Assembly (NCBI GenBank): GCA_030390025.1
Contig: CM059431.1
Span: 126,172,001-126,236,000, forward strand
Direction: 5' to 3'
Origin: Squalus acanthias
Taxonomy: Eukaryota
Length of the DNA stretch: 64,000 bases
Shown here: in pieces, positions 1 to 64,000 of the stretch
How the letters are laid out: each line of letters opens with the position of its first letter
Numbering within the stretch: the stretch's first letter is position 1
Program-made: the position numbers and the translations under genes
The notes under the pieces: generated by a model
What the model was told of the DNA's origin: nothing
Databases searched by the model: none
Seen by the model: only the letters and a program-made list of their open reading frames with translations

Positions 1-1545
1 CACCCTCTCCATGGTGGCACATTCATGTGCCATTGCCTCCACAAAGGCATTGCTTATGTTTGAGATAGAGTCCCCCATTCTCTGTACACTCGCAGTTACC
101 GTGGATGCATCACTCTCTTTCTGGATGGCCTCAGAGGCACAGGTTCCACGTGCAGCTGAGCAGAGCTAGGAGCACCCTGCGGCCTCCGACCTGGACTCTC
201 CGTGCTGTCCCTGTCTCCACCATCTGCTGATGCTCACTCGTGAGCTGTGATACACCAGGTGACAACACTAATCTATCGAGCGAATGACCCACCGAGGTGT
301 GCGTCTCTGCGCTGGTGCTGGCTGAGCTCAACTCTGCTAACGCTGCTCCCTCAGAGGTTGCAGCATCCTCTGAGGAGCCTTCCAGCTCTTCTAACTGGAC
401 AGTGGGGAGGGGGGCTCTCGATGGTCCTGTGGGGGAGAAAAGGCATGAGTTAGACATGTGATATTAACACAGCAAGCACATCGAATTGTGCAGATGTTCA
501 GAACTCAATCTGTATGAACATCAGATGCCATATCAGTCACTCATGCAATGTAACTGAGAGGGCTGCAAATCTATTGTCACCAGCTTGTTCTACTGCGCCC
601 GTCTCACCATCCCTCACTTCCAGATCCTCAGCACCTCTGATGATGTCCAGAGCTGCCTCCTTAGCGGTGGTCAAGTGGGCAATCTAAGGTGGCCCTCCTC
701 CTGTCCTGCCCCTCTCCCTCTTATTGTGGGCTCTCTTTCCCTGCAATGAGGGACACAAGTGGAGTTTTAGTGAGAATGTTGGAGTGAGTGTAGGGAATCC
801 ATAGCATAGACGCTTAGAGGGAGACAAAGATGGAGTGAGGTGCCAATACCAAGGGCCCTCCCTGTGCATTGTTAGTTGTTGTCATTGCATAACAGTGATA
901 GCGAGTGTGAGGGGTGCATAGTAGAATGGTGAAGTGATTCTGTACATAGAGAGAGAGGGATGGTTAAGGGTGCAAGGGATGTAAGGGTAAAGTGGGATGT
1001 GCAGGAGTAGGTTGACAATGCAGAGTGCTGGTGATGAGAGGAGATGGGGAGCAGATTGAAGGCAAGTGTGATGTTATACTCACTTTTGCTGAGCGTAGCA
1101 GATCATTGAACCTTTTCCTGCACTGAACCCAGGAGCGAGCACACAAAGATCTGGAGCTCACCTCCTCAGCAATTTGCAGCCAGGCTGCCTTGGTTTGCTG
1201 AGGAAGCTTCCTTCATCCATTTGAGGGGAACAGAACCTCTTGGTGCCCTCTCACTCCCTCCACAAGAGCATGGAGGGAGTCATCTTCGAATCGTGGAGAT
1301 GCCTTTGATCTTGAAGCAGTCATTTTCAGATGTGCCACAGCAAGAAGCAGAATAGGAATGATCAACAACAAGGCTGCATGGGCCCCTTAAATGCAGCTGG
1401 CTGAGAGACGTCAGCAGAGGCGAGCAGCAGACCTGAACCCACTGATTGGGCCGGGTAGCGCGCAGATTAAACCGGCAGCGGTTCCGGAACCCGCCGAACA
1501 TCGAACCCGACTCCAACCTACCTCCACTCGGAAAATCGCGGCCTT
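1..1545 (-). mobile_element. Harbinger remnant: Myb/SANT-like gene exons and element end
   Basis: RSWVQCRKRFNDL followed by a GT donor, and a downstream RTGGGPP exon. Confidence 0.7.
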
Positions 1546-1559
1546 TATCTCTATAATTT

Positions 1560-1839
1560 GTGACCGAGTCAGCAGTCTTCACTTTGAGACCCAGGGGAAA
1601 ACCAAGGAACTTGAACACAAAATCTAGGCTGACACTTCAGTACAGTACTGAGGGACGCTAGTATGTTGGAGGTGCTGTCTTTCTTATAAGACATTAAACC
1701 GAGGCCCCGTCTGCCTTCTCAGTGAGTGTAAAAGATCATATGGCACTATTCTGAAGAAGAGCATGGGAGGTCTCCCATGTGTCCTGGTCAATATTTATCC
1801 TTCAACTAACTTCACTAAAAACAGATTATCTGGTTATTA
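1560..1839 (+). mobile_element. Deu-domain SINE, 5' part (3' part resumes at ~6199-6353)
   Basis: Similar to the full copy at 22636-23101. ctggttatta flanks both breakpoints. Confidence 0.75.
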
Positions 1840-2017
1840 CAAAAGCAAAATATTGCGGATACATAGATTAAAATCGGCCACATAGACCTACAACACAAAA
1901 GCAAAATACTGCAGATGCTGGAAATCTGAAATAAAAACAGAACATGCTGGAAATACTCAACAGGTCAGGCAGCATCTGTGGAGAGAGAAACAGAGTTAAT
2001 GTTTCAGATTGATGACC

Positions 2018-3705
2018 TGTAGAATTCGCAATATATCGCGATTTTATAAATAAGGAGAAAAACACATAGTTTCGTTCAAACAGCTTTATTTCAGCAGAAT
2101 GGTGTCAGGTTTTCAAAGTGGACACAAGCAGCCTGTAAAATGGCCGCCACGCCTCGTGGCGGAACATTCTAGACTTTTCGACAAGCAGACAAGATGGCGT
2201 TCCAATAAACATTTGTGCAAGATCGATCAAGACTAAGCACATTTAAGATAATACACGAGACATCATGGGTTTGCAGTATACACATAAATACTGAAATCGG
2301 TCTCCCAGGTGCGAATAAGGGCTATTGTACCAAGTAATCAAGAACCCATCCAAAGACATTAATATGCAAAATCCCAACGACTCTACGATGAGAGAGCCGT
2401 TAGCGGGTAGTTACAGAAAACATTTGGGAGCCCCAAAACCCCTCCAGGGAGAACACCGACCGATTACACAATGGGAAAAATATTAACAGGTACTCAGACA
2501 GTTACGAGTATCCCCGAAACCCATTAAAACGGAGATCACCCTGTACAGGAAATTTGAGCGCCAAACCCTAACAAAAGAAAAGACATTGAGGTTGGGCGGG
2601 AAAAGGAAGAGTTTTGCACTATAACTGCAAGCTACAACCGTCCATCTTTCTCTTATCCTCTTGGCTCTTATCCTGCTGCTCGTGCTCTTGACTCGCCGTC
2701 TTGTTCCTGCTTGCCTCGTGTCTCTGCCTCTTGCAGCTTGAAAGACTGTTGAACTTTACGATCCGCCAGGATCTGCCTCTGTGTGGAACTGGGCTGTGAA
2801 GCCTTGGAACGGGCGCACCATCCCGAGAAGTCGGTAAACGGTGTTGGAACCGAAGGCCCGAGATGAGATGAGATGAGATGAGATGAGATGAGATGAGAAG
2901 AGAAGAAGACCATACGTATCGCCACGGTCAGTAAGCTCCGACCGCGCCTGTAGGTCGAATAGACACTTTCCTTGCCCAGGAAGACCATCTTTGAATTTTA
3001 CAGAATTGCCAGGAAGACTATTCTTCGAATTTTATCGCATCAGTGCGAGGGCACATGAAGACTCTTTTTTGAGTAGAGTCGGAACTCCGAGGACAACACA
3101 GATCTTCATGACAGCAGACGGTCCAGCCTGCTAGCCGGAGCAGAAATGAGTAAACAAGTGGGGTACAGAGACCCCTGATCAACACGTGGGTGATCAGGCG
3201 CTGCGGTGAAAAACATCCGATCAGAGTTTTCGGAATTCTCCGAGTTATCACGAGTGGTGAGCATGAGTCTCGATCCTACAAATCTAGCTTAGAGCAGGTA
3301 TTGATAGGGGAGGGTTTAAGTTTTAAGGATAACTGTAATATGTGCCCCCATTTACGATGTGTCGTTCGTTCCTCGTTTCCCTGAAATTAGTTACATAACT
3401 GCGTGTAAGATTGTACTGTCATTAATCTGTGCTTATGACATGTATTTCGTAATCTTAAATAATATGCAATAAAGATTTTCCATTTCGTACTATTCAACCG
3501 GGTCTACCCGAGTTTTCTCTCCATTACTGCTCTCGCATCTAAGTCCAGTGTCAGAACCGTAAGGGCGAGTGGGTCGAACCACTCACAGGTGTCTAGTGCT
3601 CCCAGACTGGCTGGAGACCAGAACAGGCAACAAGGCCTAAACTCGCACTAGCATCCAGGCTGCACAGAGCCACACGAATCCCACAGGTTCAGAGAAACCC
3701 TTACA
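2018..3705 (+). mobile_element. Solo LTR of the provirus B family
   Basis: Colinear with the B LTR, TGTAGAATTC...CCCTTACA, TSD GACC. Confidence 0.95.
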
Positions 3706-4834
3706 GACCTTTCATCAGAACTAGAAAAAGTTAGAGATGTAACAGATTTTAAGAAAGTACAGAGGTAGGGAAAGGGTGGGGGGTGGGGGAGTGTCAAGAA
3801 CAAAAGGGAAGGTCTGTGATAGGGTGGAAGACAGGAGAGATTAAATGACAAAAGGGATGATAGTGCAAGACGAAAGGAGATGGTAATGGGACAAGTAAAG
3901 AAACAAAAGATGGGTCTAGAGGAGGTGTAAATGAGAATAGCAGAATAATTACCAACGGTTGCTGTCTGAAAAAATGGGGACAGTGGTTATGGTCTGAAAT
4001 TGTTGAACTCGAGTTGAGTCCAGAAGGCTGTAAAGTGCCTAATCGAAAGATGAGGTGCTGTTCCTCGAGCTTATGTTGAGCTTCATTGGAACAGTGTAAG
4101 AGGCCGAGGTCAGAGTGGGAGTGGTGTGGAGAATTAAAGTGACAGGCGACAGAAGCTCGGGGTCACGCTTGCGGACTGAACGAAGGTGCTCCGCAAAGCG
4201 GTCACCCAATCTGCATTTGGTTTCCCCAATGTAGAGGAGACCACATCGTGAGCAGCGAATACAGTATACTAAATTGCAAGAAACACAAGTAAATCACTGT
4301 TTCACCTGGAAGGAGTGTTTGGGGCCCTGGACAGTTGGAAGGGAGGAGGTAAAAGGGCAGGTGTTGCATCTCCTGCGCTTGCATGGGAAGGTGCCGTGGG
4401 AATGGGAGGAGGTGCTGTGGGTGATTGAGGAGTGGACCAGGTTGTCGCTGATGGAATGGTTCCTTCGGAATGCTGAAATGGGAGGGGAGGGGAAGATATG
4501 TTTGGTGGTGGCATCATGCTGGAGGTGGCAGAAATGGCGGAGGATAATCTGTTGAATGTGGAGGCTGGTGGGGTGGAAGGTGAGGACAAGGGAATCCCTA
4601 TTGTGGTTCTGGGAGGGAGGAGAAGGGGTAAGAGCAGAAGTGCGGGAAATGGGATGGACACAGTCGACGGCCCTGTCAACAACAGTGGAGGGCAATCCTC
4701 AGTTGAGGAAAAAGGAAGACATATAGGAAGCACTGGTATGGAAGGTGGCATCGTCAGAATAAATATGACAGAGATGGAGAAACTGGGAGAGTGGAATAGA
4801 ATTCTTACAGGAAGCGGGTGAGAGGAAGTGTAGT

Positions 4835-5531
4835 TGAAAGGTCCAGCTTGTTCCGAATGAATTCTGGGATACTTGACTACATTAACCCTATATTTACCCA
4901 TAGAGTAGGGTTAGCTGACTGAAGCACATTTGCAGACTGCAAGACGCCACTTCACTTATCAAACTTCGGAATGTGTGTATTCACAGCCTCAGTAGAGCCA
5001 TTGTCTAAACACAGCCTGGCTTCCCAGGAGAGAAGGGTACAATTAACAACCAACACTGTTCCAGTCACTGGGTACATGAATCACTACGGCCTTGTAGCCC
5101 TCCTGCTTGTTCGACAGTTAAGGATAAAACATGTTTTCTCAAACTATAAACTATGCCGACAACGGGGAAGAGATAACAGCAGGAATGTGGGGAGTAGGAT
5201 GAGACAACCAACATCTGTGACTGGCATGGTCAGAGGGTATCCGAGTTTAAGGGGTGGGCCCGACAGTTGAGTGACTAACCACATAAACCAATAAAGAGTA
5301 ACTGTTGTGACACTGTTTGTACGCGTACGCCCCCATTCTGTAGTAGGTGGGCGTTGTTTATAGAATTGTATAACTTGAATGAACTGCTACTTGTCCCTCG
5401 AGAGTGCGCCCCTAGCTTGAGGAAGCTGAGTGGCTCTCCCTTGTGCACAAGTCTTTTGTTTATTTTAATAAATTCTGAACTTGTCCTCAATTCCGTCTCC
5501 GTCTAGAGTTTCTCCAAATTCGAATCTAACA
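4835..5531 (+). mobile_element. Solo LTR of a further family (697 bp)
   Basis: TGAAAGG...CTAACA with TSD TAGT. TATAA at ~5368 and AATAAA at ~5467. The Penelope sequence rejoins when it is removed. Confidence 0.82.
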
Positions 5532-7639
5532 TAGTCAAGGTAGTTGTGGGAGACAGTGGGCTTACAGTGGATATTGGTCAATGGCCTATCCCCAGGAATG
5601 GAGACAGAGAAGTCGAGGAAGGGAAGGGAAGAGTCGGAGATGGACCATGTGAATGCGAGGGAGGGTGGAAATTGGAAGAAAAGTTGATGAAACTTTCCAG
5701 TTCGGGGTGAGAGCAGGAAACAACACCGATACAGTCATCAACATACCAGAAAAAGGGGACCTGAGTAGGACTGGAACAAAGAATGTTTGACATATCCTAT
5801 GAAAAGGCAGACATAGCTAGGACCCATATGGGTTCCCGTAGCAACACCTTTTCTTTGGAGGAAGTGAGTAGAGTCAAAGGAGAAGTTGTTCAATGTGAGA
5901 ACAAGTTCAGCCTGGCGGAGGAGGGTGGTGGTGGATAGTGACTGGTTGGGCCTACTTTCAAAAAGGAATCAGAGGGCCCTCAGGCCATCCTGGTGGGGGA
6001 TGGAGGTGTCGTGGGATTGGATGTCCATATAGAAAAGGAGACAGTTAGGGCCAGGAAATTGGAAACTGTTAAAGTGGTGGAGGGCGTCGGAAGTGTCGTG
6101 GATGTAGGTGGGAAGATTCGAGATAGGAAGAAATCAGTTCCGTGAGGCAAGAACAGGCTGAAACGATGGGGCTACTAGGGCAGTCCTGTTTGTGGAACTG
6201 GTTATTATCTCATTGCTGTTTGTGGGACCTCGATGTGTACAAATTAGCTGCTGTGTTTCTTATATTAGAGCAGTGATAAAAGTACTTCACTGGCGGTAAA
6301 GCACTTTGGGACGTGAGGTCGTGAAAACTGCTATATAAATGCAAGTCTTTCTTTAACCTAATGCTGGTGCCGACAGCCCTGATTCAGTAATTGTTGCTGT
6401 ACTTTACAATTGAGCCTCTTTGTACAAAGGATAGAGTGTCTGGCTCGAAAATTAGCCATTCAAACTGCTTTTATGCCATATAGAGGCATTTTTTAAATCG
6501 ACTGGTGAAGGCAGAGGACAAGAAGTACATTTGACTAAATATGGATCAGTGCCAGCTCTAACTTGAATTTTTTAAAAGCCATTGGAAGTAGAGAACGTGC
6601 AAGAGATGCTGATGCTGTAACTGTTCATTTTTGGAATGTAACGTGTTCAGCAGTCAGGAGCTGCAGAATATCAATGTCATCTCCACCCTTGTCACTTCTT
6701 GTTTTCTGTTTCATTAATAATAAAAAAAAATTAAGTCCAAGGGTGCAATAAAATAAATATTGACTATAGTTTTCCAAGCTACAAGGCAAGCTATTGTCCT
6801 TCGGTTTACAGATGTGCCATTGAATGCACAGTAATAACTTCAGGCTTCAGGTTTGAACAATACAATACAATGCAATGCAGTCTTGTTCACTGCTGAAATC
6901 CTCAGAACAGTAAATTACCACTGTTGCCCTCAACTGCAATCAATAATTGTATAAGGTAAATGGAAAGACAGATAATAAAGTATGCCTTCTGCTTTATCTC
7001 TTCAAATGTAACTTTTCTAAAAAGGTATTCTGGACCAGAAAATAATTTTACTTTTAAATGAATGCACATGAACAAGAAACATGAAAATTGAACAAAAAAT
7101 ATTTTGTGCCTCCTAGGTCAAGAAACATCTGAAATCATCACCTAAATCATATTTAGAAAGATTAGATATGTGTGCCCTAAGTAAATGTATATATTTCGAC
7201 ATGATAAATGTGGCCCGTTGGCTCTAAAGGTAAAGTCAGAAAAATTGAGTTAGTACTTAGATATAATAGAAACAAGAAATTGCATTGCAGCAATACTGAA
7301 ATGGATGCTGATTCAATTTATCTCATTACAACTGAATCATCAGATTGTTGTATTTGCCTTGTGCAATCCAATATGTGCTTGCTATCTCTTCACTATATAC
7401 TCAGAGCTTTATCAGTATATTTGTGACTGAATTTAATCTGTGGGGGTAAAGGCTAAATTAGAGCACTTCTACTGACCGTCCTCAAAATCTTTTCTGAAAT
7501 TGTATCTTCTCCAAACTGTTCCATGAAATCTCATCTCATTATACAGGAGGTAGATATTGTATGCTGAATAATTGAAACCATCCTGTTACGGAGGAAAATT
7601 GATCACATTGATCTAGGATGCCTGTAGCTCACCCTGCAC

Positions 7640-8082
7640 CATGTCCCACTAGCTCCTGGTCAACCAAAACCACAAATTTTAAATTCTCATCTTCGTGTTT
7701 AAATCCCTTTCATGGCTTTGCCCCTTCCTATCTCTGTAACTACCTAATAATCCCCCCTAAAACCCTCTGAGAACTCTGCTTTCCTCCAAATCTGGACTCG
7801 TGTGCACCCCTATTCCCTTCGCCCCATCATTGATAGCCATGCCTTTAGCAATCTAGGACCCAAGCTTTGGAATTCACTCCATAAACCTCTCATCTCTTCA
7901 CCACCTTCTCTCCATTTAAGGCCTTCCTTAAAACCCACCACTTTGGCCAAACTTTTAGTCGCCCCTCCTAATATCTCCTTCTTTGTCTCAATACCGGTTT
8001 TTGTCTGAATATATTTTAGTGAAGTGCCTTCCGACATTTTTCTCTGTTAAAAGTACTATATAAATACAAGTTATTGTTGTTG
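7640..8082 (+). mobile_element. L2-like LINE 3' fragment
   Basis: AFSNLGPKLWNSL motif and the tail ctatataaatacaagttattgttgttg. Confidence 0.65.
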
Positions 8083-8529
8083 CTATATGACCACAGTTGA
8101 GCTGATACTATCCTCTAATAAAAATATGTTGCATAGGTGCAAAAACACTAATATGCCTAGGGAGTGAAGTCAGGACAACTCATTTACACAAGTAATGGGA
8201 GACCACTTCAGGCAGTAGTCCCACGCCACTTTGGTTTCACATTAGTTGCAGTATATATGCAATCAATGCAAAATGAACTTTTAGCATAATTTTACCAAAA
8301 ATTGCACACTGCTCTTGGTTCTTTGCTAAAATCAAGCATTTAAATAGCATTTGTATGCTGGTGAGCAGAGATCGACATATGTGTGAACACATATACACAG
8401 AACTTTGCTTACCTGGTCACAATATAATGCAGTGCCTATAGTATAACTAAGCACCACCATCTCCATTTTGCTCCAAATGTACTTTTATATTACAGGAGTG
8501 CAGCTAACTGCAGACGGGCAGTTCTCCTT

Positions 8530-10900
8530 TTTTTTTATTCGTTCCTGGGTTGTGGGTGTTGCTGGCAAGGCCAGCATTTATTGTCCATCGATAATTGCCC
8601 TAGAGAAGGTGGTGGTGAGCCACCTTCTTGAACTGCTGCAGTCCATGTGGTGAAGGTACTCCTACAGTGCTGTTAGGTAGGGAGTTCCAGGACTTTGACC
8701 CAGCGACGATGAAGGATTGGCGATATATTTCCAAGTCAGGATGGTGTGTGAGTTGGAGGGGAACTTGGAGGTGGTGGTGTTCCCTTGCGCCTGCTGCCCT
8801 TGTCCTTCTAGGTGGAAGAGGTTCCGGGTTTGGGAGGTGCTGTCAAAGAAGCCTTGGCGAGTTGCTGCAGTGCATCTTGTAGATGGTACACACTGCAGCC
8901 ACGGTGCGTCGGTGGTGGAGGGAGTGAATGTTTAAGGTGGTGGATGAGGTGTCAATGAAGCGGGCTGCTTTGTCCTGCAGGATGTCGAGCTTCTTGAGTG
9001 TTGTTGCAGCTGTACTCATCGAGGCAAGTGGAGAGCATTCCATCACACTCCTGACTTGTGCCTTGTAGATGGTGGAAAGACATTGGGGAGTCAGGAGGCA
9101 AGACACTCACTGCAGAATACCCAGCCTCTGACCTGCTCTTGTCGCCACAGTATTTATGTGGCTGGTCCAGTTAAGTTTCTGGTCAATGGTCACCCCCCAG
9201 GATGTTGATTGTGGGGGATTTGATGATGGTAATGCCGTTGAATGTCAAGAGGCGGTGGTTAGACTCTCGCTTGTTGGAGATAGTCATTGCCTGGCACTTG
9301 TGTGGTGCGAATGTTACTTGCCACTTATCAGCCCAAGCCTGAATGGTGTCCAGGTCATGCTGCATGCAGGCATGAACTGCTTCATTATCTGGAGAGTTGC
9401 GAATGGAATTGAACACTGTGCAATCATCAGTGAACATCCTCACTTGTGACCTTATGATGGAGGGAAGATCATTGATGAAGCAGCTGAAGATGGTTGGGCC
9501 TAGGACACTGCCCTGAGGAACTCCTGCAGCAATGTCCTGGGGCTGTGATACCTTTGTGCTAGGTATGACTCCAGCCAGTGAAGATTTTTCCCCCTGATTC
9601 GCATTGACTTCAATTTTATTAGGGCTCCTTGATGCCACACTCAATCAAATGCTGCCTTGATGTCAAGGGCGTCACTCTCACCTCACCTCTGGAATTCAGC
9701 TCTTTTGTCCATGTTTGCACCAAGGCTGTAATGAGGTCTGGAGCCGAGTGGTCCTGGCAGAACCTAAACTGAGCATCAGTGACCAGGTTATCGGTGGCTA
9801 AGTGCCGCTTGATAGCACTGACAATGACACCTTCCATCATTTTGCTGATGGTTGAGAGTAGACTGATGGGGCGATAATTGGCCAGATTGGATTTGTCCTA
9901 CTTTTTGTGGATAGGACATACCTGGGCAGTTTTCCACATTGTCGGGTAGATGCAAGTGTTGTAGCTGTACTGGAAAACCTTGGCTGGAGGTGCGGCTTGT
10001 TCTGGAGCGCAAGTCTTCAGCATGACAGCCAGGATGTTGTCAGGATCCATAGCCTTTGCTGTATCCAGTGTGCTCAGCCATTTCTTGATATCACATGGCG
10101 TGAATCGAATTGGCTGAAGACTGGCTTCTGTGATGGTGGGGACATCAGGAGGAGGCCGATATGGATCATCCACTCGGCACTTCTGGCTAAAGATGTTTGC
10201 AAATGCTTCTGCCTTGTATTGTGCACTCCTGTGCTGGGCTCTGCCATCTTTGAGCATGGGGATATTCTGATCTGATCCATTGATTGTGGGATCGCTTAGC
10301 TCTGTCTATAGCATGCTGCTTTTGCTGTTAAGCATGCATGTAGTCCTGTGTTGAGCTTCTCCAGGTTGGCATCTCATTTTTAGGTACACCTGGTGCTGCT
10401 CCTGGCATGCTCTTCTGCACTCCTCATTGAACCATGGTTGGTCTCCTGGCTTGATGGTAATGGTAGAGTGAGGGATATGCCAGGCAATGAGGTTACAGAT
10501 TGTGGTGGAATACTATTCTGCTGCTGATGGCCCACAGTGCCTCATGGATGCCCAGTTTTGAGCTGCTAGATCTGTTCTGAATCTATCCCTTTTAGCACGG
10601 TGTTAGTGCCACACAACATGATGGAGGTGTCCTCAGTGTGAAGACGGGTTTTCGTCTCCTCCAGGACTATGCGGTGGTCACTGCTGCCAATGCTGTCATG
10701 GGCAGATGCTTCTATGACAGTTAGATTGGTGAGGATGAGGGCAAGTAGGTTTTTCCCTCATGATAGTTCTCTCACCACCTGCCACAAGCCCAGTCTGGCA
10801 GCTATGTCCTTCAGTACTCAGCCAGCTCGGTCAGTAATAGTGCTATCGAGCCACTCTTGGGGATGGACATTGAAGTCCCCCAACCAGAGTACATCCTGTT
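8530..10900 (-). mobile_element. Decayed non-LTR retrotransposon (APE-RT LINE, a family distinct from the CR1 copies)
   Basis: Broken ORFs with [40 protein letters not shown]. Confidence 0.85.
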
Positions 10901-11049
10901 TTTGGCTGTACTCCTAAATAAATTTGCAGGAACCCAAAGGACTCATTCACCCAGAAAATGCGCCATTGAGTAAAGGCCACCTGGTCCAGCAGAGTAAATG
11001 CAGGGAGCCAGGTCTATGCATTTGCACTTTGAGTCGACATTTGCTAAGT

Positions 11050-14000
11050 TGGGAGGCAGATGGGAGCAGGAAGTCACAAAGGGATACTGACAGATTGAGT
11101 GAGGGGCAAAAGAGTGGCAAATAGAGTTCAATGTGGGCAAGTATGAGGTCATCCACTTTGGATTCAAGAAAGAAAAATCAGAGTATTTTCTCAATGGTGA
11201 CAAACTAGGAAATGCAGAGAATCAAACAGACTTGGGGGGTCACTGTACCTAAATCACTAAAAGCTGGTGGAAAGGTATGAACAATATTCAAAAAGGCTGA
11301 TGGATTGAATGATAGAATGATATAGCACAGAAGGAGGCCATTCAGCCCACGGTGCCTATGTCAGCTCAAATTGGAGGGTATGACATGGTAGCCATTACTG
11401 AGACATGGGGCAAGACGGTCAGGACTGGGAACTAAATATACCAGGTTATAAGATCTACATAAAGAGATGAAAAATAGCAGAGTGGGAGGAGTAGCCTCAG
11501 TGATCAACGATGAAATCACTTCAATGATAAGAGAGGATATAAAGAGAGGTAAGCAGGCAGTGGAGACTTTATGGTTAGAATTAAGAAATAGGAAAGGATT
11601 TAAGACTGTAGTGGGAGTTGTGTATAGGCCCCCGAGTAGCAGCTGTGAAGTGCTAGAATGTATAAATGCAGAGATTAGACAAGCGTTTAGTAAAGGCAGA
11701 GTGGATTTAATAGGGGATTTTAACTTTCAAATAGATTGGGATAAGCAGACTAGCACCTGTCAGAAAGGTAGTGAATTTATTGAGTGTGCCGTGATAGTTT
11801 TCTACAACAATATGTCCTAGAGGCAACAATTAGATTTAGTAATGAGCCAGATTTACTTAACAGCCTAACTGTGCATGAACATTTATCCAATAGCGATCAG
11901 AATATGATTGAGTTCAATGTAACATTTGAAAGGAAGAAACCTGAAACAGCTACTAAGATTCTAGATTTGGGTGAGGCCAACTTCAAAGGGATGAGGCAGA
12001 GACTGTCCACAGTAAACTGGGCAAATCTGTTAATGCTTAAAACGTCAGAAGATCAGCGGGAGATGTTCAAAAAAAATTTGAGGTGATACAGAACCAGTTT
12101 ATACCCCTGAGGGGCGATGAGATCTATTTGCCCCCCAAAAAAAGCCATGGACAACTAAAGAGGTAATGGACAGCATAAAACTAAAAGAAAAAGCATACAA
12201 AAGTGCAAAAAATAGCACAGATCCTGGCAAATGAGAAAGATACAAAGAACAGCAAAGGGTCACAAAACAGATAGTAAGAGCTACAAAAAGGGAGTATGAA
12301 AAGAAGGGATATCAAAATCAACACAAAGAATTTTTACAATTATATTAGGAAAAAGAGTGTAGTCAAGAGCAATGTTGGCTCCTTAAAAACTGAAAGTGGT
12401 GATATTGTCAATGATAATAAGGAAATGGCAGACATGTTAAATAATTACTTTGTCAGTATTTACAGTAGAGGAAGAGGATAGCATGCTGGAAATTCCAAGG
12501 AAACTAATATTAAATCAGGGACAGGCACTCAATAAAATTAATGTAAGTAAAATAACAGTAATGGAGAAAATACTGGCACTAAAGAGTGACAAATCGACAG
12601 GACCAGATGGTTTCCATCCCAGGGTTGTAAAGGAAGTAGGTGAGCACATTGCATATGCCCTAACTATAATCTTCCAAAGTTCTCTAGATTCAGGAACCGT
12701 CCCTTTAGATTGGAAAATTGTGCATGTCACTCTGCTGTTTATGAATGGCGTGAGATGGAAACCAGGGAATTATAGACCAGTTAGCCTAATGTCTGTTGTC
12801 GGGAAATTGCTAGAGTCTATAATTAAGGATAGGGTGACTAAACAACTTGAAAATTTTCACTTGATCAGAGAGAGCCAGCATGGATTAGTGAAAGGTAGGT
12901 CATGCCTGACAAACCTGATTGCATTTTTTGAGGAGGTGACTAAAGTAGTGGATAGGCGAATGTTATTTATATGGACTTCCAGAAGGCATTTGATAAAGTC
13001 CCACAAAAGAGATTGTTAACTAAGGTAGAAATCCACAGAATTGAGGGAAACTTATTGACCTGGTTAGGAAATTGGCTGAGCGGCAGGAGACAGGCAGTAG
13101 GGATAATGGGTGGATACTCAAATTGGCAGGATGTGACTAGTGGTGTCCTGCAGGGATCTGTGTTGGGGCCTCAACTATTCACAGTATTTATTAACAACTT
13201 AGATGATGGCATAAAAAGTCATATATCCAAATTTGCCGATGACACAAAGATAGGCGGCATTGTAGGCAGTGTAGATGAAAGCATAAAATTACAAAGGGAT
13301 ATTGATAGATTAAGTGAATGGGCAAAACTGTGGTAAATGGATTTTAATGTAGGCAAATGTGAGGTCATCCACTTTGGACCTAAAAAGGGTAGCACAGGGC
13401 ACTTTCTAAATGGTGAAAGGCTAAAAACAGTGGAGTTCCAAAGAGACTTGGGGGTCCAGGTACATAGATCATTAAAATGTCATGAACAGATACAGAAAAT
13501 AATTAAAAAGGCTAATGGAATGCTGGCCTTCATATCTAGAGGACTAGAATACAAGGGGGTAGAGGTTATGCTGCAGCTATACAAAACCCTGGTTAGACCA
13601 CACCTGGAGTACTGTGAACAGTTCTGGGCACCACAGCTGAGGAAGGATATAATGGCTTTGGAGGGAGTGCAGCGTAGGTTTACCAGAATGGTACCCAGAC
13701 TTCAAGGGTTAAGTTATGAGGATAGATTAAACAAATTAGGGTTTTATTCCCTAGAATTTAGAAGGTTAAGGGGTGATATGATTGAAGTTTTAAAGATATT
13801 AAGGAGAATAGATAGGGTAGATAGAGAGAAACTATTTCTGCTGGCTGGGGATTCTAGGACTAGGGGGCATGGTCTAAAAATTAGAGGCAGACCTTTCAGG
13901 AGTGAAATTAGGAAACATTTATACACACAAAGGGTGGTAAAAGTTTGGATCTCTCTTCCGCAACTGACAAGTTTAAATCGGAGATTGATAGTTTTTTGTT

Positions 14001-14130
14001 AACTAATGGTATTAAGGGATATTGTCCAAAGGCGGGTATATGGAGTTAGGTCATAGATCAGCCATGATCTTATTGAATGACAGAACAGGCTTTAGGGGCT
14101 CAACAGCCTACTCCTGTTCCTACGTTCCAA
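11050..14130 (+). mobile_element. CR1 LINE ORF2 (decayed) preceded by a short CR1 fragment
   Basis: [50 protein letters not shown]. Confidence 0.92.
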
Positions 14131-14149
14131 TATTCCTATGCTGAAGAAG

Positions 14150-14700
14150 CTATCCAATTAGTCCCATTTCCCTGCTCTTTCCCCATAGCCATGTATTTTT
14201 TTCATTTTCAAGTATTTATCCCTTTCTTTTTTGAAAGTTATTATCAAATCTGCTTCCATCACCCTTTCAGGCAGTGCATTCCATATCATAACAACTTGCT
14301 GTGTAATTTTTTTTTCCTCATGTCCCCTCTGGTTCTTTTGCCAATTACCTTAAAACGGTGCCCTTTGGCTACCGAGGAAACAGTTTCTCCTTATTTACTC
14401 TGTCAAAATCCTTCAAGATTTTGAGCACTTCTATCAAATTTTCCCTTAACCTTCTCTGCTCTAAGGAGAACAACCCCAGTTTCTCTTATCTCTCCACAAA
14501 ATTGAAGTCTTTCATCCCTGGTACCACGCTAGTAAATCCCCTCTGCACCCTTTCTAAGTCCTTGACATTCTTCCTAAAGTATGGTGCCAAAAATTGACCA
14601 CAATACTGCAGCTGGAGCCAAACTAGTGTTTTATAATGGTTTAGCATAATTTCCTTGCTTTTGTACTCTATGCCTCTATTTATGAAGCCAAGAATCCTGT
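14150..14700 (-). mobile_element. CR1 3' fragment
   Basis: ILGFINRGIEYKSKE...LERVQR. Confidence 0.8.
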
Positions 14701-14719
14701 ATGATTGAAGATCTTTTCT

Positions 14720-15950
14720 CATCTCTCCCTGCTTGGTCCCAATGTCTAGGTTAGTGGCAAAGACACAACCATCTCCAAGAGAAACCTATCAATTAATGAT
14801 TCTCACCTACACTTTCCTGACTTTCAATAGAATGTGGATCGATATCAAGTTGAAATTTGTTCAGGTATCATGCCCAGGTGAATTATATTACTCAGGGATG
14901 CACTCATGCATCTTTTTCCTAACCCTTATTTGGGTTCCTAAAATTCAGTCATAATCATCCAGGAAATGATTTTAGAAATTTCCCATTTGGTGGTGTAATT
15001 TCCCCATGTTTCTATCTTATATCCTAAATCCCCTCATCCAATTTTACACATTGCATTATATTACCATTTCATCCTATTCATGAGCCCTGGAGAAACTCCA
15101 ATACAATATCATTACCATTTAACAAGGTCACCAAATCAATCCAAGTTATCAAAACGATTGGGGTTCATTCCACTTAACCTCTTATTGGACTCTTTTTTCC
15201 TCAAAATATTGTGCCCTAGTCCATTCTATCATTTTAAAATGTTCTTACTTCCAGACAGCAATCCAGTCTGGAAGATGAGGCATGTTAGTTACCTTTAACA
15301 ACATTCTCCCCATAAAACTTCTTTCTGGATATACAGTTTTGGACAAAAACCACATAGACTGGAGTTTTTCAAAAGCAAAATTAAATTATCCCTTAAATTT
15401 CAGCTAAAGTTCCCTTCTTGAGTGCTTGAACAGCAACTCATATGAATTTATCTAATCAATTTTAATTTCACAAACAAATTATACCCAGGCTTGGTGGTTT
15501 TACAAAGGAGACAAAAGTACATATTTTTACGTTTGGATGCAAGTCTTTTATAATCCCCCTCAAGCAGTGTGTCTTGGAAGATAACCAATGACTCTGAATT
15601 GGTTAAATCCAAGCATTGGTAAGGCAAAGTCTTAAGTCCAATTTTTGTCACCACGTTGCGATATTCAAGATCCATTGATGTCTGCAGACAAGGACGTAAG
15701 TTCTGAACATTACTGGAGCTCCCACTGCACTTTCCCAGCCAAGTTTAAGCTATGTAACACCTTAAAGTCATTGTATATCAAAAGGTCCACTCTTGGTAAT
15801 CCTGCACCATCAACACTCATATCGTCCTCTGCTGAAAAGAAAAAAAACCAGAAATTCATTGTGGCTTTCCTGCCAGCCCAATGGGTTAATTTTTCAATTC
15901 CTGATTCCCTTCTGTCACTGTGGGGAAACAACCCCTCAAATTAAAAAATC
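14720..15950 (-). mobile_element. Possible highly decayed L1/Tx1-like ORF2 fragment
   Basis: Weak motifs only (HWAGRK...GAGLP; a W-EGDLG-like segment). Confidence 0.35.
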
Positions 15951-17469
15951 TTAACATTTAATAAGGCCTAAAATGTTTACATTCAGCCATGCAAACGGTG
16001 TTACTTAGTGAATTAAAAACAGTTAAACAACTGATACAACTGAAAGCAAAAAAAAAAATACACACAGCTCCTTGTGGAAAGAATTCACTTTTTTTTTTAA
16101 TTTGAAAAGAAGACAAACCCAGACACCATCTATCAATGTCAGCTTGTGTCACACAACTTCTCACAGCTTTCAAGTAAACTTAAAAAAAACTATCACCAAA
16201 TAAAAAAGAACCACACTGTTACTTTTGCAAAGTCTTTGTGCGTTTAAAATGTGCACAAAGATCCTGATCAATTAAATTCAGAAATAAATTTCAGCTTCAC
16301 TTTTACTTCCAATTTTCAAAACTTGAGCCAGGTAAAAACAGCAGGAATCATTAGAAACATCAGTATACCACTTTAAACAGTCTGGGGATTATTTTAACCT
16401 AAAAAAAAACCAGGTGCGTTTGGAGTGAGGGGGTAGTTAAATTGTTAAAAATGGTATTCCTGATGTGAACCTGCCTCCAACCCGCCCACTTCCTGCTTTA
16501 ACGGAGGCGGGACGGGAGCTGGAACGGGGGCGGGCAGCTAACCCACTGCCAGAAGGTGGGGCATCAATTTAAATATTGCAATGAGGCTGGAAGTCTCTTA
16601 TTTAACATCCTTTTTTTTATTAACTCTAGCTGGTCGGGTTTTACACACTTTGTAAAACCCAATCGTTACACCAAGATGGGGACTGTTGGATCCAGGAGGT
16701 AAGTGCCTTTACACCTACCTCCTGGATCCAAGGTCCATGCCTAGCCCACCTTCCGTGATCAGAGACGGGGCGGGGTGGGGGGGGACCAGGCAGCCGATCT
16801 CCATTCCCGAACCTCCCCCAGCCACGATCATCCTGAGGCTCGCCATGATCCTCTGGTGGCCGGTCCCGACGTGTTCTACCCTCCACCGCCGTCCCCCCCA
16901 CCCCCAGGTTGCACGCATCCCCGATCTTTTCTTCCCCTCCCCAACCAACCTCTGGAAGCCGGCACAGGCCACCCACGTGATCCCTCCCTCCCTCTTCTGT
17001 GTGACCTAGTGCCACAGGCCTACCCGGCCGCAGCCAGCTAGCCTTTCCATCTGGCTGGCTGTGGGCGGGAAACAAAGGCTTCAGATGTAAATCAGGCCCT
17101 GTCATTAAAGTCGGCGGGGCCTGTGTTTGAATCCCATTCTCCCAGGTTTCCTGCCCGCATCGGAGCCCCAACTCACCCACCCCAACCTGCTTTCCCCATG
17201 AAAATCCAGACCTCTGTGAAACAATTCTGTAGTACAAGATGTCTTCAGATCGTTATCATACACGCAGCAGTAGCATTCCCCCTTCCCCTCCCCACCCCCC
17301 CGGTCACACCTTCCAGTACCACCAAGCTGATTAAACAATTACCTTAAAGCATTTGAGTACTTGACATTGGTCAGAAATTCAAAAATGCTAATTATTTAGA
17401 AACTCTCACACAATTTACAACAACCAGAATTTCACCATGGCCACAACAAAAGTCTGGTTTTGACAAATT

Positions 17470-17880
17470 AATAGAATCATAGAAATTTACAGCATGGAAG
17501 GAGGCCATTTTGGCCCATTGTATCTGCCGGCCAACAAAGAGTTATCCAGCCTAATCCCACTTTCCAGCTCTTGGTCCGTAGCCCTGTAGGTTACGGCACT
17601 TCAAGTGCACATCCAAGCACTTTTAAAATGTGGTGAGGGTTTCTGCTTCTACTACCCTTTCAGGCAGTGAGTTCCAGACCCTAACCACCTTCTGGGTGAA
17701 GAAATTTCCCCTCAAATCCCCTCTAAACCTCCTACCAATTACTTTAAATCTATGCCCCCTGGTTGTTGACCCCTCTGCTAAGGGAAATAGGTTCTTCCTG
17801 TCCACTCTATCTAGGCCCCTCATAATTTTATACACCTCAATAAGGTCTCCCCTCAGCCTCCTCTGTTCCAAAGAAAACAA
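17470..17880 (-). mobile_element. CR1 3' fragment
   Basis: FSLEQRRLRGDLIEVYKIM...WNSLPE. Confidence 0.88.
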
Positions 17881-18894
17881 ACAAATAGGTAAGTTAACCT
17901 CACAAACTCCAATTTAATTCACACCAATACGTTAAACACAATGGGGGAAAAGTTTGTGACCGCCACGAGACTTGCCGGAATCACCGGCAACTCGGGTTAA
18001 TGGCCACTGAAAATGGACAAAGCGTTACCAGTAAAAAATTCACATTGGGGGCTAAAGATTTTTAGCCAAGCCCTAACTTACTGTATAATTCCCTCATGCT
18101 GGCATTAGTGCAGGCATGGAAGTCGAAATTCCCATCCAGGAGCAGCATTCCAGCTTCTAACAGCCTCTGGAAGTGAGACTATGGAGTTTACAAGGAATTA
18201 TTGGTAATTAAAAGGGCAATGAATTAAAAGGGCAATGCCTTCAGCACTAATAAAAATTAAAATGAAGTGAACAAATGCAGTTTCAACCCTTACTGCCTTT
18301 TAAAAAAAATTAACAATATAAAGAAATTCCAAATGGGAGTCTTCAGCTCTTGAAGCTGAATTCCCTTCCGAACCTCAAAAATTGGGAAACAGTACTTCAG
18401 CACTAACACAAATGGCTCAGCAAGCCAGGTAAGGGGCACCCAGGGTCTCACACGCAGCACTCCAGCTTTGTGCAGGGGGTCAACGCTGCAAGAGAGATCC
18501 TCCACCCACAGGGGCCAGGAGGCCCTCCAGAAAGAAAGATGTGGGACCAGATCACCGAGGCTGTCACTGCCAGCAGTGTCACCCCACCACTTGGCTCCAG
18601 TGCCCTAAGAAGCTTTATGACTTCAGACCACTGGTCAAGGTAATTGAATGCATCTTCAAAAGTCGTCTCCTGCCAACTGCACCACTAGCATCACACACTG
18701 CTCAATGCATGACTACCCCCCACCCTGCCTTCAATCACTCACCTACCAACAATCTGTACCAATCAAGAGGCACATCTCACATTCCGAGCTTCACCTCACC
18801 CCCTTGGAGGAGACAGTGCAGGCCATTCTTGGCAGTGGAATGGCTGAGCCCTTGGCCAGCGGCGGGGCAGAAAGGAGATAAAATGCTGATATAT

Positions 18895-21800
18895 TCATAC
18901 ATAGAAACATAAAAGATAGGAGCAGGAGTAGGCCATTCGGCCCCTCGAGCCTGTTCCGCCATTTAATGAGATCATGGCTGATCATCAAAATTCAGTACCC
19001 TGTCCCTGCTTTCTCCCCATATCCCTTGATCCCTTTAGCCTTAAGAAATATATCTAACTCCTTCTTGAATATATTTAATGAATTGGCCTCAACTGCCTTC
19101 TGTGGTACAGAATTCCACAGGTTCACCACTCTCTGGGTGAAGAAATTCCTCCTCATCTCAGTCCTAAATGGCTTACCCCTTATCCTTAGACTGTGACCCC
19201 TGGTTCTGGACTCCCCCGCCATCGGGAACATCCTTCCTGCATCTAGTCTGTCTATATAAGTTTCAATGAGATCCCCTCTCATTCTTCTAAACTCTAGCGA
19301 ATACAAGACCAATCGACCCAATCTCTCTTCATACATCATTCCTGCCATCCCAGGTATCAGTCTGGTGAATCTTCGCTGCACTCCCTCCATGGCAAGAACA
19401 TCCTTCCTCAGATAAGGTGACCAAAACTGCACACAGTACTCAAGGTGTGGTCTCACCAAGGCCCTGTACAACTGCAGCAAGTTATCCTTGCTCCTGTACT
19501 CGAATCCTCTCGCTATGTAGGCCAACATACCATTTGCCTTCTTAACCGCCTGCTGCATCTGCATGCTTACCTTCAGCGACTGGTGCACAAGGACACCCAG
19601 GTCTCGTTGCACTTCCCCTTTTCCCAATCTATTGCCATTCAGATAATAATCTGCCTTCCTGTTTTTGCCATCAAAGTGGATAACCTCGCATTTATCCACA
19701 TTATACTGCATCTGCCATGCATCTGCCCAATCACCCAACCTGTCCAAATCATACTGGAGCTTCTCTGCATCCTCCTCACAGCACACACGCCCACCCAGCT
19801 TTGTGTCCTCTGCAAACTTGGAGATATTACATCTAGTTCCCTTGTCTAGATCATTAATAAATATTGTGAGTAACTGGGGTCCTAGCACCGATCCCTGCGG
19901 TACCCCACTAGTCACTGCCTGCCACTCGGAAAAAGACCCGTTTATTCCAACTCTTTGCTTTCTGTCTGCCAACCAGTTCTCTATCCAAGTCAGTACCTTA
20001 CCCCCAATCCCATGTGCTTTAACTTTGCACGCTAATCTCTTATGCGGGACTTTATCGAAAGCCTTCTGAAAGTCCAAATACACCACATCCACTGGTTCTC
20101 CCGTATCTATTCTACCAGTTACATCATCAAACAATTCCTGTAGATTAGTAAAGCATGATTTACCTTTTGTAAATCCATGTTGACTTTGTCCGATCCTGTC
20201 ACTGTTTTCCAAGTGCTCTGCTATTACATCTTTTATAATGGACTCTAGCATTTTCCCCACTACCGATGTCAGGCTTACCAGTCAATAATTCCCCATTTTC
20301 TCTCTACCACCTTTTTTAAAAATGATAAGTCGCACAACACCAGGTTATAGTCCAACAGATTTATTTAATTTTACAAGCTTTCGGAACAGTTCGCTCCTTC
20401 GTCAGGTAAGTTAGCTAACTTACCTGACGAAGGAGCGAACTGTTCCGAAAGCTTGTAAAATTAAATAAATCTGTTGGACTATAACCTGGTGTTGTGCGAC
20501 TTCTCATTTTTGTCCACCCCAGTCCAACGCCGGCATCTCCACATCATGACCTTTTTTAAATAGTGGGGTTACATTAGCTACCCTCCAATCCATGGGAACT
20601 GTTCCAGAGTCTATAGAATATTGGAAGATGACCAGCAATGCATCTACTATTTCTAGGGCCACTTCCTTAAGTACCCTAGGATGTAGATTATCAGGCCCTG
20701 GGGATTTATCGGCCTTTAAACCCATCAATTTCCCTAACACCATTTCCCTACAAATACTGTTTTCATTCAGTTCCTCCCTCTCATTAGACCCTATGTTCCC
20801 CAACATCTCTGGGAGGTTATTTGTCTCCTCCTTTGTGAAGACAGAATCAAAGTATGTATTTAATTGGTCTGCCATTTCTTTGTTCCCCATTATAAATTCC
20901 CCTGATTCTGACTGCAAGGGACCTACGCTTGACTTCACCAATCTTTTTCTCTTCACATATCTATAGAAGCTTTTACAGTCAGTTTTTATGTTCCCTGCAA
21001 GTTTACTCTCATATTCTATTTCCCCCCTCTTAATTAACCCCTTTGTCCTCCTTTTCTGAATCCTAAACTGCTCCCAATCCTCAGGTTTGCTGCTTTTTCT
21101 GGCCAATTTATATGGCCTCTCCTTGGATCTTATGTTATCCCTAATTTCCCTTGTTAGCCACGGTTGTGTCACCTTTTTTGTTTTATTTTTATGCCAAATA
21201 GGGATGAACAAATTCTGTAGTTCATCCATGCGATCTTTAAATGTTTGCCATTGCCTATCCACCGTCAACCATTTAAATAACATTTCCCAATCCATCCTAG
21301 CCAACTCACGCCTCATACCATCGTAGTTTCCTTTATTTAAATTCAGGACCCCAGTCTCTGAGTCAACTACTTCACTTTCCATCTTAATGAAGAATTCTAT
21401 CATATTATGATCGCTCCTCCCCAAGGGGCCACGCACAACAAGATTGCTAATTAATCCTTTCTCATTATATAATACCCAGTCTAAGATGGCCTGATCTCTA
21501 GCAGGTTCCTCGACATATTGGTCCAGGAAAGCATCCCGTATACACTCTAGGAATTCCTCCTCCACAGTATTGTTACTAATTTGGTTAGCACAATCTATAT
21601 GTAGATTAAAGTCACCCATGATAACTGCTGTGCCCTTATTGCACGCGTCTCTAATTTCCCATTTAATGCCATCCCCAACCTCAGCATTACTGTGTGGGGG
21701 TCTGTATACAACTCCCACTAACATTTTCTGCCCCTTGGTATTTCTCAGCTCTACCCATACAGATTGCACATCATCAGAGCTAATATCCTTCCTTACTATT

Positions 21801-22480
21801 GTGCTAATCTCCTCTTTAACCAGCAATGCTACCCCACCTCCTTTTCCTTTTTTCCTGTCTTTCCTGAATATTGAATACCCCTGAATGTTGAATTCCCAGC
21901 CTTGGTCACCCCTGGAGCCATGTCTCCGTAATCCCAATTATATCATATCCGTTTACATCAATTTGCGCAGCTAATTCATCCACCTTATTATGAATGCTCC
22001 TCGCATTAAGACACAAAGCCTTCAGGCTTGTTTTTTTAACACTCTTAGACCTTTTAGAATTATTATTTACTGTGGCCATGTTTGATTTACACCCTTCATT
22101 TCTCTGACTGCCACTTTTGCTTTTCTCCTTCCTGTCTTTTGCTTCTATCCTTGCCTCCCTTTCCTCTGTCTCCCTGCATAGGTTCCCAACCCCCTGCAAT
22201 TTTAGTTTATACCCTCCCCAACAGCACTAGCAAACACTCCCCCTAGGACATTGGTCCCGGTCCTGCCTAGGTGCAAACCATCCAGTTTGTACTGGTCCCA
22301 CCTCCCCCAGAACCGGTTCCAATATCCCAGGAATTTGAATCCCTCCGCCTTGCACCATTCCTCTAGCCACGTATTCACCTGAAATATCCTTCTATTTCTA
22401 CTCTGACTAGCACGTGGCACTGGTATCAATCCTGAGATTACTACCTTTGAGGTCCTATTTTTTAATGTACCTCCTAACTC
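18895..22480 (-). mobile_element. CR1 LINE: ORF1 esterase end plus nearly complete ORF2, interrupted at 20321-20548
   Basis: SGNH-like DGLHL in ORF1. APE motifs LNARSI, ITETWL, GDFN, SDH. RT in 18992..20260. Confidence 0.94.
20321..20548. mobile_element. Short Penelope-derived insertion containing a perfect 176-bp palindrome (20327-20502)
   Basis: 12-bp TSD ACCTTTTTTAAA at 20309-20320 and 20549-20560. Centre TTAG|CTAA. CTGACGA...GAAA core in each arm. Confidence 0.85.
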
Positions 22481-22635
22481 CCTGGAGTTCCAATATGACA
22501 CAGGAATAGCAAGCAATAGGTCTCAGCTGTCCCATCATTTTGCTTTAACATTTATCTACCTACGATATATCTGTATATATATATTTTTTAGTTTAATATC
22601 TCCTTACTCCTATTCATTATTTAAGTACACAGTGT

Positions 22636-23101
22636 GTTAGCTGTGGCTCAGTGGGTAGCACTCTCGCCTCTGAGTCAGAAGGTTGTAAGGTTCACGTCCC
22701 ACTCCAGGGACTTAAGCACAAAAATCCAGGCTGACACTCCAGTGCAGTGCTGAGGGAGTGCTGCATTGTCGGAGGTGCTGCCTTTCAGATGAGACGTTAA
22801 ACGGAAGCCCTGTCTGCTCTCTCAAGGTAGACATAAAAGATCCCATGACACTATTTCGAAGAAGAGCAGGGGAATTATCCCTGGTGTCCTGGCCAATATT
22901 TATCCCTCAATCAACTTAAAAAAAACAGGTTATCTGCTCATTATCACATTGCTGTTTGTGGGAGCTTGCTGTACGCAGATTGGCTGCTGCGTTTCCTACA
23001 TTACAACAGTGACTACAATCCAAAAGTACTTAATTGGATGTAAAGCACTTTGAGACGTCCGGTGGTCGTGAAAGGCGCTATATAAATCCAAGTCTTTCTT
23101 T
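22636..23101 (+). mobile_element. Full-length tRNA-derived Deu-domain SINE (SacSINE1-like)
   Basis: A box tggctcagtgg, B box ggttcacgtccc, central domain repeated elsewhere in the window, L2-like tail. Confidence 0.85.
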
Positions 23102-24006
23102 ATACCAGGTTTTTATTTAATGCAATTCAGATCCTTTTAATGTTGGTATCCTCTACTTTGTTAATTTTAATTTTATCGTCTTAAAGTTAATGAAATACTG
23201 ATTATTTATATATTTACTTATTTACTGTTGCCCCTTGGTTTAAATTACATAGCACCAAATTCCCACTCCCACCAAATGTATTAGATTCACTAAGCTCTGT
23301 ATTCACAGCTCTGTGCTTCAGCCGATATCCCTCTAATATATACCTTTTAGAAACACACTAGTTACAACTGGTCAGTCAACTGCCAGCCACAATAATTAAC
23401 ATCTAGTCAGGGATCCATTTGCAGCTGGTTAGCTGTTAACTGCCACGGACTTGCAGTTTTAAAGTAAAGTTTTAGGGCTCGATTTTGCCAGGCCTGAGGA
23501 GGCGGGATTGGAGGTGTGTGATTTGTTAAAATCGCCAAAAATGGTGGGCGGGCCCGATCCCGCCTCCATCCCGCCTCCGAGCAATTTTCCCACATGCGTG
23601 TTTTCTGACCCCGTTTCCATCCCGCCTCCAAGAGACGGGATAGGCCCTTAAGGCCCTTAACAACCACTTAATTGTCCCTTTTATCCCATTTTGAGAGGGC
23701 TTTCTGGTTTTAACACTTTTCTCACGGGTGCTGCACGTCTCCTGTGGATCACGCCAGTGAATCCTGGCAGCATCACAAGTGGACTGCTTACTAACAGCTG
23801 CAGCTCCACCATTAAAAAGGAGTTTTCAGCAATCATCATTTGCAGGTGGCGAAACTTTGTTGTCTCAGGTCTGGAGGAACTTTTAGCAGGCCTACTCATT
23901 GTTCTGGAAGTTTGGAGCCTGACACCCATCACCAGTGTGACCTCCTGGGAAACCCCTCTCCCCACCTTGAATGAGCGCTTCCTCAACTGAGGCATACACC
24001 AGAAGA

Positions 24007-25159
24007 ATGGGAACCATTTATTTCCTTTCCTCCTGGACATCAGATTCAGACGAAGACCAGCTGTGGCAGCAGCAGAACCATGAACAACAGCAGCACCAAC
24101 TGCAGGAGCAACAGCAGGAGCTCCAAGCTGCTGCTCACCCACCTGAAGCTGCACAGGCCAGAAGGCACCAGCGCATGGAAGCACGTCGGCACAGGAGATA
24201 CCCCCAAAACAGGGTCTACAGAGCGAGGATCAGCTACCTCAACATGACTGAGCAGCAGTGCCAAAGGAGGGTCCGACTTTCACGAGAGGTAGTGGGTGAC
24301 ATCTGCGCAATGCTGCAACAAGAGCTGGAGCCCTGAGGAGCTGGTGGACACCCCTTACCAGTGACCGTCAAAGTCACCACCGCACTCAACTTTTTTGCTT
24401 CAGGCTCATTCCAGGGATCAGCAGCAGACATCAGCGGCGTCTCCCAGGCGACCGCACACACTTGCATCACACAGGTAACCGATGCCCTCTTTGCCATCGC
24501 TGCACAATCACATCAATTCCTCCAAGGATCAAGCCAGTGTAACTGCGCGTGCGGTTGGGTTTGACAATCTGGCAGGCTTTCCAAGGGTGCAGGGTGTCAT
24601 TGACTGCACACATGTGGCCCTTAAGGCACCCTATCATAATCCAGGTATGTTTGTCAACCGCAAGGGCTTCCACTCCCTCAACATACAGCTGGTGTGTGAC
24701 CACAAGAAGGAAATTTTGCATGTTTGCGCCAAGTACCCTGGCAGTTGCCATGACTCCTTCATCCTGCGCCAGTCTAGTGTGCCTCCACTCTTCAGTCCGC
24801 CAGACCAACTACTTGGAGACAAGGGCTATCCCCTGAAGACATGGCTAATGACGCCGTTGAGGAGCCCATCCAACGAAGCTGAGGAGCGCTACAACTCCAG
24901 CCACATTTCCACCAGATCCATAATCGAACAAACCATCGGCTTGCTGAAGATGTGCTTCAGATGCCTTGATAGATCAGGTGGAGCCCTGCAGTACTCAGCA
25001 GCCAGGGTCTCCAGAATGGTCGTGGTCTGCTGTGCACTTCACAACATGGCACAGCATCGTGGCTTGCAGATGCCTGAGGAACAAATGGCTCATCACATAG
25101 CCTAGCACATTGCTGTCCGGGATGCAAGGGACGCACTCATTTTGGCCAAATTTGTTTAG
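24007..25159 (+). pseudogene. Harbinger (HARBI1-like) DDE transposase, disrupted
   Basis: [44 protein letters not shown]. Contains stops and a frameshift. Confidence 0.92.
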
Positions 25160-25374
25160 CCTAGCCAATCAAGCACTTTTGCCTCGCATCCTCTTACCAG
25201 AGCATCGACAATGGCCATGAACCTGCGGATTCCTATCACTCTGACAACCATACTGACAATTGCAAGTCACCCTAAGCCCTCAACGTGGAAGTCCCATAAG
25301 CGAAATGACACACGCCACAACTGCAACAGTTTGCCATCAGAATTTTTTATGACAGTAAGCACCTGATGGCTTTT

Positions 25375-25680
25375 CATCTAGTTCCCTCATCTAGATCATT
25401 AATATATGTTGTGAATGGCTGGGGTCCTAGTACCGATCCCTGCGGTACCCCACTAGTCACTGCCTGCCACTCGGAAAAAGACCCGTTTATTCCAACTCTT
25501 TGCTTCCTGTCTGCCAACCAGTTCTCTATCCAAGTCAGTACCTTACCGCCAATCCCATGTGCTTTAACTTTGCACGCTAATCTCTTATGCGGGACCTTAT
25601 CGAAAGCCTTCTGAAAGTCCAAATACACCACATCCACTGGTTCTCCCTTATCTATTCTACCAGTTACATCCTCAAAAAAT
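25375..25680 (-). mobile_element. CR1 RT fragment, nearly identical to 19830-20135
   Basis: [19 protein letters not shown]...VPQGSVLGP. Confidence 0.9.
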
Positions 25681-27574
25681 TATATTATCCTCCTTCTAGT
25701 ATGCACCTCTTGCTTTCCTGCTCTCCCCTCGACACAACTCCACCCTTGTGCTTTCCTAATTTCGCACACCCAAGAAATGCAGCCTGCCCAGTCACTGGTT
25801 AACCAAGAAGAGGGAGAGGAGAGTGAAGCAGAAGAAGAAGAAAAAGAAGAAGAAACACTGTTATTCGATTTCACATTCCCAGCCACCAACTCCTCAAGGT
25901 CGACCAGCAAGGGCATTTGCAGTGTCCCTTACTGAAAGTCAGCAGCTTTCCACTAGCCATGCTGCAGCAATTCTGGTAGCACTGCGAGACATCAGTAAGA
26001 TAGGCAAAGGCACACACAAGCTAATCACTAAGAGAATGCATAAGGGTGATGAGTTGATTTCTTTATGTCATATTGGATGGATAGATGTATAAAGTTGGAT
26101 TGGAAAGTTTTGCTTTGTGGTGGCTTTTATTTCAGCATCATGGCCAAGAGGACACTTTGATAGTCAATAACAGAGGGAAGGTAAGATGTGGGACAAATGT
26201 CATAAGTGGAATTAGGGATGTGGTCACTGGTACTGTGGGCAGATGATTCCATCCTGGATATGCCGGCCAGAAAGGGGCTGTCTGGGTTGCATCCTTCCTT
26301 TTGCTTTCTCCTCTTCTGTTACCCCCTCTTCTGCTTTCTCCTCTACTGTTTCCTCCTCTTCTGCTTCCTCCTCTTCTGCTTCTTCCTTTTCTGTTTCTTC
26401 TTCTGTGCCTTCCTCTTCCCTCTGTGAGTGGATGCTGTAAATCTGAAATGACAGCATAAAATGCTGGAAATTCTCAGCAGGTCAGGCAGCATCTTGACCT
26501 GAGATGTGAACTCTGTTTCTCGCTCCATGGATGCTGCCTGACCTGTTAAGTATTTGCAGCTTTTTCTGTCTTCTTAGAGCCCTTCTTTTACCATCCGAGG
26601 CCTTGCAAGCATCCAGCAGCACTCCCTACACACTAAAAAAAACTTTTAACATCTATTGCAGCAAGTCACTACTTTAGTAAAATCAAAAACAAAGTCCAAA
26701 AGCTTAAATGCAAACTTACTTGAAATATATGTGTGGCACTTTAAGAGGTGCTGACAGCACCTCTGTGAGTCTGCTTGCATGCTGGGTTTACCTTGCGAGC
26801 TCAGGACCCAGCGCTGAACTCAGTGCAAAGATCCCAGTTCACTGTGATGATGTTAAGTCGGTGTGTCATTTCTCCCTCATTTTAATTTGCAGGCTGATAC
26901 ATCTTACTGGCAGCGCTGCCAGGCTTGTGAAATTGGAAGATGGCATGGGACCCACCACCAGCTGGCGAAAGAGTGGCGGCCGCCCTCTTTACATTATTTT
27001 TTAACGGTGATGGGTGGTGTAAAGCCCCGAATTTTTAGCCCGACACATCTTGAAAAAGAGGGAAGAGACACAGCCAGTGACACAGTAACATTCACACATG
27101 CTTTGTTAAGAAACATTAACATGCACACAAAAACTTCTGTAGAACAGTAGAAATGAGACACGATCTTCCACTTTTTCCTTTATTCCATCATGGACTAATT
27201 TTTCCTTTTCACTTTAGCCAATTTTCAATTTCTGATGTTTTCTACTGAATCCCATTCTGTACTGATTCAAAATCTCAAGCTCACAGTCGGTGTCTTCACC
27301 CAAGCCTGATACCTCCTGCACAATTCACAATTCTTAACACCTTTTTCTTGCATATGGGAGGGGTATAACGACATAAAGTACAGGGTAAGGGGAACACTGA
27401 AGATCCAATCGATAGTCCCAATCCTTTTCTCAATTCACACTTTGGAACTGCTATAACTGCCTCTCTCAACATTTTCAACATTCCAATTCCCATTTCACAT
27501 CCCTTTCGACGATGCTTTAAGCTCCCACATTTTAGCTTTTCACTGAACATCTCATCAGTTCTCAGACAACTATC

Positions 27575-29622
27575 TAGGCTGATGCTCCACTGCAGTACTG
27601 AGGAGTGCTGTACTTTTGGAGGTGCCGTCTTTCGGACGAGACGTTAAACAGAGGCTCCAACTGCACTCTCAGGTGGACATACAAGACCCCATGACGCTAT
27701 TTCGAAGAAAAGCAGGGGAGTTGTCCTCAGTGTTGTAGAGTTTCACAATTATCGCGATTCAAAATAACATGAGAGAAGCAGATTCAATTGATCAGTTTTA
27801 TTAAACAAAATGCTGTCCTGATAATAAAGGACACAGAAGCCTGTAAAATGGCCGCCGCGCATCGTGGCAGAAGCTTCCAGAAACACAGTGGGCAGACAAG
27901 ATGGCGTCGAATATACATTCAGTATGAGATTGGATCATACTCGGTACACATTGATAAAGACAGGATGCAATCTGTTTGCATTTTGAACAATAGCAATGAT
28001 ATAAGTGCTGGAATCATTTTCCTATGCACAGTAAGGATCATTGAACTGGGCAATCGAAGGCCCATCCAGACACATCAATACACAAATACCCCCCCGGCTC
28101 AACAATGAGAGAGACATTGGTGGGTGATTAAGCCAGTATTCAGGGGGCCCCAAAACCAGTCAGGGAGACGATTCATACACATCCTGGCTGGCTCAACAAT
28201 GGGGAAGACATTAACGGATAGTTGGCCAGTTTCAGGTGCTACCGAAATCCGTTAAGAAGATAATCGCCCCATACTGGGAGTTTTAAGCGCCAAAATCACA
28301 CAAAGGATAAACATTAAGATTTGAGCGGGAGATAAAGCGGACACAACAGTATAACTATAGAGGACAAATGTCCATCGGTCTCTTGACTCGCTCAGGCTCT
28401 TGCTGAACTCTCTTCCTGAACTCTTCCTTGGGGCTGGACTTTTGGTCGCTTGATTCTCTGGACTCTCTTGACTCTTGACTCTTAGCCGTACTGGTCGGTT
28501 ATTCGAGTGTTGGGTGGAGCTCAATCGGAACGAGCCGCCTCGACAAGGGCAAGTAACAGGGTACACCATCCCGAGTGTCGGTAAACGGTGTCTGGACCCG
28601 GAGGCCCGAGTGACGAGAAGAAAGACGAGAAGAAAGACGAGAAGAAATTCCACGTGCCGCCACGGTCAGTAAACCCCGACCGCGCCCGAAAATATAACGA
28701 CAGAGCTTTCCTTTGAGTTCTACCGACTTCTACATGTACCGTAACACAGGAAGATTCTTCTTTGAATTCTAAGACGGTTTGAGTCCATCGACTGCTTCAT
28801 GACATCAGGGAGTCTGGCTTGCCTTTCACGGCAGCGAGAGTAAACAAGTGGGGTGCAGAAACCCTTCCAAACACGTGACAGTCAGGCGCTGCAGCGAAAC
28901 GAGCTGAGTGCCTCACTTTAAAATCTCCGAAGTAAGCCGAGTGGTGAGCATGTTTTCCGATCCTACAAATCCAGACGTAGTTTAGGTATTGTTAAGGGAG
29001 GGTGGTTTTTTAATAAGGTTAAGGTATAATGTGTTCCCCTTTTTACGATGTGCCGTGTGTTCTCCATTTCCATAGACCAAGCTTTATGAATGTGTGTATA
29101 CTTGTACTCTCTTTGATTTGCGCCTATGACATGTATTTCATGATTTTAGACGCCATGCAATAAAGATATTCATTTCGTGCTATTCAACCGGGTCTATTTG
29201 AGTTTTCTCTGCATTACTGCTCCTTGCATCTAAGTCCAGGTGTCAGAACCGTAAGGGCGAGTGGGTCGAACCACTCGCAGGTGCTTATTGCAAAAAGGCT
29301 GGCCGGAGACCAGAGCAAGCAATAGTATAGGCAACGAAGGCCTAACCTCGCACCAGCACCGTCTGAGACACGCCCCCCTTACAGTGTCCTGGCCAATAGT
29401 TATCCCTCAACCAACATCACTAAAATAGACTCGACAGATTATATGGTCCTTATCACATTGCTGTTGGTGGGAGTTTGCTGTGCGCAAATTGACTGCCGTG
29501 TTTCCCACAGCACATTACAACAGTGACTACGCTTCCAAAAAAAAGTACTTCGTTGGCTGTAAAGCGCTTTGGGACATCCAGTGGTCGTGAAAGGTGCTAT
29601 GTAAATGAAAGTCTTTCTTTTC
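27575..29622 (+). mobile_element. Deu-domain SINE split by the solo LTR at 27734-29383
   Basis: The SINE sequence rejoins across the GTGT TSD. Confidence 0.8.
27734..29383 (+). mobile_element. Solo LTR, diverged sister family of the B LTR
   Basis: TGTAGAG...CCCTTACA, TSD GTGT. Shares blocks with the B LTR (aaaatggccgcc, gtcggtaaacggtg, gaaccgtaagggcgagtgggtcgaaccactc). Confidence 0.92.
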
Positions 29623-30064
29623 CTACAGAAGCTTTAAGTGCTTTTGAGCAAGCTTCTCCCATTGCTTTCATCTCGAACTATTTCTGTATCAGTTTCTCAT
29701 CCATGGCTTCCTTTTCCGAATTAATGAGCGAAATTTCAGACTGTTGGTTATTAGCACAAGGCCACTGTCTTTTTGTTTCTGTTTCTGTGTCTGTTTCTCT
29801 ATTTGTTTCTGTTTCTGTAGGCACACCTTTTCCAGCACCATGTCTATCTGTAGTCTGTCCACCTCACCTACTAAGCTGCGAACATCACCTTCCAATTCCT
29901 CTCTCTCATCACACATTTGCACCACAGCAGCGTGACTCGCCAGGAAGGAATTAATAGCTTGCACAGCATCGTACACCTCTTTAAGTTTCTCTATTTCTGC
30001 CTTCAAGACCCTATTTTCAGCCTGCGTTTGATCATGCTGGCTCATGTTGAAACAGGAACATTTT

Positions 30065-30957
30065 GGGGTAGAAATTAGGTCGCGCCCCATTTGGGGCGCA
30101 AATATCGTCCGGACGCAAATATTAGCGCCTGGCGCTAATTATCGGCACTGACGGGAAACTTCACTTTTACCGCCCCGGGAGGTGAGTGGAGCGCTAAAGC
30201 AGGCGCTGCACACCTCTCTTAAGGCGCAAAGGCCGAGCAGTGAGGCGTTAACTCGGAGCGCTGGCGAAGCTCATGTAATGTCAGTCAGCAATGGAACACA
30301 CACACAATGGCACGGGCCAGTTCTTAAAGGGGATGGTTAATCTTGCTTTCCATCCACATCCTGTTCATTGCTGCCTTGAATCTCGGCCTGGAGAGACTTG
30401 CACATCAAATGTGCTGGAAAGAACAATGGAGAGCACCAGGCAAAGAGCTCAGAGTGCAGCTCCCACGGTCTCTGCTAAATCGATACAAGGAATGTCAAAT
30501 CAAAATGAACCTGCAAAGTGCTGCTCAGTACCCAAAACTCCTTCACACAACGTTGAATCTCTCCAGAAGTCTCTCCCTCTCTCTCTCAGAATGCGTAGTT
30601 CAGAAATGCCACCAACAATAAAAGACAGGAAGAGGCCCCCTTTAAATAGCGCCCCCCCCAGCCCCACAGCGATTGATAGCGTTCCAGTCTTCTGGTCGTT
30701 GGAAGCGCCAGGCGGTAAGGCAGGGGGCGCCACTCAATTTCCGCTACGGGGCGCCCCAAGGGCGTTGCACCATGGAATGACGTCACAATCTGCGCGCGCA
30801 GGTGGTCGCAGCGGTAAGTTTTAGCGCCGCCGCACAATCTCAAGTTAAGTTCTCGAGCGGCGCAAACATCGCTGCGCCCGGGCGTTAGCGGCTTTGCGCC
30901 CCATTAGCGCCCTCTTAAGGCGCTAACGGGTGGCGCAACCAAGTGAATTTTTACCCC
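30065..30957. mobile_element. Non-autonomous TIR element (Harbinger-like MITE)
   Basis: TIRs GGGGTAGAAATT / AATTTTTACCCC, flanked by TTT on both sides. Subtermini rich in AGCGCC and CpG. Confidence 0.75.
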
Positions 30958-32750
30958 TTTCTGTCTACTATCTTATTGTTTCTGCAGACACACATTCTCC
31001 AGTGCCTGCTCAATCTGCTCCCTGCTGCCGTTTAAAGTTTCTTTGGAAAAATTGTAAGGCCCACCCTTACTTTTAGTCCAGTGAGAAATTTTCAAAGGGA
31101 CAAACTTGGTCAAGAAATTGACTATTTTGTCTGATTCCATCCTATTCCCTAGATCATGATTCCCAGGAGCTAGTTATATGCACTATCAATATTAAATCAT
31201 ATTCACCATCTGCGTATTCGTTGGATGAGTTCACGGCACGAAATGTTAGCAGTCAGTCTCCTTCCTTATCTGGTTTGCAACCACACATTTTGAGTAAGCA
31301 CGAGATACTTTGTTGTATACTATATGGAACAGACTTTATTGATACACAGTACAGGTGATCAGCCTAACGGTATACAGAGAGTGGCTTTTCAGTTTCTGTA
31401 TCTTTTGAGCCCTCCAAAGAAATGCTGAAAACCCTGCTCCTTTATATACAATGGCCCAGAAATTGAGCCACTTACTGCCACCCGTTTCTGCCGCAATCCT
31501 GGAAAAAAAATAGCGGCCTCTAATGCCCGCCTCTGGTGCGGGACTCGGCAGCCTCCATTTTGGTGAGGGCCTTAGCGTTGCCGATAACAGCGCTGGCCCT
31601 AGACATGCAAATATGGATTTTTTAGATTTTATTGAAGTACTGGTTTGGTGCAATATGTATTAAAAGTTTTTAAAGTATGCAGGGAGTGCAAAGAGTACTG
31701 CTGGATGCTTGTACAAGTACATCATCCCTTTCTGGTGGATGGCTAGGAGTGGGCCGGATTGCGGGAAGCACTCCTGCTTCTCCTGGCCCAAAGCAGTGCT
31801 GGAAAACGCTTACCTCTTCCATGCAGCAGTCCTCTCCTCCCTTTACCTGTCGGGTTTCCCAAGGTATGGGAAACCTGGCCGGTCAGCGTTAAAGCTGAGA
31901 GATTAAAATCTGAGGCAGTAGCCTCATTAAAATATTTTAAAATCGGAAGTGAGTGGGTTCGAGGCAAGTTGGGTTCGGGTTTGATATTTTTTACATTTTA
32001 TCATCCCACCTGACCCATACCCATCCATTTTTGGGGATTATAATTCCCCCCCCCCCCCCGCCTTGTATCTACAGGGGGGTGGGGTGGGGGGGGGGTGCAG
32101 GAGGCCCTCGAGAAATATGCTCAGGAGGCAGTGGGAAGAAGTAACGAAGGAGATCAATGCCAGGAGTACAGCTCCAAAAACATGCATGCAGTGCAGGAAG
32201 AAGTTTAATGATCTGACACGAGCTGTAAAGATGAGTGAGTTTAATCTTCAAATGGTATATTCTACAAACTGCACCACATGCCTCATCCACTGCTCAATTT
32301 ACCCAACTACCAACAATCTCTATCAATCAGTACTCAACCCTTCAATTCATATGGTTGACCTCACCGTCACACACTTAGCACTGTTGCAAGCTTTGTAACA
32401 GCACACAACTCATACACACTGGCAGCTATTAAACCATGACAGTCACATCACCCAAACATATTGCAGGACACTCACTGACACACTTCCCTCTTTCTTGCAG
32501 GAGAAGGCGGCACTTGACAGGAGGCAGCAGCAAAGAACTGGAGGAGGGAAAGCACACCTGCATGTGTTAACCCCATTGAGGAGATAGTGCTGGCCATCAT
32601 GAAAAGGTTCATCGCTGAGGCCTTGGCCACTCGTGGAGCTGGAGGAATCGCTGATGAGGTTATCTGCATACCTAATCCTTCTTCTCTCTTCCCACACCTC
32701 CCTCAAGCCACAGTATCTTCTGACTTACAAGCTGCCGATGGTGTAAGCAC

Positions 32751-33725
32751 TGTAAGGGGTTTTTGTCTCGGGCTTATTTGTAGGTCAGCCAGTTATGTTT
32801 TCCTGGGCTGTCCTGCACGCTGTGCGGTTGCGAATCGCTATCCCCTTCCTAGTTCTGAGCCCAGGACTTATTGAGCGGCGATAAGGACAAACGAACAGAC
32901 CCGTGGATTGGTGCGAGAAAACCAATGTTTATTTACAGAAGTAAAACTACAGAGAAACAGTATCATACGAAGAAAACAAAATCACTATGCAATACGGTTT
33001 TACACTTAACATGGGAGGAGAACGGACACATCGAGGGAAAATCCTAAAATTACAATTTTAGCAATATCCCCATTAATTCCCACCCTTATGCCTAACTAAA
33101 ATTGTCTTGCGACAGCCAGAAGATAATGCTCACCGGTGAAATGGATGGAAAAACCTGGCCCTGGACCCTGTTTCTGCCGTTGAAACGTGGCTACAAAGTT
33201 TCTGGTCTTCTTTCTTGGCTGCTGGCAGACAGGCAGGGTGAACCGGGATCCAGGCAGAGAGAGAGAGAGAGAGGGGCTGGGTCTTCCCAGTTATACGCTC
33301 GCAGTCGTCCTAATCTCCCTTCAGATCAGCTCATTTCTATTGTCTGATCTGGGCATGATGAATTTTAACTAAAGGTACTGATCTTGGCCCATCATGTTAG
33401 ATGGCCGGTAATTGTATCATACCAGTTCTTCAACTGTTCCCCTTTGTCCGACAGGTTCGATGATTGTCCAGCACAGTCTCAATATCCCCGCTGATTATTT
33501 GAGCAAACACCTTGAAAGCCTTATGCGTAGACCTGATTGGGTTTGTCCCCATTGCATCGGAATACACAAGCTGATAGTTTGCCAGCGTCTGAAAAGCTCT
33601 TGGTCACAAGGTCTGACCGCAGCCATGCCCTGGATTTTAAAACTCAGTCAGACCAGGGTTCCTTATTAATAAGTCCAACAAAAATCTTCGGGGGGGGGAC
33701 ACATGAAATTTTGCGAATCCTTTCA
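32751..33725 (-). repeat. 3' LTR of provirus A (975 bp)
   Basis: Direct repeat of 39722-40700 with multiple substitutions and small indels. Preceded on the minus strand by a G-rich PPT. Confidence 0.95.
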
Positions 33726-34064
33726 GTCCCCCCTGTGGAGACTTAAACTTGCTTGAAGTGTCCATACGAGGTGAACAAAATTTCTGACTGTCGCAAACAA
33801 CCTTCCCCTTTATTTACCTATCCTAATTCCCCCGACACGTACATTCCCCCACTTGGAGAATAACCGCAGTATACAGCAGGCATTTTAGATAGGAAACAAA
33901 TTCTTTTCCAGTAATCCCAGCACGGAGGGGGTCCAACATACCCCTGCACCACTTGGGATAAAACAGTTTTTTTTATTAAAAAAAAACAACAAACGGAGGG
34001 GACCATCTTTATTAAAAATAATAAAATTAGGCCGCCATCACTCGCAAGTGGTGCGACACGGAAT

Positions 34065-36413
34065 TCACGCGAGTGTCTCGTCTACCCGAGCATACTGGTC
34101 CCTCCAAACCCTTTGGGTTCTTGCTACTGCCTCGGGACCCCTTTTCCTACACTGGACGCAAACAAGGTAGGGGACGATCCTGAGCTGACAAATTACAAGC
34201 ACGTGTGATGCCAGACGAATCCAGGAGGGGACCTCGATATTCTCAAAGATGTCCCACCAGGGTCGGGTCGTAATATCCAGAATATCAGCCCCTATCTGGA
34301 TAGTCTTCTGTTCCAGTGTATAAAAATGCTTTTGCAACACCACTACGGCTCTTAATAGTTTAATGAGGTGTTCTGGGAGAGGGGGAATCTGGTAGCCGAA
34401 GTGAGCCACATACTTTTGGAGGTTGGTGAAATTCTCTCTTACAGTTAGGTGAACCGTGGATGGTTCAGGTATGGGGACAATTCGTTCCTGGGCCACTTGA
34501 ACTTCTGCCTTGGGTTTAAAGCAGAAGCTGCTGTCACTCACCGCACACCAGCTGTGCTGTCCATGCTGGTAGTGAGACGGTCCTGTGGTGATGCAATATG
34601 TCCCACCTCCTATATATGCTACCTGTGGGGGAACATGGCCTTGTGCCATGGCTTCCATGGTACAATTTATAGGTTTCGCGTCAGCAGCTCTGAACCCGCA
34701 TTGTGGTTTCGAATAGGCATGCAAGTGCTGGGGACACAGGATGATGTGTGCTCCCCGGCTACGGCATCCCGAGAGGTCAGTACCCGTCATAGCGTGATCC
34801 CACTTTATGACGTAGGGCGGGACCGCTGTAAAACGAACGTGTACACCCCCCTGAATGACACCAATGTTCTCCACCCTGTATACTGGCGTGGGTCGGGCCG
34901 TCCCGCCCATGACCGGCATCCTTACTATTATCCCCATGATAGTGTGGTTGGAACGTCCACAGTCCATTGGGACTGGGTAGGCCTCGGAAGCTAGTCAGAG
35001 CTGGCACGGGCTTAATGCGTTCTCAAAAGGGTGGAAGGCTGCGAGGTGCTTGTTGCTGATCCAGGAGGGGACCAAACCCTGTTTTAAGTCCTCCAGATTT
35101 CTGCGGCCCTCGCCCAGCAACCATGCCCCGTACAGTACGCACACCTCGTTTTGCGCAGCCTGGTCAGACGTATTCCGATCCTCCCTAATGAGCGCATTCA
35201 CCATCTTTGCATGTATCTCCAGCTCCGCTATGATCTCCTTTAGATGGAGAGTCATGGCCTGGTCTTCATGCAGTTTCGAACCCACTACCTTGTTCTCATC
35301 ATTTAAGACCTTCTTTAATTGGGTCTTCAGACCGTTGATCTGCGTCTGTAGTTCAATGTCGTCTAAACTATTAATAACTGAAGACCCCGCATTAAAACCC
35401 GTTAAAACATCATTAACAATACCCCTTCTCTGTCTCCCCACCCCGTCCCAAGCCTCGTGGCTATGTGTATACAATTTGGTCTTATCGATCTCCGCAAAAT
35501 CGAATTCGTAAAACTTTTGAAATGTTTTCCTTAAGAGGGCTTGATATAGTTTAGCGGTCTCTGCAGGGCACCACACGGGCAAGTGCACCTCAGTGAGATT
35601 TAAGATCACCGAGTCCATCGCGTAATGCACCCCTTGATAGAGCACCTGGTCTGTGGGTACCAGCACCAGGCCGTTCCCTGGTCCCTTGGTGGTGGCGGGG
35701 CATCCCTCTGCTACAGTCCGTGATGTCGGGGTCGTGGGCAGGGGCTGTCGGGGACGGGTCACTAATTCAGTGGCATTAACCGAGATTGGGGAGTATGGGA
35801 TCGCGCATGCATCCTGGCGCGACCCCCAGTCCATACCCCTCCCGTTATCCTGCCACTGGCTGTGGAAAATGATGGAAATGCCCGTGGGGCAGACTCTCTC
35901 TGAACCCCACATACAGACATAGATCCCCTGATCCGGTTCCCACCATTTGTCCCAGCACACACTTAACCCTCCCTGGGTCCCCGTGATGGTCCTGTGGGTG
36001 TCGTTCCCTAACCTTTCCCATTCTACCCTGGGGTTCCCCATGTCTTTGCTTAATTTTCTGAGCCACCACCACCTATCCAGGGGAATGTTGCCCTTACATG
36101 ATAAACAAATCCTTTTGCCCACGGTGACGCTGATCCTTGGGGTGACGATCCGTATCCTTGGGCACTGGAGGGAGGCCTCCCCATATGTAAAACCGGTCTG
36201 GCTCGAGTTCTGGGTCGAGTTTGACCCCAGCCATCCAGGCCAGCTCCCCTCGTGAGTATACGAGGCAATTTCATCCGCCTCGTGTAGGCCACTTCCATCG
36301 TGGGCTAGGGGTGCCGTCCTTCTGGAGCATCCAAAGATGCGGTGGTCCTCGGTGTCGCCCCTTCTCGCGAGGCTCAGCCCAGACAGGGCGAGCAAGATCA
36401 GGCCTCCGAACAT
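34065..36413 (-). pseudogene. env: env of provirus A, full length with one in-frame TGA at 34995-34997 (Arg in B)
   Basis: ORFs 34995..36413 and 34065..34967 share a frame and are colinear with Env B. TM and cytoplasmic tail are present. Confidence 0.92.
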
Positions 36414-36428
36414 TTCCCTTTTAATTGC

Positions 36429-36447
36429 CTGAAAAAAAAATAAAGAA
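36429..36447 (-). promoter_or_regulatory. Candidate env splice acceptor (provirus A)
   Basis: Minus strand reads ttctttatttttttttCAG|gcaattaaaagggaaATG. The equivalent in B is ...tgatcaCAG at 55215-55217. Confidence 0.65.
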
Positions 36448-36806
36448 CACCTAGCCAGGCTCCCTATAGGCTCCTTGGCTGGGGTGAAGTGTGAGCGGGT
36501 CCCTCGACCTCAGCTCACATGGACAAACACACATACACTGGAACGGTTCCATCTTAAAACTGCTATACGGTTCCGCACCTTAAAATCAAACTCAACAATC
36601 TAACTTAAAACTATAAACTTCTCAGACCAAGTTCTGTACATTCGCCGCCCGTCTCCGAGCGGCTAGCTTAAACTCTGTCAGGACTGCGGCAGGCTGCTCC
36701 CTGCAGCGTGGCTGTACGGACCCTTACTTCTGGTCCCTCACAGCCTGCGACTGTTGGCTGGGGACCTGTGTCTTTTAACTTAACTTTTGCTCGGGAGGTC
36801 ACCCCT

Positions 36807-37793
36807 TTAAACCGGCGACCATGCCTTCCTAGGTTGGGGTGTCCGAGGGGACCTCCTAGGAAGTGCTATAGGTGGGGCTACCCTGGCGAGCAGACCCTTG
36901 CCGTGGGTCGCAGTCCTCGCTGGCTGGGGGCTTTTCCCCCGTGGCTCCTCCCCTCCCAAGTCTGAGCTGGGGACAGGCAATCCCTCACTGCCTGCTGCTG
37001 TTGGCTGAGAGTCCTCGCCTCCAGGTTCAAAACCTGGGTCGGGGGCGGGGCTATCTGGTTCGGGCTCCTCCTCCTCCCCACCTGAGTCCCAGAAGAGAGG
37101 GGGGGTGGTTTGAACAGGGGCCTGGGTGACTCCTCCCTCAAGACAGGCCACTGCGCCTGCTTGTGCAGTCTGTGAACTGAGACCTGCTGGGAGCTGAGTA
37201 CTTCTAACCTTGGGGTGGTCCACCCTTGCTGGCTCCTCCCCTTTGTCGGGTTTAAACAGTTTGCACTGGTTAATGCTGCTAGCAGCCTGCCAGTGAACCT
37301 GTTTTAAAACCTTGTCCGCTGCCTCAAACGGACCTTCTATGGACTCTCCATTCTCTCTCTTTACCAGGACGGCCTTAAGGACGGGATCCTGGGCTTGGAC
37401 CTGCTTTAAGTCCGGGGCCAAGGCTACCCCCTGTGTGCCTCCCTTGTCCCAGATTGCGGCTACCGGACCTGCTTTGTAGGGATTCCAGAACTCTCCTTCC
37501 CTGGCCCCCTGCTTGGCTGACTTGTTGGCCTTTTGGTTACCCTCCCACGTGGTATGGAGGGATCCTAAATCTATGTCCAAAGGTTTGGACATTGCCCCAG
37601 CCTGCTTGTTCCCTGTGAATCCCATTAATCTGTACGGGACCCCGTTAGACCTGGGTGAATTGGTCAGGCCTTCCGAATGGACCACCGTGCTGGCAGCTCC
37701 GGTGTCCACCAAACATCTCCCCTGCAATTTCTCCACCCCCATCTTACCATCGTATCCCGGGGGACACAGGTGGACAGGCTGCGCTGGTTCTAG
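36807..37793 (-). pseudogene. pol: Internally deleted pol of provirus A (half PR + RNase H end + IN fragments + tail)
   Basis: LVDTGAAS...LHTTW is joined to EGNQKAN...GPF, then to LKQVHWQAA, then to NQCKLFKP. RT and the IN core are absent. Confidence 0.88.
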
Positions 37794-39718
37794 TCATAGG
37801 TCTGCGTTCTATGGGGCTGATGGGGTCAGAGCACCGGTGGTTGCTGCTATCTTCCCCTGACTGGCCAGGAGAACCCGCAGTGATTCTAGAACGCTCTCTA
37901 CTGTGGGGGTCCCAGTGTCTACCTTTGGGCCTGGAGCTGTGGAGCTCTTTCCCTTGGTGTCCTTCCAGGGGTTTTTGCAATCTTTGCGCCAGTGGCTGTC
38001 CTTCCCGCAGCCATAGCAGTTTAACTTATTCTGGGAGGGACGGTTTCCCTCCTGGTGCCACTCTTTCTTATTCTGGCCCCCAGGTTTAACCTCGTGGACT
38101 TTCCCTTTGGGCTGGGGCATCTCAATTCCCCTCCCGTTATTTCTAAATGCTACCGTGAGCTGGCGGATCACCATTTCTTCGGTGGTCTGGGGGTTTTGGG
38201 GGTCAAACCAGGCCACAGCCTGGGCTCGGATTTGGGGCAGGCAGTTCGTCATGAGACAACGGAGCCAGTGGGCCAATTGGTCTCTGTTGAGGAACATCCG
38301 CACTGGCGTTCCCGGGCACGCGCTCTGGTAGACTGGCCACAGCCTGTCTGCGAATGTCTGCGGGGACTCCACGGGGACCTGTACCGTTTTTTCCACTCGG
38401 GTGAACGGACTCCCATCATTTAGTCCCATGGCCTCCAATATCTCATCCCTTAACTCCTCGTAATCTTTCTGTCCCTTCTTACACTCATCCGATAGGGTTT
38501 GGAGGAGATCACTACCCAGAGAGAACAGCAGCATTTTTGCTTGTTCTGCCTCATCGCAGTCATTAACGCATGCTGCCTGCTCTATCTCCCAGAAATGTAG
38601 AGAGGGGTCCCCCCTCACTGTGAGCTTAGGGATGTGTCGAACCATGGCTCTGAGCTATTGGGTACCATGCGGCACTAAAAACTGGTTCTGGATTGCCCCT
38701 AGCTCCTCGCCATCGGCTGGCGGGCCATATCTCCGTTGTCGGAGGGGGTACACTGGTCCCGGACCCGGTTTATCCCCTAGGGCCTGCTGGATCTCCCATA
38801 ATGCTCCATCCTCCACCCCCCCTTGCTGCCAGGCCTCTTGAAAACTCGGGGCTCTGGGTGGCGGTCGTAAAACCTCTGATTCCCTAACCAGTGCCTTTCT
38901 GGGAGCTGCCTGTGGGACTTCCCTGCTTGGGTTGCTGGTAAAATCCAACTGGCCCATCTTCGGGCTGATGAGGCATACCATGCCCTTCGCCCTTACTAAG
39001 GCCATGCCCAAGCTTTCTATTTCTTGCCTGCAGGGGCCGTGGTCTGTGTCTTCAAACCCCTGGGCACAAGCCAGCTTATATGCTGCTTTTACTTCGCCTA
39101 CTTTCTCCTCCTGCTCTTTCAACTCTTGCGTGAGGCTGGAAATCTTGTCCATTAACCTAACCTCACTACCTCTCGCCTCTCTGACCTGGTATTCCAGGTG
39201 TTCCATCCTGTGCCTAGCGCTACTTTTGAGCTCTGCGATCCGGTCTTCCAGGCGCTCTGACTTTGCCTGGTGTTCCCTTTGAGCTTCAACGGCCCGGGCC
39301 CTCATACGCTCTAACTCAGCCTGATGGTCCCGTGCCGTCTGCACCCTCTCTTGGCTTACTGCCTGGAGGGCCACTACTACTTTCTCCTCCGCTGCAGTCT
39401 TTTCCTGCAGCTCTCGGGTCAACTGTTTGATCTTGGCTGCCCGTGTTGCAACAGCACGGTCTAACACTAAAACCTGCTTTTTCAAACACATGAGCCAGAC
39501 CGCTTTTTCAATACCTCTCCTGTACTCTTTACTTGCTGTCCACTGGGCAGCTGCATCTAGGGGGCGCTCGGCTTTTAACATATCGCACACCCTTTTTTTG
39601 CGATATTAACTTTGCCGCACACATAGGTAGATAACCTCCACTCCATTGCGGATTCCTCCTCCGCAACACGGTCTGCCTTATCACACGCTTTCGCATGGGC
39701 TTCTACCTGGCTCGCCAT
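37794..39718 (-). pseudogene. gag: gag of provirus A (1-nt deletion at ~39592; premature TAGs at 38655 and 37809)
   Basis: ORFs 38655..39590 and 37809..38645 align with Gag B (EKAVWLMC, HGMVCLISP-like, DPSxHFxEIEQ, CYGCG..HWRKxC). Confidence 0.9.
39707..39717 (-). promoter_or_regulatory. Primer-binding site, tRNA-Arg(ACG)-type (11-nt match)
   Basis: TGGCGAGCCAG is complementary to ...CUGGCUCGCCA of tRNA-Arg(ACG) as recalled. The match breaks after 11 nt. Confidence 0.7.
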
Positions 39719-39721
39719 TTC

Positions 39722-40700
39722 TGTAAGGGGTTTTTGTCTCGGGCTTATTTGTAGGTCAGCCAGTTATGTTTTCCTGAGCTGTTCTGCCCGCTGTGCGGTT
39801 GCGAATCGCTATCCCCTTCCTAGTTCTGAGCCCAGGACTTATCGAGCGGCGATAAGGACAAACGAACAGACCCGTGGATTGGTGCGAGGAAAACCAATGT
39901 TTATTTACAGAAGTAAAACTACAGAGAAACAGTATCATATGAAGAAAACAAAATCACTATGCAGTACGGTTTTACACTTAACATGGGAAGAGAACGGACA
40001 CATCGAGGGAAAATCCTAAAATTACAATTTTAGCAATATCTCCATTAATTCCCACCCTTATGCCTAACTAAAATTGTCTTGCGACAGCCAGAAGAAGATA
40101 ATGCTCACCGGTGAAATGGATGGAAAAACCTGGCCCTGGACCCTGTTTCTGTCGTCGAAACGTGGCTACAAAGTTTCTGGTCTTCTTTCTTGGCTGCTGG
40201 CAGACAGGTAGGGTGAACCGGGATCCAGGCAGAGAGAGAGAGAGAGAGGGGCTGGATCTTCCCAGTTATACCCTCGCGGTCGTCCTAATCTCCCTTCAGA
40301 TCAGCTCATTTCTATTGTCTGATCTGGGCATGATGAATTTTAACAAAAGGTACTGATCTTGGCCCATCATGTTAGATGGCCGGTAATTGTATCATACCAG
40401 TTCTTCAACTGTTCCCCTTTGTCCGACAGGTTCGATGATTGTCCAGCAGTCTCAATGTCCTCGCTGATTATTTGAGCAAACACCTTGAAAGCCTTATGCG
40501 TAGACCTAATTGGGTTTGTCCCCATTGCATCGGAATACACAAGCTGATAGTTTGCCAGCGTCTGAAAAGCTCTTGGTCACAAGGTCTGACCGCAGCCATT
40601 TTATGCCCTGGATTTTAAAACTCAGTCAGACCAGGGTTCCTTTTAATAAGTCCAACAAAAATCTTCGGGGGGGACACATGAAATTTTGCGAATCCTTTCA
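39722..40700 (-). repeat. 5' LTR of provirus A (979 bp)
   Basis: Minus strand reads TGAAAGG...CCCCTTACA, followed by GAAA and the PBS. Confidence 0.95.
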
Positions 40701-43700
40701 GCACACACTTCTTACTTTCTCCCCTCCCTTGACCACAACCCAACACTTGTCGGTTTTAATTTCATGTACCCAAGAACTGGACCCTTCCCAGTCAGAGGAG
40801 GAAGAAGAAGAAGACAGTGAAAATGAAGAGACACCATCACTCGACCATACACTCGCAGCCGCCAGCTCAGAGAATGATACTCTACGTATTTTAGAGCCTA
40901 GAATAGAAGAGGGATCTGCAAATGGTGAGACACCGAGCACAAGTGTGCATGGGCCTTGGTGAGGGGAAACGATAGCGCAGGTGTCAGCTCATCGGAGGGC
41001 AAGGTCACACACTATTTCTGCTGCAGAGGACCCAGCTGACGACTTTGATGGGCCAGGCTACAGAAAAAGGCTGATTGGTGCACACACCCCAATGCTTGGT
41101 GCATTGGAAAACCTACCAGAAAGCCTGCGCTCAATGTCAAGGAGCATGGAGGAGTCCAGCACCAACTTGGCACAGGGTGTTGCACAGAGCTTGGAGCCCA
41201 TCCTTTCAAACATGGACGGGTGATCATCTCCATCAGCACACTTGTGGAACCTACCATTATGCAGTGTTTGATGACCAATGTCGCAGCTTCCATTGCAGCA
41301 CAAATAGCTTCCATCAAAGGTCTGAGTGCTGCATTGGCATCTCAGACTGCTGCCTTGCAAGCTCAGACTGCTGCCATCATGATTCTGGATACCACTGTTC
41401 AAAAGAGCTTCCAGGGCATCACAGCAGTCCATCAATCTGTTCTCCCACAGATCAGCAGGATTGCTGAGGTGCCGCCCCAGTAGAATGGCAGTGGGCTCCA
41501 ACCTCTGTGCAACACCTTGTGCCAAGTTGGTGCTGGACTCCTCCATGCTCCTTGACATTGAGTGCAGGCTTTCTGGTAGGTTTTCCAATGCACCAACCTG
41601 CTGCCCTCTCTCAGGATGACAGCATTCCTGCTCCCACCCCTACAACTCTGCCAGTGCACTTGCTGTTGCCTGTCAGCCAGCCAGCCCAGACTGCTGCAGC
41701 CCAGGCAAGATCTAGGACCAGAGCTGCTCGAGGTCACCCTCCAAGGCCATCTGCAGTCTCCTCACTTGAAAGTCAGCATCCTTCCACCACCCATGCTTGC
41801 AACCACTGGGGAAGCATCTCATAGGTGTACTGGGAAAGGTAAAGGCACATGGAAGGCAGGCACTGAGGGGATGTACAAGGCTGCTTAGTTTCATTTTTTA
41901 TGCATTATTTAATGAATGAATTTATAAAATTGAATTAGAATTAGCATTTTCTGGTGGTTTTATTTTTGTGTTGTTGGAAAGAGGATGAGGTGATTGTCAG
42001 TGCTGGAGGAAAGGTAAGGATTGTGGGACTGTTGGTGAATGGGGAGGTGCAGTTGAGATTACTGGTATCGCTCATGAATAATCTGATCACGTAAAGCTTG
42101 GGCAGAAAGGGGCTGTTTACATTGCAGCTACCCTTCCTCTTCCGCTTCCTTGACTTCCTCTGGCATTCCCTCCTCCTACTCCTCCACTTCCTCCTCCTCT
42201 GCTTCATGCTCCTGCACCTCAGTTTCTGGCTTGATAGATTGTGACAAGCGCTCTTCCCTCATAATGGCCAGGTTGTGCAGCATGCAGCATGCAGCATAGT
42301 ACTACAAATCTTGATACACGCTCAGCTGTGTGGTGCTCGGCTCCTCCAGAATGGTCCAGGCAGCGGAATCATTGTTTTTGGACACCAATGGTGTGCTCTA
42401 TAATGTTCTTCATGGCAGCATGGCTCTCAATGTAGGCCTGCTGTGCACGTATGCGTGGGTTCTGGACCGGAGCCATGAGCCATGTCATGATGGGATAACC
42501 CTTGTCACCAAGTATCCAGCCTTTGACTTGCCATGTGGTTTAAATACAGGTGGAATTAAGGACTGCCGCAGAATGAATCGTGACTGTTGGCAGGATAACG
42601 GGCATTCTGTATGATGCACTGCCTTGTGGTTGCACACCAGCTGCACATTGAAGGAGTGGAATCTCTTTTGGTGTTTTTGTATTGTGTTGTTAGAAAGAGG
42701 ACAATCAATTTTTTGGTTGATGTAAATGGCCGAGTTCAGATGAGGAGCACACAAGGCAATGTGTGTGCAGTCATGGCACCCTGCACCATGGGGAAGCCTG
42801 CAATCCATGCAAACCCTAGTGCTCGCTGTTCCTGCTAGTCTCTGGCAAGAAGGAATGAGATGAATGTATTTCTTTTGGTATAGAATTCTCAGTGACCTCC
42901 CTTATAAAGCAGTGTACTGAAAACTGTTAGATGTTGCTTTTATCTCCAGCAGCAACCTGAAAGAAGTCAGATGCATAAAAGTTCAGAGCCACAGTCACCT
43001 TGACAGCCACGGTCACCTTGACAGCCACAGGCAATGCAGTCCTTGCCCTGCTTTGAGGCTGCAGTTGTGACTGCAACACTTGACAGATTTCACTCACGAC
43101 CTCTTTAGTGAAGCAAAGACATCTCATGCATTGATTGGCGCTGAAGTTGAGGTAAGAGAATTGCTCCCTGAAGTCACTCAATGGATATGGCCTCCTGCTG
43201 AGAGCTGTTCTCCTCCTCCTTCTCCTCCCAACATGTACAATTGCACCAGCAGCCAGGAGAAATAATCCAACAACTAACCAGTAAGTGCTTCATGATCCCG
43301 TTAAATAGCGCTGGTCGGGGGCCTTTCATTCAGTTTAACGTTGTGTTCAGCTGTGCGAGGTTAAGACAGGACACAGGCTGGAGTGTGGAGTTGGAAAATG
43401 GTATTGATGGCTTCAAATTAGCGTAGCACACTGATTCGCATTATCATCTTGCTGCTATGCATGCTGCCGGTGGATGGTAGGCGCGCCAATGCCTTTACTA
43501 AGGAGACGTCCTGCACACTTCCCGCTGGAAAGGTGCGTGAGCCTGTTAGACCCCATTTCTGAGTCTTATTTGGCTGCATTGCACCTAAAAAACAGGTGCT
43601 ACACCCAATTTAACCCCCATTGGGAGTAAACTTCCATAAGAAGCAGGTGACCAGACCACTTAAGTAAACAACTGACATTCCTGAATCCGAGTAGCTATCT

Positions 43701-44300
43701 GCGGCAGACTCGAATTTGTAACAAAGAATCTATTTTAAATTGGTGGAAATTAAGATTAATGGGGACAATTTACATCACCTGTCCTTGATGAGAGTGAAGT
43801 GGTAGCACTCTGAAAGTAGTGATACAGCACTTGCAGCTCTGTTCCTGCTGTTGTCAGGACAGTCACCATTTTGATGAGGTGCTTCATATGAATGGCACAG
43901 GTGCTTGCAGATAAAAGCCAAGCTCCTCATTAGCCCATGTAAATCGGAGTCCTTTGGCGTTATCGGACCCCTGCTTAAGCCCCGCCCAATGGAACTGTAC
44001 ATACAGTGGTCTAACTAGTAATCCTTGAAGGGACTGCTGGAGCCCACTCTGAAAACAGAAAAGGTGAGTTTTTTGAATGATGAAAAACTATCCCATCCTC
44101 TGCTGGTTCCTCTGTGGCCTCACTCCAACTATCACCCAAACCTCCCCTTTAATTGAATTTGGCCAGCTCGGCTCCACGGAGGATACCCCTCTCAATCAGC
44201 GGGTTGCCTGTCTGCCCTCCAAATGAGCGGGCAGCTCACCAACGGCATGTTAATGAGGCCTAACTCTGAAAATTGGTTGGGCCTCTCACCAGTAAACATT

Positions 44301-45060
44301 GGGCCAGAAATTCGGGTCGGAAGCTTCCCGCGGGTGCAAGCCCCCGACCTGCACTTACCTAGCGTGCCTGCCGTTGTGCTGTGGGCCCGCGTGGGATTCC
44401 GGTCCTGTGCCTCCTGCAGCTGCCGGTGTGCAGTGCTTGCGTATCCCAGGGGCGCAGTTAGTTCGAAGCATCCCCTGGGATCACATGGGCCATGGAGAGC
44501 CAATCGGAGCAGGGAATCTCCATTCATAGATTTGACAGGAAGACCTGTCAAATCTATGAATAGAGATCACCCCCCAAAACCTAACTAAAACTTCAAATAC
44601 ATTAAAAAAAATCACATTTTTAAAATAACTATAAATTACATAAATTAACTAGCTTAAACAAAAATTTACATTTTTGAAAAAATTATTTACAGTTTTTAAC
44701 GGGGCTAAAAATAAACTTACCTTTCTTTAAAGTATTTAAAAAAGATAAACCTGTGGAAAAAATGTTGAAATTTCATTTAATTCACCACTTACCTTGTTAA
44801 AAGCAGGCCTTGTGCCTGCTTTTTCCCCGCGCAGCTGCTGGGGACTTGCCCTCACTTCAAACCTGTAAAAAAAACGGAACTTCGCTGCATGCGCGCTGCC
44901 TCTCCGGCGCACGCGTTTGACCTCCAAACCCCTTCCTTCAAGGGAACGGAAGTTCCGGTTTCCAGCGCATGCGCAGTGCATGCGCGAAACCGGCACTTTC
45001 GTTGGGTCTACGGGTGAGTACACAGCGCATACTCACCCGTGGAGACCCGAATTTCTGCGG
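44301..45060. mobile_element. MITE-like element with TIRs
   Basis: CAGAAATTCGGGTC ... GACCCGAATTTCTG. AT-rich centre and internal palindromes. Confidence 0.6.
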
Positions 45061-46884
45061 TGGGCCCACCGCCAATCCAATCTTTGTCAAAACTGAAAAT
45101 CAGTTCCAATGAGTTCTGTGTCACAGAATGGTTGTTTCTAGTATTTGCGGTAGGAAAGGAGGAAACAGTATTATTGCACTAATTTATCTTATCATGCCTT
45201 GGCTGTAATTGAAAAATGCCCCCTTTCCAAAAGTGATTAGAACCGAGGATAAGCAGTAGCTGATAAAGTAATGCAATTCACTTCTTAAAACATTCATTTC
45301 AGTTGTGAAATGAGTTAATTAAGATAGTACATTCCATTGAAAAAGCAATACAATTTTAATCAAAATTACGACTGAATAGCAAAACAGCAACATCAGCAGC
45401 ACTTTTTAAAAAACTGAACTGTTACAAAGAATTATGAACAAATACAAGTTTATTTAACACTGTTAGTGCCAGAGAGCAATAATTTTCAGGATGCAAAGCT
45501 GTTTTGACACTCAGAAATGCAAATTAGATAGATTTCTTTCAGGATATAACATTTTGGGGTACAGTATATGAGTAAGGACGTGGTAAGTGTAGCATGCTTG
45601 GGAGGAACAGGTGACTTTGGACCTGTGGTTCCCAAAGCTCCCCACTACTAGGGTTTTCCTTGTGTCATGTCTGGGTCTGTTGGAGACTAATTGATAGAGA
45701 TTGGTTGCTATGATTCGTCAACAACTCCATTATCATTGTATCATGCGACTTCTAGGATGATAGAAGGCAATCTAGATGAACCTTGTCCTTTTCCCGTGTA
45801 GCAATTCCTCTGCTCCTATGAAAGCAATTTCACTGTTCCCGCGCTTGATGGTTCTATACTTCATGGGTCAAGAAGGTTTGTACATTTAACACTCCTATTC
45901 ACTCATTAACTTCTCAAGGGCTAATACAACAATTCCCAAACACAACAGGGTTACAATGTTCTCCTTTTCTGCTTGTTCTTTTAAATTTTTGTCTTAATTA
46001 TCCTTTCTGTCTCTTTTTCTCTCTCTTAATCCATTTTCTTTTCCCCTCTTTATTTCTCTTTCTGTGTCTAATTTGACTCTAATTCACCCAATTTCCGTGT
46101 CCTCCATTCGCTTTGTTTCTTTCTCTAACTTTTTCTTTCATTGGTTAAGGAGATAGACCATTGGGCACGACGTTCATAAGGTCCCTGATGCAACATTGAC
46201 ATTGCTGCACTGTTATCGCTTTGATGTTCCATCAATAGTGCGATGTGAACGGTGCGATTAAAAAGTCTAATTAATGTCATTGCAGTAATTTCAGGCCTGA
46301 TAATTCATTTCCTTCATGCAGGCTGGCTCAGTGACTCTTCACAGAGTCGTATCCTGATAATTCCTTGTAACTATTTCATTGCTTTTAAATAGATAGCAAT
46401 GATGAAAAAATGGTCTTCAATTGATGAATCTTGATTAATGCAAGCCTTTGTGATCATTTGTGGAGATACATGGAATACTCTAAAATTTGATTAGGCAAAC
46501 AACTTAAATTTACAAGCTTCATCAATCTATTTGGAATCTATAAAATATTGATCCAGTCTCATGAGATTATCTTCTAATTTTGAGTCTATATATATTATTA
46601 AGGTGTAACTATATATTCTCATACCAAAAATTAATGGGGGGTGAAATTGGTCTTCGGCTATTGCAAAATGGCTGATAGCGAATCAGCAGCCTGTTTTACA
46701 CTCTATCTGATTTTCTGGCAAAGTGTTAAATGAGCTGCCAATTCATTGTCGCCCAATTTGTACTTCTGCCGAAGACCAATTTCATACCCAACAATTTCAA
46801 AATTGCTGCTATTTGGCTGTTTAGCAATCAAGTAATCAGATCGACAAACCCTGAGAGAAATCCTTGTAGATCAGCTATGAAACC

Positions 46885-48594
46885 TGTAGAATTCGCAATA
46901 TATCGCGATTTTATAAATAAGGAGAGAACACATAGTTTCGTTCAAACAGCTTTTATTTCAGCAGAATGCTGTCAGGTTTCAAAGTGGACACAAGCAGCTT
47001 GTAAAATGGCCGCCGCACCTCGTGGCGGAACATTCTAGACTTTTCGACAGGCAGACAAGATGGCGTTCCAATAAACATTTGTGCAAGATCGATTAAGACT
47101 CAGCACATTGAAGATAATACACGAGACATCATGGGTTTACAGTATACACATAAATACTGAAATCGGTCTCCCAGGTACGAATGAAAGCTATTGTACCAAG
47201 TAATCAAGAGCCCATCCAAAGACATTAATATGTAAAATCCCAACGACTCTACGATGAGAGAGCCGTTAGCGGGTAGTTACAGAAAACACTTGGAAGCCCC
47301 AAAACCCCTCCAGGGAGAACACCGACCGATTAAACAATGGGAGAAATATTAACAGGTACTCAGACATTTACGAGTAGCCCCGAAACCCATTAAAAACGGA
47401 GATCACCCTATACAAGACATTTGAGCGCCAAACCCTAACAAAAGAAAAGACATTAAGGTTGGGCGGGAAACGGAAGATTTTGTACTATAATTACAAGCTC
47501 CAAACCGTCCATCGCTCTCTTATCCTCTTATCTTGCTGGTGTTCATCCTCGTGGCTGCTCCTGTGCTCTTGACTCGCCGTCTTGTTCCTGCTTGCCTCGT
47601 GTCTCTTTTAAAAGACTGTTGAACTTTGTGATCCGCTCGGATCTACCTCGTGTCGTGTCGCGAAGACCTGTGTAGAACTGGGCTCTGAAGCCTTGAAGCG
47701 GGCGCACCATTCCGATAAGTCGGTAAACGGTGTCGGAACCGAAGGCCCGAGACGAGATGAGATGAGATGAGATGAGATGAGAAGAGAAGAAGACCATACT
47801 TATCGCCACGGTCAGTAAGCCCCGACCGCGCCTGTAGGTCGAATAGACATTTTCCCTGCCAGGAAGACTTCTTTGAGTTCTACAGAACTGACACAGGAAG
47901 ACTCTTCTTTGAATTTTATCGCACCCGTGCGAGGGCACAGGAAGACTCTTTTTTGAGTAGAGTCGGAACTCCGAGGACAACACAGATCTTCATGACAGCA
48001 GACGTTCCAGCCTGCTAGCCGGAGCAGAAACGAGTAAACAAGTGGGGCCAGGAGACCCCCTGATCGACACGTGGGTGCTGCGGTGAAAAACATCCGAGCA
48101 GAGTTTTCGGAATTCTCCGAGTTATCACGAGTGGTGAGCATGAGTCTCGAATCCTACGAATCTAGTTTAGAATAGGTATTGATAGGGGAGGGTTTAAGTT
48201 TTAAGGATAATTGTAATGTGCGCCCCCATTTACGATGTGTCGTTCGTTCCTCGTTTCCCTGAAATTAATTACATAACTGCGTGCAAGATTGTACTGTCAT
48301 TAATCTGTGCTTATGACATGTATTTCGTAATCTTAAGTATTATGCAATAAAGATTTTCCATTTCGTACCATTCAACCGAGTCTACCTGAGTTTCATCTCC
48401 ATTACTGCTCTCGCATCTAAGTCCAGTGTCTAGAACCGTAAGGGCGAGTGGGTCGAACCACTCACAGGTGTGTCTAGTGCTCCCAGACTGGCTGGAGACC
48501 AGAACAGGCAATAAGGCCTAAACCCGCACTAGCATCCAGGCTGCACAGAGCCACACGAATCTCACAGGCTGAGAGACGGTCAGAAACCCTTACA
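46885..48594 (+). repeat. 5' LTR of provirus B (1710 bp)
   Basis: TG...CA termini. GC box at 47461, TATA-like TATAAT at 47486, AATAAA at 48346, internal (GAGAT)n. Confidence 0.96.
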
Positions 48595-48598
48595 GAAA

Positions 48599-50404
48599 AT
48601 GGCGACCGCGGCAGGACACTGGCAGCGAGAGGGTAGTGTGTTAGACTTTGGTGTGAATGTACAAAATGTTATGCAGGAAAAGATAGCAGATTATGTGTTC
48701 GGAAAGGTAAATTTAACTAAGAAATGGATAAGTGACCTGTTAGCGGATAAGAGTCCACTAGAGGCAGCCGAGAGGTGGACAGATAGTAAGGAACATAAAA
48801 AGACAGTCGAGAAAGCAGTCTGGTTAATGTGTTACAAAAGGCAGGTCCAGATTTCAAACCAAGTCATTACAGCACAAACAGCTCGGATCAGGCATTTAGA
48901 GGAGGAAATGGATGAGAAGGTCTCTGGAGGGGAGTTGCTCATTAGGAATTTAAGTGTGCTGCACCAAGAACGCCAGGAAATCACCAGTCACCATAAAACA
49001 AGGATAGATTACCTCGAGTGCCAGGTCACTGAGGCAAAGTTAAGTGAGGGCAGACTAAAGGAACGATGTGCCCGCCAAGCTGCCCAGATAAGAACCCAGG
49101 AAGAGAGCTTAATGGGGGTTAGGGCAGCATATAAGTTGGCCCTTGAGGATAAGTTTCAGGGGGCCGATCATAGCGCCTGCCAACAGGAGATAGAGCACCT
49201 TAAAAGGGCCGTGAACAAAGCGCACGGCATGGTGTGCCTTATCAGTCCGTCAGCACACCAGCCGCTAGTAAATGAGGAATTTCAGAAATCCCCACCAAGT
49301 AAAGCAAAGGAAGTATTGGCCACTGCGCCCTCCGCGCCACCCAGCTATTCGGAAACCTGGGTAAGGGAGGAAGTAGTGGAAGAAACGAAAGAGCCCACTG
49401 AGGGAGAAGTGGAAAAGGGACCGTTGTATCCGGTAACGGGTATAAAAAGGGGCCCAAACAGAAACGGGGAGGAAGAAGGGGTTCTCCTCAACCAGCTTGT
49501 GTTGCCTCACAGCTCACACCAGCTGAGAGTTATGATAAATCACGTACGGAAGCTGACCGAGTCAGACGACCCTTCCGTACATTTCAGAGAAATTGAGCAA
49601 ACCGCAGCCATCAACGGCTGCGATGATGGGGAAACAGCAAAAATGCTGTTATTTTCGTTAGGCAGTTCAATCCTTCAGTGTCTCTCGGACGAGAGCAAGA
49701 GGGGAACCAAGACTTATGAGGCATTGAAAAATGAGGTCCTAGAAGTGTTGGGGGCGGACGATGAAGGTCCGTTTGCTAGAGTGGGACAGACAGTGCAGAT
49801 GGAGGGAGAACCCCCGAAGGTTTTTGCCGACAGGCTGTGGCCAGTATATCAGCGCAGCTGTCCAGGTGCGCCAGAGCGCGACGCTGTGGACGGCGCCGGT
49901 TTAAATCATTGGCTCAGGTGTATAGTAGCCAACAGTTTGCCAGCCGTCAGAGAACAGGCAAAGGCGTGGTTTGATCCCAATGACCCCAACATTACGGAAG
50001 AGTCGGTCTTGAATCGACTCACGATAGGATATCGCAATATCAGGGGTATGGGAACACGTCCCCTTAAGGGAAAAGTACATGAGGTACGACCCGCAGCCCC
50101 GGCTCAAAGGGAGTGGCATCAGGAGGGTAACCGCGCCCCGCAGGCAAGTAATGCTTGTTACGGGTGTGGGAGGACAGGGCACTGGCGCAAGAACTGCAGG
50201 AACCCTTGGAAGGATTCCAGGGATAAAAATCCCGCAGCCCGAGCCCAGATGCCTGTCTCTGTTAGGGAAGCTAGTGCACCCACCCCTCCCGACGACCTCG
50301 AATCAGTGTTGGGAGCCATGCGCAACTTCATGAGTGCGCATGGAAAAGTGGCGGTTGCTACCGGCCCCGTAGGTGCCGCAGGACCGTCTAACCAGACCCA
50401 ATGA
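48599..50404 (+). CDS. gag: Gag, 601 aa: N-terminal coiled coil, capsid-like region, single CCHC knuckle
   Basis: Intact ORF right after the LTR. Zinc knuckle CYGCGRTGHWRKNC (Cx2Cx4Hx4C). Confidence 0.92.
   Translation: MATAAGHWQREGSVLDFGVNVQNVMQEKIADYVFGKVNLTKKWISDLLADKSPLEAAERWTDSKEHKKTVEKAVWLMCYKRQVQISNQVITAQTARIRHLEEEMDEKVSGGELLIRNLSVLHQERQEITSHHKTRIDYLECQVTEAKLSEGRLKERCARQAAQIRTQEESLMGVRAAYKLALEDKFQGADHSACQQEIEHLKRAVNKAHGMVCLISPSAHQPLVNEEFQKSPPSKAKEVLATAPSAPPSYSETWVREEVVEETKEPTEGEVEKGPLYPVTGIKRGPNRNGEEEGVLLNQLVLPHSSHQLRVMINHVRKLTESDDPSVHFREIEQTAAINGCDDGETAKMLLFSLGSSILQCLSDESKRGTKTYEALKNEVLEVLGADDEGPFARVGQTVQMEGEPPKVFADRLWPVYQRSCPGAPERDAVDGAGLNHWLRCIVANSLPAVREQAKAWFDPNDPNITEESVLNRLTIGYRNIRGMGTRPLKGKVHEVRPAAPAQREWHQEGNRAPQASNACYGCGRTGHWRKNCRNPWKDSRDKNPAARAQMPVSVREASAPTPPDDLESVLGAMRNFMSAHGKVAVATGPVGAAGPSNQTQ
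48600..48617 (+). promoter_or_regulatory. Primer-binding site, tRNA-Arg(UCG)-type
   Basis: TGGCGACCGCGGCAGGAC, 5 nt after the LTR. It is complementary to the 3' end ...GUCCUGCCGCGGUCGCCA of vertebrate tRNA-Arg(TCG) as I recall that sequence. Confidence 0.85.
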
Positions 50405-53400
50405 CTAGAGCCCGCGCAGCTCGTCTACCTGTGTCCGCTCAGCTATGATGCGTGGAAGCGACCCCTGGTGGAAATGGAGGTAGAGAAACAGAAGGGTAGT
50501 TATTTGTTAGACACGGGAGCTTCTTGCGCCGTGATTCATACAGATAGCCCTTTTGACTCACCGCTATCTACCAAGGTCCCATTCACATTAGCGGGATTCA
50601 CGGGAAAAGAACAGGCTGGCGCGTTCTCCTTTCCGCTATCCATTCGTTTGGGGGCACTTCACATCAAGTGGAAGTGCATATTGATGGAATGGCAGGAGGG
50701 GGGTGGAAGAGGTATCCTCGGGTCCGATCTTCTATCAGGACACGGGATCCTCGTGGACCTCAGAAATCATTGTCTCTGGGGGGCTAAGAGTGAAAAAGGC
50801 GAGGTCGTGGTAATTCCGGGGGAGGAAGAAACAGGGGTCCTGTGTACCATGCAGCCATCCGGAGGCTACGACCTCGGGCTCATGGTCGCAGATGTCCCAA
50901 CGGACATGCAAACGTACGTGTCAGATAATATGCACGCGTTTGCAACCCACAAGCACGATTGTGGGAGGGTTACCGGGTTGGAGGTCAGCGTAGATGGGGA
51001 CCCCATGACCCGGCCCCAAAAACAGTATAACTTCCCCAAAGAAGCAGAACCCGATATGGAGACAGCAATGTCCTCCTTGGTGCAGCAGGGCGTGTTGAGG
51101 CCAATAGCCACACACGTGAACTCCCCATTATGGCCGGTTAGGAAGCCGGATAATTCGTGGAGGGCCACGGTGGACTACAGAGTCCTTAACAGTAACATTC
51201 CCGCCTGCGCGCCCACGGTAGCAGCAGTTGCTGACCTAATAGGGAGTATCCCAGCGTCTGCGACCACGTTCACGGTGCTGGATATCTCGAACGGTTTTTG
51301 GTCCATCCCGCTGCGGCGAGAGGACCAGTACAAGTTTGCCTTTACTTTCAAAGGACAACAGTACACATGGAACTGTCTGCCACAGGGTTTCCACAATAGC
51401 CCCAGTATTTTCCATCAGTGTATGGCAGGAAGTTTAAAGGAGTTTAGTCAGCCCAATCAGATAGTGCAGTACGTGGATGATTTGCTCCTATTTACGGATT
51501 CAAGGGAGGAGCATGGACCACTGCTGGCCGAGTTATTGGAGCTGTTAGCGAGAAAGGGTTTTAAAGTAAACCCTAAGAAAGCACGTATCGGTCAGCAGGA
51601 AGTAAAATTCCTGGGGCTGACCATTCGCGCTGGGGAAAGAGCCATAGATAAGGCTAGGAGGGAGTCGGTGCAAGAGTTACCAATTCCTAACAACATAAGG
51701 GGTGTGAGGTCCTTCTTGGAACTGACCGGTTACTGCAGGGATTTTATCGAAGACTATGCGGCCACAGCGGCGCCGCTCCTCCGACTCCTCCATAAGGGAG
51801 TGGAGTGGTCTTGGGACGAGGGCTGCCAAGCAGCCTTCGAGAAGTTAAAAAGGGATCTGCAGACCGCGCCAGCCTTAGGGGCCATAGATGGGGGGAAGGA
51901 GTTTTTCCTGGAGGTAGCTGCCAGCGGGGACAGCTTGAGCGCTGTGCTGCTCCAAGAGCGTCACGGCAAGCTGAGGCCGGTTGTCTATTCGTCCAGGGTG
52001 TTAACGGATGTGGAGAGAAGTTTCTCCAATTGCGAAAGGCACCTTTTAGCCACGCATTGGGCTGTGAAAAGATCAGCGATCTTCACAGGGCTCTCTCCCA
52101 TCACTCTCCTCACCCACCACACACCAACTAAGATGCTTCTAGATGGGAGGATTAAAGATGGGACCGTAAGCAGCGTGCGTTTTGCGCGCTGGACCATTCT
52201 TCTTTCCCAGATGGATCTTAGAGTAAAAGGTCTTTGCGAGCCCAGGCTTGCGGCCAATTTGGTATACCCCGGTACAGCCCACCGATGTTCGGCGGAAGGG
52301 GTGTGGGACGTCAACATAGGTTTGCGGGCCGGGATACATCCCACTGGGCGCGAGATTTATGTTGATGGTTCTAGCACAGTATCTGCTGGCGAACGACTCA
52401 CAGACTGTGTAGTTTATGACCCTGCGGCAAACCTTGCCCTGGCGATCAAGCTCCCTAGCACCATGAGCGCGCAGCAGGCTGAGCTGTCTGCTGTGGTGTA
52501 TGTTGTTACCCACCCAGACATCTTCCCAACCCTATACACGATTTGCTCGGACAGTATGTTCACATGTAATTCGTGTACGGAATACCTGGCCATTTGGTCC
52601 CGCCGTGGATACACCTCCGCGGACGGGCGACCTTTAACGGTGAAGCCCTTGCTGGAAAAGATCCTAGCAGCAGTAGGGGATGAAGGGGAGATTTTCATCC
52701 ATAAGGTGAAAGCTCACTCCTCCACAGAGCCCCGTGGGGAGGGCAACCAGCAGGCAGATGCGCTAGCCAGGGAAGGTGCCCGCAACGGCATTTTCTGGGA
52801 CCCCTATGGGACCAGACCCATGGCAGCGATCCAAGGCAGGGACGGGAATCCCGGGAACCCCAGGGTAGCATTGCCCCTAGACCTTAAGACCGTCGAAACC
52901 CAGGATCCCGCCCTAAAAGCAGTCCTAAAAACCATTGCTGAAGGGAAGCAAGTAGAGGGTCCGTACAGTACGGCAACCCTCTCAGTTAAGGAAGGCATGC
53001 TGTTCCGCGAGGGGCAGTGGGTTGTGCCGCAGCAGCACAGGAGGGAATTCCTCCAGTTGGCTCACGAGGGACCAGGGGCAGGGCACCCCGGGCCCGAGGT
53101 TACCTGGCAACGGGTAGAGCAAGCGGGATGGTGGCCAGGGCTCAGGGAACAGGTCCGCGAGTTCTGTGCAAACTGTCTTGTGTGCGCTGCAAACAACCCA
53201 GACCCCCAGAAAAGGAAAGTGCCCATGGGGCACGTAAGAAGGGTAGAGGGACCATGGCAGTCGATACAGATCGACTATATAGGGCACCTGCCTACCACCC
53301 AGGGAGGCTATAAATACTGCCTCGTCTTGGTGGATGTGTTTTCCAAATGGGTGGAAGCCTTCCCCTGTCGAACAGCTACGGCACTGGGTACTGCAAAAAT

Positions 53401-54931
53401 CTTGGTCCGGGAAGTGTTCTCGCGGTGGGGACTCCCCCGTTTTGTGGAGTCAGACCAAGGGAGTCATTTCACCGGACAGGTGATGCAGAACACCCTCATG
53501 CTTTTGGGCATTGAAGGGAAGTGGCACGTAGCACACAATCCCCAGTCATCCGGGATTGTTGAACGCATGAACCGGACCCTGAAGGAGAAATTGAGGAAAG
53601 AGACTAGGAACTCGCCCCAAAAATGGGCGGAAGTTCTGCCTTTAGTCCTCATGGGGGTCCGGGCCAGTCAGTCAAAAAGTACGGGGTACTCCCCGCACGA
53701 GGTGATGACTGGGAGGCTCATGCGAACCCCCACCCATGTGCTAGCGCCGGTGCTCACTGAGGGTCAGCTCCAAGAGATAAGCAGGGACAAGTTCGCCCAG
53801 ACCATCTTGGAGCGCCTGAAGCAGGTTTATGAGCAGGCGGCTGGGAACATGGGAAGGCAGCATCAGGGCAATCGCCTGTTGCTGGAACCCCGCAAAACGC
53901 GGGAGTGGGAAGTAGGAGACCAGGTTATGGTCAGAAACTACGCTAGAGTAGGGAGTCTGGAACCACTGTATATGGGACCCTACAACATTGTAGATTAGGC
54001 GAGTCCCATGATATACGCCGTAAAGGTACCTCGGCGCACTAAGTGGTTCCATGTAAACCAGTGCAAACTGTACAAGCCAGGTGCGCAAGGGAAAACCACA
54101 GGGGTAAACCCTGTGAGTGGGGACGCGCAGCCCCAGGTAGGACCACAAGGCACACAGGCAGGCAAAGCAGCTTGCATCAGGGGAGGAGACATCCTGGAAA
54201 ATTGTGAAACATTTTTGTGGGGTTGGGAGTCAGATGAGGGAGAGTTCTTGGAACTCGAGTCAGATGAGGATAGTGATGAGGACGAGTGGGGATCGGGGAA
54301 CGCAAGGGTCGCCCCCGATTCAGGTATAGGGAGGACAGGGGCTGCAGATAGAGATCCACACAGGGTGGACACCGAGGCTGCAGGTCCCGAACACAGGAGG
54401 GAGGAGTTAGGGGAGGCGGAGCCAGCCGCTGTGAGACCACAGGGAGTGACGGTGAGAACCTCAGAGCCCGAGCCGCCCACCTTGAACGTCCTGCCCTCGG
54501 GGGAGGTAGGGATTGCGAGTGAAGGGCCGCCTGCTGGGCCGAGCAGGGCAGTGCCACAAGCTGCAAGTCCCGAGGTCAGGGAGGCGGAGTCAGGGGAGGC
54601 GGAGCCAGTGACTGTGGTGGGACCACAGGTCGTCCCGGCGAGAGTCTCGAACCCCGGTCCGTCGGTCCTGGGATTCCTGCCCCCGACAACTCCTCGTAGG
54701 TCAAGTAGAGAACCCCAGCCCAGGAAGATGTGGGTATGGCCCCAGACGGTCCCAAGGCGTAGACTCAAGGTTAAGGCAGCCCAGATAGAACCCGGTCCCA
54801 TCGCAGCAGCAACAGGCTGCGGCAGATCAGAGGAAGGGGTCAGTGCAGCAACAGGCTGCGGCAGATCAGAGGAAGGGGTCAGAGCCCTCCCACCGTCGGG
54901 AAGAGCTCGCAGCAGCCTTCTCAAAATTTAA
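50405..54931 (+). CDS. pol: Pol (PR-RT-tether-RNase H-IN-long tail), in frame with gag, with one internal TAG at 53996-53998
   Basis: PR: LLDTGAS. RT: LDISNGFW, LPQGFHNSP, YVDD. Tether: FLEVAASG...CERHLLA. RNase H: YVDGSS, QQAEL, SDS, KVKAH, GNQQADALA. IN: HEGPGAGH...CLVC, IDYIG, SDQGSHF, GIVERMN, GPY. ORFs 50468..53998 and 54008..54931 share one frame. Confidence 0.93.
54806..54883 (+). repeat. 2 x 39-bp in-frame tandem repeat in the Pol tail (AATGCGRSEEGVS/R)
   Basis: Direct duplication of gcagcaacaggctgcggcagatcagaggaaggggtcag. Confidence 0.9.
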
Positions 54932-55230
54932 AGGGAGCCGCCCTGAGAACGGGCGGCGCTGTACAGGAATAAGTTTAGGATAGGTTTCTAAGTTTATAGT
55001 TTAAGGTTAAGAATAAGTTTATAGTTTTAAATCAGGTTAAGTTTGTAGTTTAATTTTAACAGAAAATGGTAAAATGATGGGAGTTAGAGATAGGTTTAGT
55101 TAAAGTTTATTTAGTGAACATTGAAGTTTACGTGAGGCGAGGTCTGGGGACCCGCTCACCCTTCACAAAAGCCAGAGTCTCTTGCGAGGCTGGCTACCTC
55201 ATTCTATCTGATCACAGGAACCAAGGAAGG

Positions 55231-57581
55231 ATGGAACGAATTCTAGTATTGCTTGCGGCAATCGGATGTGGATTGGCCTATCGAGGCCGCACCAAGGATG
55301 TCGTGGTGTTTGGATGCTCCGGGGACACGGCCCCCATCGCGGTGGATGGGACCGGAAGACGGGAGGCTGAGGAGACCACCACCTATTTCCACAAGGGAAG
55401 GTGGCCAGGATGGCTGGGAACGAACTCAACGGAGTATTCCAGCACATCGGGGTTTGCCTACCAAGAGACTTCTTTAATGTGCCCCAAAGTAAGGATCATC
55501 GCACCCAGGATCAGCGTCACCGTCGGCAAACGGATTTGTTTGACTTGTAGTGGGAATGTCCCATTGAGCCGATGGTGGTGGCTGCGAAAGCTGAGCAAAA
55601 ACATGAGGAACTCTTCGGTCGAGTGGGAACGACTGGGTAATAATACCCATCGGACAATTACGGGGACAAACGGACAAGTGAGAGTCTGTTGGGACAAATG
55701 GTGGGAACCGGATGAGGGAATTTATGTATGTATGTGGGGGTCAAAGTACGTTTGCCCCAAAGGCATCTCCATATTTTTCATTAATCAATGGCAGGATAAT
55801 GGACAGGGGATGAGGTGGGATGCGAGCACCAGGGGGTGCGGAGCCCCATTCTCCCCGATCCCAGTAAATGCCACTGAACTCATTACGCGCCCACGCAAAG
55901 CCCCGCCCACGATTCCGGTGGTTCTAGCTAAGGAAGAAGGGTGCCCTAAAACCAGTAAGGGACCCGGGAATGGTTTGGTACTGGTCCCCACAGACCAGAT
56001 ACTATTTCAGGGGGTCCACTACGCGGTGGCCTCGGTGATTTTAAATCTCACCGAGGTGCGGTTACCAGAGTGGTGCCCCAAAAAGACGGAACAGTTGTAT
56101 CAGGTCCTGTTGACCAAGATGTTCAGACAATTTTACGAATTCGATTTCGCGGAAATTGATAAAACAAGTTTGTACACCGCACCACATGAAGTTTTGGATC
56201 AAGTAGGGAGGCAAAGAAGGGGTGTAGTGAACGACGCGTTCACTGCTTTTAACACGGGTACATCTGTGGTCAACGCTCTAGACAGTGTGGAGCTGCAGAC
56301 CCAGATTAATGGTCTAAAGACGCAATTAAAAGACATTCTAACAGATGAGAATAAAGTGGTAGGGTCGGGTTTACACGAGGACCAAGCCATGACTCTCCAT
56401 TTAAAGGAAATTATAGCAGAGTTGGAGAAACATGCAAAGACGGTAAATGCCCTGATTAGGGAAGATCGGAATGCATCCGATCAAGCTGCGCAGAACGAGG
56501 TGTGCGTGCTTTACGGGGCGTGGTTACTGGGCGAGGGCCGCAGTAATTTGGAGGATTTAAAACAAGGTTTGGTCCCGTCCTGGATAAGTAACAAACACCT
56601 GCGGGCGCTCCACCCTTTTCAGAACGCATTAAGTCCGTGCCAGCTCAGGCTAGCTTCAGAAGCATACCCAGTCCCCGTGGACTGCGGACAATCAAACCAT
56701 ACTATCATGGGTATAGTTTTACATATGCTGGTTTTGGGCGACACAGCAAAGCCCGCCCCGGTGTATCGGGTAGAGAACATTGGTGTCATTCAGGGGGGAG
56801 CCCACATTCGCTATGCAGCGGTTCCACCCTACGTCATCCGCTGGGAGCAAACGATGACAGGTACAGATCTCTCTGGTTGTCGTGGCAGGGGAGCACACAT
56901 AATACTGTGTCCCCAGCACTTGAATGCCTTTTCAACACCACAGTGCGGGTTCAGAACGGCTGGCTCCAAGTCCATGAATTGCACCATGGAGGCAATGGCA
57001 CAAGATCATGTGCCTCCGCAGGTAGCATACATCGGGGGTGGAACATATTGTGTTACCACTGCAGCGCAACACTACCAGCATGGAAACCGTAGCCGGTGTC
57101 CGGTGAGTGACAGCAGTTTCTGTTTCAAACCCAGGGCGGAAGTTCAAGTAGCACAACAGCGAATTGTCCCAATCCCTGAACCATCCACTGTTCATCTAAC
57201 AGTAAAAGAGAATTTCACCGACTTGCAGCGATTCGTTGCACATTTCGGATACCTCATTCCCCCTCTCCCTGAACACCTCACCAAGCTTTTAAAAGCCGTC
57301 GCGGTGTCACAAAAACATTTTTACACACTAGAGCAGAAAACTGTCGAAATAGGAACAGACATTCTGGATATAGTAATTCCACCGTGGTGGAATCTGTTCA
57401 CCAATATTGAAGGCCTTCATGGATCAGGATAGCCTCCCACATTTTAGTCGTATGCCAAGTTTTTATTGTAGTGTACCTATTGGTCGTACATTGTAAAAGA
57501 GACAAACGCCTCACCAAGCATGAAAACACGGGAGAGTGGCGAGAACGTTACGTGCGCGTGCACGATGAAAGCACCGTGTGA
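55231..57581 (+). CDS. env: Env: F-like class I fusion glycoprotein with N-terminal Ig-like domain; 1-nt frameshift at ~57412 before the TM anchor
   Basis: Signal peptide MERILVLLAAIGCGLA, furin site RQRR|GVVNDAF, heptad region, Cys-rich DLSGC...ILCP...QCG. The TM and tail (PSWIRIASHILVVCQVFIVVYLLVVHCKRD...STV*) continue in another frame at 57414-57581. Confidence 0.88.
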
Positions 57582-58020
57582 TCGGAAAATGGCGTCGCTC
57601 CCGCTCGCCACGTGCGCCGCGGAAGTTTGTACTCGATCATGCTTTTCAAAGACTGTAAATACGTTTGGAACTCGACATGTTTTAAGAGTTGGTGTTGATT
57701 ATTTTGGTGATGGTGTTGTAGTTAAAAATGATTGTTTGGTTTTGGTTTTGTTTTTCCTTTCCCTAAATAAAAAGATGAATGTACAGGTGACACGAGAGGC
57801 ATCGGCCTGGTTACGCCGGGAAGGAAAACAAGTGGTGTAAGTTTAAAGGCAAATAATGCCTACGGTGATATAAAATGTAATTTTCTTGGGAAATAAGGAC
57901 GACGCAAAGACCCTAGATCGTTTAAGTTATGGGATTAAATTTTCTGGATTTGGAGAAAATCGAGATAATATTGCTCACCACAATATTTTTGATACGATAA
58001 GCGGAGTTATTCGCATCAAC

Positions 58021-58029
58021 AGGAGGGAC
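58021..58029 (+). promoter_or_regulatory. Short polypurine tract of provirus B
   Basis: AGGAGGGAC abuts the 3' LTR. Provirus A has AGGGGGGAC in the same position. Confidence 0.7.
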
Positions 58030-59734
58030 TGTAGAATTCGCAATATATCGCGATTTTATAAATAAGGAGAGAACACATAGTTTCGTTCAAACAGCTTTTA
58101 TTTCAGCAGAATGCTGTCAGGTTTCAAAGTGGACACAGGCAGCTTGTAAAATGGCCGCCGCACCTCGTGGCGGAACATTCTAGACTTTTCGACAGGCAGA
58201 CAAGATGGCGTTCCAATAAACATTTGTGCAAGATCGATTAAGACTCAGCACATTGAAGATAATACACGAGACATCATGGGTTTACAGTATACACATAAAT
58301 ACTGAAATCGGTCTCCCAGGTACGAATGAAAGCTATTGTACCAAGTAATCAAGAGCCCATCCAAAGACATTAATATGTAAAATCCCAACGACTCTACGAT
58401 GAGAGAGCCGTTAGCGGGTAGTTACAGAAAACACTTGGAAGCCCCAAAACCCCTCCAGGGAGAACACCGACCGATTAAACAATGGGAGAAATATTAACAG
58501 GTACTCAGACATTTACGAGTAGCCCCGAAACCCATTAAAAACGGAGATCACCCTATACAAGACATTTGAGCGCCAAACCCTAACAAAAGAAAAGACATTA
58601 AGGTTGGGCGGGAAACGGAAGATTTTGTACTATAATTACAAGCTCCAAACCGTCCATCGCTCTCTTATCCTCTTATCTTGCTGGTGTTCATCCTCGTGGC
58701 TGCTCCTGTGCTCTTGACTCGCCGTCTTGTTCCTGCTTGCCTCGTGTCTCTTTTAAAAGACTGTTGAACTTTGTGATCCGCTCGGATCTACCTCGTGTCG
58801 TGTCGCGAAGACCTGTGTAGAACTGGGCTCTGAAGCCTTGAAGCGGGCGCACCATTCCGATAAGTCGGTAAACGGTGTCGGAACCGAAGGCCCGAGACGA
58901 GATGAGATGAGATGAGATGAGATGAGAAGAAGACCATACTTATCGCCACGGTCAGTAAGCCCCGACCGCGCCTGTAGGTCGAATAGACATTTTCCCTGCC
59001 AGGAAGACTTCTTTGAGTTCTACAGAACTGACACAGGAAGACTCTTCTTCGAATTTTATCGCACCCGTGCGAGGGCACAGGAAGACTCTTTTTTGAGTAG
59101 AGTCGGAACTCCGAGGACAACACAGATCTTCATGACAGCAGACGTTCCAGCCTGCTAGCCGGAGCAGAAACGAGTAAACAAGTGGGGCCAGGAGACCCCC
59201 TGATCGACACGTGGGTGCTGCGGTGAAAAACATCCGATCAGAGTTTTCGGAATTCTCCGAGTTATCACGAGTGGTGAGCATGAGTCTCGAATCCTACGAA
59301 TCTAGTTTAGAATAGGTATTGATAGGGGAGGGTTTAAGTTTTAAGGATAATTGTAATGTGCGCCCCCATTTACGATGTGTCGTTCGTTCCTCGTTTCCCT
59401 GAAATTAATTACATAACTGCGTGCAAGATTGTACTGTCATTAATCTGTGCTTATGACATGTATTTCGTAATCTTAAGTATTATGCAATAAAGATTTTCCA
59501 TTTCGTACCATTCAACCGAGTCTACCTGAGTTTCATCTCCATTACTGCTCTCGCATCTAAGTCCAGTGTCTAGAACCGTAAGGGCGAGTGGGTCGAACCA
59601 CTCACAGGTGTGTCTAGTGCTCCCAGACTGGCTGGAGACCAGAACAGGCAATAAGGCCTAAACCCACACTAGCATCCAGGCTGCACAGAGCCACACGAAT
59701 CTCACAGGCTGAGAGACGGTCAGAAACCCTTACA
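58030..59734 (+). repeat. 3' LTR of provirus B (1705 bp)
   Basis: Copy of the 5' LTR. By eye it differs by about 4 substitutions and one 5-bp unit at the microsatellite. Confidence 0.96.
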
Positions 59735-60794
59735 AACCTCTAGCAAATATTTATCATTTGTTGATCCGAAAAAAAGGAACCTATGTAGTAGCTTGGCTCT
59801 GCAGTAGCACTTTTACCTCTGAGTTAGACGGTCATGGTTTCAAATCTCAATCTAGAACTTTACCCCCCCTATTCTAGACTAAACCTTCACTGTAGTACAG
59901 AGGGAGTGTTGCATTTTTGGACCTACCATCTTTCAGGTAAGACATTGAAGAAGAAATTCAACTTCATTTTGCCCATTTTTTGAACATAAAACGAAGATTG
60001 GGAGACCAATTTCAGGTTGTGATCTCTCGCGCCCAATCTACCCCAGTACAGTGCCACTGTCACATTGAAAGCAGGTGATTTTAGTTGTGCAGGGCACCCA
60101 CCTGAAACAGTCATTAGGTGCCTTGCATATGCAAATTGGGGTTTTAATGGTTTGTAAGACCCCAATTGAAATTGGTGTACAAATGGGCCGTGCTGGAGCG
60201 GCCTAACCAGCGGTCCTTAAGAGGAAGCTGTTCCAATATAAGCCAGAAAATCTTTTAAATGTTACATTTCTGTGGAACCAGAAGCAACAGACATGCTGCT
60301 CCTTGCTCCATGAAATTACTCGACGATGCTGCTGGTCGAGGCTCACCTGCCTCAGCTTTGCAACCCCCCTCCAAGGACCTTCCTGCAGGCCAGCGCAACA
60401 TGAAATCTGGCCGAAATCCATCAGGCTCTGACCAGTGAGCTGCATCGGGATATACGATTGGCATCCATAACTCCCCTGTTTAATGCAAAAGTGGCTCGAG
60501 GCTGAATTTGAATCGGGGCACAGGCCGTCGGACACCAGCACACGAATCAATCACTTCGCTGGCTTCCTACCCCATTTTGGGCGAAAGCCCAATTTCCCAG
60601 AAATTATACCAAAGCCCCATCTGTCTGTTCAGATAAATGCTGAAGATCCATGAGACTATTTAAAGAAAAGCAGGAATGTTCTACTATCCTGGCCAACACC
60701 AACACCACCAAAAATACTTTATCTGGTCATTCATCTCATCTGGAACCTTGCTGTCTGCAAATTAGCTGCCATGTTTGCCTGCATAATAAAAGAA

Positions 60795-61185
60795 GGAAAA
60801 GAAAGACTTGCATTTATATAGCGCCTTTCACGACCACCGGACGTCCCAAAGCGCTTTACAGCCAATTAAGTACTTTTCGAAGTGTAGTCACTGTTGTAAT
60901 GTACGAAATGCGGCAGCCAATTTGCGCACAGCAAGGTCCCACAAACAGCAATGTGATAATGACCAGATAATCTGGTTTTTTTTAAGTGATGTTGGTTGAG
61001 GGATAAATATTGGCCAGGATACCGGGGATAACTGCCCTGCTCTTCTTCGAACTAGTGCCATGGGATCTTTTACATCCACCTGAGAGAGCAGATGAGGCCT
61101 CGGTTTAACGTCTCACCCGAAAGACGTCACCTCCGACAGTGCAGCACTCCCCCATTACTGCACTGGGAGTGTCATCCTAGATTTT
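60795..61185 (-). mobile_element. Deu-domain SINE (5'-truncated)
   Basis: Reverse complement of the 22636-23101 family. Confidence 0.85.
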
Positions 61186-61479
61186 TTTTTAGCTGTGTGA
61201 CTATGTTTCAGAAATAATGCATTGGCTGTGAAATGCTTTGCGACATCCTATTTATTGACAACAAGGCCAGCAAGGGACAAGTAGTAAGAAATACAGATAT
61301 TTTGAAATCCATGAAAAATCTTTGCAACCTTTGTGATAATTCAATTTACTGAAAATAAACCTGTTCTACCAGCATTACCACCAGCATATCTGTATCGAGT
61401 CACACATTAACAGTAACTCACTATCTTAACAAATTGTTTAAGAAGACAAATAGATGAAACCAACCTCTTAAATAAAGTA

Positions 61480-62148
61480 AAATAACAACAGAAAATGCTG
61501 GAAACACTCAGCAGGCCAGGCACCAACCATGGAGAGAGAAACAGAGTTAACGTTTCAGGTCTGGGACCCTTCATCAGAACTAGAGAAGGCTAGAGATGTA
61601 ACAGATTTTAAGCAGATGTAGAGGCAGGGAAAGGGGGAGGGGAGGGGAGGAAGGAACATTCTGTGCTAGGGTAGGAGGCAGGAGAGATAAAATGTTGCAA
61701 ATGGGGATGGCAAAATCATAAACAGCCTGAAAAATGGGGGCAGGGGTTATAGTCTGAAATTGTTGAACTCAATGTTGAGTCCAGAAGGCTGTAAAGAGCC
61801 TAATCGAAAGATAAGGTGCTGTTCCTCAAGCTTACGTTGAGCTTCGTTGGAACAGTGTAAGAGGCCGAGGACAGAGAGATCAGAGTGGGAGTGAAGCGGA
61901 GAATTAAAGTGACAGGTGACCGGAAGCTCGGGGTCACCCTTATGGACTGAACGGAGGTGTTCCGCAAAGCGGTCGCCCAATCTGCGTTTGGTCTCCCCAA
62001 TGTAGAGGAGACCGCATCGTGAGCAGCGAATATAGTATATTAAATTGCAAGAAGTACAAGTAAATCGCTACTTCACCTGGAAGGGGTGTTTGGAGCCCTG
62101 GACAGTGGGAAGGGAGGAGGTACAAGGGCAGGTGTTGCATCTCCTGCC
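61480..62148 (-). mobile_element. Penelope-like element 3' fragment (GIY-YIG C-terminus and terminal repeat)
   Basis: GDRFAEHLRSV...CHFN...RKLEEQHLIFRLGSLQPSGLN. Confidence 0.88.
61545..61581 (-). ncRNA. Minimal hammerhead-ribozyme-like motif in the Penelope terminus
   Basis: AGUU-CUGAUGA-A-GGGUC/GACCU-GAAACGUU-AACU: conserved core boxes, stems I and II, palindromic short stem III. Confidence 0.7.
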
Positions 62149-62149
62149 T

Positions 62150-62720
62150 CCCTTCCCATTGATAAAGCTGGGTATCATTAGCATAAATATAAAACCTGAC
62201 CCATCTTATGGATAGTGTTGCCGTGGGGCAGCATTTGGATGAAAAATAGGAAGGAACCAATCATAGAACCTTGGGCATATTAGCAGTAATCATGCGGGCA
62301 CAGGAGGAGGAACCATTGCAAGAGATGGTCTAGCGCTAGTGGGACATGTGGGAATGGAACCAGGTGAGGAGAGCATTATGGAGGTGGACCACAAAGTATT
62401 GATGCTGAAGGTGGATGGTATGATCGACCTTGTTGAATGCACAATCAGGTCCAGGAGGACAAGGAGGGACAATTGACAATAGTCACACAGAATGTTGCTG
62501 ACTTTGACCAGGGAAATCTCAGTGCTCTGGCAGGATGGAAAACAGACTGAAGGGATTTGAACCGGGAGCAGTTGGAGAGGTGAACATAGAGTTGGGTGGT
62601 GCTGAACACATTACGGAGTGTTAAAAAAGAAGGGAAGGTTGGGGATGGGGTGGTAATTGGAGAGAGGTTGACAGTAAGTTTGTTAAGGACTGGGGTAACT
62701 ACAGCAGTTTTGAAGAAAGA
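62150..62720 (-). mobile_element. Decayed L2-like RT fragment
   Basis: SLLVLLDL and YANDTQLY motifs. Confidence 0.6.
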
Positions 62721-62910
62721 TCACATAAGAGACATGGACCTATGATTGAGTCACCTAATTTCATTTATAAATGTTATTAACATTTTGTTAATACAGATTG
62801 TCTTATAATATGGTCAGCCAAATCATCTGTACAATGGATTGTACAGATTATCAATTGTAATTTTGATCTGATCCAATATGGGAATGAAATAAACTTAAAA
62901 TTGTTGTTAC

Positions 62911-63065
62911 CTGTATTTTCTCCATTGTCTTCTCTCTGATAGAATCAAGGGAAAACAAATTCAATTTGATCCGAACGTAATTGCCCCTCTTAGACTCCAA
63001 TGTGCCTTCTGTAACTTTAGGGTCTGCCTTAGATATTCTCTCGGGTACAGAGCTGCTGGGAATTC
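62911..63065 (-). other. Candidate host coding exon
   Basis: ttacag| acceptor, CAG|gtaaca donor, one open frame (IPSSSV...REKTMEKIQ) in non-repetitive DNA. Confidence 0.3.
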
Positions 63066-64000
63066 CTGTAAATGTTCCATTTGGAGCTATGCGCGTGCTG
63101 TCCAATATCAAATTACACAACAATGTAACTCAGGGGTATAGTAATAGAAACGCATAATGAACTGAAGTGGTGTTGTGTTTTTCACATCCACCCTAATGTG
63201 GGTTTCTCCAATCTTTGGGAAGATGAACTGAGAAACATCAGTTAAGATGAGACCATATATGAATCATTAAGCTGCTTTATTTCACAGACACCAAGTAAAT
63301 ATACAGAGGTACAATGAAAGCAATTTCCATTTACTCAATCTCACTCCTCTCCTTGAAAACATGGGAAAAGATAATAAGCCACACATTCTGTCGCTTTCAT
63401 GGGCTCACTTATTTTTGAAATTACCTTGCTTTCAGACTACTTCTAATTGCCAGAAATGATCTTCTGCATGTTTAGCTTCCAGCTCCAGGCCAAAGTCTGC
63501 AACTCACAATCCTCTGTTGAAAAACTGACTACTCACGTGTTCCTTTGTTCCTTTTCTCCAATAATTAGAGGGGTGGTGTTTAATACCTTACCATGCGGGG
63601 GTCACCAGCAGGCCTATCAACCAAATAAACTACCCTCTGTCCCAAGCGTACATCATCCGCAGACACCTCATGTTGTGTTTATGTGAATAAAATCATCCTC
63701 ATAACAATGGGTGTTTGACCATCTGAGTCTAGACAACAAATTGCTTAATAACCCTTCGTCATCTTGGCTACTGGGCCTGGAATGAGTAAATAGATCCTTA
63801 TCTATTAGTTTGTAAAAGGCTGTAAATTGTGATGCCGCAAAACTAGCTCATCTGGCTTTAATGCACATTCTCTAATGCTGGCAGACATTGGACTTTCATA
63901 GACACTACCAGAGGATGAGCTTAAAAAGAATATTAATACAGTTGGAATAGAAAGGGAGAAAATAATTGACAAACTAGCAAAACTAAAAGAGGATAAGATC

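Follow-up and report, generated by a model that had tools for sequence, protein, structure and literature searches.

A young endogenous retrovirus with a predicted F-type envelope in an apparent cartilaginous fish, probably a deep-branching canonical retrovirus

Is a provirus that joins a paramyxovirus-like envelope to two RNase H folds necessarily a lokiretrovirus? The question is raised by an element of 12,850 bp at positions 46885-59734 of the window, the 64,000-nucleotide stretch of DNA analysed here, apparently from a cartilaginous fish. An F-shaped Env with a dual RNase H is a tempting sign of lokiretroviruses, and the original prediction read it so, as the first record of this sister lineage of all retroviruses in cartilaginous fishes. 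The sign is insufficient, because epsilonretroviruses, SnRV-like retroviruses and foamy viruses carry the same type of Env. We consider it likely that the provirus represents a germline-integrated, deep-branching lineage of canonical (non-loki) retroviruses, related to ERVs of sharks, skates, frogs and the coelacanth.

The limits of the provirus are exact, and all features given below lie on the forward (+) strand. The 5' LTR (46885..48594, 1710 bp), with TG...CA ends, and the 3' LTR (58030..59734, 1705 bp) differ by four substitutions and one 5-bp indel, and the target-site duplication AACC was read on both flanks (46881..46884 and 59735..59738). The description of a near-complete provirus with about five LTR differences and a 4-bp duplication is thus borne out. 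The primer binding site (PBS, 48600..48617), 5 nt past the LTR, is the complement of the 3' end of the host's tRNA-Arg(TCG) and overlaps with the ATG that comes first in the gag frame (48599); the complement of the first 15 nt after TGG equals the end of the tRNA-Arg(tcg) genes found by ARAGORN at two of the nine loci examined in the same genome. The sequence AGGAGGGA (58021..58028), read next to the 3' LTR, is a putative polypurine tract. In a look for insertion polymorphism at this site, contigs of the likely source sample extend only 22 nt into the LTR, and a contig of a second sample ends 40 nt before it, with 21 letters unlike.

Between the LTRs the coding layout is gag, a stop, pol (PR-RT-tether-RNase H-IN) and env. 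The gag frame (48599..50401) has 601 codons from the first ATG and encodes a region resembling a coiled coil at the N-terminus and a single CCHC zinc knuckle (50153-50200), in which the CX2CX4HX4C pattern is visible, although the Pfam zf-CCHC match (E 0.0054) is below the cut-off. Gag gave a weak match to the N-terminal part of the gag of the snakehead retrovirus (SnRV; tblastn E 5e-4). The gag terminator is a TGA in the context TGA-CTAG (50402..50408), and pol continues in the same frame; the heptanucleotide UGACUAG is a read-through motif according to the accessible part of PMC13517186. Pol (50405..53995) was annotated by Pfam domains and by matches to PDB sequences, and comprises protease (50453-50611), RT (51137-51625; RVT_1, 8e-36), a tether or degenerate RNase H (51812-52210; RT_RNaseH_2, 1.4e-21), a second RNase H (52352-52780; RNase_H, 4.9e-19), the integrase zinc domain (53024-53200; Integrase_H2C2) and the integrase core (53252-53542; rve). 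The RT motifs VLDISNGFW, LPQGF and YVDD are present and both RNase H families were found, so the predicted RT motifs and two RNase H folds are upheld. Among PDB sequences, pol matches Ty3 (2.4e-67), the XMRV RT-RNase H (5.5e-67) and the foamy PR-RT (7.9e-62), and the integrase matches that of PFV (3.4e-33). The frame is broken by an in-frame TAG (53996..53998) in the C-terminal (GPY-type) part of the integrase. Beyond it lies an extension of 310 codons (53999..54928), of low complexity and without a Pfam family, which in most other copies is joined to pol without a break.

The env ectodomain frame (55231..57432, 733 codons) encodes, in order, a signal peptide, a variable N-terminal beta-rich part, the cleavage site RQRR (56209-56220), a fusion peptide and long heptad-repeat helices. 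RQRR is the sole site of its kind and CX6CC is absent from the window Env, as had been proposed. Three-frame translation and alignment with a skate homologue (P0001), which runs on into its membrane anchor, place a frameshift at 57409..57414, after the ectodomain and ahead of the membrane anchor; anchor, cytoplasmic tail and stop follow in the shifted frame (57411..57581) and align with the C-terminus of the skate protein. This frameshift and the integrase TAG are the only two coding lesions, the number originally given. The open frame of env has 784 codons in the window; the 60 further copies that were scored have 810-867.

The window Env matches no Pfam family at E<0.01; as a single sequence it gave two matches to PDB chains (E>0.7), none of them relevant, and a profile of 40 rows gave five (E>0.05), all coiled coils. 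Its only cluster in the ESM Atlas is a chordate one (score 0.77). A word-based search recovered just three related proteins, and an exhaustive profile search was needed to find the family's relatives. The structural comparison was made on an AF2 model (mean pLDDT 61.8, pTM 0.45) built from an alignment of 40 rows, many of them fragments. Foldseek against the PDB returned 213 matches at E<=1e-3, headed by F proteins, hPIV3 F (E 2.3e-10, probability 1.0) among them. With VIA-align, model residues 244-650 had as their top 50 PDB entries exclusively paramyxovirus and pneumovirus F proteins (Z 12.8-8.8), among them the Nipah post-fusion F (Z 11.9, rmsd 5.1 over 292 residues). The predicted protein has the F1/F2 architecture, with cleavage site, fusion peptide, HRA, beta-rich head domains, HRB and membrane anchor, and its F-type core corresponds to about 55960-57180. 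The model therefore assigns to this Env the paramyxovirus/pneumovirus F-type fold, as the original prediction had supposed.

The step from an F-type Env to a lokiretrovirus, on the other hand, does not hold. By hhalign the Env profile is related to the Env of WDSV (96.4%, E 1.2e-9) and of SnRV (86%, E 5e-6), it reaches foamy Env at 2e-5, and the best structural matches of the model in BFVD include the Envs of WEHV-1 (3e-13) and WDSV (3e-9). Foamy Env has itself been linked to F by experiment (PMC11468914, accessible part). Because the Env also matches those of WDSV, SnRV and foamy viruses, the F fold is no marker of lokiretroviruses, and the tether and second RNase H do not discriminate either, being common to all retroviruses.

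The RT phylogeny had been named beforehand as a test by which the lokiretrovirus identification might fall. Tree 2 (RT plus tether, 46 rows, rooted on eight Ty3/gypsy rows) has on its loki side a single loki-like row, P0114, identified by visual comparison with the Loki-Xla row. This row is sister to a group of 37 rows (100/99, branch length 0.62) that holds the window clade (nine rows, 84/94) together with SnRV, foamy, epsilon and gamma retroviruses. Forcing the window clade together with P0114 was rejected by the AU test (dlnL 32.1, p 0.0002). The window RT thus falls among ordinary retroviruses, and the lokiretrovirus identification is not supported. Further evidence points the same way: LPQGF occurs in all seven window-clade members inspected, as in canonical retroviruses, whereas PFG stands in its place in P0114 and in the Loki rows of PMC7947760. 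The RT core of the window is about 33% identical to Loki-Oja (86/257, counted by eye), below the 43% to SnRV. Loki Env is reported to match PF00523 at 2.2e-7, and none of 16 family Envs did so (15 without a match at E<=1, the window Env without any Pfam match at E<0.01). Motifs of the Xenopus Env homologue were not found in the Loki supplement (PMC7947760).

Some observations nevertheless speak for a lokiretrovirus, besides the dual RNase H and F-fold Env. The tether is about 38% identical to the Loki-Oja row (53/139, by eye) and about 25% to SnRV (by subtraction); over RT plus tether, Loki-Oja (about 35%) and SnRV (36.6%) are at about the same distance from the window. Identities to Loki rows are approximate, having been counted by eye from the published supplement. 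NCBI names the frog and coelacanth relatives 'NYNRIN-like', and the Loki integrase groups with CGIN1/NYNRIN (PMC7947760). Taken with the tree and the AU test, we regard a lokiretrovirus new to cartilaginous fishes as highly improbable.

Within the canonical retroviruses, the nearest exogenous virus is SnRV and the nearest ERVs are those of frogs and the coelacanth. The RT core is 43.1% identical to that of SnRV and 34-38% identical to the 25 further viral loci spanning the full RT core; reciprocally, with the SnRV RT as query, window-clade members at 49-55% are among the best matches. In tree 1 (RT plus tether) SnRV is sister to the window (60/88), and the union of the window clade with SnRV was not rejected by the AU test (p 0.27). 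The SnRV PBS matches tRNA-Arg(ACG) (ARAGORN, one of six loci), and in the SnRV locus, as in the window, gag and pol share one frame with a single stop between them. A tRNA-Arg PBS is regarded as the distinguishing mark of SnRV. The group is called SnRV-like or class III in the literature. The tie to SnRV is weak. The name may be a label of convenience, if the window belongs to a basal canonical lineage with no special tie to SnRV. Tree 2 favours such a reading, as it has three basal groups of unresolved mutual order, namely the window clade (84/94), P0108 with birds (98/92) and a clade of 24 rows (94/99), the last of which includes SnRV and excludes the window clade; the Env is also nearer to WDSV (96.4%) than to SnRV (86%). 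Against it stand the reciprocal RT-core match, the sister position in tree 1 with the AU result for the union, and the tRNA-Arg use and gag-stop-pol layout common to both. We therefore see the absence of an SnRV tie as possible, if doubtful.

The Env and integrase matches, WDSV being best for the Env profile and PFV nearest for the integrase among solved structures, with foamy Env at 2e-5, might instead suggest an epsilon-like or foamy-like ERV. The RT plus tether excludes the window from the epsilon and gamma clade (100/99 in tree 1; 100/97 for the equivalent 18 rows in tree 2) and from the foamy clade (100/100). Moreover, there is a zinc knuckle in the window Gag, and read-through from gag would give rise to pol; neither feature is known from foamy viruses. 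An epsilon-like or foamy-like origin is therefore scarcely tenable, and a deep-branching canonical lineage outside both clades remains the preferred reading.

The provirus belongs to a large family that has recently expanded to no fewer than about 700 copies with env. An exact 32-mer of env occurs 707 times in the assembly and its reversed control not once; the count refers to one assembly of 3.71 Gb and is a floor for env-bearing copies. The Envs most closely related to that of the window come from a skate, a sawshark and catsharks; taken together with the size of the assembly and the hundreds of family copies in it, they suggest a cartilaginous fish as the host. COX1 is found in the assembly solely as nuclear copies. 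LTR pairs of eight proviruses differ by a K2P distance of 0.0018-0.0109 (0.18-1.1%), which together with the copy number confirms the view of a very young, recently active lineage. A genome search for intact copies found no internal stop in 55 of 61 scored matches to env, 34 of 39 to pol and 59 of 73 to gag, and 24 of the 38 other pol matches lie in stop-free frames of 1460-1521 codons.

Hundreds of copies might have arisen by intracellular retrotransposition or segmental duplication, with no role for Env, and the high copy number and the proximity of some copies on one contig would fit this. However, env has a dN/dS of 0.14 in seven copies picked by LTR DNA, that is regardless of protein; a sample of 21 copies picked by protein score gave 0.05, a choice that lowers dN. 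The scarcity of stops in env likewise argues against spread without Env, as do the identical 4-bp duplications, with differing flanks, of seven of the eight proviruses examined and the dS of env between copies (0.03-0.08), which is far above the LTR divergence within copies (0.002-0.011). We hold Env-independent spread to be unlikely. As env remained subject to strong purifying selection during the divergence of the copies, the family probably spread mostly by infection-type cycles that need Env, presumably through reinfection.

In the cycle that we propose, transcription would be driven by the LTR and reverse transcription primed at the PBS by host tRNA-Arg(TCG). Gag would be translated from the genomic RNA and Gag-Pol through read-through of the UGA-CUAG stop, and the integrase would insert the DNA, making the 4-bp duplication. 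Env would act as a class I fusion protein of paramyxovirus/pneumovirus F architecture. Its cleavage at RQRR would give a large N-terminal subunit, which probably binds the receptor, and a membrane-anchored F1-like subunit that would carry out fusion.

An ERV family that is this large and young, that bears env and keeps it under purifying selection, is unusual for a genome that seems to be that of a cartilaginous fish. For the elephant shark, only old, low-copy ERVs are described in the accessible part of PMC4422223, and high class III RT copy numbers in cartilaginous fishes are mentioned in outline only (PMC11089739). The family offers a natural system for studies of ongoing germline invasion and hints that sharks and rays have an exogenous retrovirus yet to be discovered. 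The shared F-type Env bears on the origin of retroviral envelopes. It is tempting to go further and propose both that the F-type Env is ancestral to the whole radiation (Loki, the shark, frog and coelacanth clade, SnRV, epsilon and foamy), the gamma-type Env being a later replacement, and that the family is the germline footprint of a retrovirus still, or until very recently, infectious in elasmobranchs; this is a speculation that we would not expect to hold in full.

Compared with known systems, the provirus shares with lokiretroviruses (Wang and Han 2020, PMC7947760) the LTR-gag-pol-env layout, the dual RNase H and an F-like class I Env, and lokiretroviruses, like the relatives of the provirus, occur in frogs and the coelacanth; unlike them, the provirus groups with the canonical retroviruses, has LPQGF instead of PFG and encodes an Env with no sequence-level match to PF00523. 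That study detected lokiretroviruses in none of the six chondrichthyan genomes it screened (supplementary Fig. S1). Epsilonretroviruses (WDSV, WEHV) and foamy viruses have the same Env type, but the window RT is outside both clades, and its Env is of about 790-850 codons against 1229 in WDSV. As in paramyxovirus and pneumovirus F, the predicted Env has a furin-type site with a fusion peptide behind it, then a long HRA helix, HRB and a membrane anchor. It differs in having no sequence-level similarity to F, in about 230 extra N-terminal residues before the F2-like strand, and in being encoded by a retrovirus, without a separate attachment protein.

SnRV resembles the window in having gag, one stop and pol in one frame, a tRNA-Arg PBS, a pol that extends past the integrase and a remotely homologous Env; its Gag too has a coiled-coil region and one zinc finger, according to the accessible part of PMC2717909. 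The SnRV clade consists of ERVs of fish, amphibians, reptiles and birds, including the elephant-shark CmiERV lineage I, and its hosts, among them coelacanth, frogs and elephant shark, fit those found here, as far as the accessible parts of the sources go (PMC4977317, PMC4131045, PMC4422223, PMC12193657). The differences lie in the tRNA-Arg isoacceptor (TCG in the window, ACG in SnRV), in the context of the gag stop (UGA-CUAG against UAG-GGC), in the much longer LTRs of the window (1.7 kb), in its shorter Env, which starts inside its own frame, and in the hundreds of young copies of its family.

The provirus of 12,850 bp (46885-59734, the main element) is bounded by two direct repeats with TG...CA ends, whose limits were set by pairwise alignment: a 5' LTR of 1,710 bp (46885-48594) and a 3' LTR of 1,705 bp (58030-59734), both, like every other feature of the element, on the forward strand. 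The LTRs differ by four substitutions and one 5-bp indel (K2P 0.0023), and an identical AACC lies on either flank. An 18-nt primer-binding site (PBS, 48600-48617) starts five bases past the 5' LTR, and a short purine tract, read from the sequence, lies directly 5' of the 3' LTR. The gag gene has 601 codons from its first ATG, is ended by TGA and shares its frame with pol, which runs for 1,197 codons up to an in-frame TAG and then for 310 further codons in the unchanged frame (pol tail); env lies 3' of pol in a different frame. The first ATG of the gag frame overlaps the PBS (48599-48617), leaving no untranslated leader between PBS and open frame, and the real Gag start may be some later ATG. 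Regarding protein domains, pol matches the Pfam families RVT_1 (8e-36), RT_RNaseH_2 (1.4e-21), RT_RNaseH (3.9e-17) and RNase_H (4.9e-19), with Integrase_H2C2 and rve also present. RVP is weak (E 0.003, below cut-off), the zinc knuckle of gag is sub-threshold, and the Pfam search found no family for the pol tail or env. The env frame stops just short of the membrane anchor; by alignment with a skate homologue, a frameshift puts this anchor, together with the cytoplasmic tail, into another frame (57411-57581). All sequence details of the original prediction were correct: the LTR pair, AACC, the motifs and the "two lesions" (the TAG and this frameshift) were read directly.

The window holds further mobile elements. 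A second related provirus (32750-40600, ORFs 34065-39605) lies on the minus strand, opposite to the main element; its gag includes a zinc knuckle, most of pol is deleted, the pol tail is retained, env is complete down to the membrane anchor, and a few stops occur inside. Its bounding LTR-like repeats are 97-98% identical, about 6,972 bp apart and unlike the main-element LTRs. A stretch at 28001-29384 (+), which matches positions 266-1683 of the main-element LTR at 74% identity, is probably a relic LTR from a related family, perhaps continuing to the left of 28000. LINE-like ORFs (endonuclease and RVT_1), an RVT_1 fragment and a PIF/Harbinger-type DDE_Tnp_4 transposase ORF account for the sites at 18992-21937 (-), 12441-13019 (+) and 24479-25105 (+).

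The family was surveyed in the 3.71-Gb assembly containing the window. Among first-look candidates, we scored 61 of 12,251 for env (98-100% amino acid identity, 55 with no internal stop), 39 of 27,507 for pol (98-100%, 34 with no internal stop) and 73 of 8,986 for gag (95-100%, 59 with no internal stop). The env open frame spans 810-867 codons in the 60 other scored copies versus 784 in the window copy, and 24 of the 38 other pol matches have stop-free frames of 1,460-1,521 codons. One 32-nt env string is found 707 times in the assembly as an exact match, and its reversed control not once. Eight proviruses, the window copy included, have LTR K2P values of 0.0018-0.0109; seven carry identical 4-bp duplications, with different flanks each time. 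In six of the eight (loci L036-L049 and the window copy) the duplication has C as its last base, perhaps owing to a weak preference in the choice of integration sites. The element had been called "very young", a relative term, since ages depend on the assumed rate: at the 2.2e-10 per site per year that Han used for elephant shark (PMC4422223), the window copy would have an age of about 5 My and the set of eight proviruses about 4-25 My, and at a mammal-like 2.2e-9 all ages are tenfold smaller. Env dN/dS is 0.05 (dS 0.083) in 21 copies, in which dN is biased down because they were ranked by protein score, and 0.14 (dS 0.055) in seven copies found via LTR DNA matches. Silent-site divergence among copies thus far exceeds LTR divergence within copies. 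It built up under selection on Env, in keeping with spread through infection-type cycles. For clade III endogenous retroviruses (ERVs), high RT copy numbers in cartilaginous fish had already been noted (PMC11089739), and PMC4422223 places a lineage related to snakehead retrovirus (SnRV) in elephant shark; this kind of ERV is therefore already known. The literature searched contained no description of this provirus family, its Env fold or its recent burst.

Against solved structures, pol matches Ty3 (2.4e-67), XMRV RT-RNase H (5.5e-67) and foamy PR-RT (7.9e-62) about equally, and integrase matches PFV integrase (3.4e-33). In a collection of 5.8 billion proteins, 35 pol relatives were found at E<=1e-10, the closest a contig protein with 89% identity over RT-RNase H, followed by "NYNRIN-like"-annotated proteins of three frogs and the coelacanth (43-45%). 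An IMG/VR scan gave 27 retroviral loci, identified by RT against named alignment rows in the PMC7947760 supplement. RT core identity is 43.1% to SnRV and 34-38% to the 25 other loci with a whole RT core, which include WEHV, WDSV, FeLV, MuLV, Xen-1 and foamy viruses; the remaining locus matches over a 148-residue part only. Reciprocally, the SnRV RT returned 31 proteins at E<=1e-6, with relatives of the main element at 49-55% among the best matches.

The original prediction assigned the element to the lokiretroviruses. In the rows inspected of that supplement, LDISNGFW occurs once and LPQGFH only in the same row, that of SnRV, and every Loki row has PFG where canonical retroviruses have LPQG. 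All seven inspected members of the window clade (the main element with its shark, frog and coelacanth relatives) have LPQG. Counted by eye, the main element shares about 33% of the RT core (86/257) and 38% of the tether (53/139) with the Loki-Oja row, and its tether identity to SnRV is lower (about 25%, by subtraction). Over RT and tether together the two are about equally distant, so a tree was needed. A first tree of 50 rows, with no Loki, omitted 7 short-cover proteins, 4 MLV-like loci as redundant and 2 loci as partial or broken. It recovered the window clade (7 rows, 99/97), with the main element outside epsilon plus gamma (100/99) and outside foamy (100/100), and SnRV as weak sister (60/88). 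The loki-like row of the second tree is P0114, retrieved via the SnRV RT query, a protein of 1,791 residues with the PFG motif and, by eye, about 83% RT identity to the Loki-Xla row over the first 53 residues. This tree has 46 rows (32 retained from the first tree and 14 of 23 new proteins) and is rooted on 8 Ty3/gypsy rows. P0114 falls outside a 37-row group (100/99) that splits into three lineages of unresolved mutual order: the window clade (9 rows, 84/94), P0108 with three bird rows (98/92), and a clade of 24 rows that takes in SnRV, foamy, epsilon and gamma (94/99). Constraining the window clade with P0114 costs 32.1 lnL units (AU p 0.0002), and with SnRV 10.1 (AU p 0.27); both groupings were named post hoc from the tree, the former being also the prior hypothesis. 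With LPQG in place of PFG, this topology and the AU test, lokiretrovirus identity was rejected, as judged against one loki-like row, and the main element belongs with the canonical retroviruses. No label fits it better than "SnRV-like", with SnRV as a possible rather than a proven sister.

The Env of the main element has a signal peptide, a single RQRR site followed by a fusion-peptide-like stretch, and 10 N-glycosylation sequons; no CX6CC was found in it. An AF2 model (m5635a6fbe5c0) built on a 40-row alignment has a mean pLDDT of 61.8 and is confident in its core (about residues 240-310 and 420-650). Foldseek gave 213 PDB matches at E<=1e-3 (best 2.3e-10, probability 1.0), headed by F of hPIV3, RSV, Langya, NDV, PIV5 and Nipah. 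With VIA-align, residues 244-650 matched F proteins in 50 of 50 listed entries (Z 12.8-8.8), including post-fusion Nipah F (Z 11.9, rmsd 5.1, 292 residues). These matches support the F-type Env proposed originally, as a predicted fold. In BFVD, WEHV-1 Env (3e-13) and WDSV Env (3e-9) are among the best matches, with arli-, lispi- and chu-type glycoproteins, baculovirus F and paramyxovirus F0; further structural matches are to Abalone herpesvirus and Ranid herpesvirus 2 (ORF72) proteins and to the glycoprotein of a fish filovirus. At the sequence level, none of 15 family members matches PF00523 at E<=1, and one matches Baculo_F below cut-off (E 0.0011). In an exhaustive profile search, 50 proteins reached E<=1e-3, with named matches in five sharks and one skate (Mustelus, Chiloscyllium, Scyliorhinus, Heterodontus, Pristiophorus, Rhinoraja), the frogs Pelodytes, Mantella and Xenopus, and Latimeria, the hosts being those of the Pol clade as well. 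Four shark gene models (P0003, P0083, P0046, P0044) join Env-family pieces to host genes (Niban 1-like, fbxo15, a cadherin, a zinc-finger protein) and are probably annotation chimeras spanning ERV insertions. The stretch of roughly 230 residues ahead of the F2-like strand is rich in beta structure, modelled poorly and highly variable across relatives, and may serve in receptor binding.

Comparison with known retroviruses extends to Env. With E-values relative to the ORFs of the 27 loci only, the family profile matches WDSV (9e-9), foamy (2e-5) and SnRV (4e-5) Envs, leaving gamma-type Envs unmatched (E>0.06); hhalign gives 96.4% for WDSV and 86% for SnRV. Foamy Env is tied to F by experiment (PMC11468914); in the literature searched, no paper tied epsilon or SnRV-type Env to F, and a preprint (10.1101/2023.10.26.564294) still sets "canonical" Env against Loki F-like Env. 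Regarding primers, the PBS complement is the end of tRNA-Arg(tcg) genes of the shark's own genome (ARAGORN gene call in 2 of 9 loci), and that of SnRV is the end of a tRNA-Arg(acg) gene (1 of 6). The own-genome pattern has 561 matches, many within arrays of 1623-bp period; on contig C26 (about 38.99-40.90 Mb), long tandem arrays of roughly this period contain genes for tRNA-Arg(TCG), the family's primer tRNA. The Gag of SnRV combines a coiled-coil region with a single zinc finger (PMC2717909); that of the main element has one knuckle, and its heptad-rich N-terminal region matches SnRV gag weakly (E 5e-4). In SnRV (locus L002) a gag frame of 625 codons stop-to-stop is followed, after a single stop, by pol in the same frame; the corresponding frame here has 623 codons. 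The gag stop is UGA-CUAG in the main element, whereas SnRV has UAG-GGC; PMC13517186 describes the heptanucleotide UGACUAG as a read-through motif. In both, pol extends past integrase.

Follow-up and report, generated by a model that had tools for sequence, protein, structure and literature searches.

In-frame gag–stop–pol arrangements are already known from snakehead retrovirus (SnRV) and chicken Ovex1 (PMC2717909), and SnRV-like endogenous retroviruses (ERVs) have been described as clade Huo (Xu et al. 2018; PMC6001957). UGA junctions are likewise known in fish and frog retroviruses, as in SSSV (UGAAGA), ZFERV (UGACGA) and RMEV (UGAAGU) (PMC13517186) and in XtERV-S, whose gag–pol stop is TGA (PMC8278194). 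In a review of animal-virus readthrough from August 2026, the listed retroviral junctions are only UAG-G or UGA in other contexts, and readthrough in fish retroviruses is described as not experimentally verified (PMC13517186).

The type II context UGA-CUA directs readthrough between alphavirus nsP3 and nsP4, including those of SINV and ONNV (UGA-CUA-GAC; PMC13517186), and UGA-CUAG does so in the vertebrate genes OPRL1, OPRK1, AQP4 and MAPK10 (PMC13517186, PMC4132726). In vertebrate cells, UGA-CUA alone gives 1.5% readthrough (PMC4132726), UGACUAG at least about 1.3%, and SINV and CHIKV cassettes 6–14%; the contribution of a 3′ stimulatory stem-loop is conditional for UGACUA (PMC13517186). Among fungal retrotransposons, the fission-yeast Ty3/Gypsy elements Tj1, Tcry1 and Tosmo1–3 strictly conserve GAA-TGA-CT(A/G), and Tj1 transposition requires the gag–pol stop (10.1101/2022.12.06.519325); in Candida Tca2, the sequence around the gag UGA failed to direct readthrough in reporters (PMC2194720).

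Here we describe a UGA-CUAG gag–pol junction in a 64,000-nt stretch of the Squalus acanthias genome (the window, whose coordinates are used throughout), which carries provirus B on the plus strand and a related copy, A, on the minus strand.

Organization of provirus B

Provirus B is bounded by a 5′ LTR (46885–48594, TG...CA) and a 3′ LTR (58030–59734), with 4 mismatches in 1,706 aligned bases, and by the 4-bp target-site duplication AACC (46881–46884 and 59735–59738); a purine-rich tract (about 58018–58029) precedes the 3′ LTR. There is no leader between the 5′ LTR and gag. The gag ATG (48599–48601) overlaps the primer-binding site (from 48600; together 48599–48617), which we take to be of tRNA-Arg type, that of the elephant-shark CmiERV elements compared below presumably being Ser-type. 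A skate homologue, Rhinoraja longicauda P0005, begins at the same place.

The gag gene (48599–50404, 601 codons, ending in TGA) encodes a charged helical N-terminal half, a capsid-like region and a single CCHC zinc knuckle (50153–50200); a coiled coil is suggested by composition and by weak Pfam matches of the skate homologue only. The product is 54% identical to P0005, whose final residue is likewise Gln at the corresponding position. In the gag frame, pol (50405–53998) encodes protease, reverse transcriptase (RT; YVDD), tether, RNase H and integrase, and is open for 1,197 codons before a premature TAG (53996–53998) within the integrase C-terminal domain, the rest of which follows in the same frame with a long acidic, proline-rich tail (53999–54931). 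The env gene (55231–57432) encodes a signal peptide, a weak Ig-like segment, a furin-type site and a putative F-type fusion module, and its frame closes ahead of the membrane anchor. Env had no Pfam match, its Atlas features scored 0.93–0.94 to the Fusion_gly and Baculo_F clusters, and a single-sequence model was unusable (pLDDT 32.6). A solo LTR of the same family lies at 2018–3705 on the plus strand (target-site duplication GACC; 88 mismatches in 1,658 bases relative to the B 5′ LTR).

A UGA-CUAG context at the gag–pol boundary

Read directly, positions 50399–50419 of B are CAA TGA CTA GAG CCC GCG CAG, and the gag frame, open from 48533 to 50404, reopens as the identical frame from 50405 to 53998. 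Sequence and open reading frames thus bear out what the initial annotation had said of this junction: in a very young provirus, a single in-frame TGA divides two open frames and is followed directly by CUAG. We designate CAA-TGA-CTA-GA (50399–50409; UGA at 50402–50404, CUAG at 50405–50408) a candidate type II readthrough signal. Both B and A match ONNV across UGACUAGA, with an identical stop context. Unlike the alphavirus and vertebrate type II signals, this candidate lies at a gag–pol junction and is accompanied by putative 3′ helices only.

By itself, the 8-mer TGACTAGA is no rarity, with 3 matches in the window against 1.99 expected, and the frequency of CTAG is about 0.24% per position, both within the element and over the window. 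The third match (23402–23409) lies outside any long open reading frame and was set aside as a chance occurrence. What does exceed chance is the placement of the 8-mer at the homologous in-frame gag–pol boundary of two subfamilies.

Expression of pol needs the stop to be bypassed, because the protease domain begins before the first pol AUG: the Pfam RVP profile spans pol residues 17–111 (50453–50737), the stretch from the stop to residue 17 contains no AUG, and Met first appears at residue 24, with the catalytic Asp at residue 36. A −1 frameshift was ruled out, as gag and pol share a frame and no slippery heptamer was found near the A or B junction. Stop–restart at the AUGA overlapping the B stop (50401–50404) was also rejected, because that AUG opens a different frame that closes after 15 codons. 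Nor does the site resemble the type III gammaretroviral signal of UAG-G, an 8-nt purine-rich spacer and a compact pseudoknot: B has UGA followed by C, and an Rfam search of the junction returned no match up to E = 1.

Folding of the downstream RNA, which had been proposed as a check, gave no statistical support, with z-scores of −0.93 to +0.56 and none significant in seven of seven junction fragments. Two candidate plus-strand elements can be drawn. A weak 6-bp hairpin (50414–50434, −4.4 kcal/mol) starts 9 nt after the stop; its stem is identical in A and B and is not dominant in longer folds. A 7-bp helix pairing 50424–50430 with 50478–50484 (overall 50424–50484) can form in both copies. Between these two sequences, the only ones compared, one change is compensatory and one is one-sided, and an 18-nt A/B indel falls in the loop.

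Copy A and conservation across copies

Copy A carries TGA CTA GAA CCA GCG CAG downward from 37796, in the frame common to gag and the protease remnant (TGA-CTA-GAA, 37788–37796, minus strand). The initial annotation had presented A as a second instance of the junction; the motif itself stands, but A is weakened as a witness, because an in-frame TAG (37811–37809) five codons upstream ends gag before the signal, further gag stops are present and pol is largely deleted. With these gag stops, A is unable to use the signal. On the minus strand, A comprises a 5′ LTR (39722–40700; target-site duplication GTGC; 18 mismatches in 972 aligned bases relative to the 3′ LTR), a broken gag (37809–39718) with a frame shift near its start and stops at 38657 and 37811, a pol remnant (36807–37793), an env (34065–36509) with one internal stop that is 72% identical to B env, and a 3′ LTR (32751–33725). 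The pol remnant retains the first 90 protease residues, the RNase H end and integrase start, and the integrase tail, but lacks RT and the bulk of integrase. Copy A is disabled, deleted and non-autonomous, and a weaker witness than first stated.

The two copies nevertheless keep the junction 9-mer despite only 42% Gag and 51% protease identity; over the 130 nt before it, most 20-nt windows show about 35–55% nucleotide identity. A/B identity at the junction is 80–85%, which does not exceed that at the zinc knuckle.

We also compared B with 461 contigs from 4 of 20 runs, one per organism code (three of DNA type and one of unknown kind), considering the best 40 of 47 variant rows; differences below 3% were omitted, and low-depth A-type contigs fall below this threshold. 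None of the 20 runs is on record as RNA, and the four compared showed no joints. Among these rows, across four runs and four organisms, none falls at 50401–50409. The sense codon or loss of CUAG in other copies that the initial annotation had named as counter-evidence did not turn up in these rows. The two codons after CTA vary synonymously at their third bases (50410 and 50413) in each of the four runs and also between the two copies, while the fourfold-degenerate third base of CTA shows no variant row. At 50421, 50473 and 50528, the contigs of all four runs differ from B at 100% depth, which marks these changes as private to B; on this comparison, B's TGA is a family trait rather than private damage. 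Indels at 50392–50396 comprise deletions and insertions in equal numbers, which would preserve the frame. Taken alone, the lack of variants in the 9-nt core falls short of significance (P of about 0.28–0.35 if variable sites are spread evenly and about 0.09 at the local density), and conservation of the stop and its context at the nucleotide level, with 7 of 47 rows outside the comparison, carries modest statistical weight by itself.

Proposed mechanism and alternatives

The initial annotation had read the junction as a leaky stop, and readthrough is the best explanation, UGA-CUAG being leaky in vertebrate cells (PMC4132726, PMC13517186). We consider it highly probable, from the junction and its copies, that programmed stop-codon readthrough makes the Gag-Pol of the B family. 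Ribosomes would start at the gag AUG on unspliced RNA and mostly stop at the UGA at 50402, yielding Gag, while a minority, probably 1 to 10%, would decode the UGA, we propose because CUAG comes next, yielding in-frame Gag-Pol. Readthrough would set the Gag:Pol ratio and deliver the Pol enzymes (protease, RT and integrase) to the particle, and a 3′ helix may raise its level. The residue inserted at the UGA would be Trp, Cys or Arg. We infer the occurrence of readthrough here, along with its level, the inserted residue and any structural role.

Splicing could instead skip the stop by linking a portion of gag with an acceptor at 50419 (phase 0) or 50442 (phase 2), in a loosely foamy-like manner. 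The CAG at 50417–50419 is kept in A and B, with no variant among the best 40 of 47 rows, but scores only 7 of 15 pyrimidines; the AG at 50441–50442 has 11 of 15 in the bases scored but is missing from A. Although the putatively F-like Env of B resembles foamy Env in class (PMC11468914), foamy-type spliced pol needs its own AUG, and B pol has none before the protease fold; a Gag with one zinc knuckle and a pol in the gag frame are also SnRV-like and unlike foamy viruses. Splicing would moreover leave the match to a known leaky context unexplained, and, judged at the sequence level, we regard it as very improbable. We give slightly less credence to a bypass of the kind suggested by Tca2 (PMC2194720), whether through an internal promoter, reinitiation at the AUG at 50474 within B pol or some distant-sequence-dependent route. 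A Met near residue 24 is common to A, B and P0009, making 50474 a possible internal start, and an AUGA overlaps the stop; but starting at residue 24 costs the protease profile its first strand, such a Pol would lack Gag for packaging, and the overlapping AUG is in the wrong, soon-closed frame.

Least probable of all, in our judgement, is that the TGA is an old inactivating change in an amplified non-autonomous lineage whose autonomous copies carry a sense codon. That A is non-autonomous and B pol broken would fit, as would the apparent fusion of gag and pol in some relatives, namely the coelacanth gene model P0014 (Gag and Pol fused without a stop at the level of the gene model) and the 10 of 24 lokiretrovirus consensus entries labelled as a single gag-pol gene (PMC7947760). 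Against this, the stop is kept across four organisms and in both subfamilies despite their deep divergence, and recurs at the homologous place in elephant-shark CmiERV; B pol stays open for its 1,197 codons, with pol-side variants mostly (11 of 19) at third positions; and a search for fused Gag-Pol relatives of 989–3,149 residues returned only one Pol-only protein among 8,000 candidates.

Relationship to other retroviruses

We class the element as a probable snakehead-retrovirus-like (clade Huo) ERV and not a lokiretrovirus. As in that group, gag and pol lie in one frame with a stop between them. A first RT tree used 116 of 181 RT-bearing proteins, dropping those longer than 1,720 residues, and a second used 63 hand-picked from these, with no named SnRV, foamy or ERV-L sequence. 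In the second, B falls on the retrovirus side (UFBoot 83), together with Pols from frog and coelacanth (UFBoot 100) and from turtle and bird (UFBoot 95). Both trees unite the Loki-like P0082 (Labeo rohita), P0076 and P0149, labelled as such from species name and motifs in the PMC7947760 supplement, in a clade (UFBoot 100) that excludes B, ruling out lokiretrovirus identity. B does have a tether and second RNase H, which are not diagnostic because they are common to all retroviruses. One protein, P0021, whose gene model is probably chimeric, shifted position from one tree to the other.

SnRV shares with B the in-frame stop and a Gag with one zinc finger, of a coiled-coil type that B may also have, but has UAGGGC; chicken Ovex1 likewise has one in-frame stop, but an amber codon (PMC2717909). 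Elephant-shark CmiERV lineage I has, by reading of the supplement, CAA-TGA-CAT-G in frame at the homologous junction, and by eye shares with B the RT motifs ATHKHDCGR, LDISNGFWSIPL and LPQGFHNSP (PMC4422223); it differs in combining UGA-CAU-G with a gamma-type Env, where B has UGA-CUA-G and a putatively F-like Env. SSSV, ZFERV, RMEV and XtERV-S resemble B in an in-frame UGA, presumed suppression and aquatic hosts, whereas the first three are epsilon-related, with hexamers other than UGACUA. Since such retroviral UGA junctions were already known, the initial annotation's statement that gammaretroviruses and epsilonretroviruses read through UAG understates the precedent. The fungal elements share gag-TGA-pol in frame but are env-less retrotransposons. 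Scans of viral contigs and a first metagenome scan found no relatives of the element; a second yielded 80 distant elements at 23–40% identity, in which TGA-CTAG was the preceding stop at none of 19 protease-motif sites.

A literature search conducted without most subscription journals (neither Gao et al. 2003 nor the first description of SnRV was covered) found no prior report of retroviral UGA-CUA(G). The signal would add a type II UGA-CUAG to the retroviral repertoire. Host termination leakiness alone would then suffice to set a retrovirus's Gag:Pol ratio, with no need of a pseudoknot; the surprise is limited, since the strategy itself is familiar.

The same context does occur in lokiretroviruses. 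In 300 of the 318 pages of the supplement to Wang and Han (2021; PMC7947760), where line breaks hide matches and 6 of 14 separate-pol entries could be traced, UGA-CUA lies in frame before protease in at least 5 of 24 consensuses, followed by GG in Ofa, Cne, Pyo and Sau and by AG in Bsp. Of 17 TGACTAG matches there, 13 are not in-frame gag–pol junctions, the coelacanth one being out of frame with pol, and the Ape consensus lacks the junction. That paper neither mentions readthrough nor lists a cartilaginous-fish host. Lokiretroviruses resemble B in dual RNase H, NYNRIN/CGIN1-like Pol annotation and, putatively for B, an F-like Env, and differ in RT clade and in Gag and protease leader.

This shared context makes the ancestral mode of Pol expression addressable by comparative data. 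UGA-C(UAG) readthrough may be an ancient Gag-Pol mode at the base of the retroviral tree, found on both sides of its deepest split, in which case it may predate UAG–pseudoknot readthrough and frameshifting; we think this unlikely. Convergence of a lokiretrovirus subclade and cartilaginous-fish SnRV-like ERVs on the signal of alphaviruses and vertebrate genes is more likely than ancestry, since gag and pol of other lokiretroviruses are fused and the stop of SnRV and Ovex1 is UAG.

Structure of the gag–pol junction

Two LTR proviruses of different subfamilies, A and B, lie within the 64-kb window. Provirus B (46885–59734, forward strand) is flanked by a 4-bp target-site duplication, and its 1.7-kb LTRs show mismatches at 4 of 1,706 bases. 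From its start at 48599, the gag of B runs to a terminal CAA-TGA at 50399–50404, directly followed by CTA-GAG-CCC-GCG-CAG, and in the gag frame pol is open for 1,197 codons past the TGA, covering protease, RT, tether, RNase H and integrase, with a premature stop at 53996. Provirus A (40700 to 32751, reverse strand) has mismatches at 18 of 972 LTR bases and carries TGA-CTA-GAA-CCA-GCG-CAG from 37796 on the reverse strand, in the same frame as its gag and protease. The in-frame gag-TGA-CTAG-pol junction claimed in the initial annotation is present in both proviruses; as a second instance, A holds up for the motif and its frame but not for the genes around it, as its gag is terminated by a TAG five codons upstream of the junction TGA and its pol is largely deleted. 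Neither A nor B is a complete working element.

We regard the junction signal as real and very probably a programmed type II readthrough site (a UGA-CUA(G) context), at which readthrough of the UGA would set the Gag:Gag-Pol ratio. It would work in the same way as the UGA-CUAG signals of alphaviruses and vertebrate genes, here within a group of retroviruses for which in-frame stops are already on record.

The primer-binding site lies right after the LTR in A and B alike, and the gag ATG overlaps its first bases, so that there is no leader (48595–48617, forward; 39721–39700, reverse). The two primer-binding sites, which we take to be both Arg-type, are not identical. Both subfamilies also have a long, acidic, Pro-rich C-terminal extension of integrase (53999–54931 and 36807–37330), poorly conserved between A and B apart from its ends.

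Conservation of the stop and routes to Pol

Contigs from 4 of 20 runs, one for each of four organism codes (242, 154, 40 and 25 contigs), were aligned to 50250–50600 at 80% likeness. The expected conservation across copies was borne out: among the 40 of 47 variants listed, which comprise differences of at least 3%, none falls at 50401–50409 in any of the four runs, and variants flank this core at 50393, 50396, 50400, 50410 and 50413; at the last two, which are the third bases of the two codons following CTA, the changes are synonymous. As a built-in control, 50421, 50473 and 50528 differ from B in every contig of all four runs and are therefore changes private to B. The stop is bridged by 3 of the 32 listed pieces, with at least 31 letters on either side. 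In three runs, contigs resembling the upstream flank of A begin to match at 50399–50401; no stop stands in their loose ends at the place corresponding to the TAG of A. From variant density alone, an invariant 9-mer has P = 0.09 to 0.35; the argument for a family trait is instead that the stop occupies a homologous in-frame boundary despite identities between A and B of only 42% in Gag and 51% in protease. That the TGA is an inherited dead stop is the least probable reading that we considered.

The Pfam protease profile begins to match at residue 17 after the stop (E 7.6e-5, better than the curated cutoff), and the first Met and the catalytic Asp of B pol are residues 24 and 36, so that initiation at this Met would cut the fold; because gag and pol share one frame, any earlier AUG has to cross the stop. 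No slippery heptamer was found at the junction. An AUG overlapping the stop was rejected as a pol start, its frame closing after 15 codons. A spliced RNA with an acceptor past the stop would let pol skip the UGA, and there are two candidates: the AG at 50418–50419 is common to A and B but has a poor pyrimidine tract, whereas that at 50441–50442 has a better tract but is absent from A. At the sequence level, splicing is judged highly unlikely, and bypass by some further route other than readthrough slightly more so.

The downstream fold raised in the initial annotation found no backing: none of seven folded junction fragments was more stable than shuffles, and an Rfam search of the junction gave no match. 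Two small candidate helices are common to A and B, 50414–50419 with 50429–50434 and 50424–50430 with 50478–50484, the latter with one compensatory change and with the A/B indel in its loop; as there are only two sequences to compare, and coding for protein also constrains these bases, they are leads only. A 3′ structure is described as conditionally required in UGACUA contexts (PMC13517186).

Comparison with known readthrough systems

Gag, stop and pol are in frame in SnRV and Ovex1, with amber (PMC2717909), and in XtERV-S, with TGA (PMC8278194), suppression being presumed in each. UGACUA is reported for alphaviruses, a triatovirus and mammalian genes (PMC13517186); UGA-CUA by itself gave 1.5% readthrough, and conservation of the motif extends across vertebrates (PMC4132726). 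The fission-yeast retrotransposons Tj1 and Tosmo have TGA-CT(A/G) (bioRxiv 10.1101/2022.12.06.519325), and the junction of the retrotransposon Tca2 failed in reporters (PMC2194720). Read by eye, the in-frame junction of the elephant-shark element CmiERV lineage I is CAA-TGA-CAT-G (PMC4422223 supplement). Another elephant-shark ERV in that supplement has, also by eye, CAA-TGA-CTC in frame about 40 codons upstream of the protease motif, which may be decay.

Among 24 lokiretrovirus consensus sequences, an in-frame UGA-CUA separates gag from protease in five (PMC7947760 supplement, by eye), and ten are labelled fused gag-pol. That paper annotates pol of the five from a later near-cognate codon with UGA-CUA unremarked, and its main text mentions neither readthrough nor stop codons. 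We found no prior report of a UGA-CUA(G) context in a retrovirus in the literature searched, most subscription journals lying outside it. A bolder reading, that UGA-C readthrough is the ancestral retroviral mode because lineages to either side of the lokiretrovirus split have it, we consider unlikely.

Relatives and neighbouring elements

For Gag, a single relative was found, in the skate Rhinoraja longicauda (54%; one match among 8,000 candidates), which suggests that the host is a cartilaginous fish. Among named relatives of Pol, 'NYNRIN-like' proteins from frogs and coelacanth are the best (~40%). In two RT trees, built without named SnRV, foamy or ERV-L references, B falls on the retrovirus side and not within the lokiretrovirus clade; it groups there with Pols from frog, coelacanth, turtle and bird. 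By eye, the RT motifs of B are those of CmiERV lineage I, which Han 2015 grouped with snakehead retrovirus (PMC4422223), a group named clade Huo by Xu et al. 2018 (PMC6001957). Pol probably groups with SnRV-like elements, whose elephant-shark member has a gamma-type Env. Env here looks F-type from language-model features only, with no confirmation from Pfam or a structure model. In front, this Env (55231–57432, 34065–36509) has a weak Ig-like segment. Env is 72% identical between A and B, against 42% for Gag and 51% for protease, a contrast that points to exchange of env between the subfamilies or to tighter constraint on it.

The Latimeria chalumnae gene model P0014 has a Gag-like region fused to Pol without a stop, with Gln-Gly-Cys-Gln at the stop-homologous position, recalling UAG-G contexts; the fusion could be true or a gene-model artefact.

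The window also contains a solo B-family LTR flanked by a 4-bp target-site duplication of its own (2018–3705), an LTR fragment 75% identical (28921–29324), a LINE with endonuclease and RT by Pfam, presumably CR1-like (18992–22522, reverse strand), and what we take to be a Harbinger-like transposase remnant (23971–25105, forward strand).

Follow-up and report, generated by a model that had tools for sequence, protein, structure and literature searches.

F-type Env has been published for three groups, the lokiretroviruses (PMC7947760), the foamy viruses (PMC11468914) and the errantiviruses (bioRxiv 10.1101/2023.10.26.564294), according to the available text of these sources, and the fold described below is therefore not new. 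More retroviral F-type cases are expected by Viro3D (PMC12583693, available part), and the available part of PMC7947760 leaves the origin of retroviral env open, giving four scenarios and excluding none. As for cartilaginous fishes, endogenous retroviruses (ERVs) resembling the snakehead retrovirus (SnRV) have been reported in a chondrichthyan, namely elephant-shark CmiERV lineage I (PMC6001957, PMC4422223 and PMC12193657, available text).

Here we analyze an env region in a 64,000-nucleotide stretch of Squalus acanthias DNA (the window; all positions are counted from its first letter). An earlier note on this DNA had placed at 55960-57410 a fusion module resembling the F proteins of paramyxo-, pneumo- and baculoviruses rather than a retroviral transmembrane subunit (TM). 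Our main reading, to which we assign a probability of roughly 80%, is that the region is the fusion core of an F-type ("class Ib", PMC11468914) Env, carried by a very young, multi-copy ERV of cartilaginous fish that belongs to a basal, canonical retroviral branch of snakehead-retrovirus grade and is neither Loki nor foamy. In the literature searched, where subscription journals were thinly covered and a prior account is possible, we found no F-type Env on SnRV-like or epsilon-like retroviruses.

The provirus, its lesions and its relatives

The env gene with the fusion region under study is part of an LTR-flanked provirus spanning 46885-59734 on the + strand, on which all features described below lie unless stated otherwise. 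The 5′ LTR (46885-48594, 1710 bp, TG...CA) has a 4-bp target-site duplication ahead of it, the same 4 bp being found at both outer flanks, and the 3′ LTR (58030-59734, 1705 bp) is preceded by a short purine tract; the two are 99.5% alike (1701 identities, 4 mismatches and 5 gap positions). A primer-binding site (PBS) usually begins about 2 nt behind the LTR. The PBS-like site here, read directly from the sequence, lies 5 nt past the LTR (48600-48617) and shares bases with the initial ATG of the gag frame (48599). The gag gene (48599-50404) encodes a long predicted coiled-coil region, a capsid-like part and one CCHC knuckle (zf-CCHC E 0.0057, under the Pfam cut-off). Its coiled-coil-like stretch, at about 48750-49300, precedes the capsid part and is present in the second window copy too; an SMC-like gene is found in some lokiretroviruses. 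Gag terminates at a TAG in the same frame as pol, from which we infer readthrough of the TAG. The pol gene (50405-53998) contains protease, reverse transcriptase (RT, with YVDD), tether, RNase H and integrase (Pfam RVT_1 8e-36, RT_RNaseH_2 1e-21, RNase_H 5e-19, rve 3e-15), and thus, by Pfam, a dual RNase H of tether plus RH. The remainder of the pol frame (53999-54931), which has no Pfam match, comprises the end of the integrase and a low-complexity acidic and Pro-rich tail of about 280 aa with an Arg/Ser/Pro-rich motif near its end; a similar motif was seen by eye in the second window copy and in the snakehead-retrovirus Pol, P0077.

This copy is defective, its env anchor being lost by a frame break and its integrase carrying a stop. 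In the integrase, the C-terminal domain is interrupted by a premature stop at 53996; of 10 homologous Pols, 7 continue in alignment past this point. Twenty of the 24 sequencing runs listed (10 studies, 6 organisms) contain 45-77% of the sampled words, and in each of the four examined (X3, X9, X14 and X19), every one of the 30 bins is covered, with numerous variant contigs. None of the depth over the integrase stop agrees with this copy in any of these four runs, so that the stop looks private to it. At the env break, the share of depth in contigs that differ from this copy is about 11% for X3 and 81-90% for X9, X19 and X14, contig depth not being copy number; the break is common to other copies, so an assembly error is unlikely. 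In run X3 it is seemingly common to many copies. Env lacking its anchor might be released by secretion; alternatively, the sub-lineage may do without a functional env as it spreads. No splice into env was found among the joints listed for two runs guessed to be RNA, both of which cover env, a result that is neutral on expression.

At about 32750-40701, the minus strand carries a second, related provirus with LTR-like repeats 96.8% alike, a gag split by a stop and most of pol deleted. Its env shows 75% protein identity to the first and has one in-frame stop, near 34997, with the anchor in frame. Over 720 codons, the comparison of the two env copies gave pN 0.15, pS 0.68 and omega of about 0.10, with dS near saturation, and the best conserved part is the fusion peptide with HR1 (85%). 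Judged from the sequences, the env ectodomain is evidently under purifying selection. Within 60 kb there are at least four related insertions; also seen in the window (2016-3707 and 27734-29324) were a solo LTR of the same family, at 90% identity and with a 4-bp duplication of its own, and a related, older LTR at 65-75%. Skate (76%) and sawshark (67%) supply the nearest named Env relatives; those from houndshark, bamboo shark, catshark and frogs are more distant. The gene models P0003, P0008 and P0020 fuse env pieces to other sequence, in one case Niban-1-like (sawshark), and are probably annotation chimeras.

Anatomy and predicted fold of Env

The env frame starts with a signal-peptide-like hydrophobic stretch (55231-55284) in which 19-residue hydrophobicity reaches its main-frame maximum (KD 1.22). 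The fusion region proper begins, after an extra head, near 55936 with an F2-like pre-cleavage part (55936-56208, 91 aa), which has the two long strands and the helix of the F fold (pLDDT 77-91 over model residues 1-70) and aligns to F proteins from model residue 9 on; the previously proposed start, 55960, thus falls 8 codons inside it. It is followed by a furin-type site, RQRR (56209-56220), and a 20-residue candidate fusion peptide (56221-56280), which together (56209-56280) were placed by homology to F and have a model pLDDT below 50. The next segments are the HR1/HRA helices with a predicted three-fold coiled-coil core (56281-56565), the beta- and Cys-rich region corresponding to F domains I-III (56566-57264), with Cys motifs at 56863, 56902, 56941, 56977 and 57046, and the HR2/HRB helix with a Trp-rich membrane-proximal segment (57265-57410; second heptad 57265-57369, Trp motif 57379-57390). 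The transmembrane anchor and a short tail (57411-57581, best 19-mer KD 2.55) are in a different frame in this copy owing to a break in env near 57410, and 57430-57432 is the stop codon of the main frame. Basic cleavage site, fusion peptide, HRA, HRB and TM therefore occur in the order typical of F, the TM being out of frame here.

All the motifs on which the earlier note had built its case were found in a single + strand frame, the TM apart. They include a long heptad region after the peptide, a second heptad and a Trp-rich segment. Two details need correction: the beta/Cys insert exists with its Cys motifs but measures 233 aa, not about 250, and the anchor said to close the module exists but lies in another frame beyond 57410, where the module had been taken to end. 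The peptide after RQRR had been described as atypical and partly polar, which agrees with its mild hydrophobicity (KD 0.70) and amphipathic character (helical moment 0.36, p=0.010, 2000 shuffles). Thirteen motif-anchored segments were taken from both window copies and from 10 relatives out of 14, and 8 of the 13 were amphipathic at p<0.05; the other four relatives yielded no segment, and one segment probably represents a wrong site. Heptad periodicity in the three helical segments gave p=0.024, 0.017 and 0.012 (3000 shuffles), values that are optimistic because the segments were picked after the model was seen. Past the cleavage site, there are 10 Cys and 386 aa up to the Trp motif, a long subunit laid out like that of F, as had been suggested. 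The TM ectodomain of orthoretroviruses is much shorter than that.

We predicted the structure of the natural frame 55939-57408 with AlphaFold (AF2, no templates) from an alignment of 28 rows, taken from 41 relatives at E<=0.001. The model has a pLDDT of 70.2 and a pTM of 0.51, low confidence being confined to the cleavage loop, the peptide and the vicinity of the C-terminus. Foldseek found 246 matches in the PDB at E<=0.001, the best being hPIV3 F (E 8.1e-11), and all 38 matches listed were paramyxo- or pneumovirus F. With VIA-align as a second look, hPIV3 F (1ZTM) scored Z 13.3 (rmsd 8.5, 340 aligned). When VIA was run widely, over 48,161 chains, F proteins and foamy Env filled the first 16 rows (Z 12.0-6.0), with NDV F (Z 12.0, rmsd 18.1, 341 aligned) and foamy Env (Z 8.3-8.4; 8RM0 with Z 8.4, rmsd 5.2, 274 aligned) among them; the first unrelated row had Z 5.0. 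The matched span covers at least model residues 9-416, on both sides of the cleavage site and with the beta domains included, at modest whole-chain TM-scores (0.25-0.45), large rmsd and 7-17% identity to F. Among the predicted viral structures of BFVD, there were 53 matches at E<=0.001, with baculovirus F (E 1.2e-11 to 9e-9), lispivirus glycoproteins and the Envs of walleye epidermal hyperplasia virus (4e-8) and walleye dermal sarcoma virus (2.5e-5). BFVD also matches a fish filovirus (Wenling thamnaconus) glycoprotein and an abalone herpesvirus protein, which together with the walleye Envs occupy ranks 2, 8, 23 and 37.

The Foldseek, VIA and BFVD matches of the predicted model thus support the proposed resemblance to paramyxo-, pneumo- and baculovirus F. 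Best matches to gp41/TM or to non-fusion proteins had been named in advance as the outcome that would speak against it; the top matches were F or foamy Env, and orthoretroviral TM was absent among the matches listed (38 from Foldseek against the PDB and 50 + 50 VIA rows). The contrast "F rather than retroviral TM" nevertheless overstates the difference, because the Envs of foamy viruses and lokiretroviruses also belong to the F type (PMC11468914 and PMC7947760, available text). Searches at the sequence level found little: Pfam listed no fusion family for env or for the 28 family members (25 of 27 families listed, E<=0.5), Fusion_gly and Baculo_F being absent among the families listed for those members, and phmmer of env against the PDB returned one chance match only and no fusion protein. 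The family profile reached foamy Env in the PDB at a sub-significant E of 0.049, with the Cys pattern of the beta region aligned, and the whole Env gave one chordate cluster in the ESM Atlas at 0.77, a lead only.

The F likeness could in principle be a modeling artefact or a convergence of coiled coil and beta structure in what would be an orthoretroviral SU/TM or a non-fusogen. The low identity, the shallow alignment and a peptide that is polar for a fusion peptide would fit this, but a match obtained without templates extends across the beta domains, its Z of 12.0 stands against 5.0 for unrelated chains, and the post-cleavage ectodomain exceeds the length of an orthoretroviral TM ectodomain; we consider the explanation extremely unlikely. 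The model supports instead an F-type fusion module with a nested F core formed from the pre- and post-cleavage parts. In it, the F2-like strands are integral to the fusion fold, unlike in the orthoretroviral SU/TM (class Ia) layout, where fusion is left to a short TM subunit. In a three-copy prediction of residues 1-333, the score was 0.59 against 0.00 for the best control, which may reflect memory of solved F trimers; among solved homo-pairs, 21 of 30 attain the mark used, and among single chains, 0 of 23. The HR1 helix is central in the predicted trimer, with a contact agreement between runs of at least 24% and a pLDDT of at least 50.

The extra N-terminal head (55285-55935) occupies about 217 aa between the signal peptide and the F2-like start and is a putative attachment module. 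A segment of about 90 residues within it (about 55480-55745) looks Ig-like: Pfam Ig_3 matches the head with E 0.0078, and that of the second window copy with 0.0025, both under the cut-off; against the PDB, the best E is 0.06 and most weak matches listed are antibody or Ig chains; and in the ESM Atlas, the head retrieves rows at 0.87-0.90, mostly of Ig families. The model of the head, made from 4 sequences, is unreliable (pLDDT 36), its best Z of 6.5 falling within background among assorted beta-sandwiches. These matches point weakly to a putative Ig-like domain. Of the distant relatives, P0031 has a weak V-set match (E 0.045), and P0010 is annotated as Ig-like by its source. In P0009, P0010, P0018, P0021 and P0031, the F module is kept and the N-terminal heads differ, and different heads on the same module suggest head swapping between lineages. 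The available text of PMC11468914 presents F as a minimal scaffold accepting binding modules at the N-terminus or between subunits, and the head found here fits that proposal of modules taken up at varied positions.

Placement of the element among retroviruses

In an RT tree of 44 rows, the RT joined canonical retroviruses in a group that left out the Loki-type P0048 (100/98), and a tree of 23 rows gave the same placement (100/99); both contained a single Loki-type reference (P0048, identified by motif) and zero foamy RTs. The AU test rejected a clade with P0048 (p=0.0275) and a wider group (p=0.0246), while a clade with SnRV was neither recovered nor rejected (p=0.087), leaving a polytomy among canonical retroviruses. 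RT identity amounts to 52-53% with the Pols of frogs and coelacanth, 43% with P0077, which was matched by eye to the snakehead retrovirus, and 34% with P0048. Gypsy RTs, at 23-32% identity, were separated at 100/99-100, which sets the element apart from Ty3/gypsy (Metaviridae, errantivirus). The nearest Pols are annotated as NYNRIN-like, and lokiretroviruses have an integrase close to CGIN1/NYNRIN. A scan of IMG/VR with Pol gave no match.

A lokiretrovirus was our first guess for the element and was dropped after the comparison of RT motifs and the trees. Under that explanation, it would be the first lokiretrovirus in cartilaginous fishes, with an N-terminal head added to its Env, and its RT would fall in the Loki clade, the sister of canonical retroviruses. 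The hallmarks are there in the Env, which resembles F of the Mononegavirales, the tether plus RNase H and the RXKR-like site, but the RT has LPQG where P0048 and the consensus RTs of Loki have a CPFG-type motif, and the AU result speaks against a common clade. Although the tether and integrase are 40% and 41% identical to those of P0048 and the integrase groups with it (100/99, 8 rows, in a tree without canonical references), the head is absent from all 10 Loki Env consensus sequences examined (of 23), and in eight of these 10 the fusion peptide opens with F-x-G. By eye, a likeness to Loki is visible in the Cys spacing and in the GP motif where F2 begins; against this, 0 of 6 chondrichthyan genomes were positive for Loki in the published screen, in the available text of PMC7947760. 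We regard this explanation as unlikely and, on sequence grounds, the element is probably not a lokiretrovirus.

Foamy Env is the only above-noise viral match of the family profile in the PDB and is also among the VIA matches, which would suit a divergent fish foamy or foamy-like virus whose F fold is that of foamy Env; paramyxovirus F, however, outscores foamy Env. The RT-RNase H region scores 198-215 bits against Pol entries that we take to be foamy and 231 against the MLV type. Foamy viruses have a Gag without a Cys-His box and express Pol separately, unlike this element with its Gag CCHC knuckle and in-frame gag-TAG-pol, and the signal peptide here is short where foamy viruses have a long leader. 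Foamy ERVs of cartilaginous fish do exist, as the available source text has it, but the RBD of about 330 aa between the subunits (217-543 in the available text of PMC11468914) is missing here, the F2-like part of 91 aa running straight into RQRR. We therefore find a foamy origin very unlikely and retain the placement on a basal branch of canonical retroviruses.

Proposed working, origin and comparison with known systems

In the ancestral virus, the signal peptide would have brought Env into the ER, Env would have trimerized as predicted, and furin would have cleaved it at the RQRR motif. The Ig-like head, to judge tentatively from its position, may have bound the cell, standing in for the separate attachment protein of paramyxoviruses. 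After triggering, by analogy with F and foamy Env, HR1 would extend and the amphipathic peptide insert, and HR2 would then fold back into a six-helix bundle, joining the membranes. According to the model, the F2-like pre-cleavage part would remain a structural piece of the fusion machine, unlike orthoretroviral SU.

Our reading extends F-type Env to a basal lineage of canonical retroviruses and would make it a third retroviral lineage with the F fold, one whose RT, at the split from Loki, goes with the canonical retroviruses and whose gag-pol is orthoretrovirus-like. It fits the idea that the ancestral retroviral Env was F-type. We put forward tentatively, and at somewhat less than even odds, that the F type is the ancestral form and survives in lokiretroviruses, foamy viruses, the present shark and frog lineage and, going by predicted models, walleye epsilonretroviruses; that SU/TM of the gp120/gp41 type would be a later replacement within Orthoretrovirinae; and that the Ig-like head would then have been added here as a receptor-binding module. 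If true, neither the preferred scenario, in which env acquisitions were independent (PMC9040795), nor the filing of all orthoretroviral Env as class Ia (PMC11468914, available text) would stand. With the model matches to the walleye viruses, the question of env origin becomes testable by structure-based phylogeny.

Among described systems, the SnRV clade, or clade Huo, shares with the element an RT 43% identical to SnRV Pol with common motifs and, in the available text, a provirus of about 11-13 kb; it differs in that a sister relation was not recovered, and the available parts of its sources (PMC6001957, PMC4422223 and PMC12193657) are silent on an F fold. With baculovirus F and errantivirus Env (bioRxiv 10.1101/2023.10.26.564294, available text), it has in common the matches to baculovirus F models and the occurrence of F-type Env on LTR retroelements, but errantiviruses are invertebrate Ty3/gypsy elements and the RT here is retroviral. 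Paramyxo- and pneumovirus F (hPIV3 1ZTM, NDV 3MAW and RSV 3RKI) give the best matches among solved structures, over F2, HRA, domains I-III and HRB; paramyxoviruses have a separate attachment protein, whereas the retroviral Env described here, at 7-17% identity, has an N-terminal head of its own. Lokiretroviruses, as the available text of PMC7947760 describes them, share the F-type Env on an LTR-gag-pol-env element, the tether plus RNase H, and the succession of signal peptide, R-X-K/R-R site, fusion peptide, coiled coil and TM. They differ in that the RT here lies outside the Loki-type branch, in the head of about 217 aa, and in the fusion peptide, which is amphipathic and contains Asn/Asp here and has an apolar F-x-G start there. 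Foamy Env (8RM0/8RM1; PMC11468914, available text) likewise carries a class Ib F core on a retrovirus, with the Cys pattern of the beta region and a Z of 8.4, but has an inserted RBD and a long leader, whereas the putative binding module here is N-terminal and the gag-pol layout, unlike that of foamy viruses, resembles that of orthoretroviruses.
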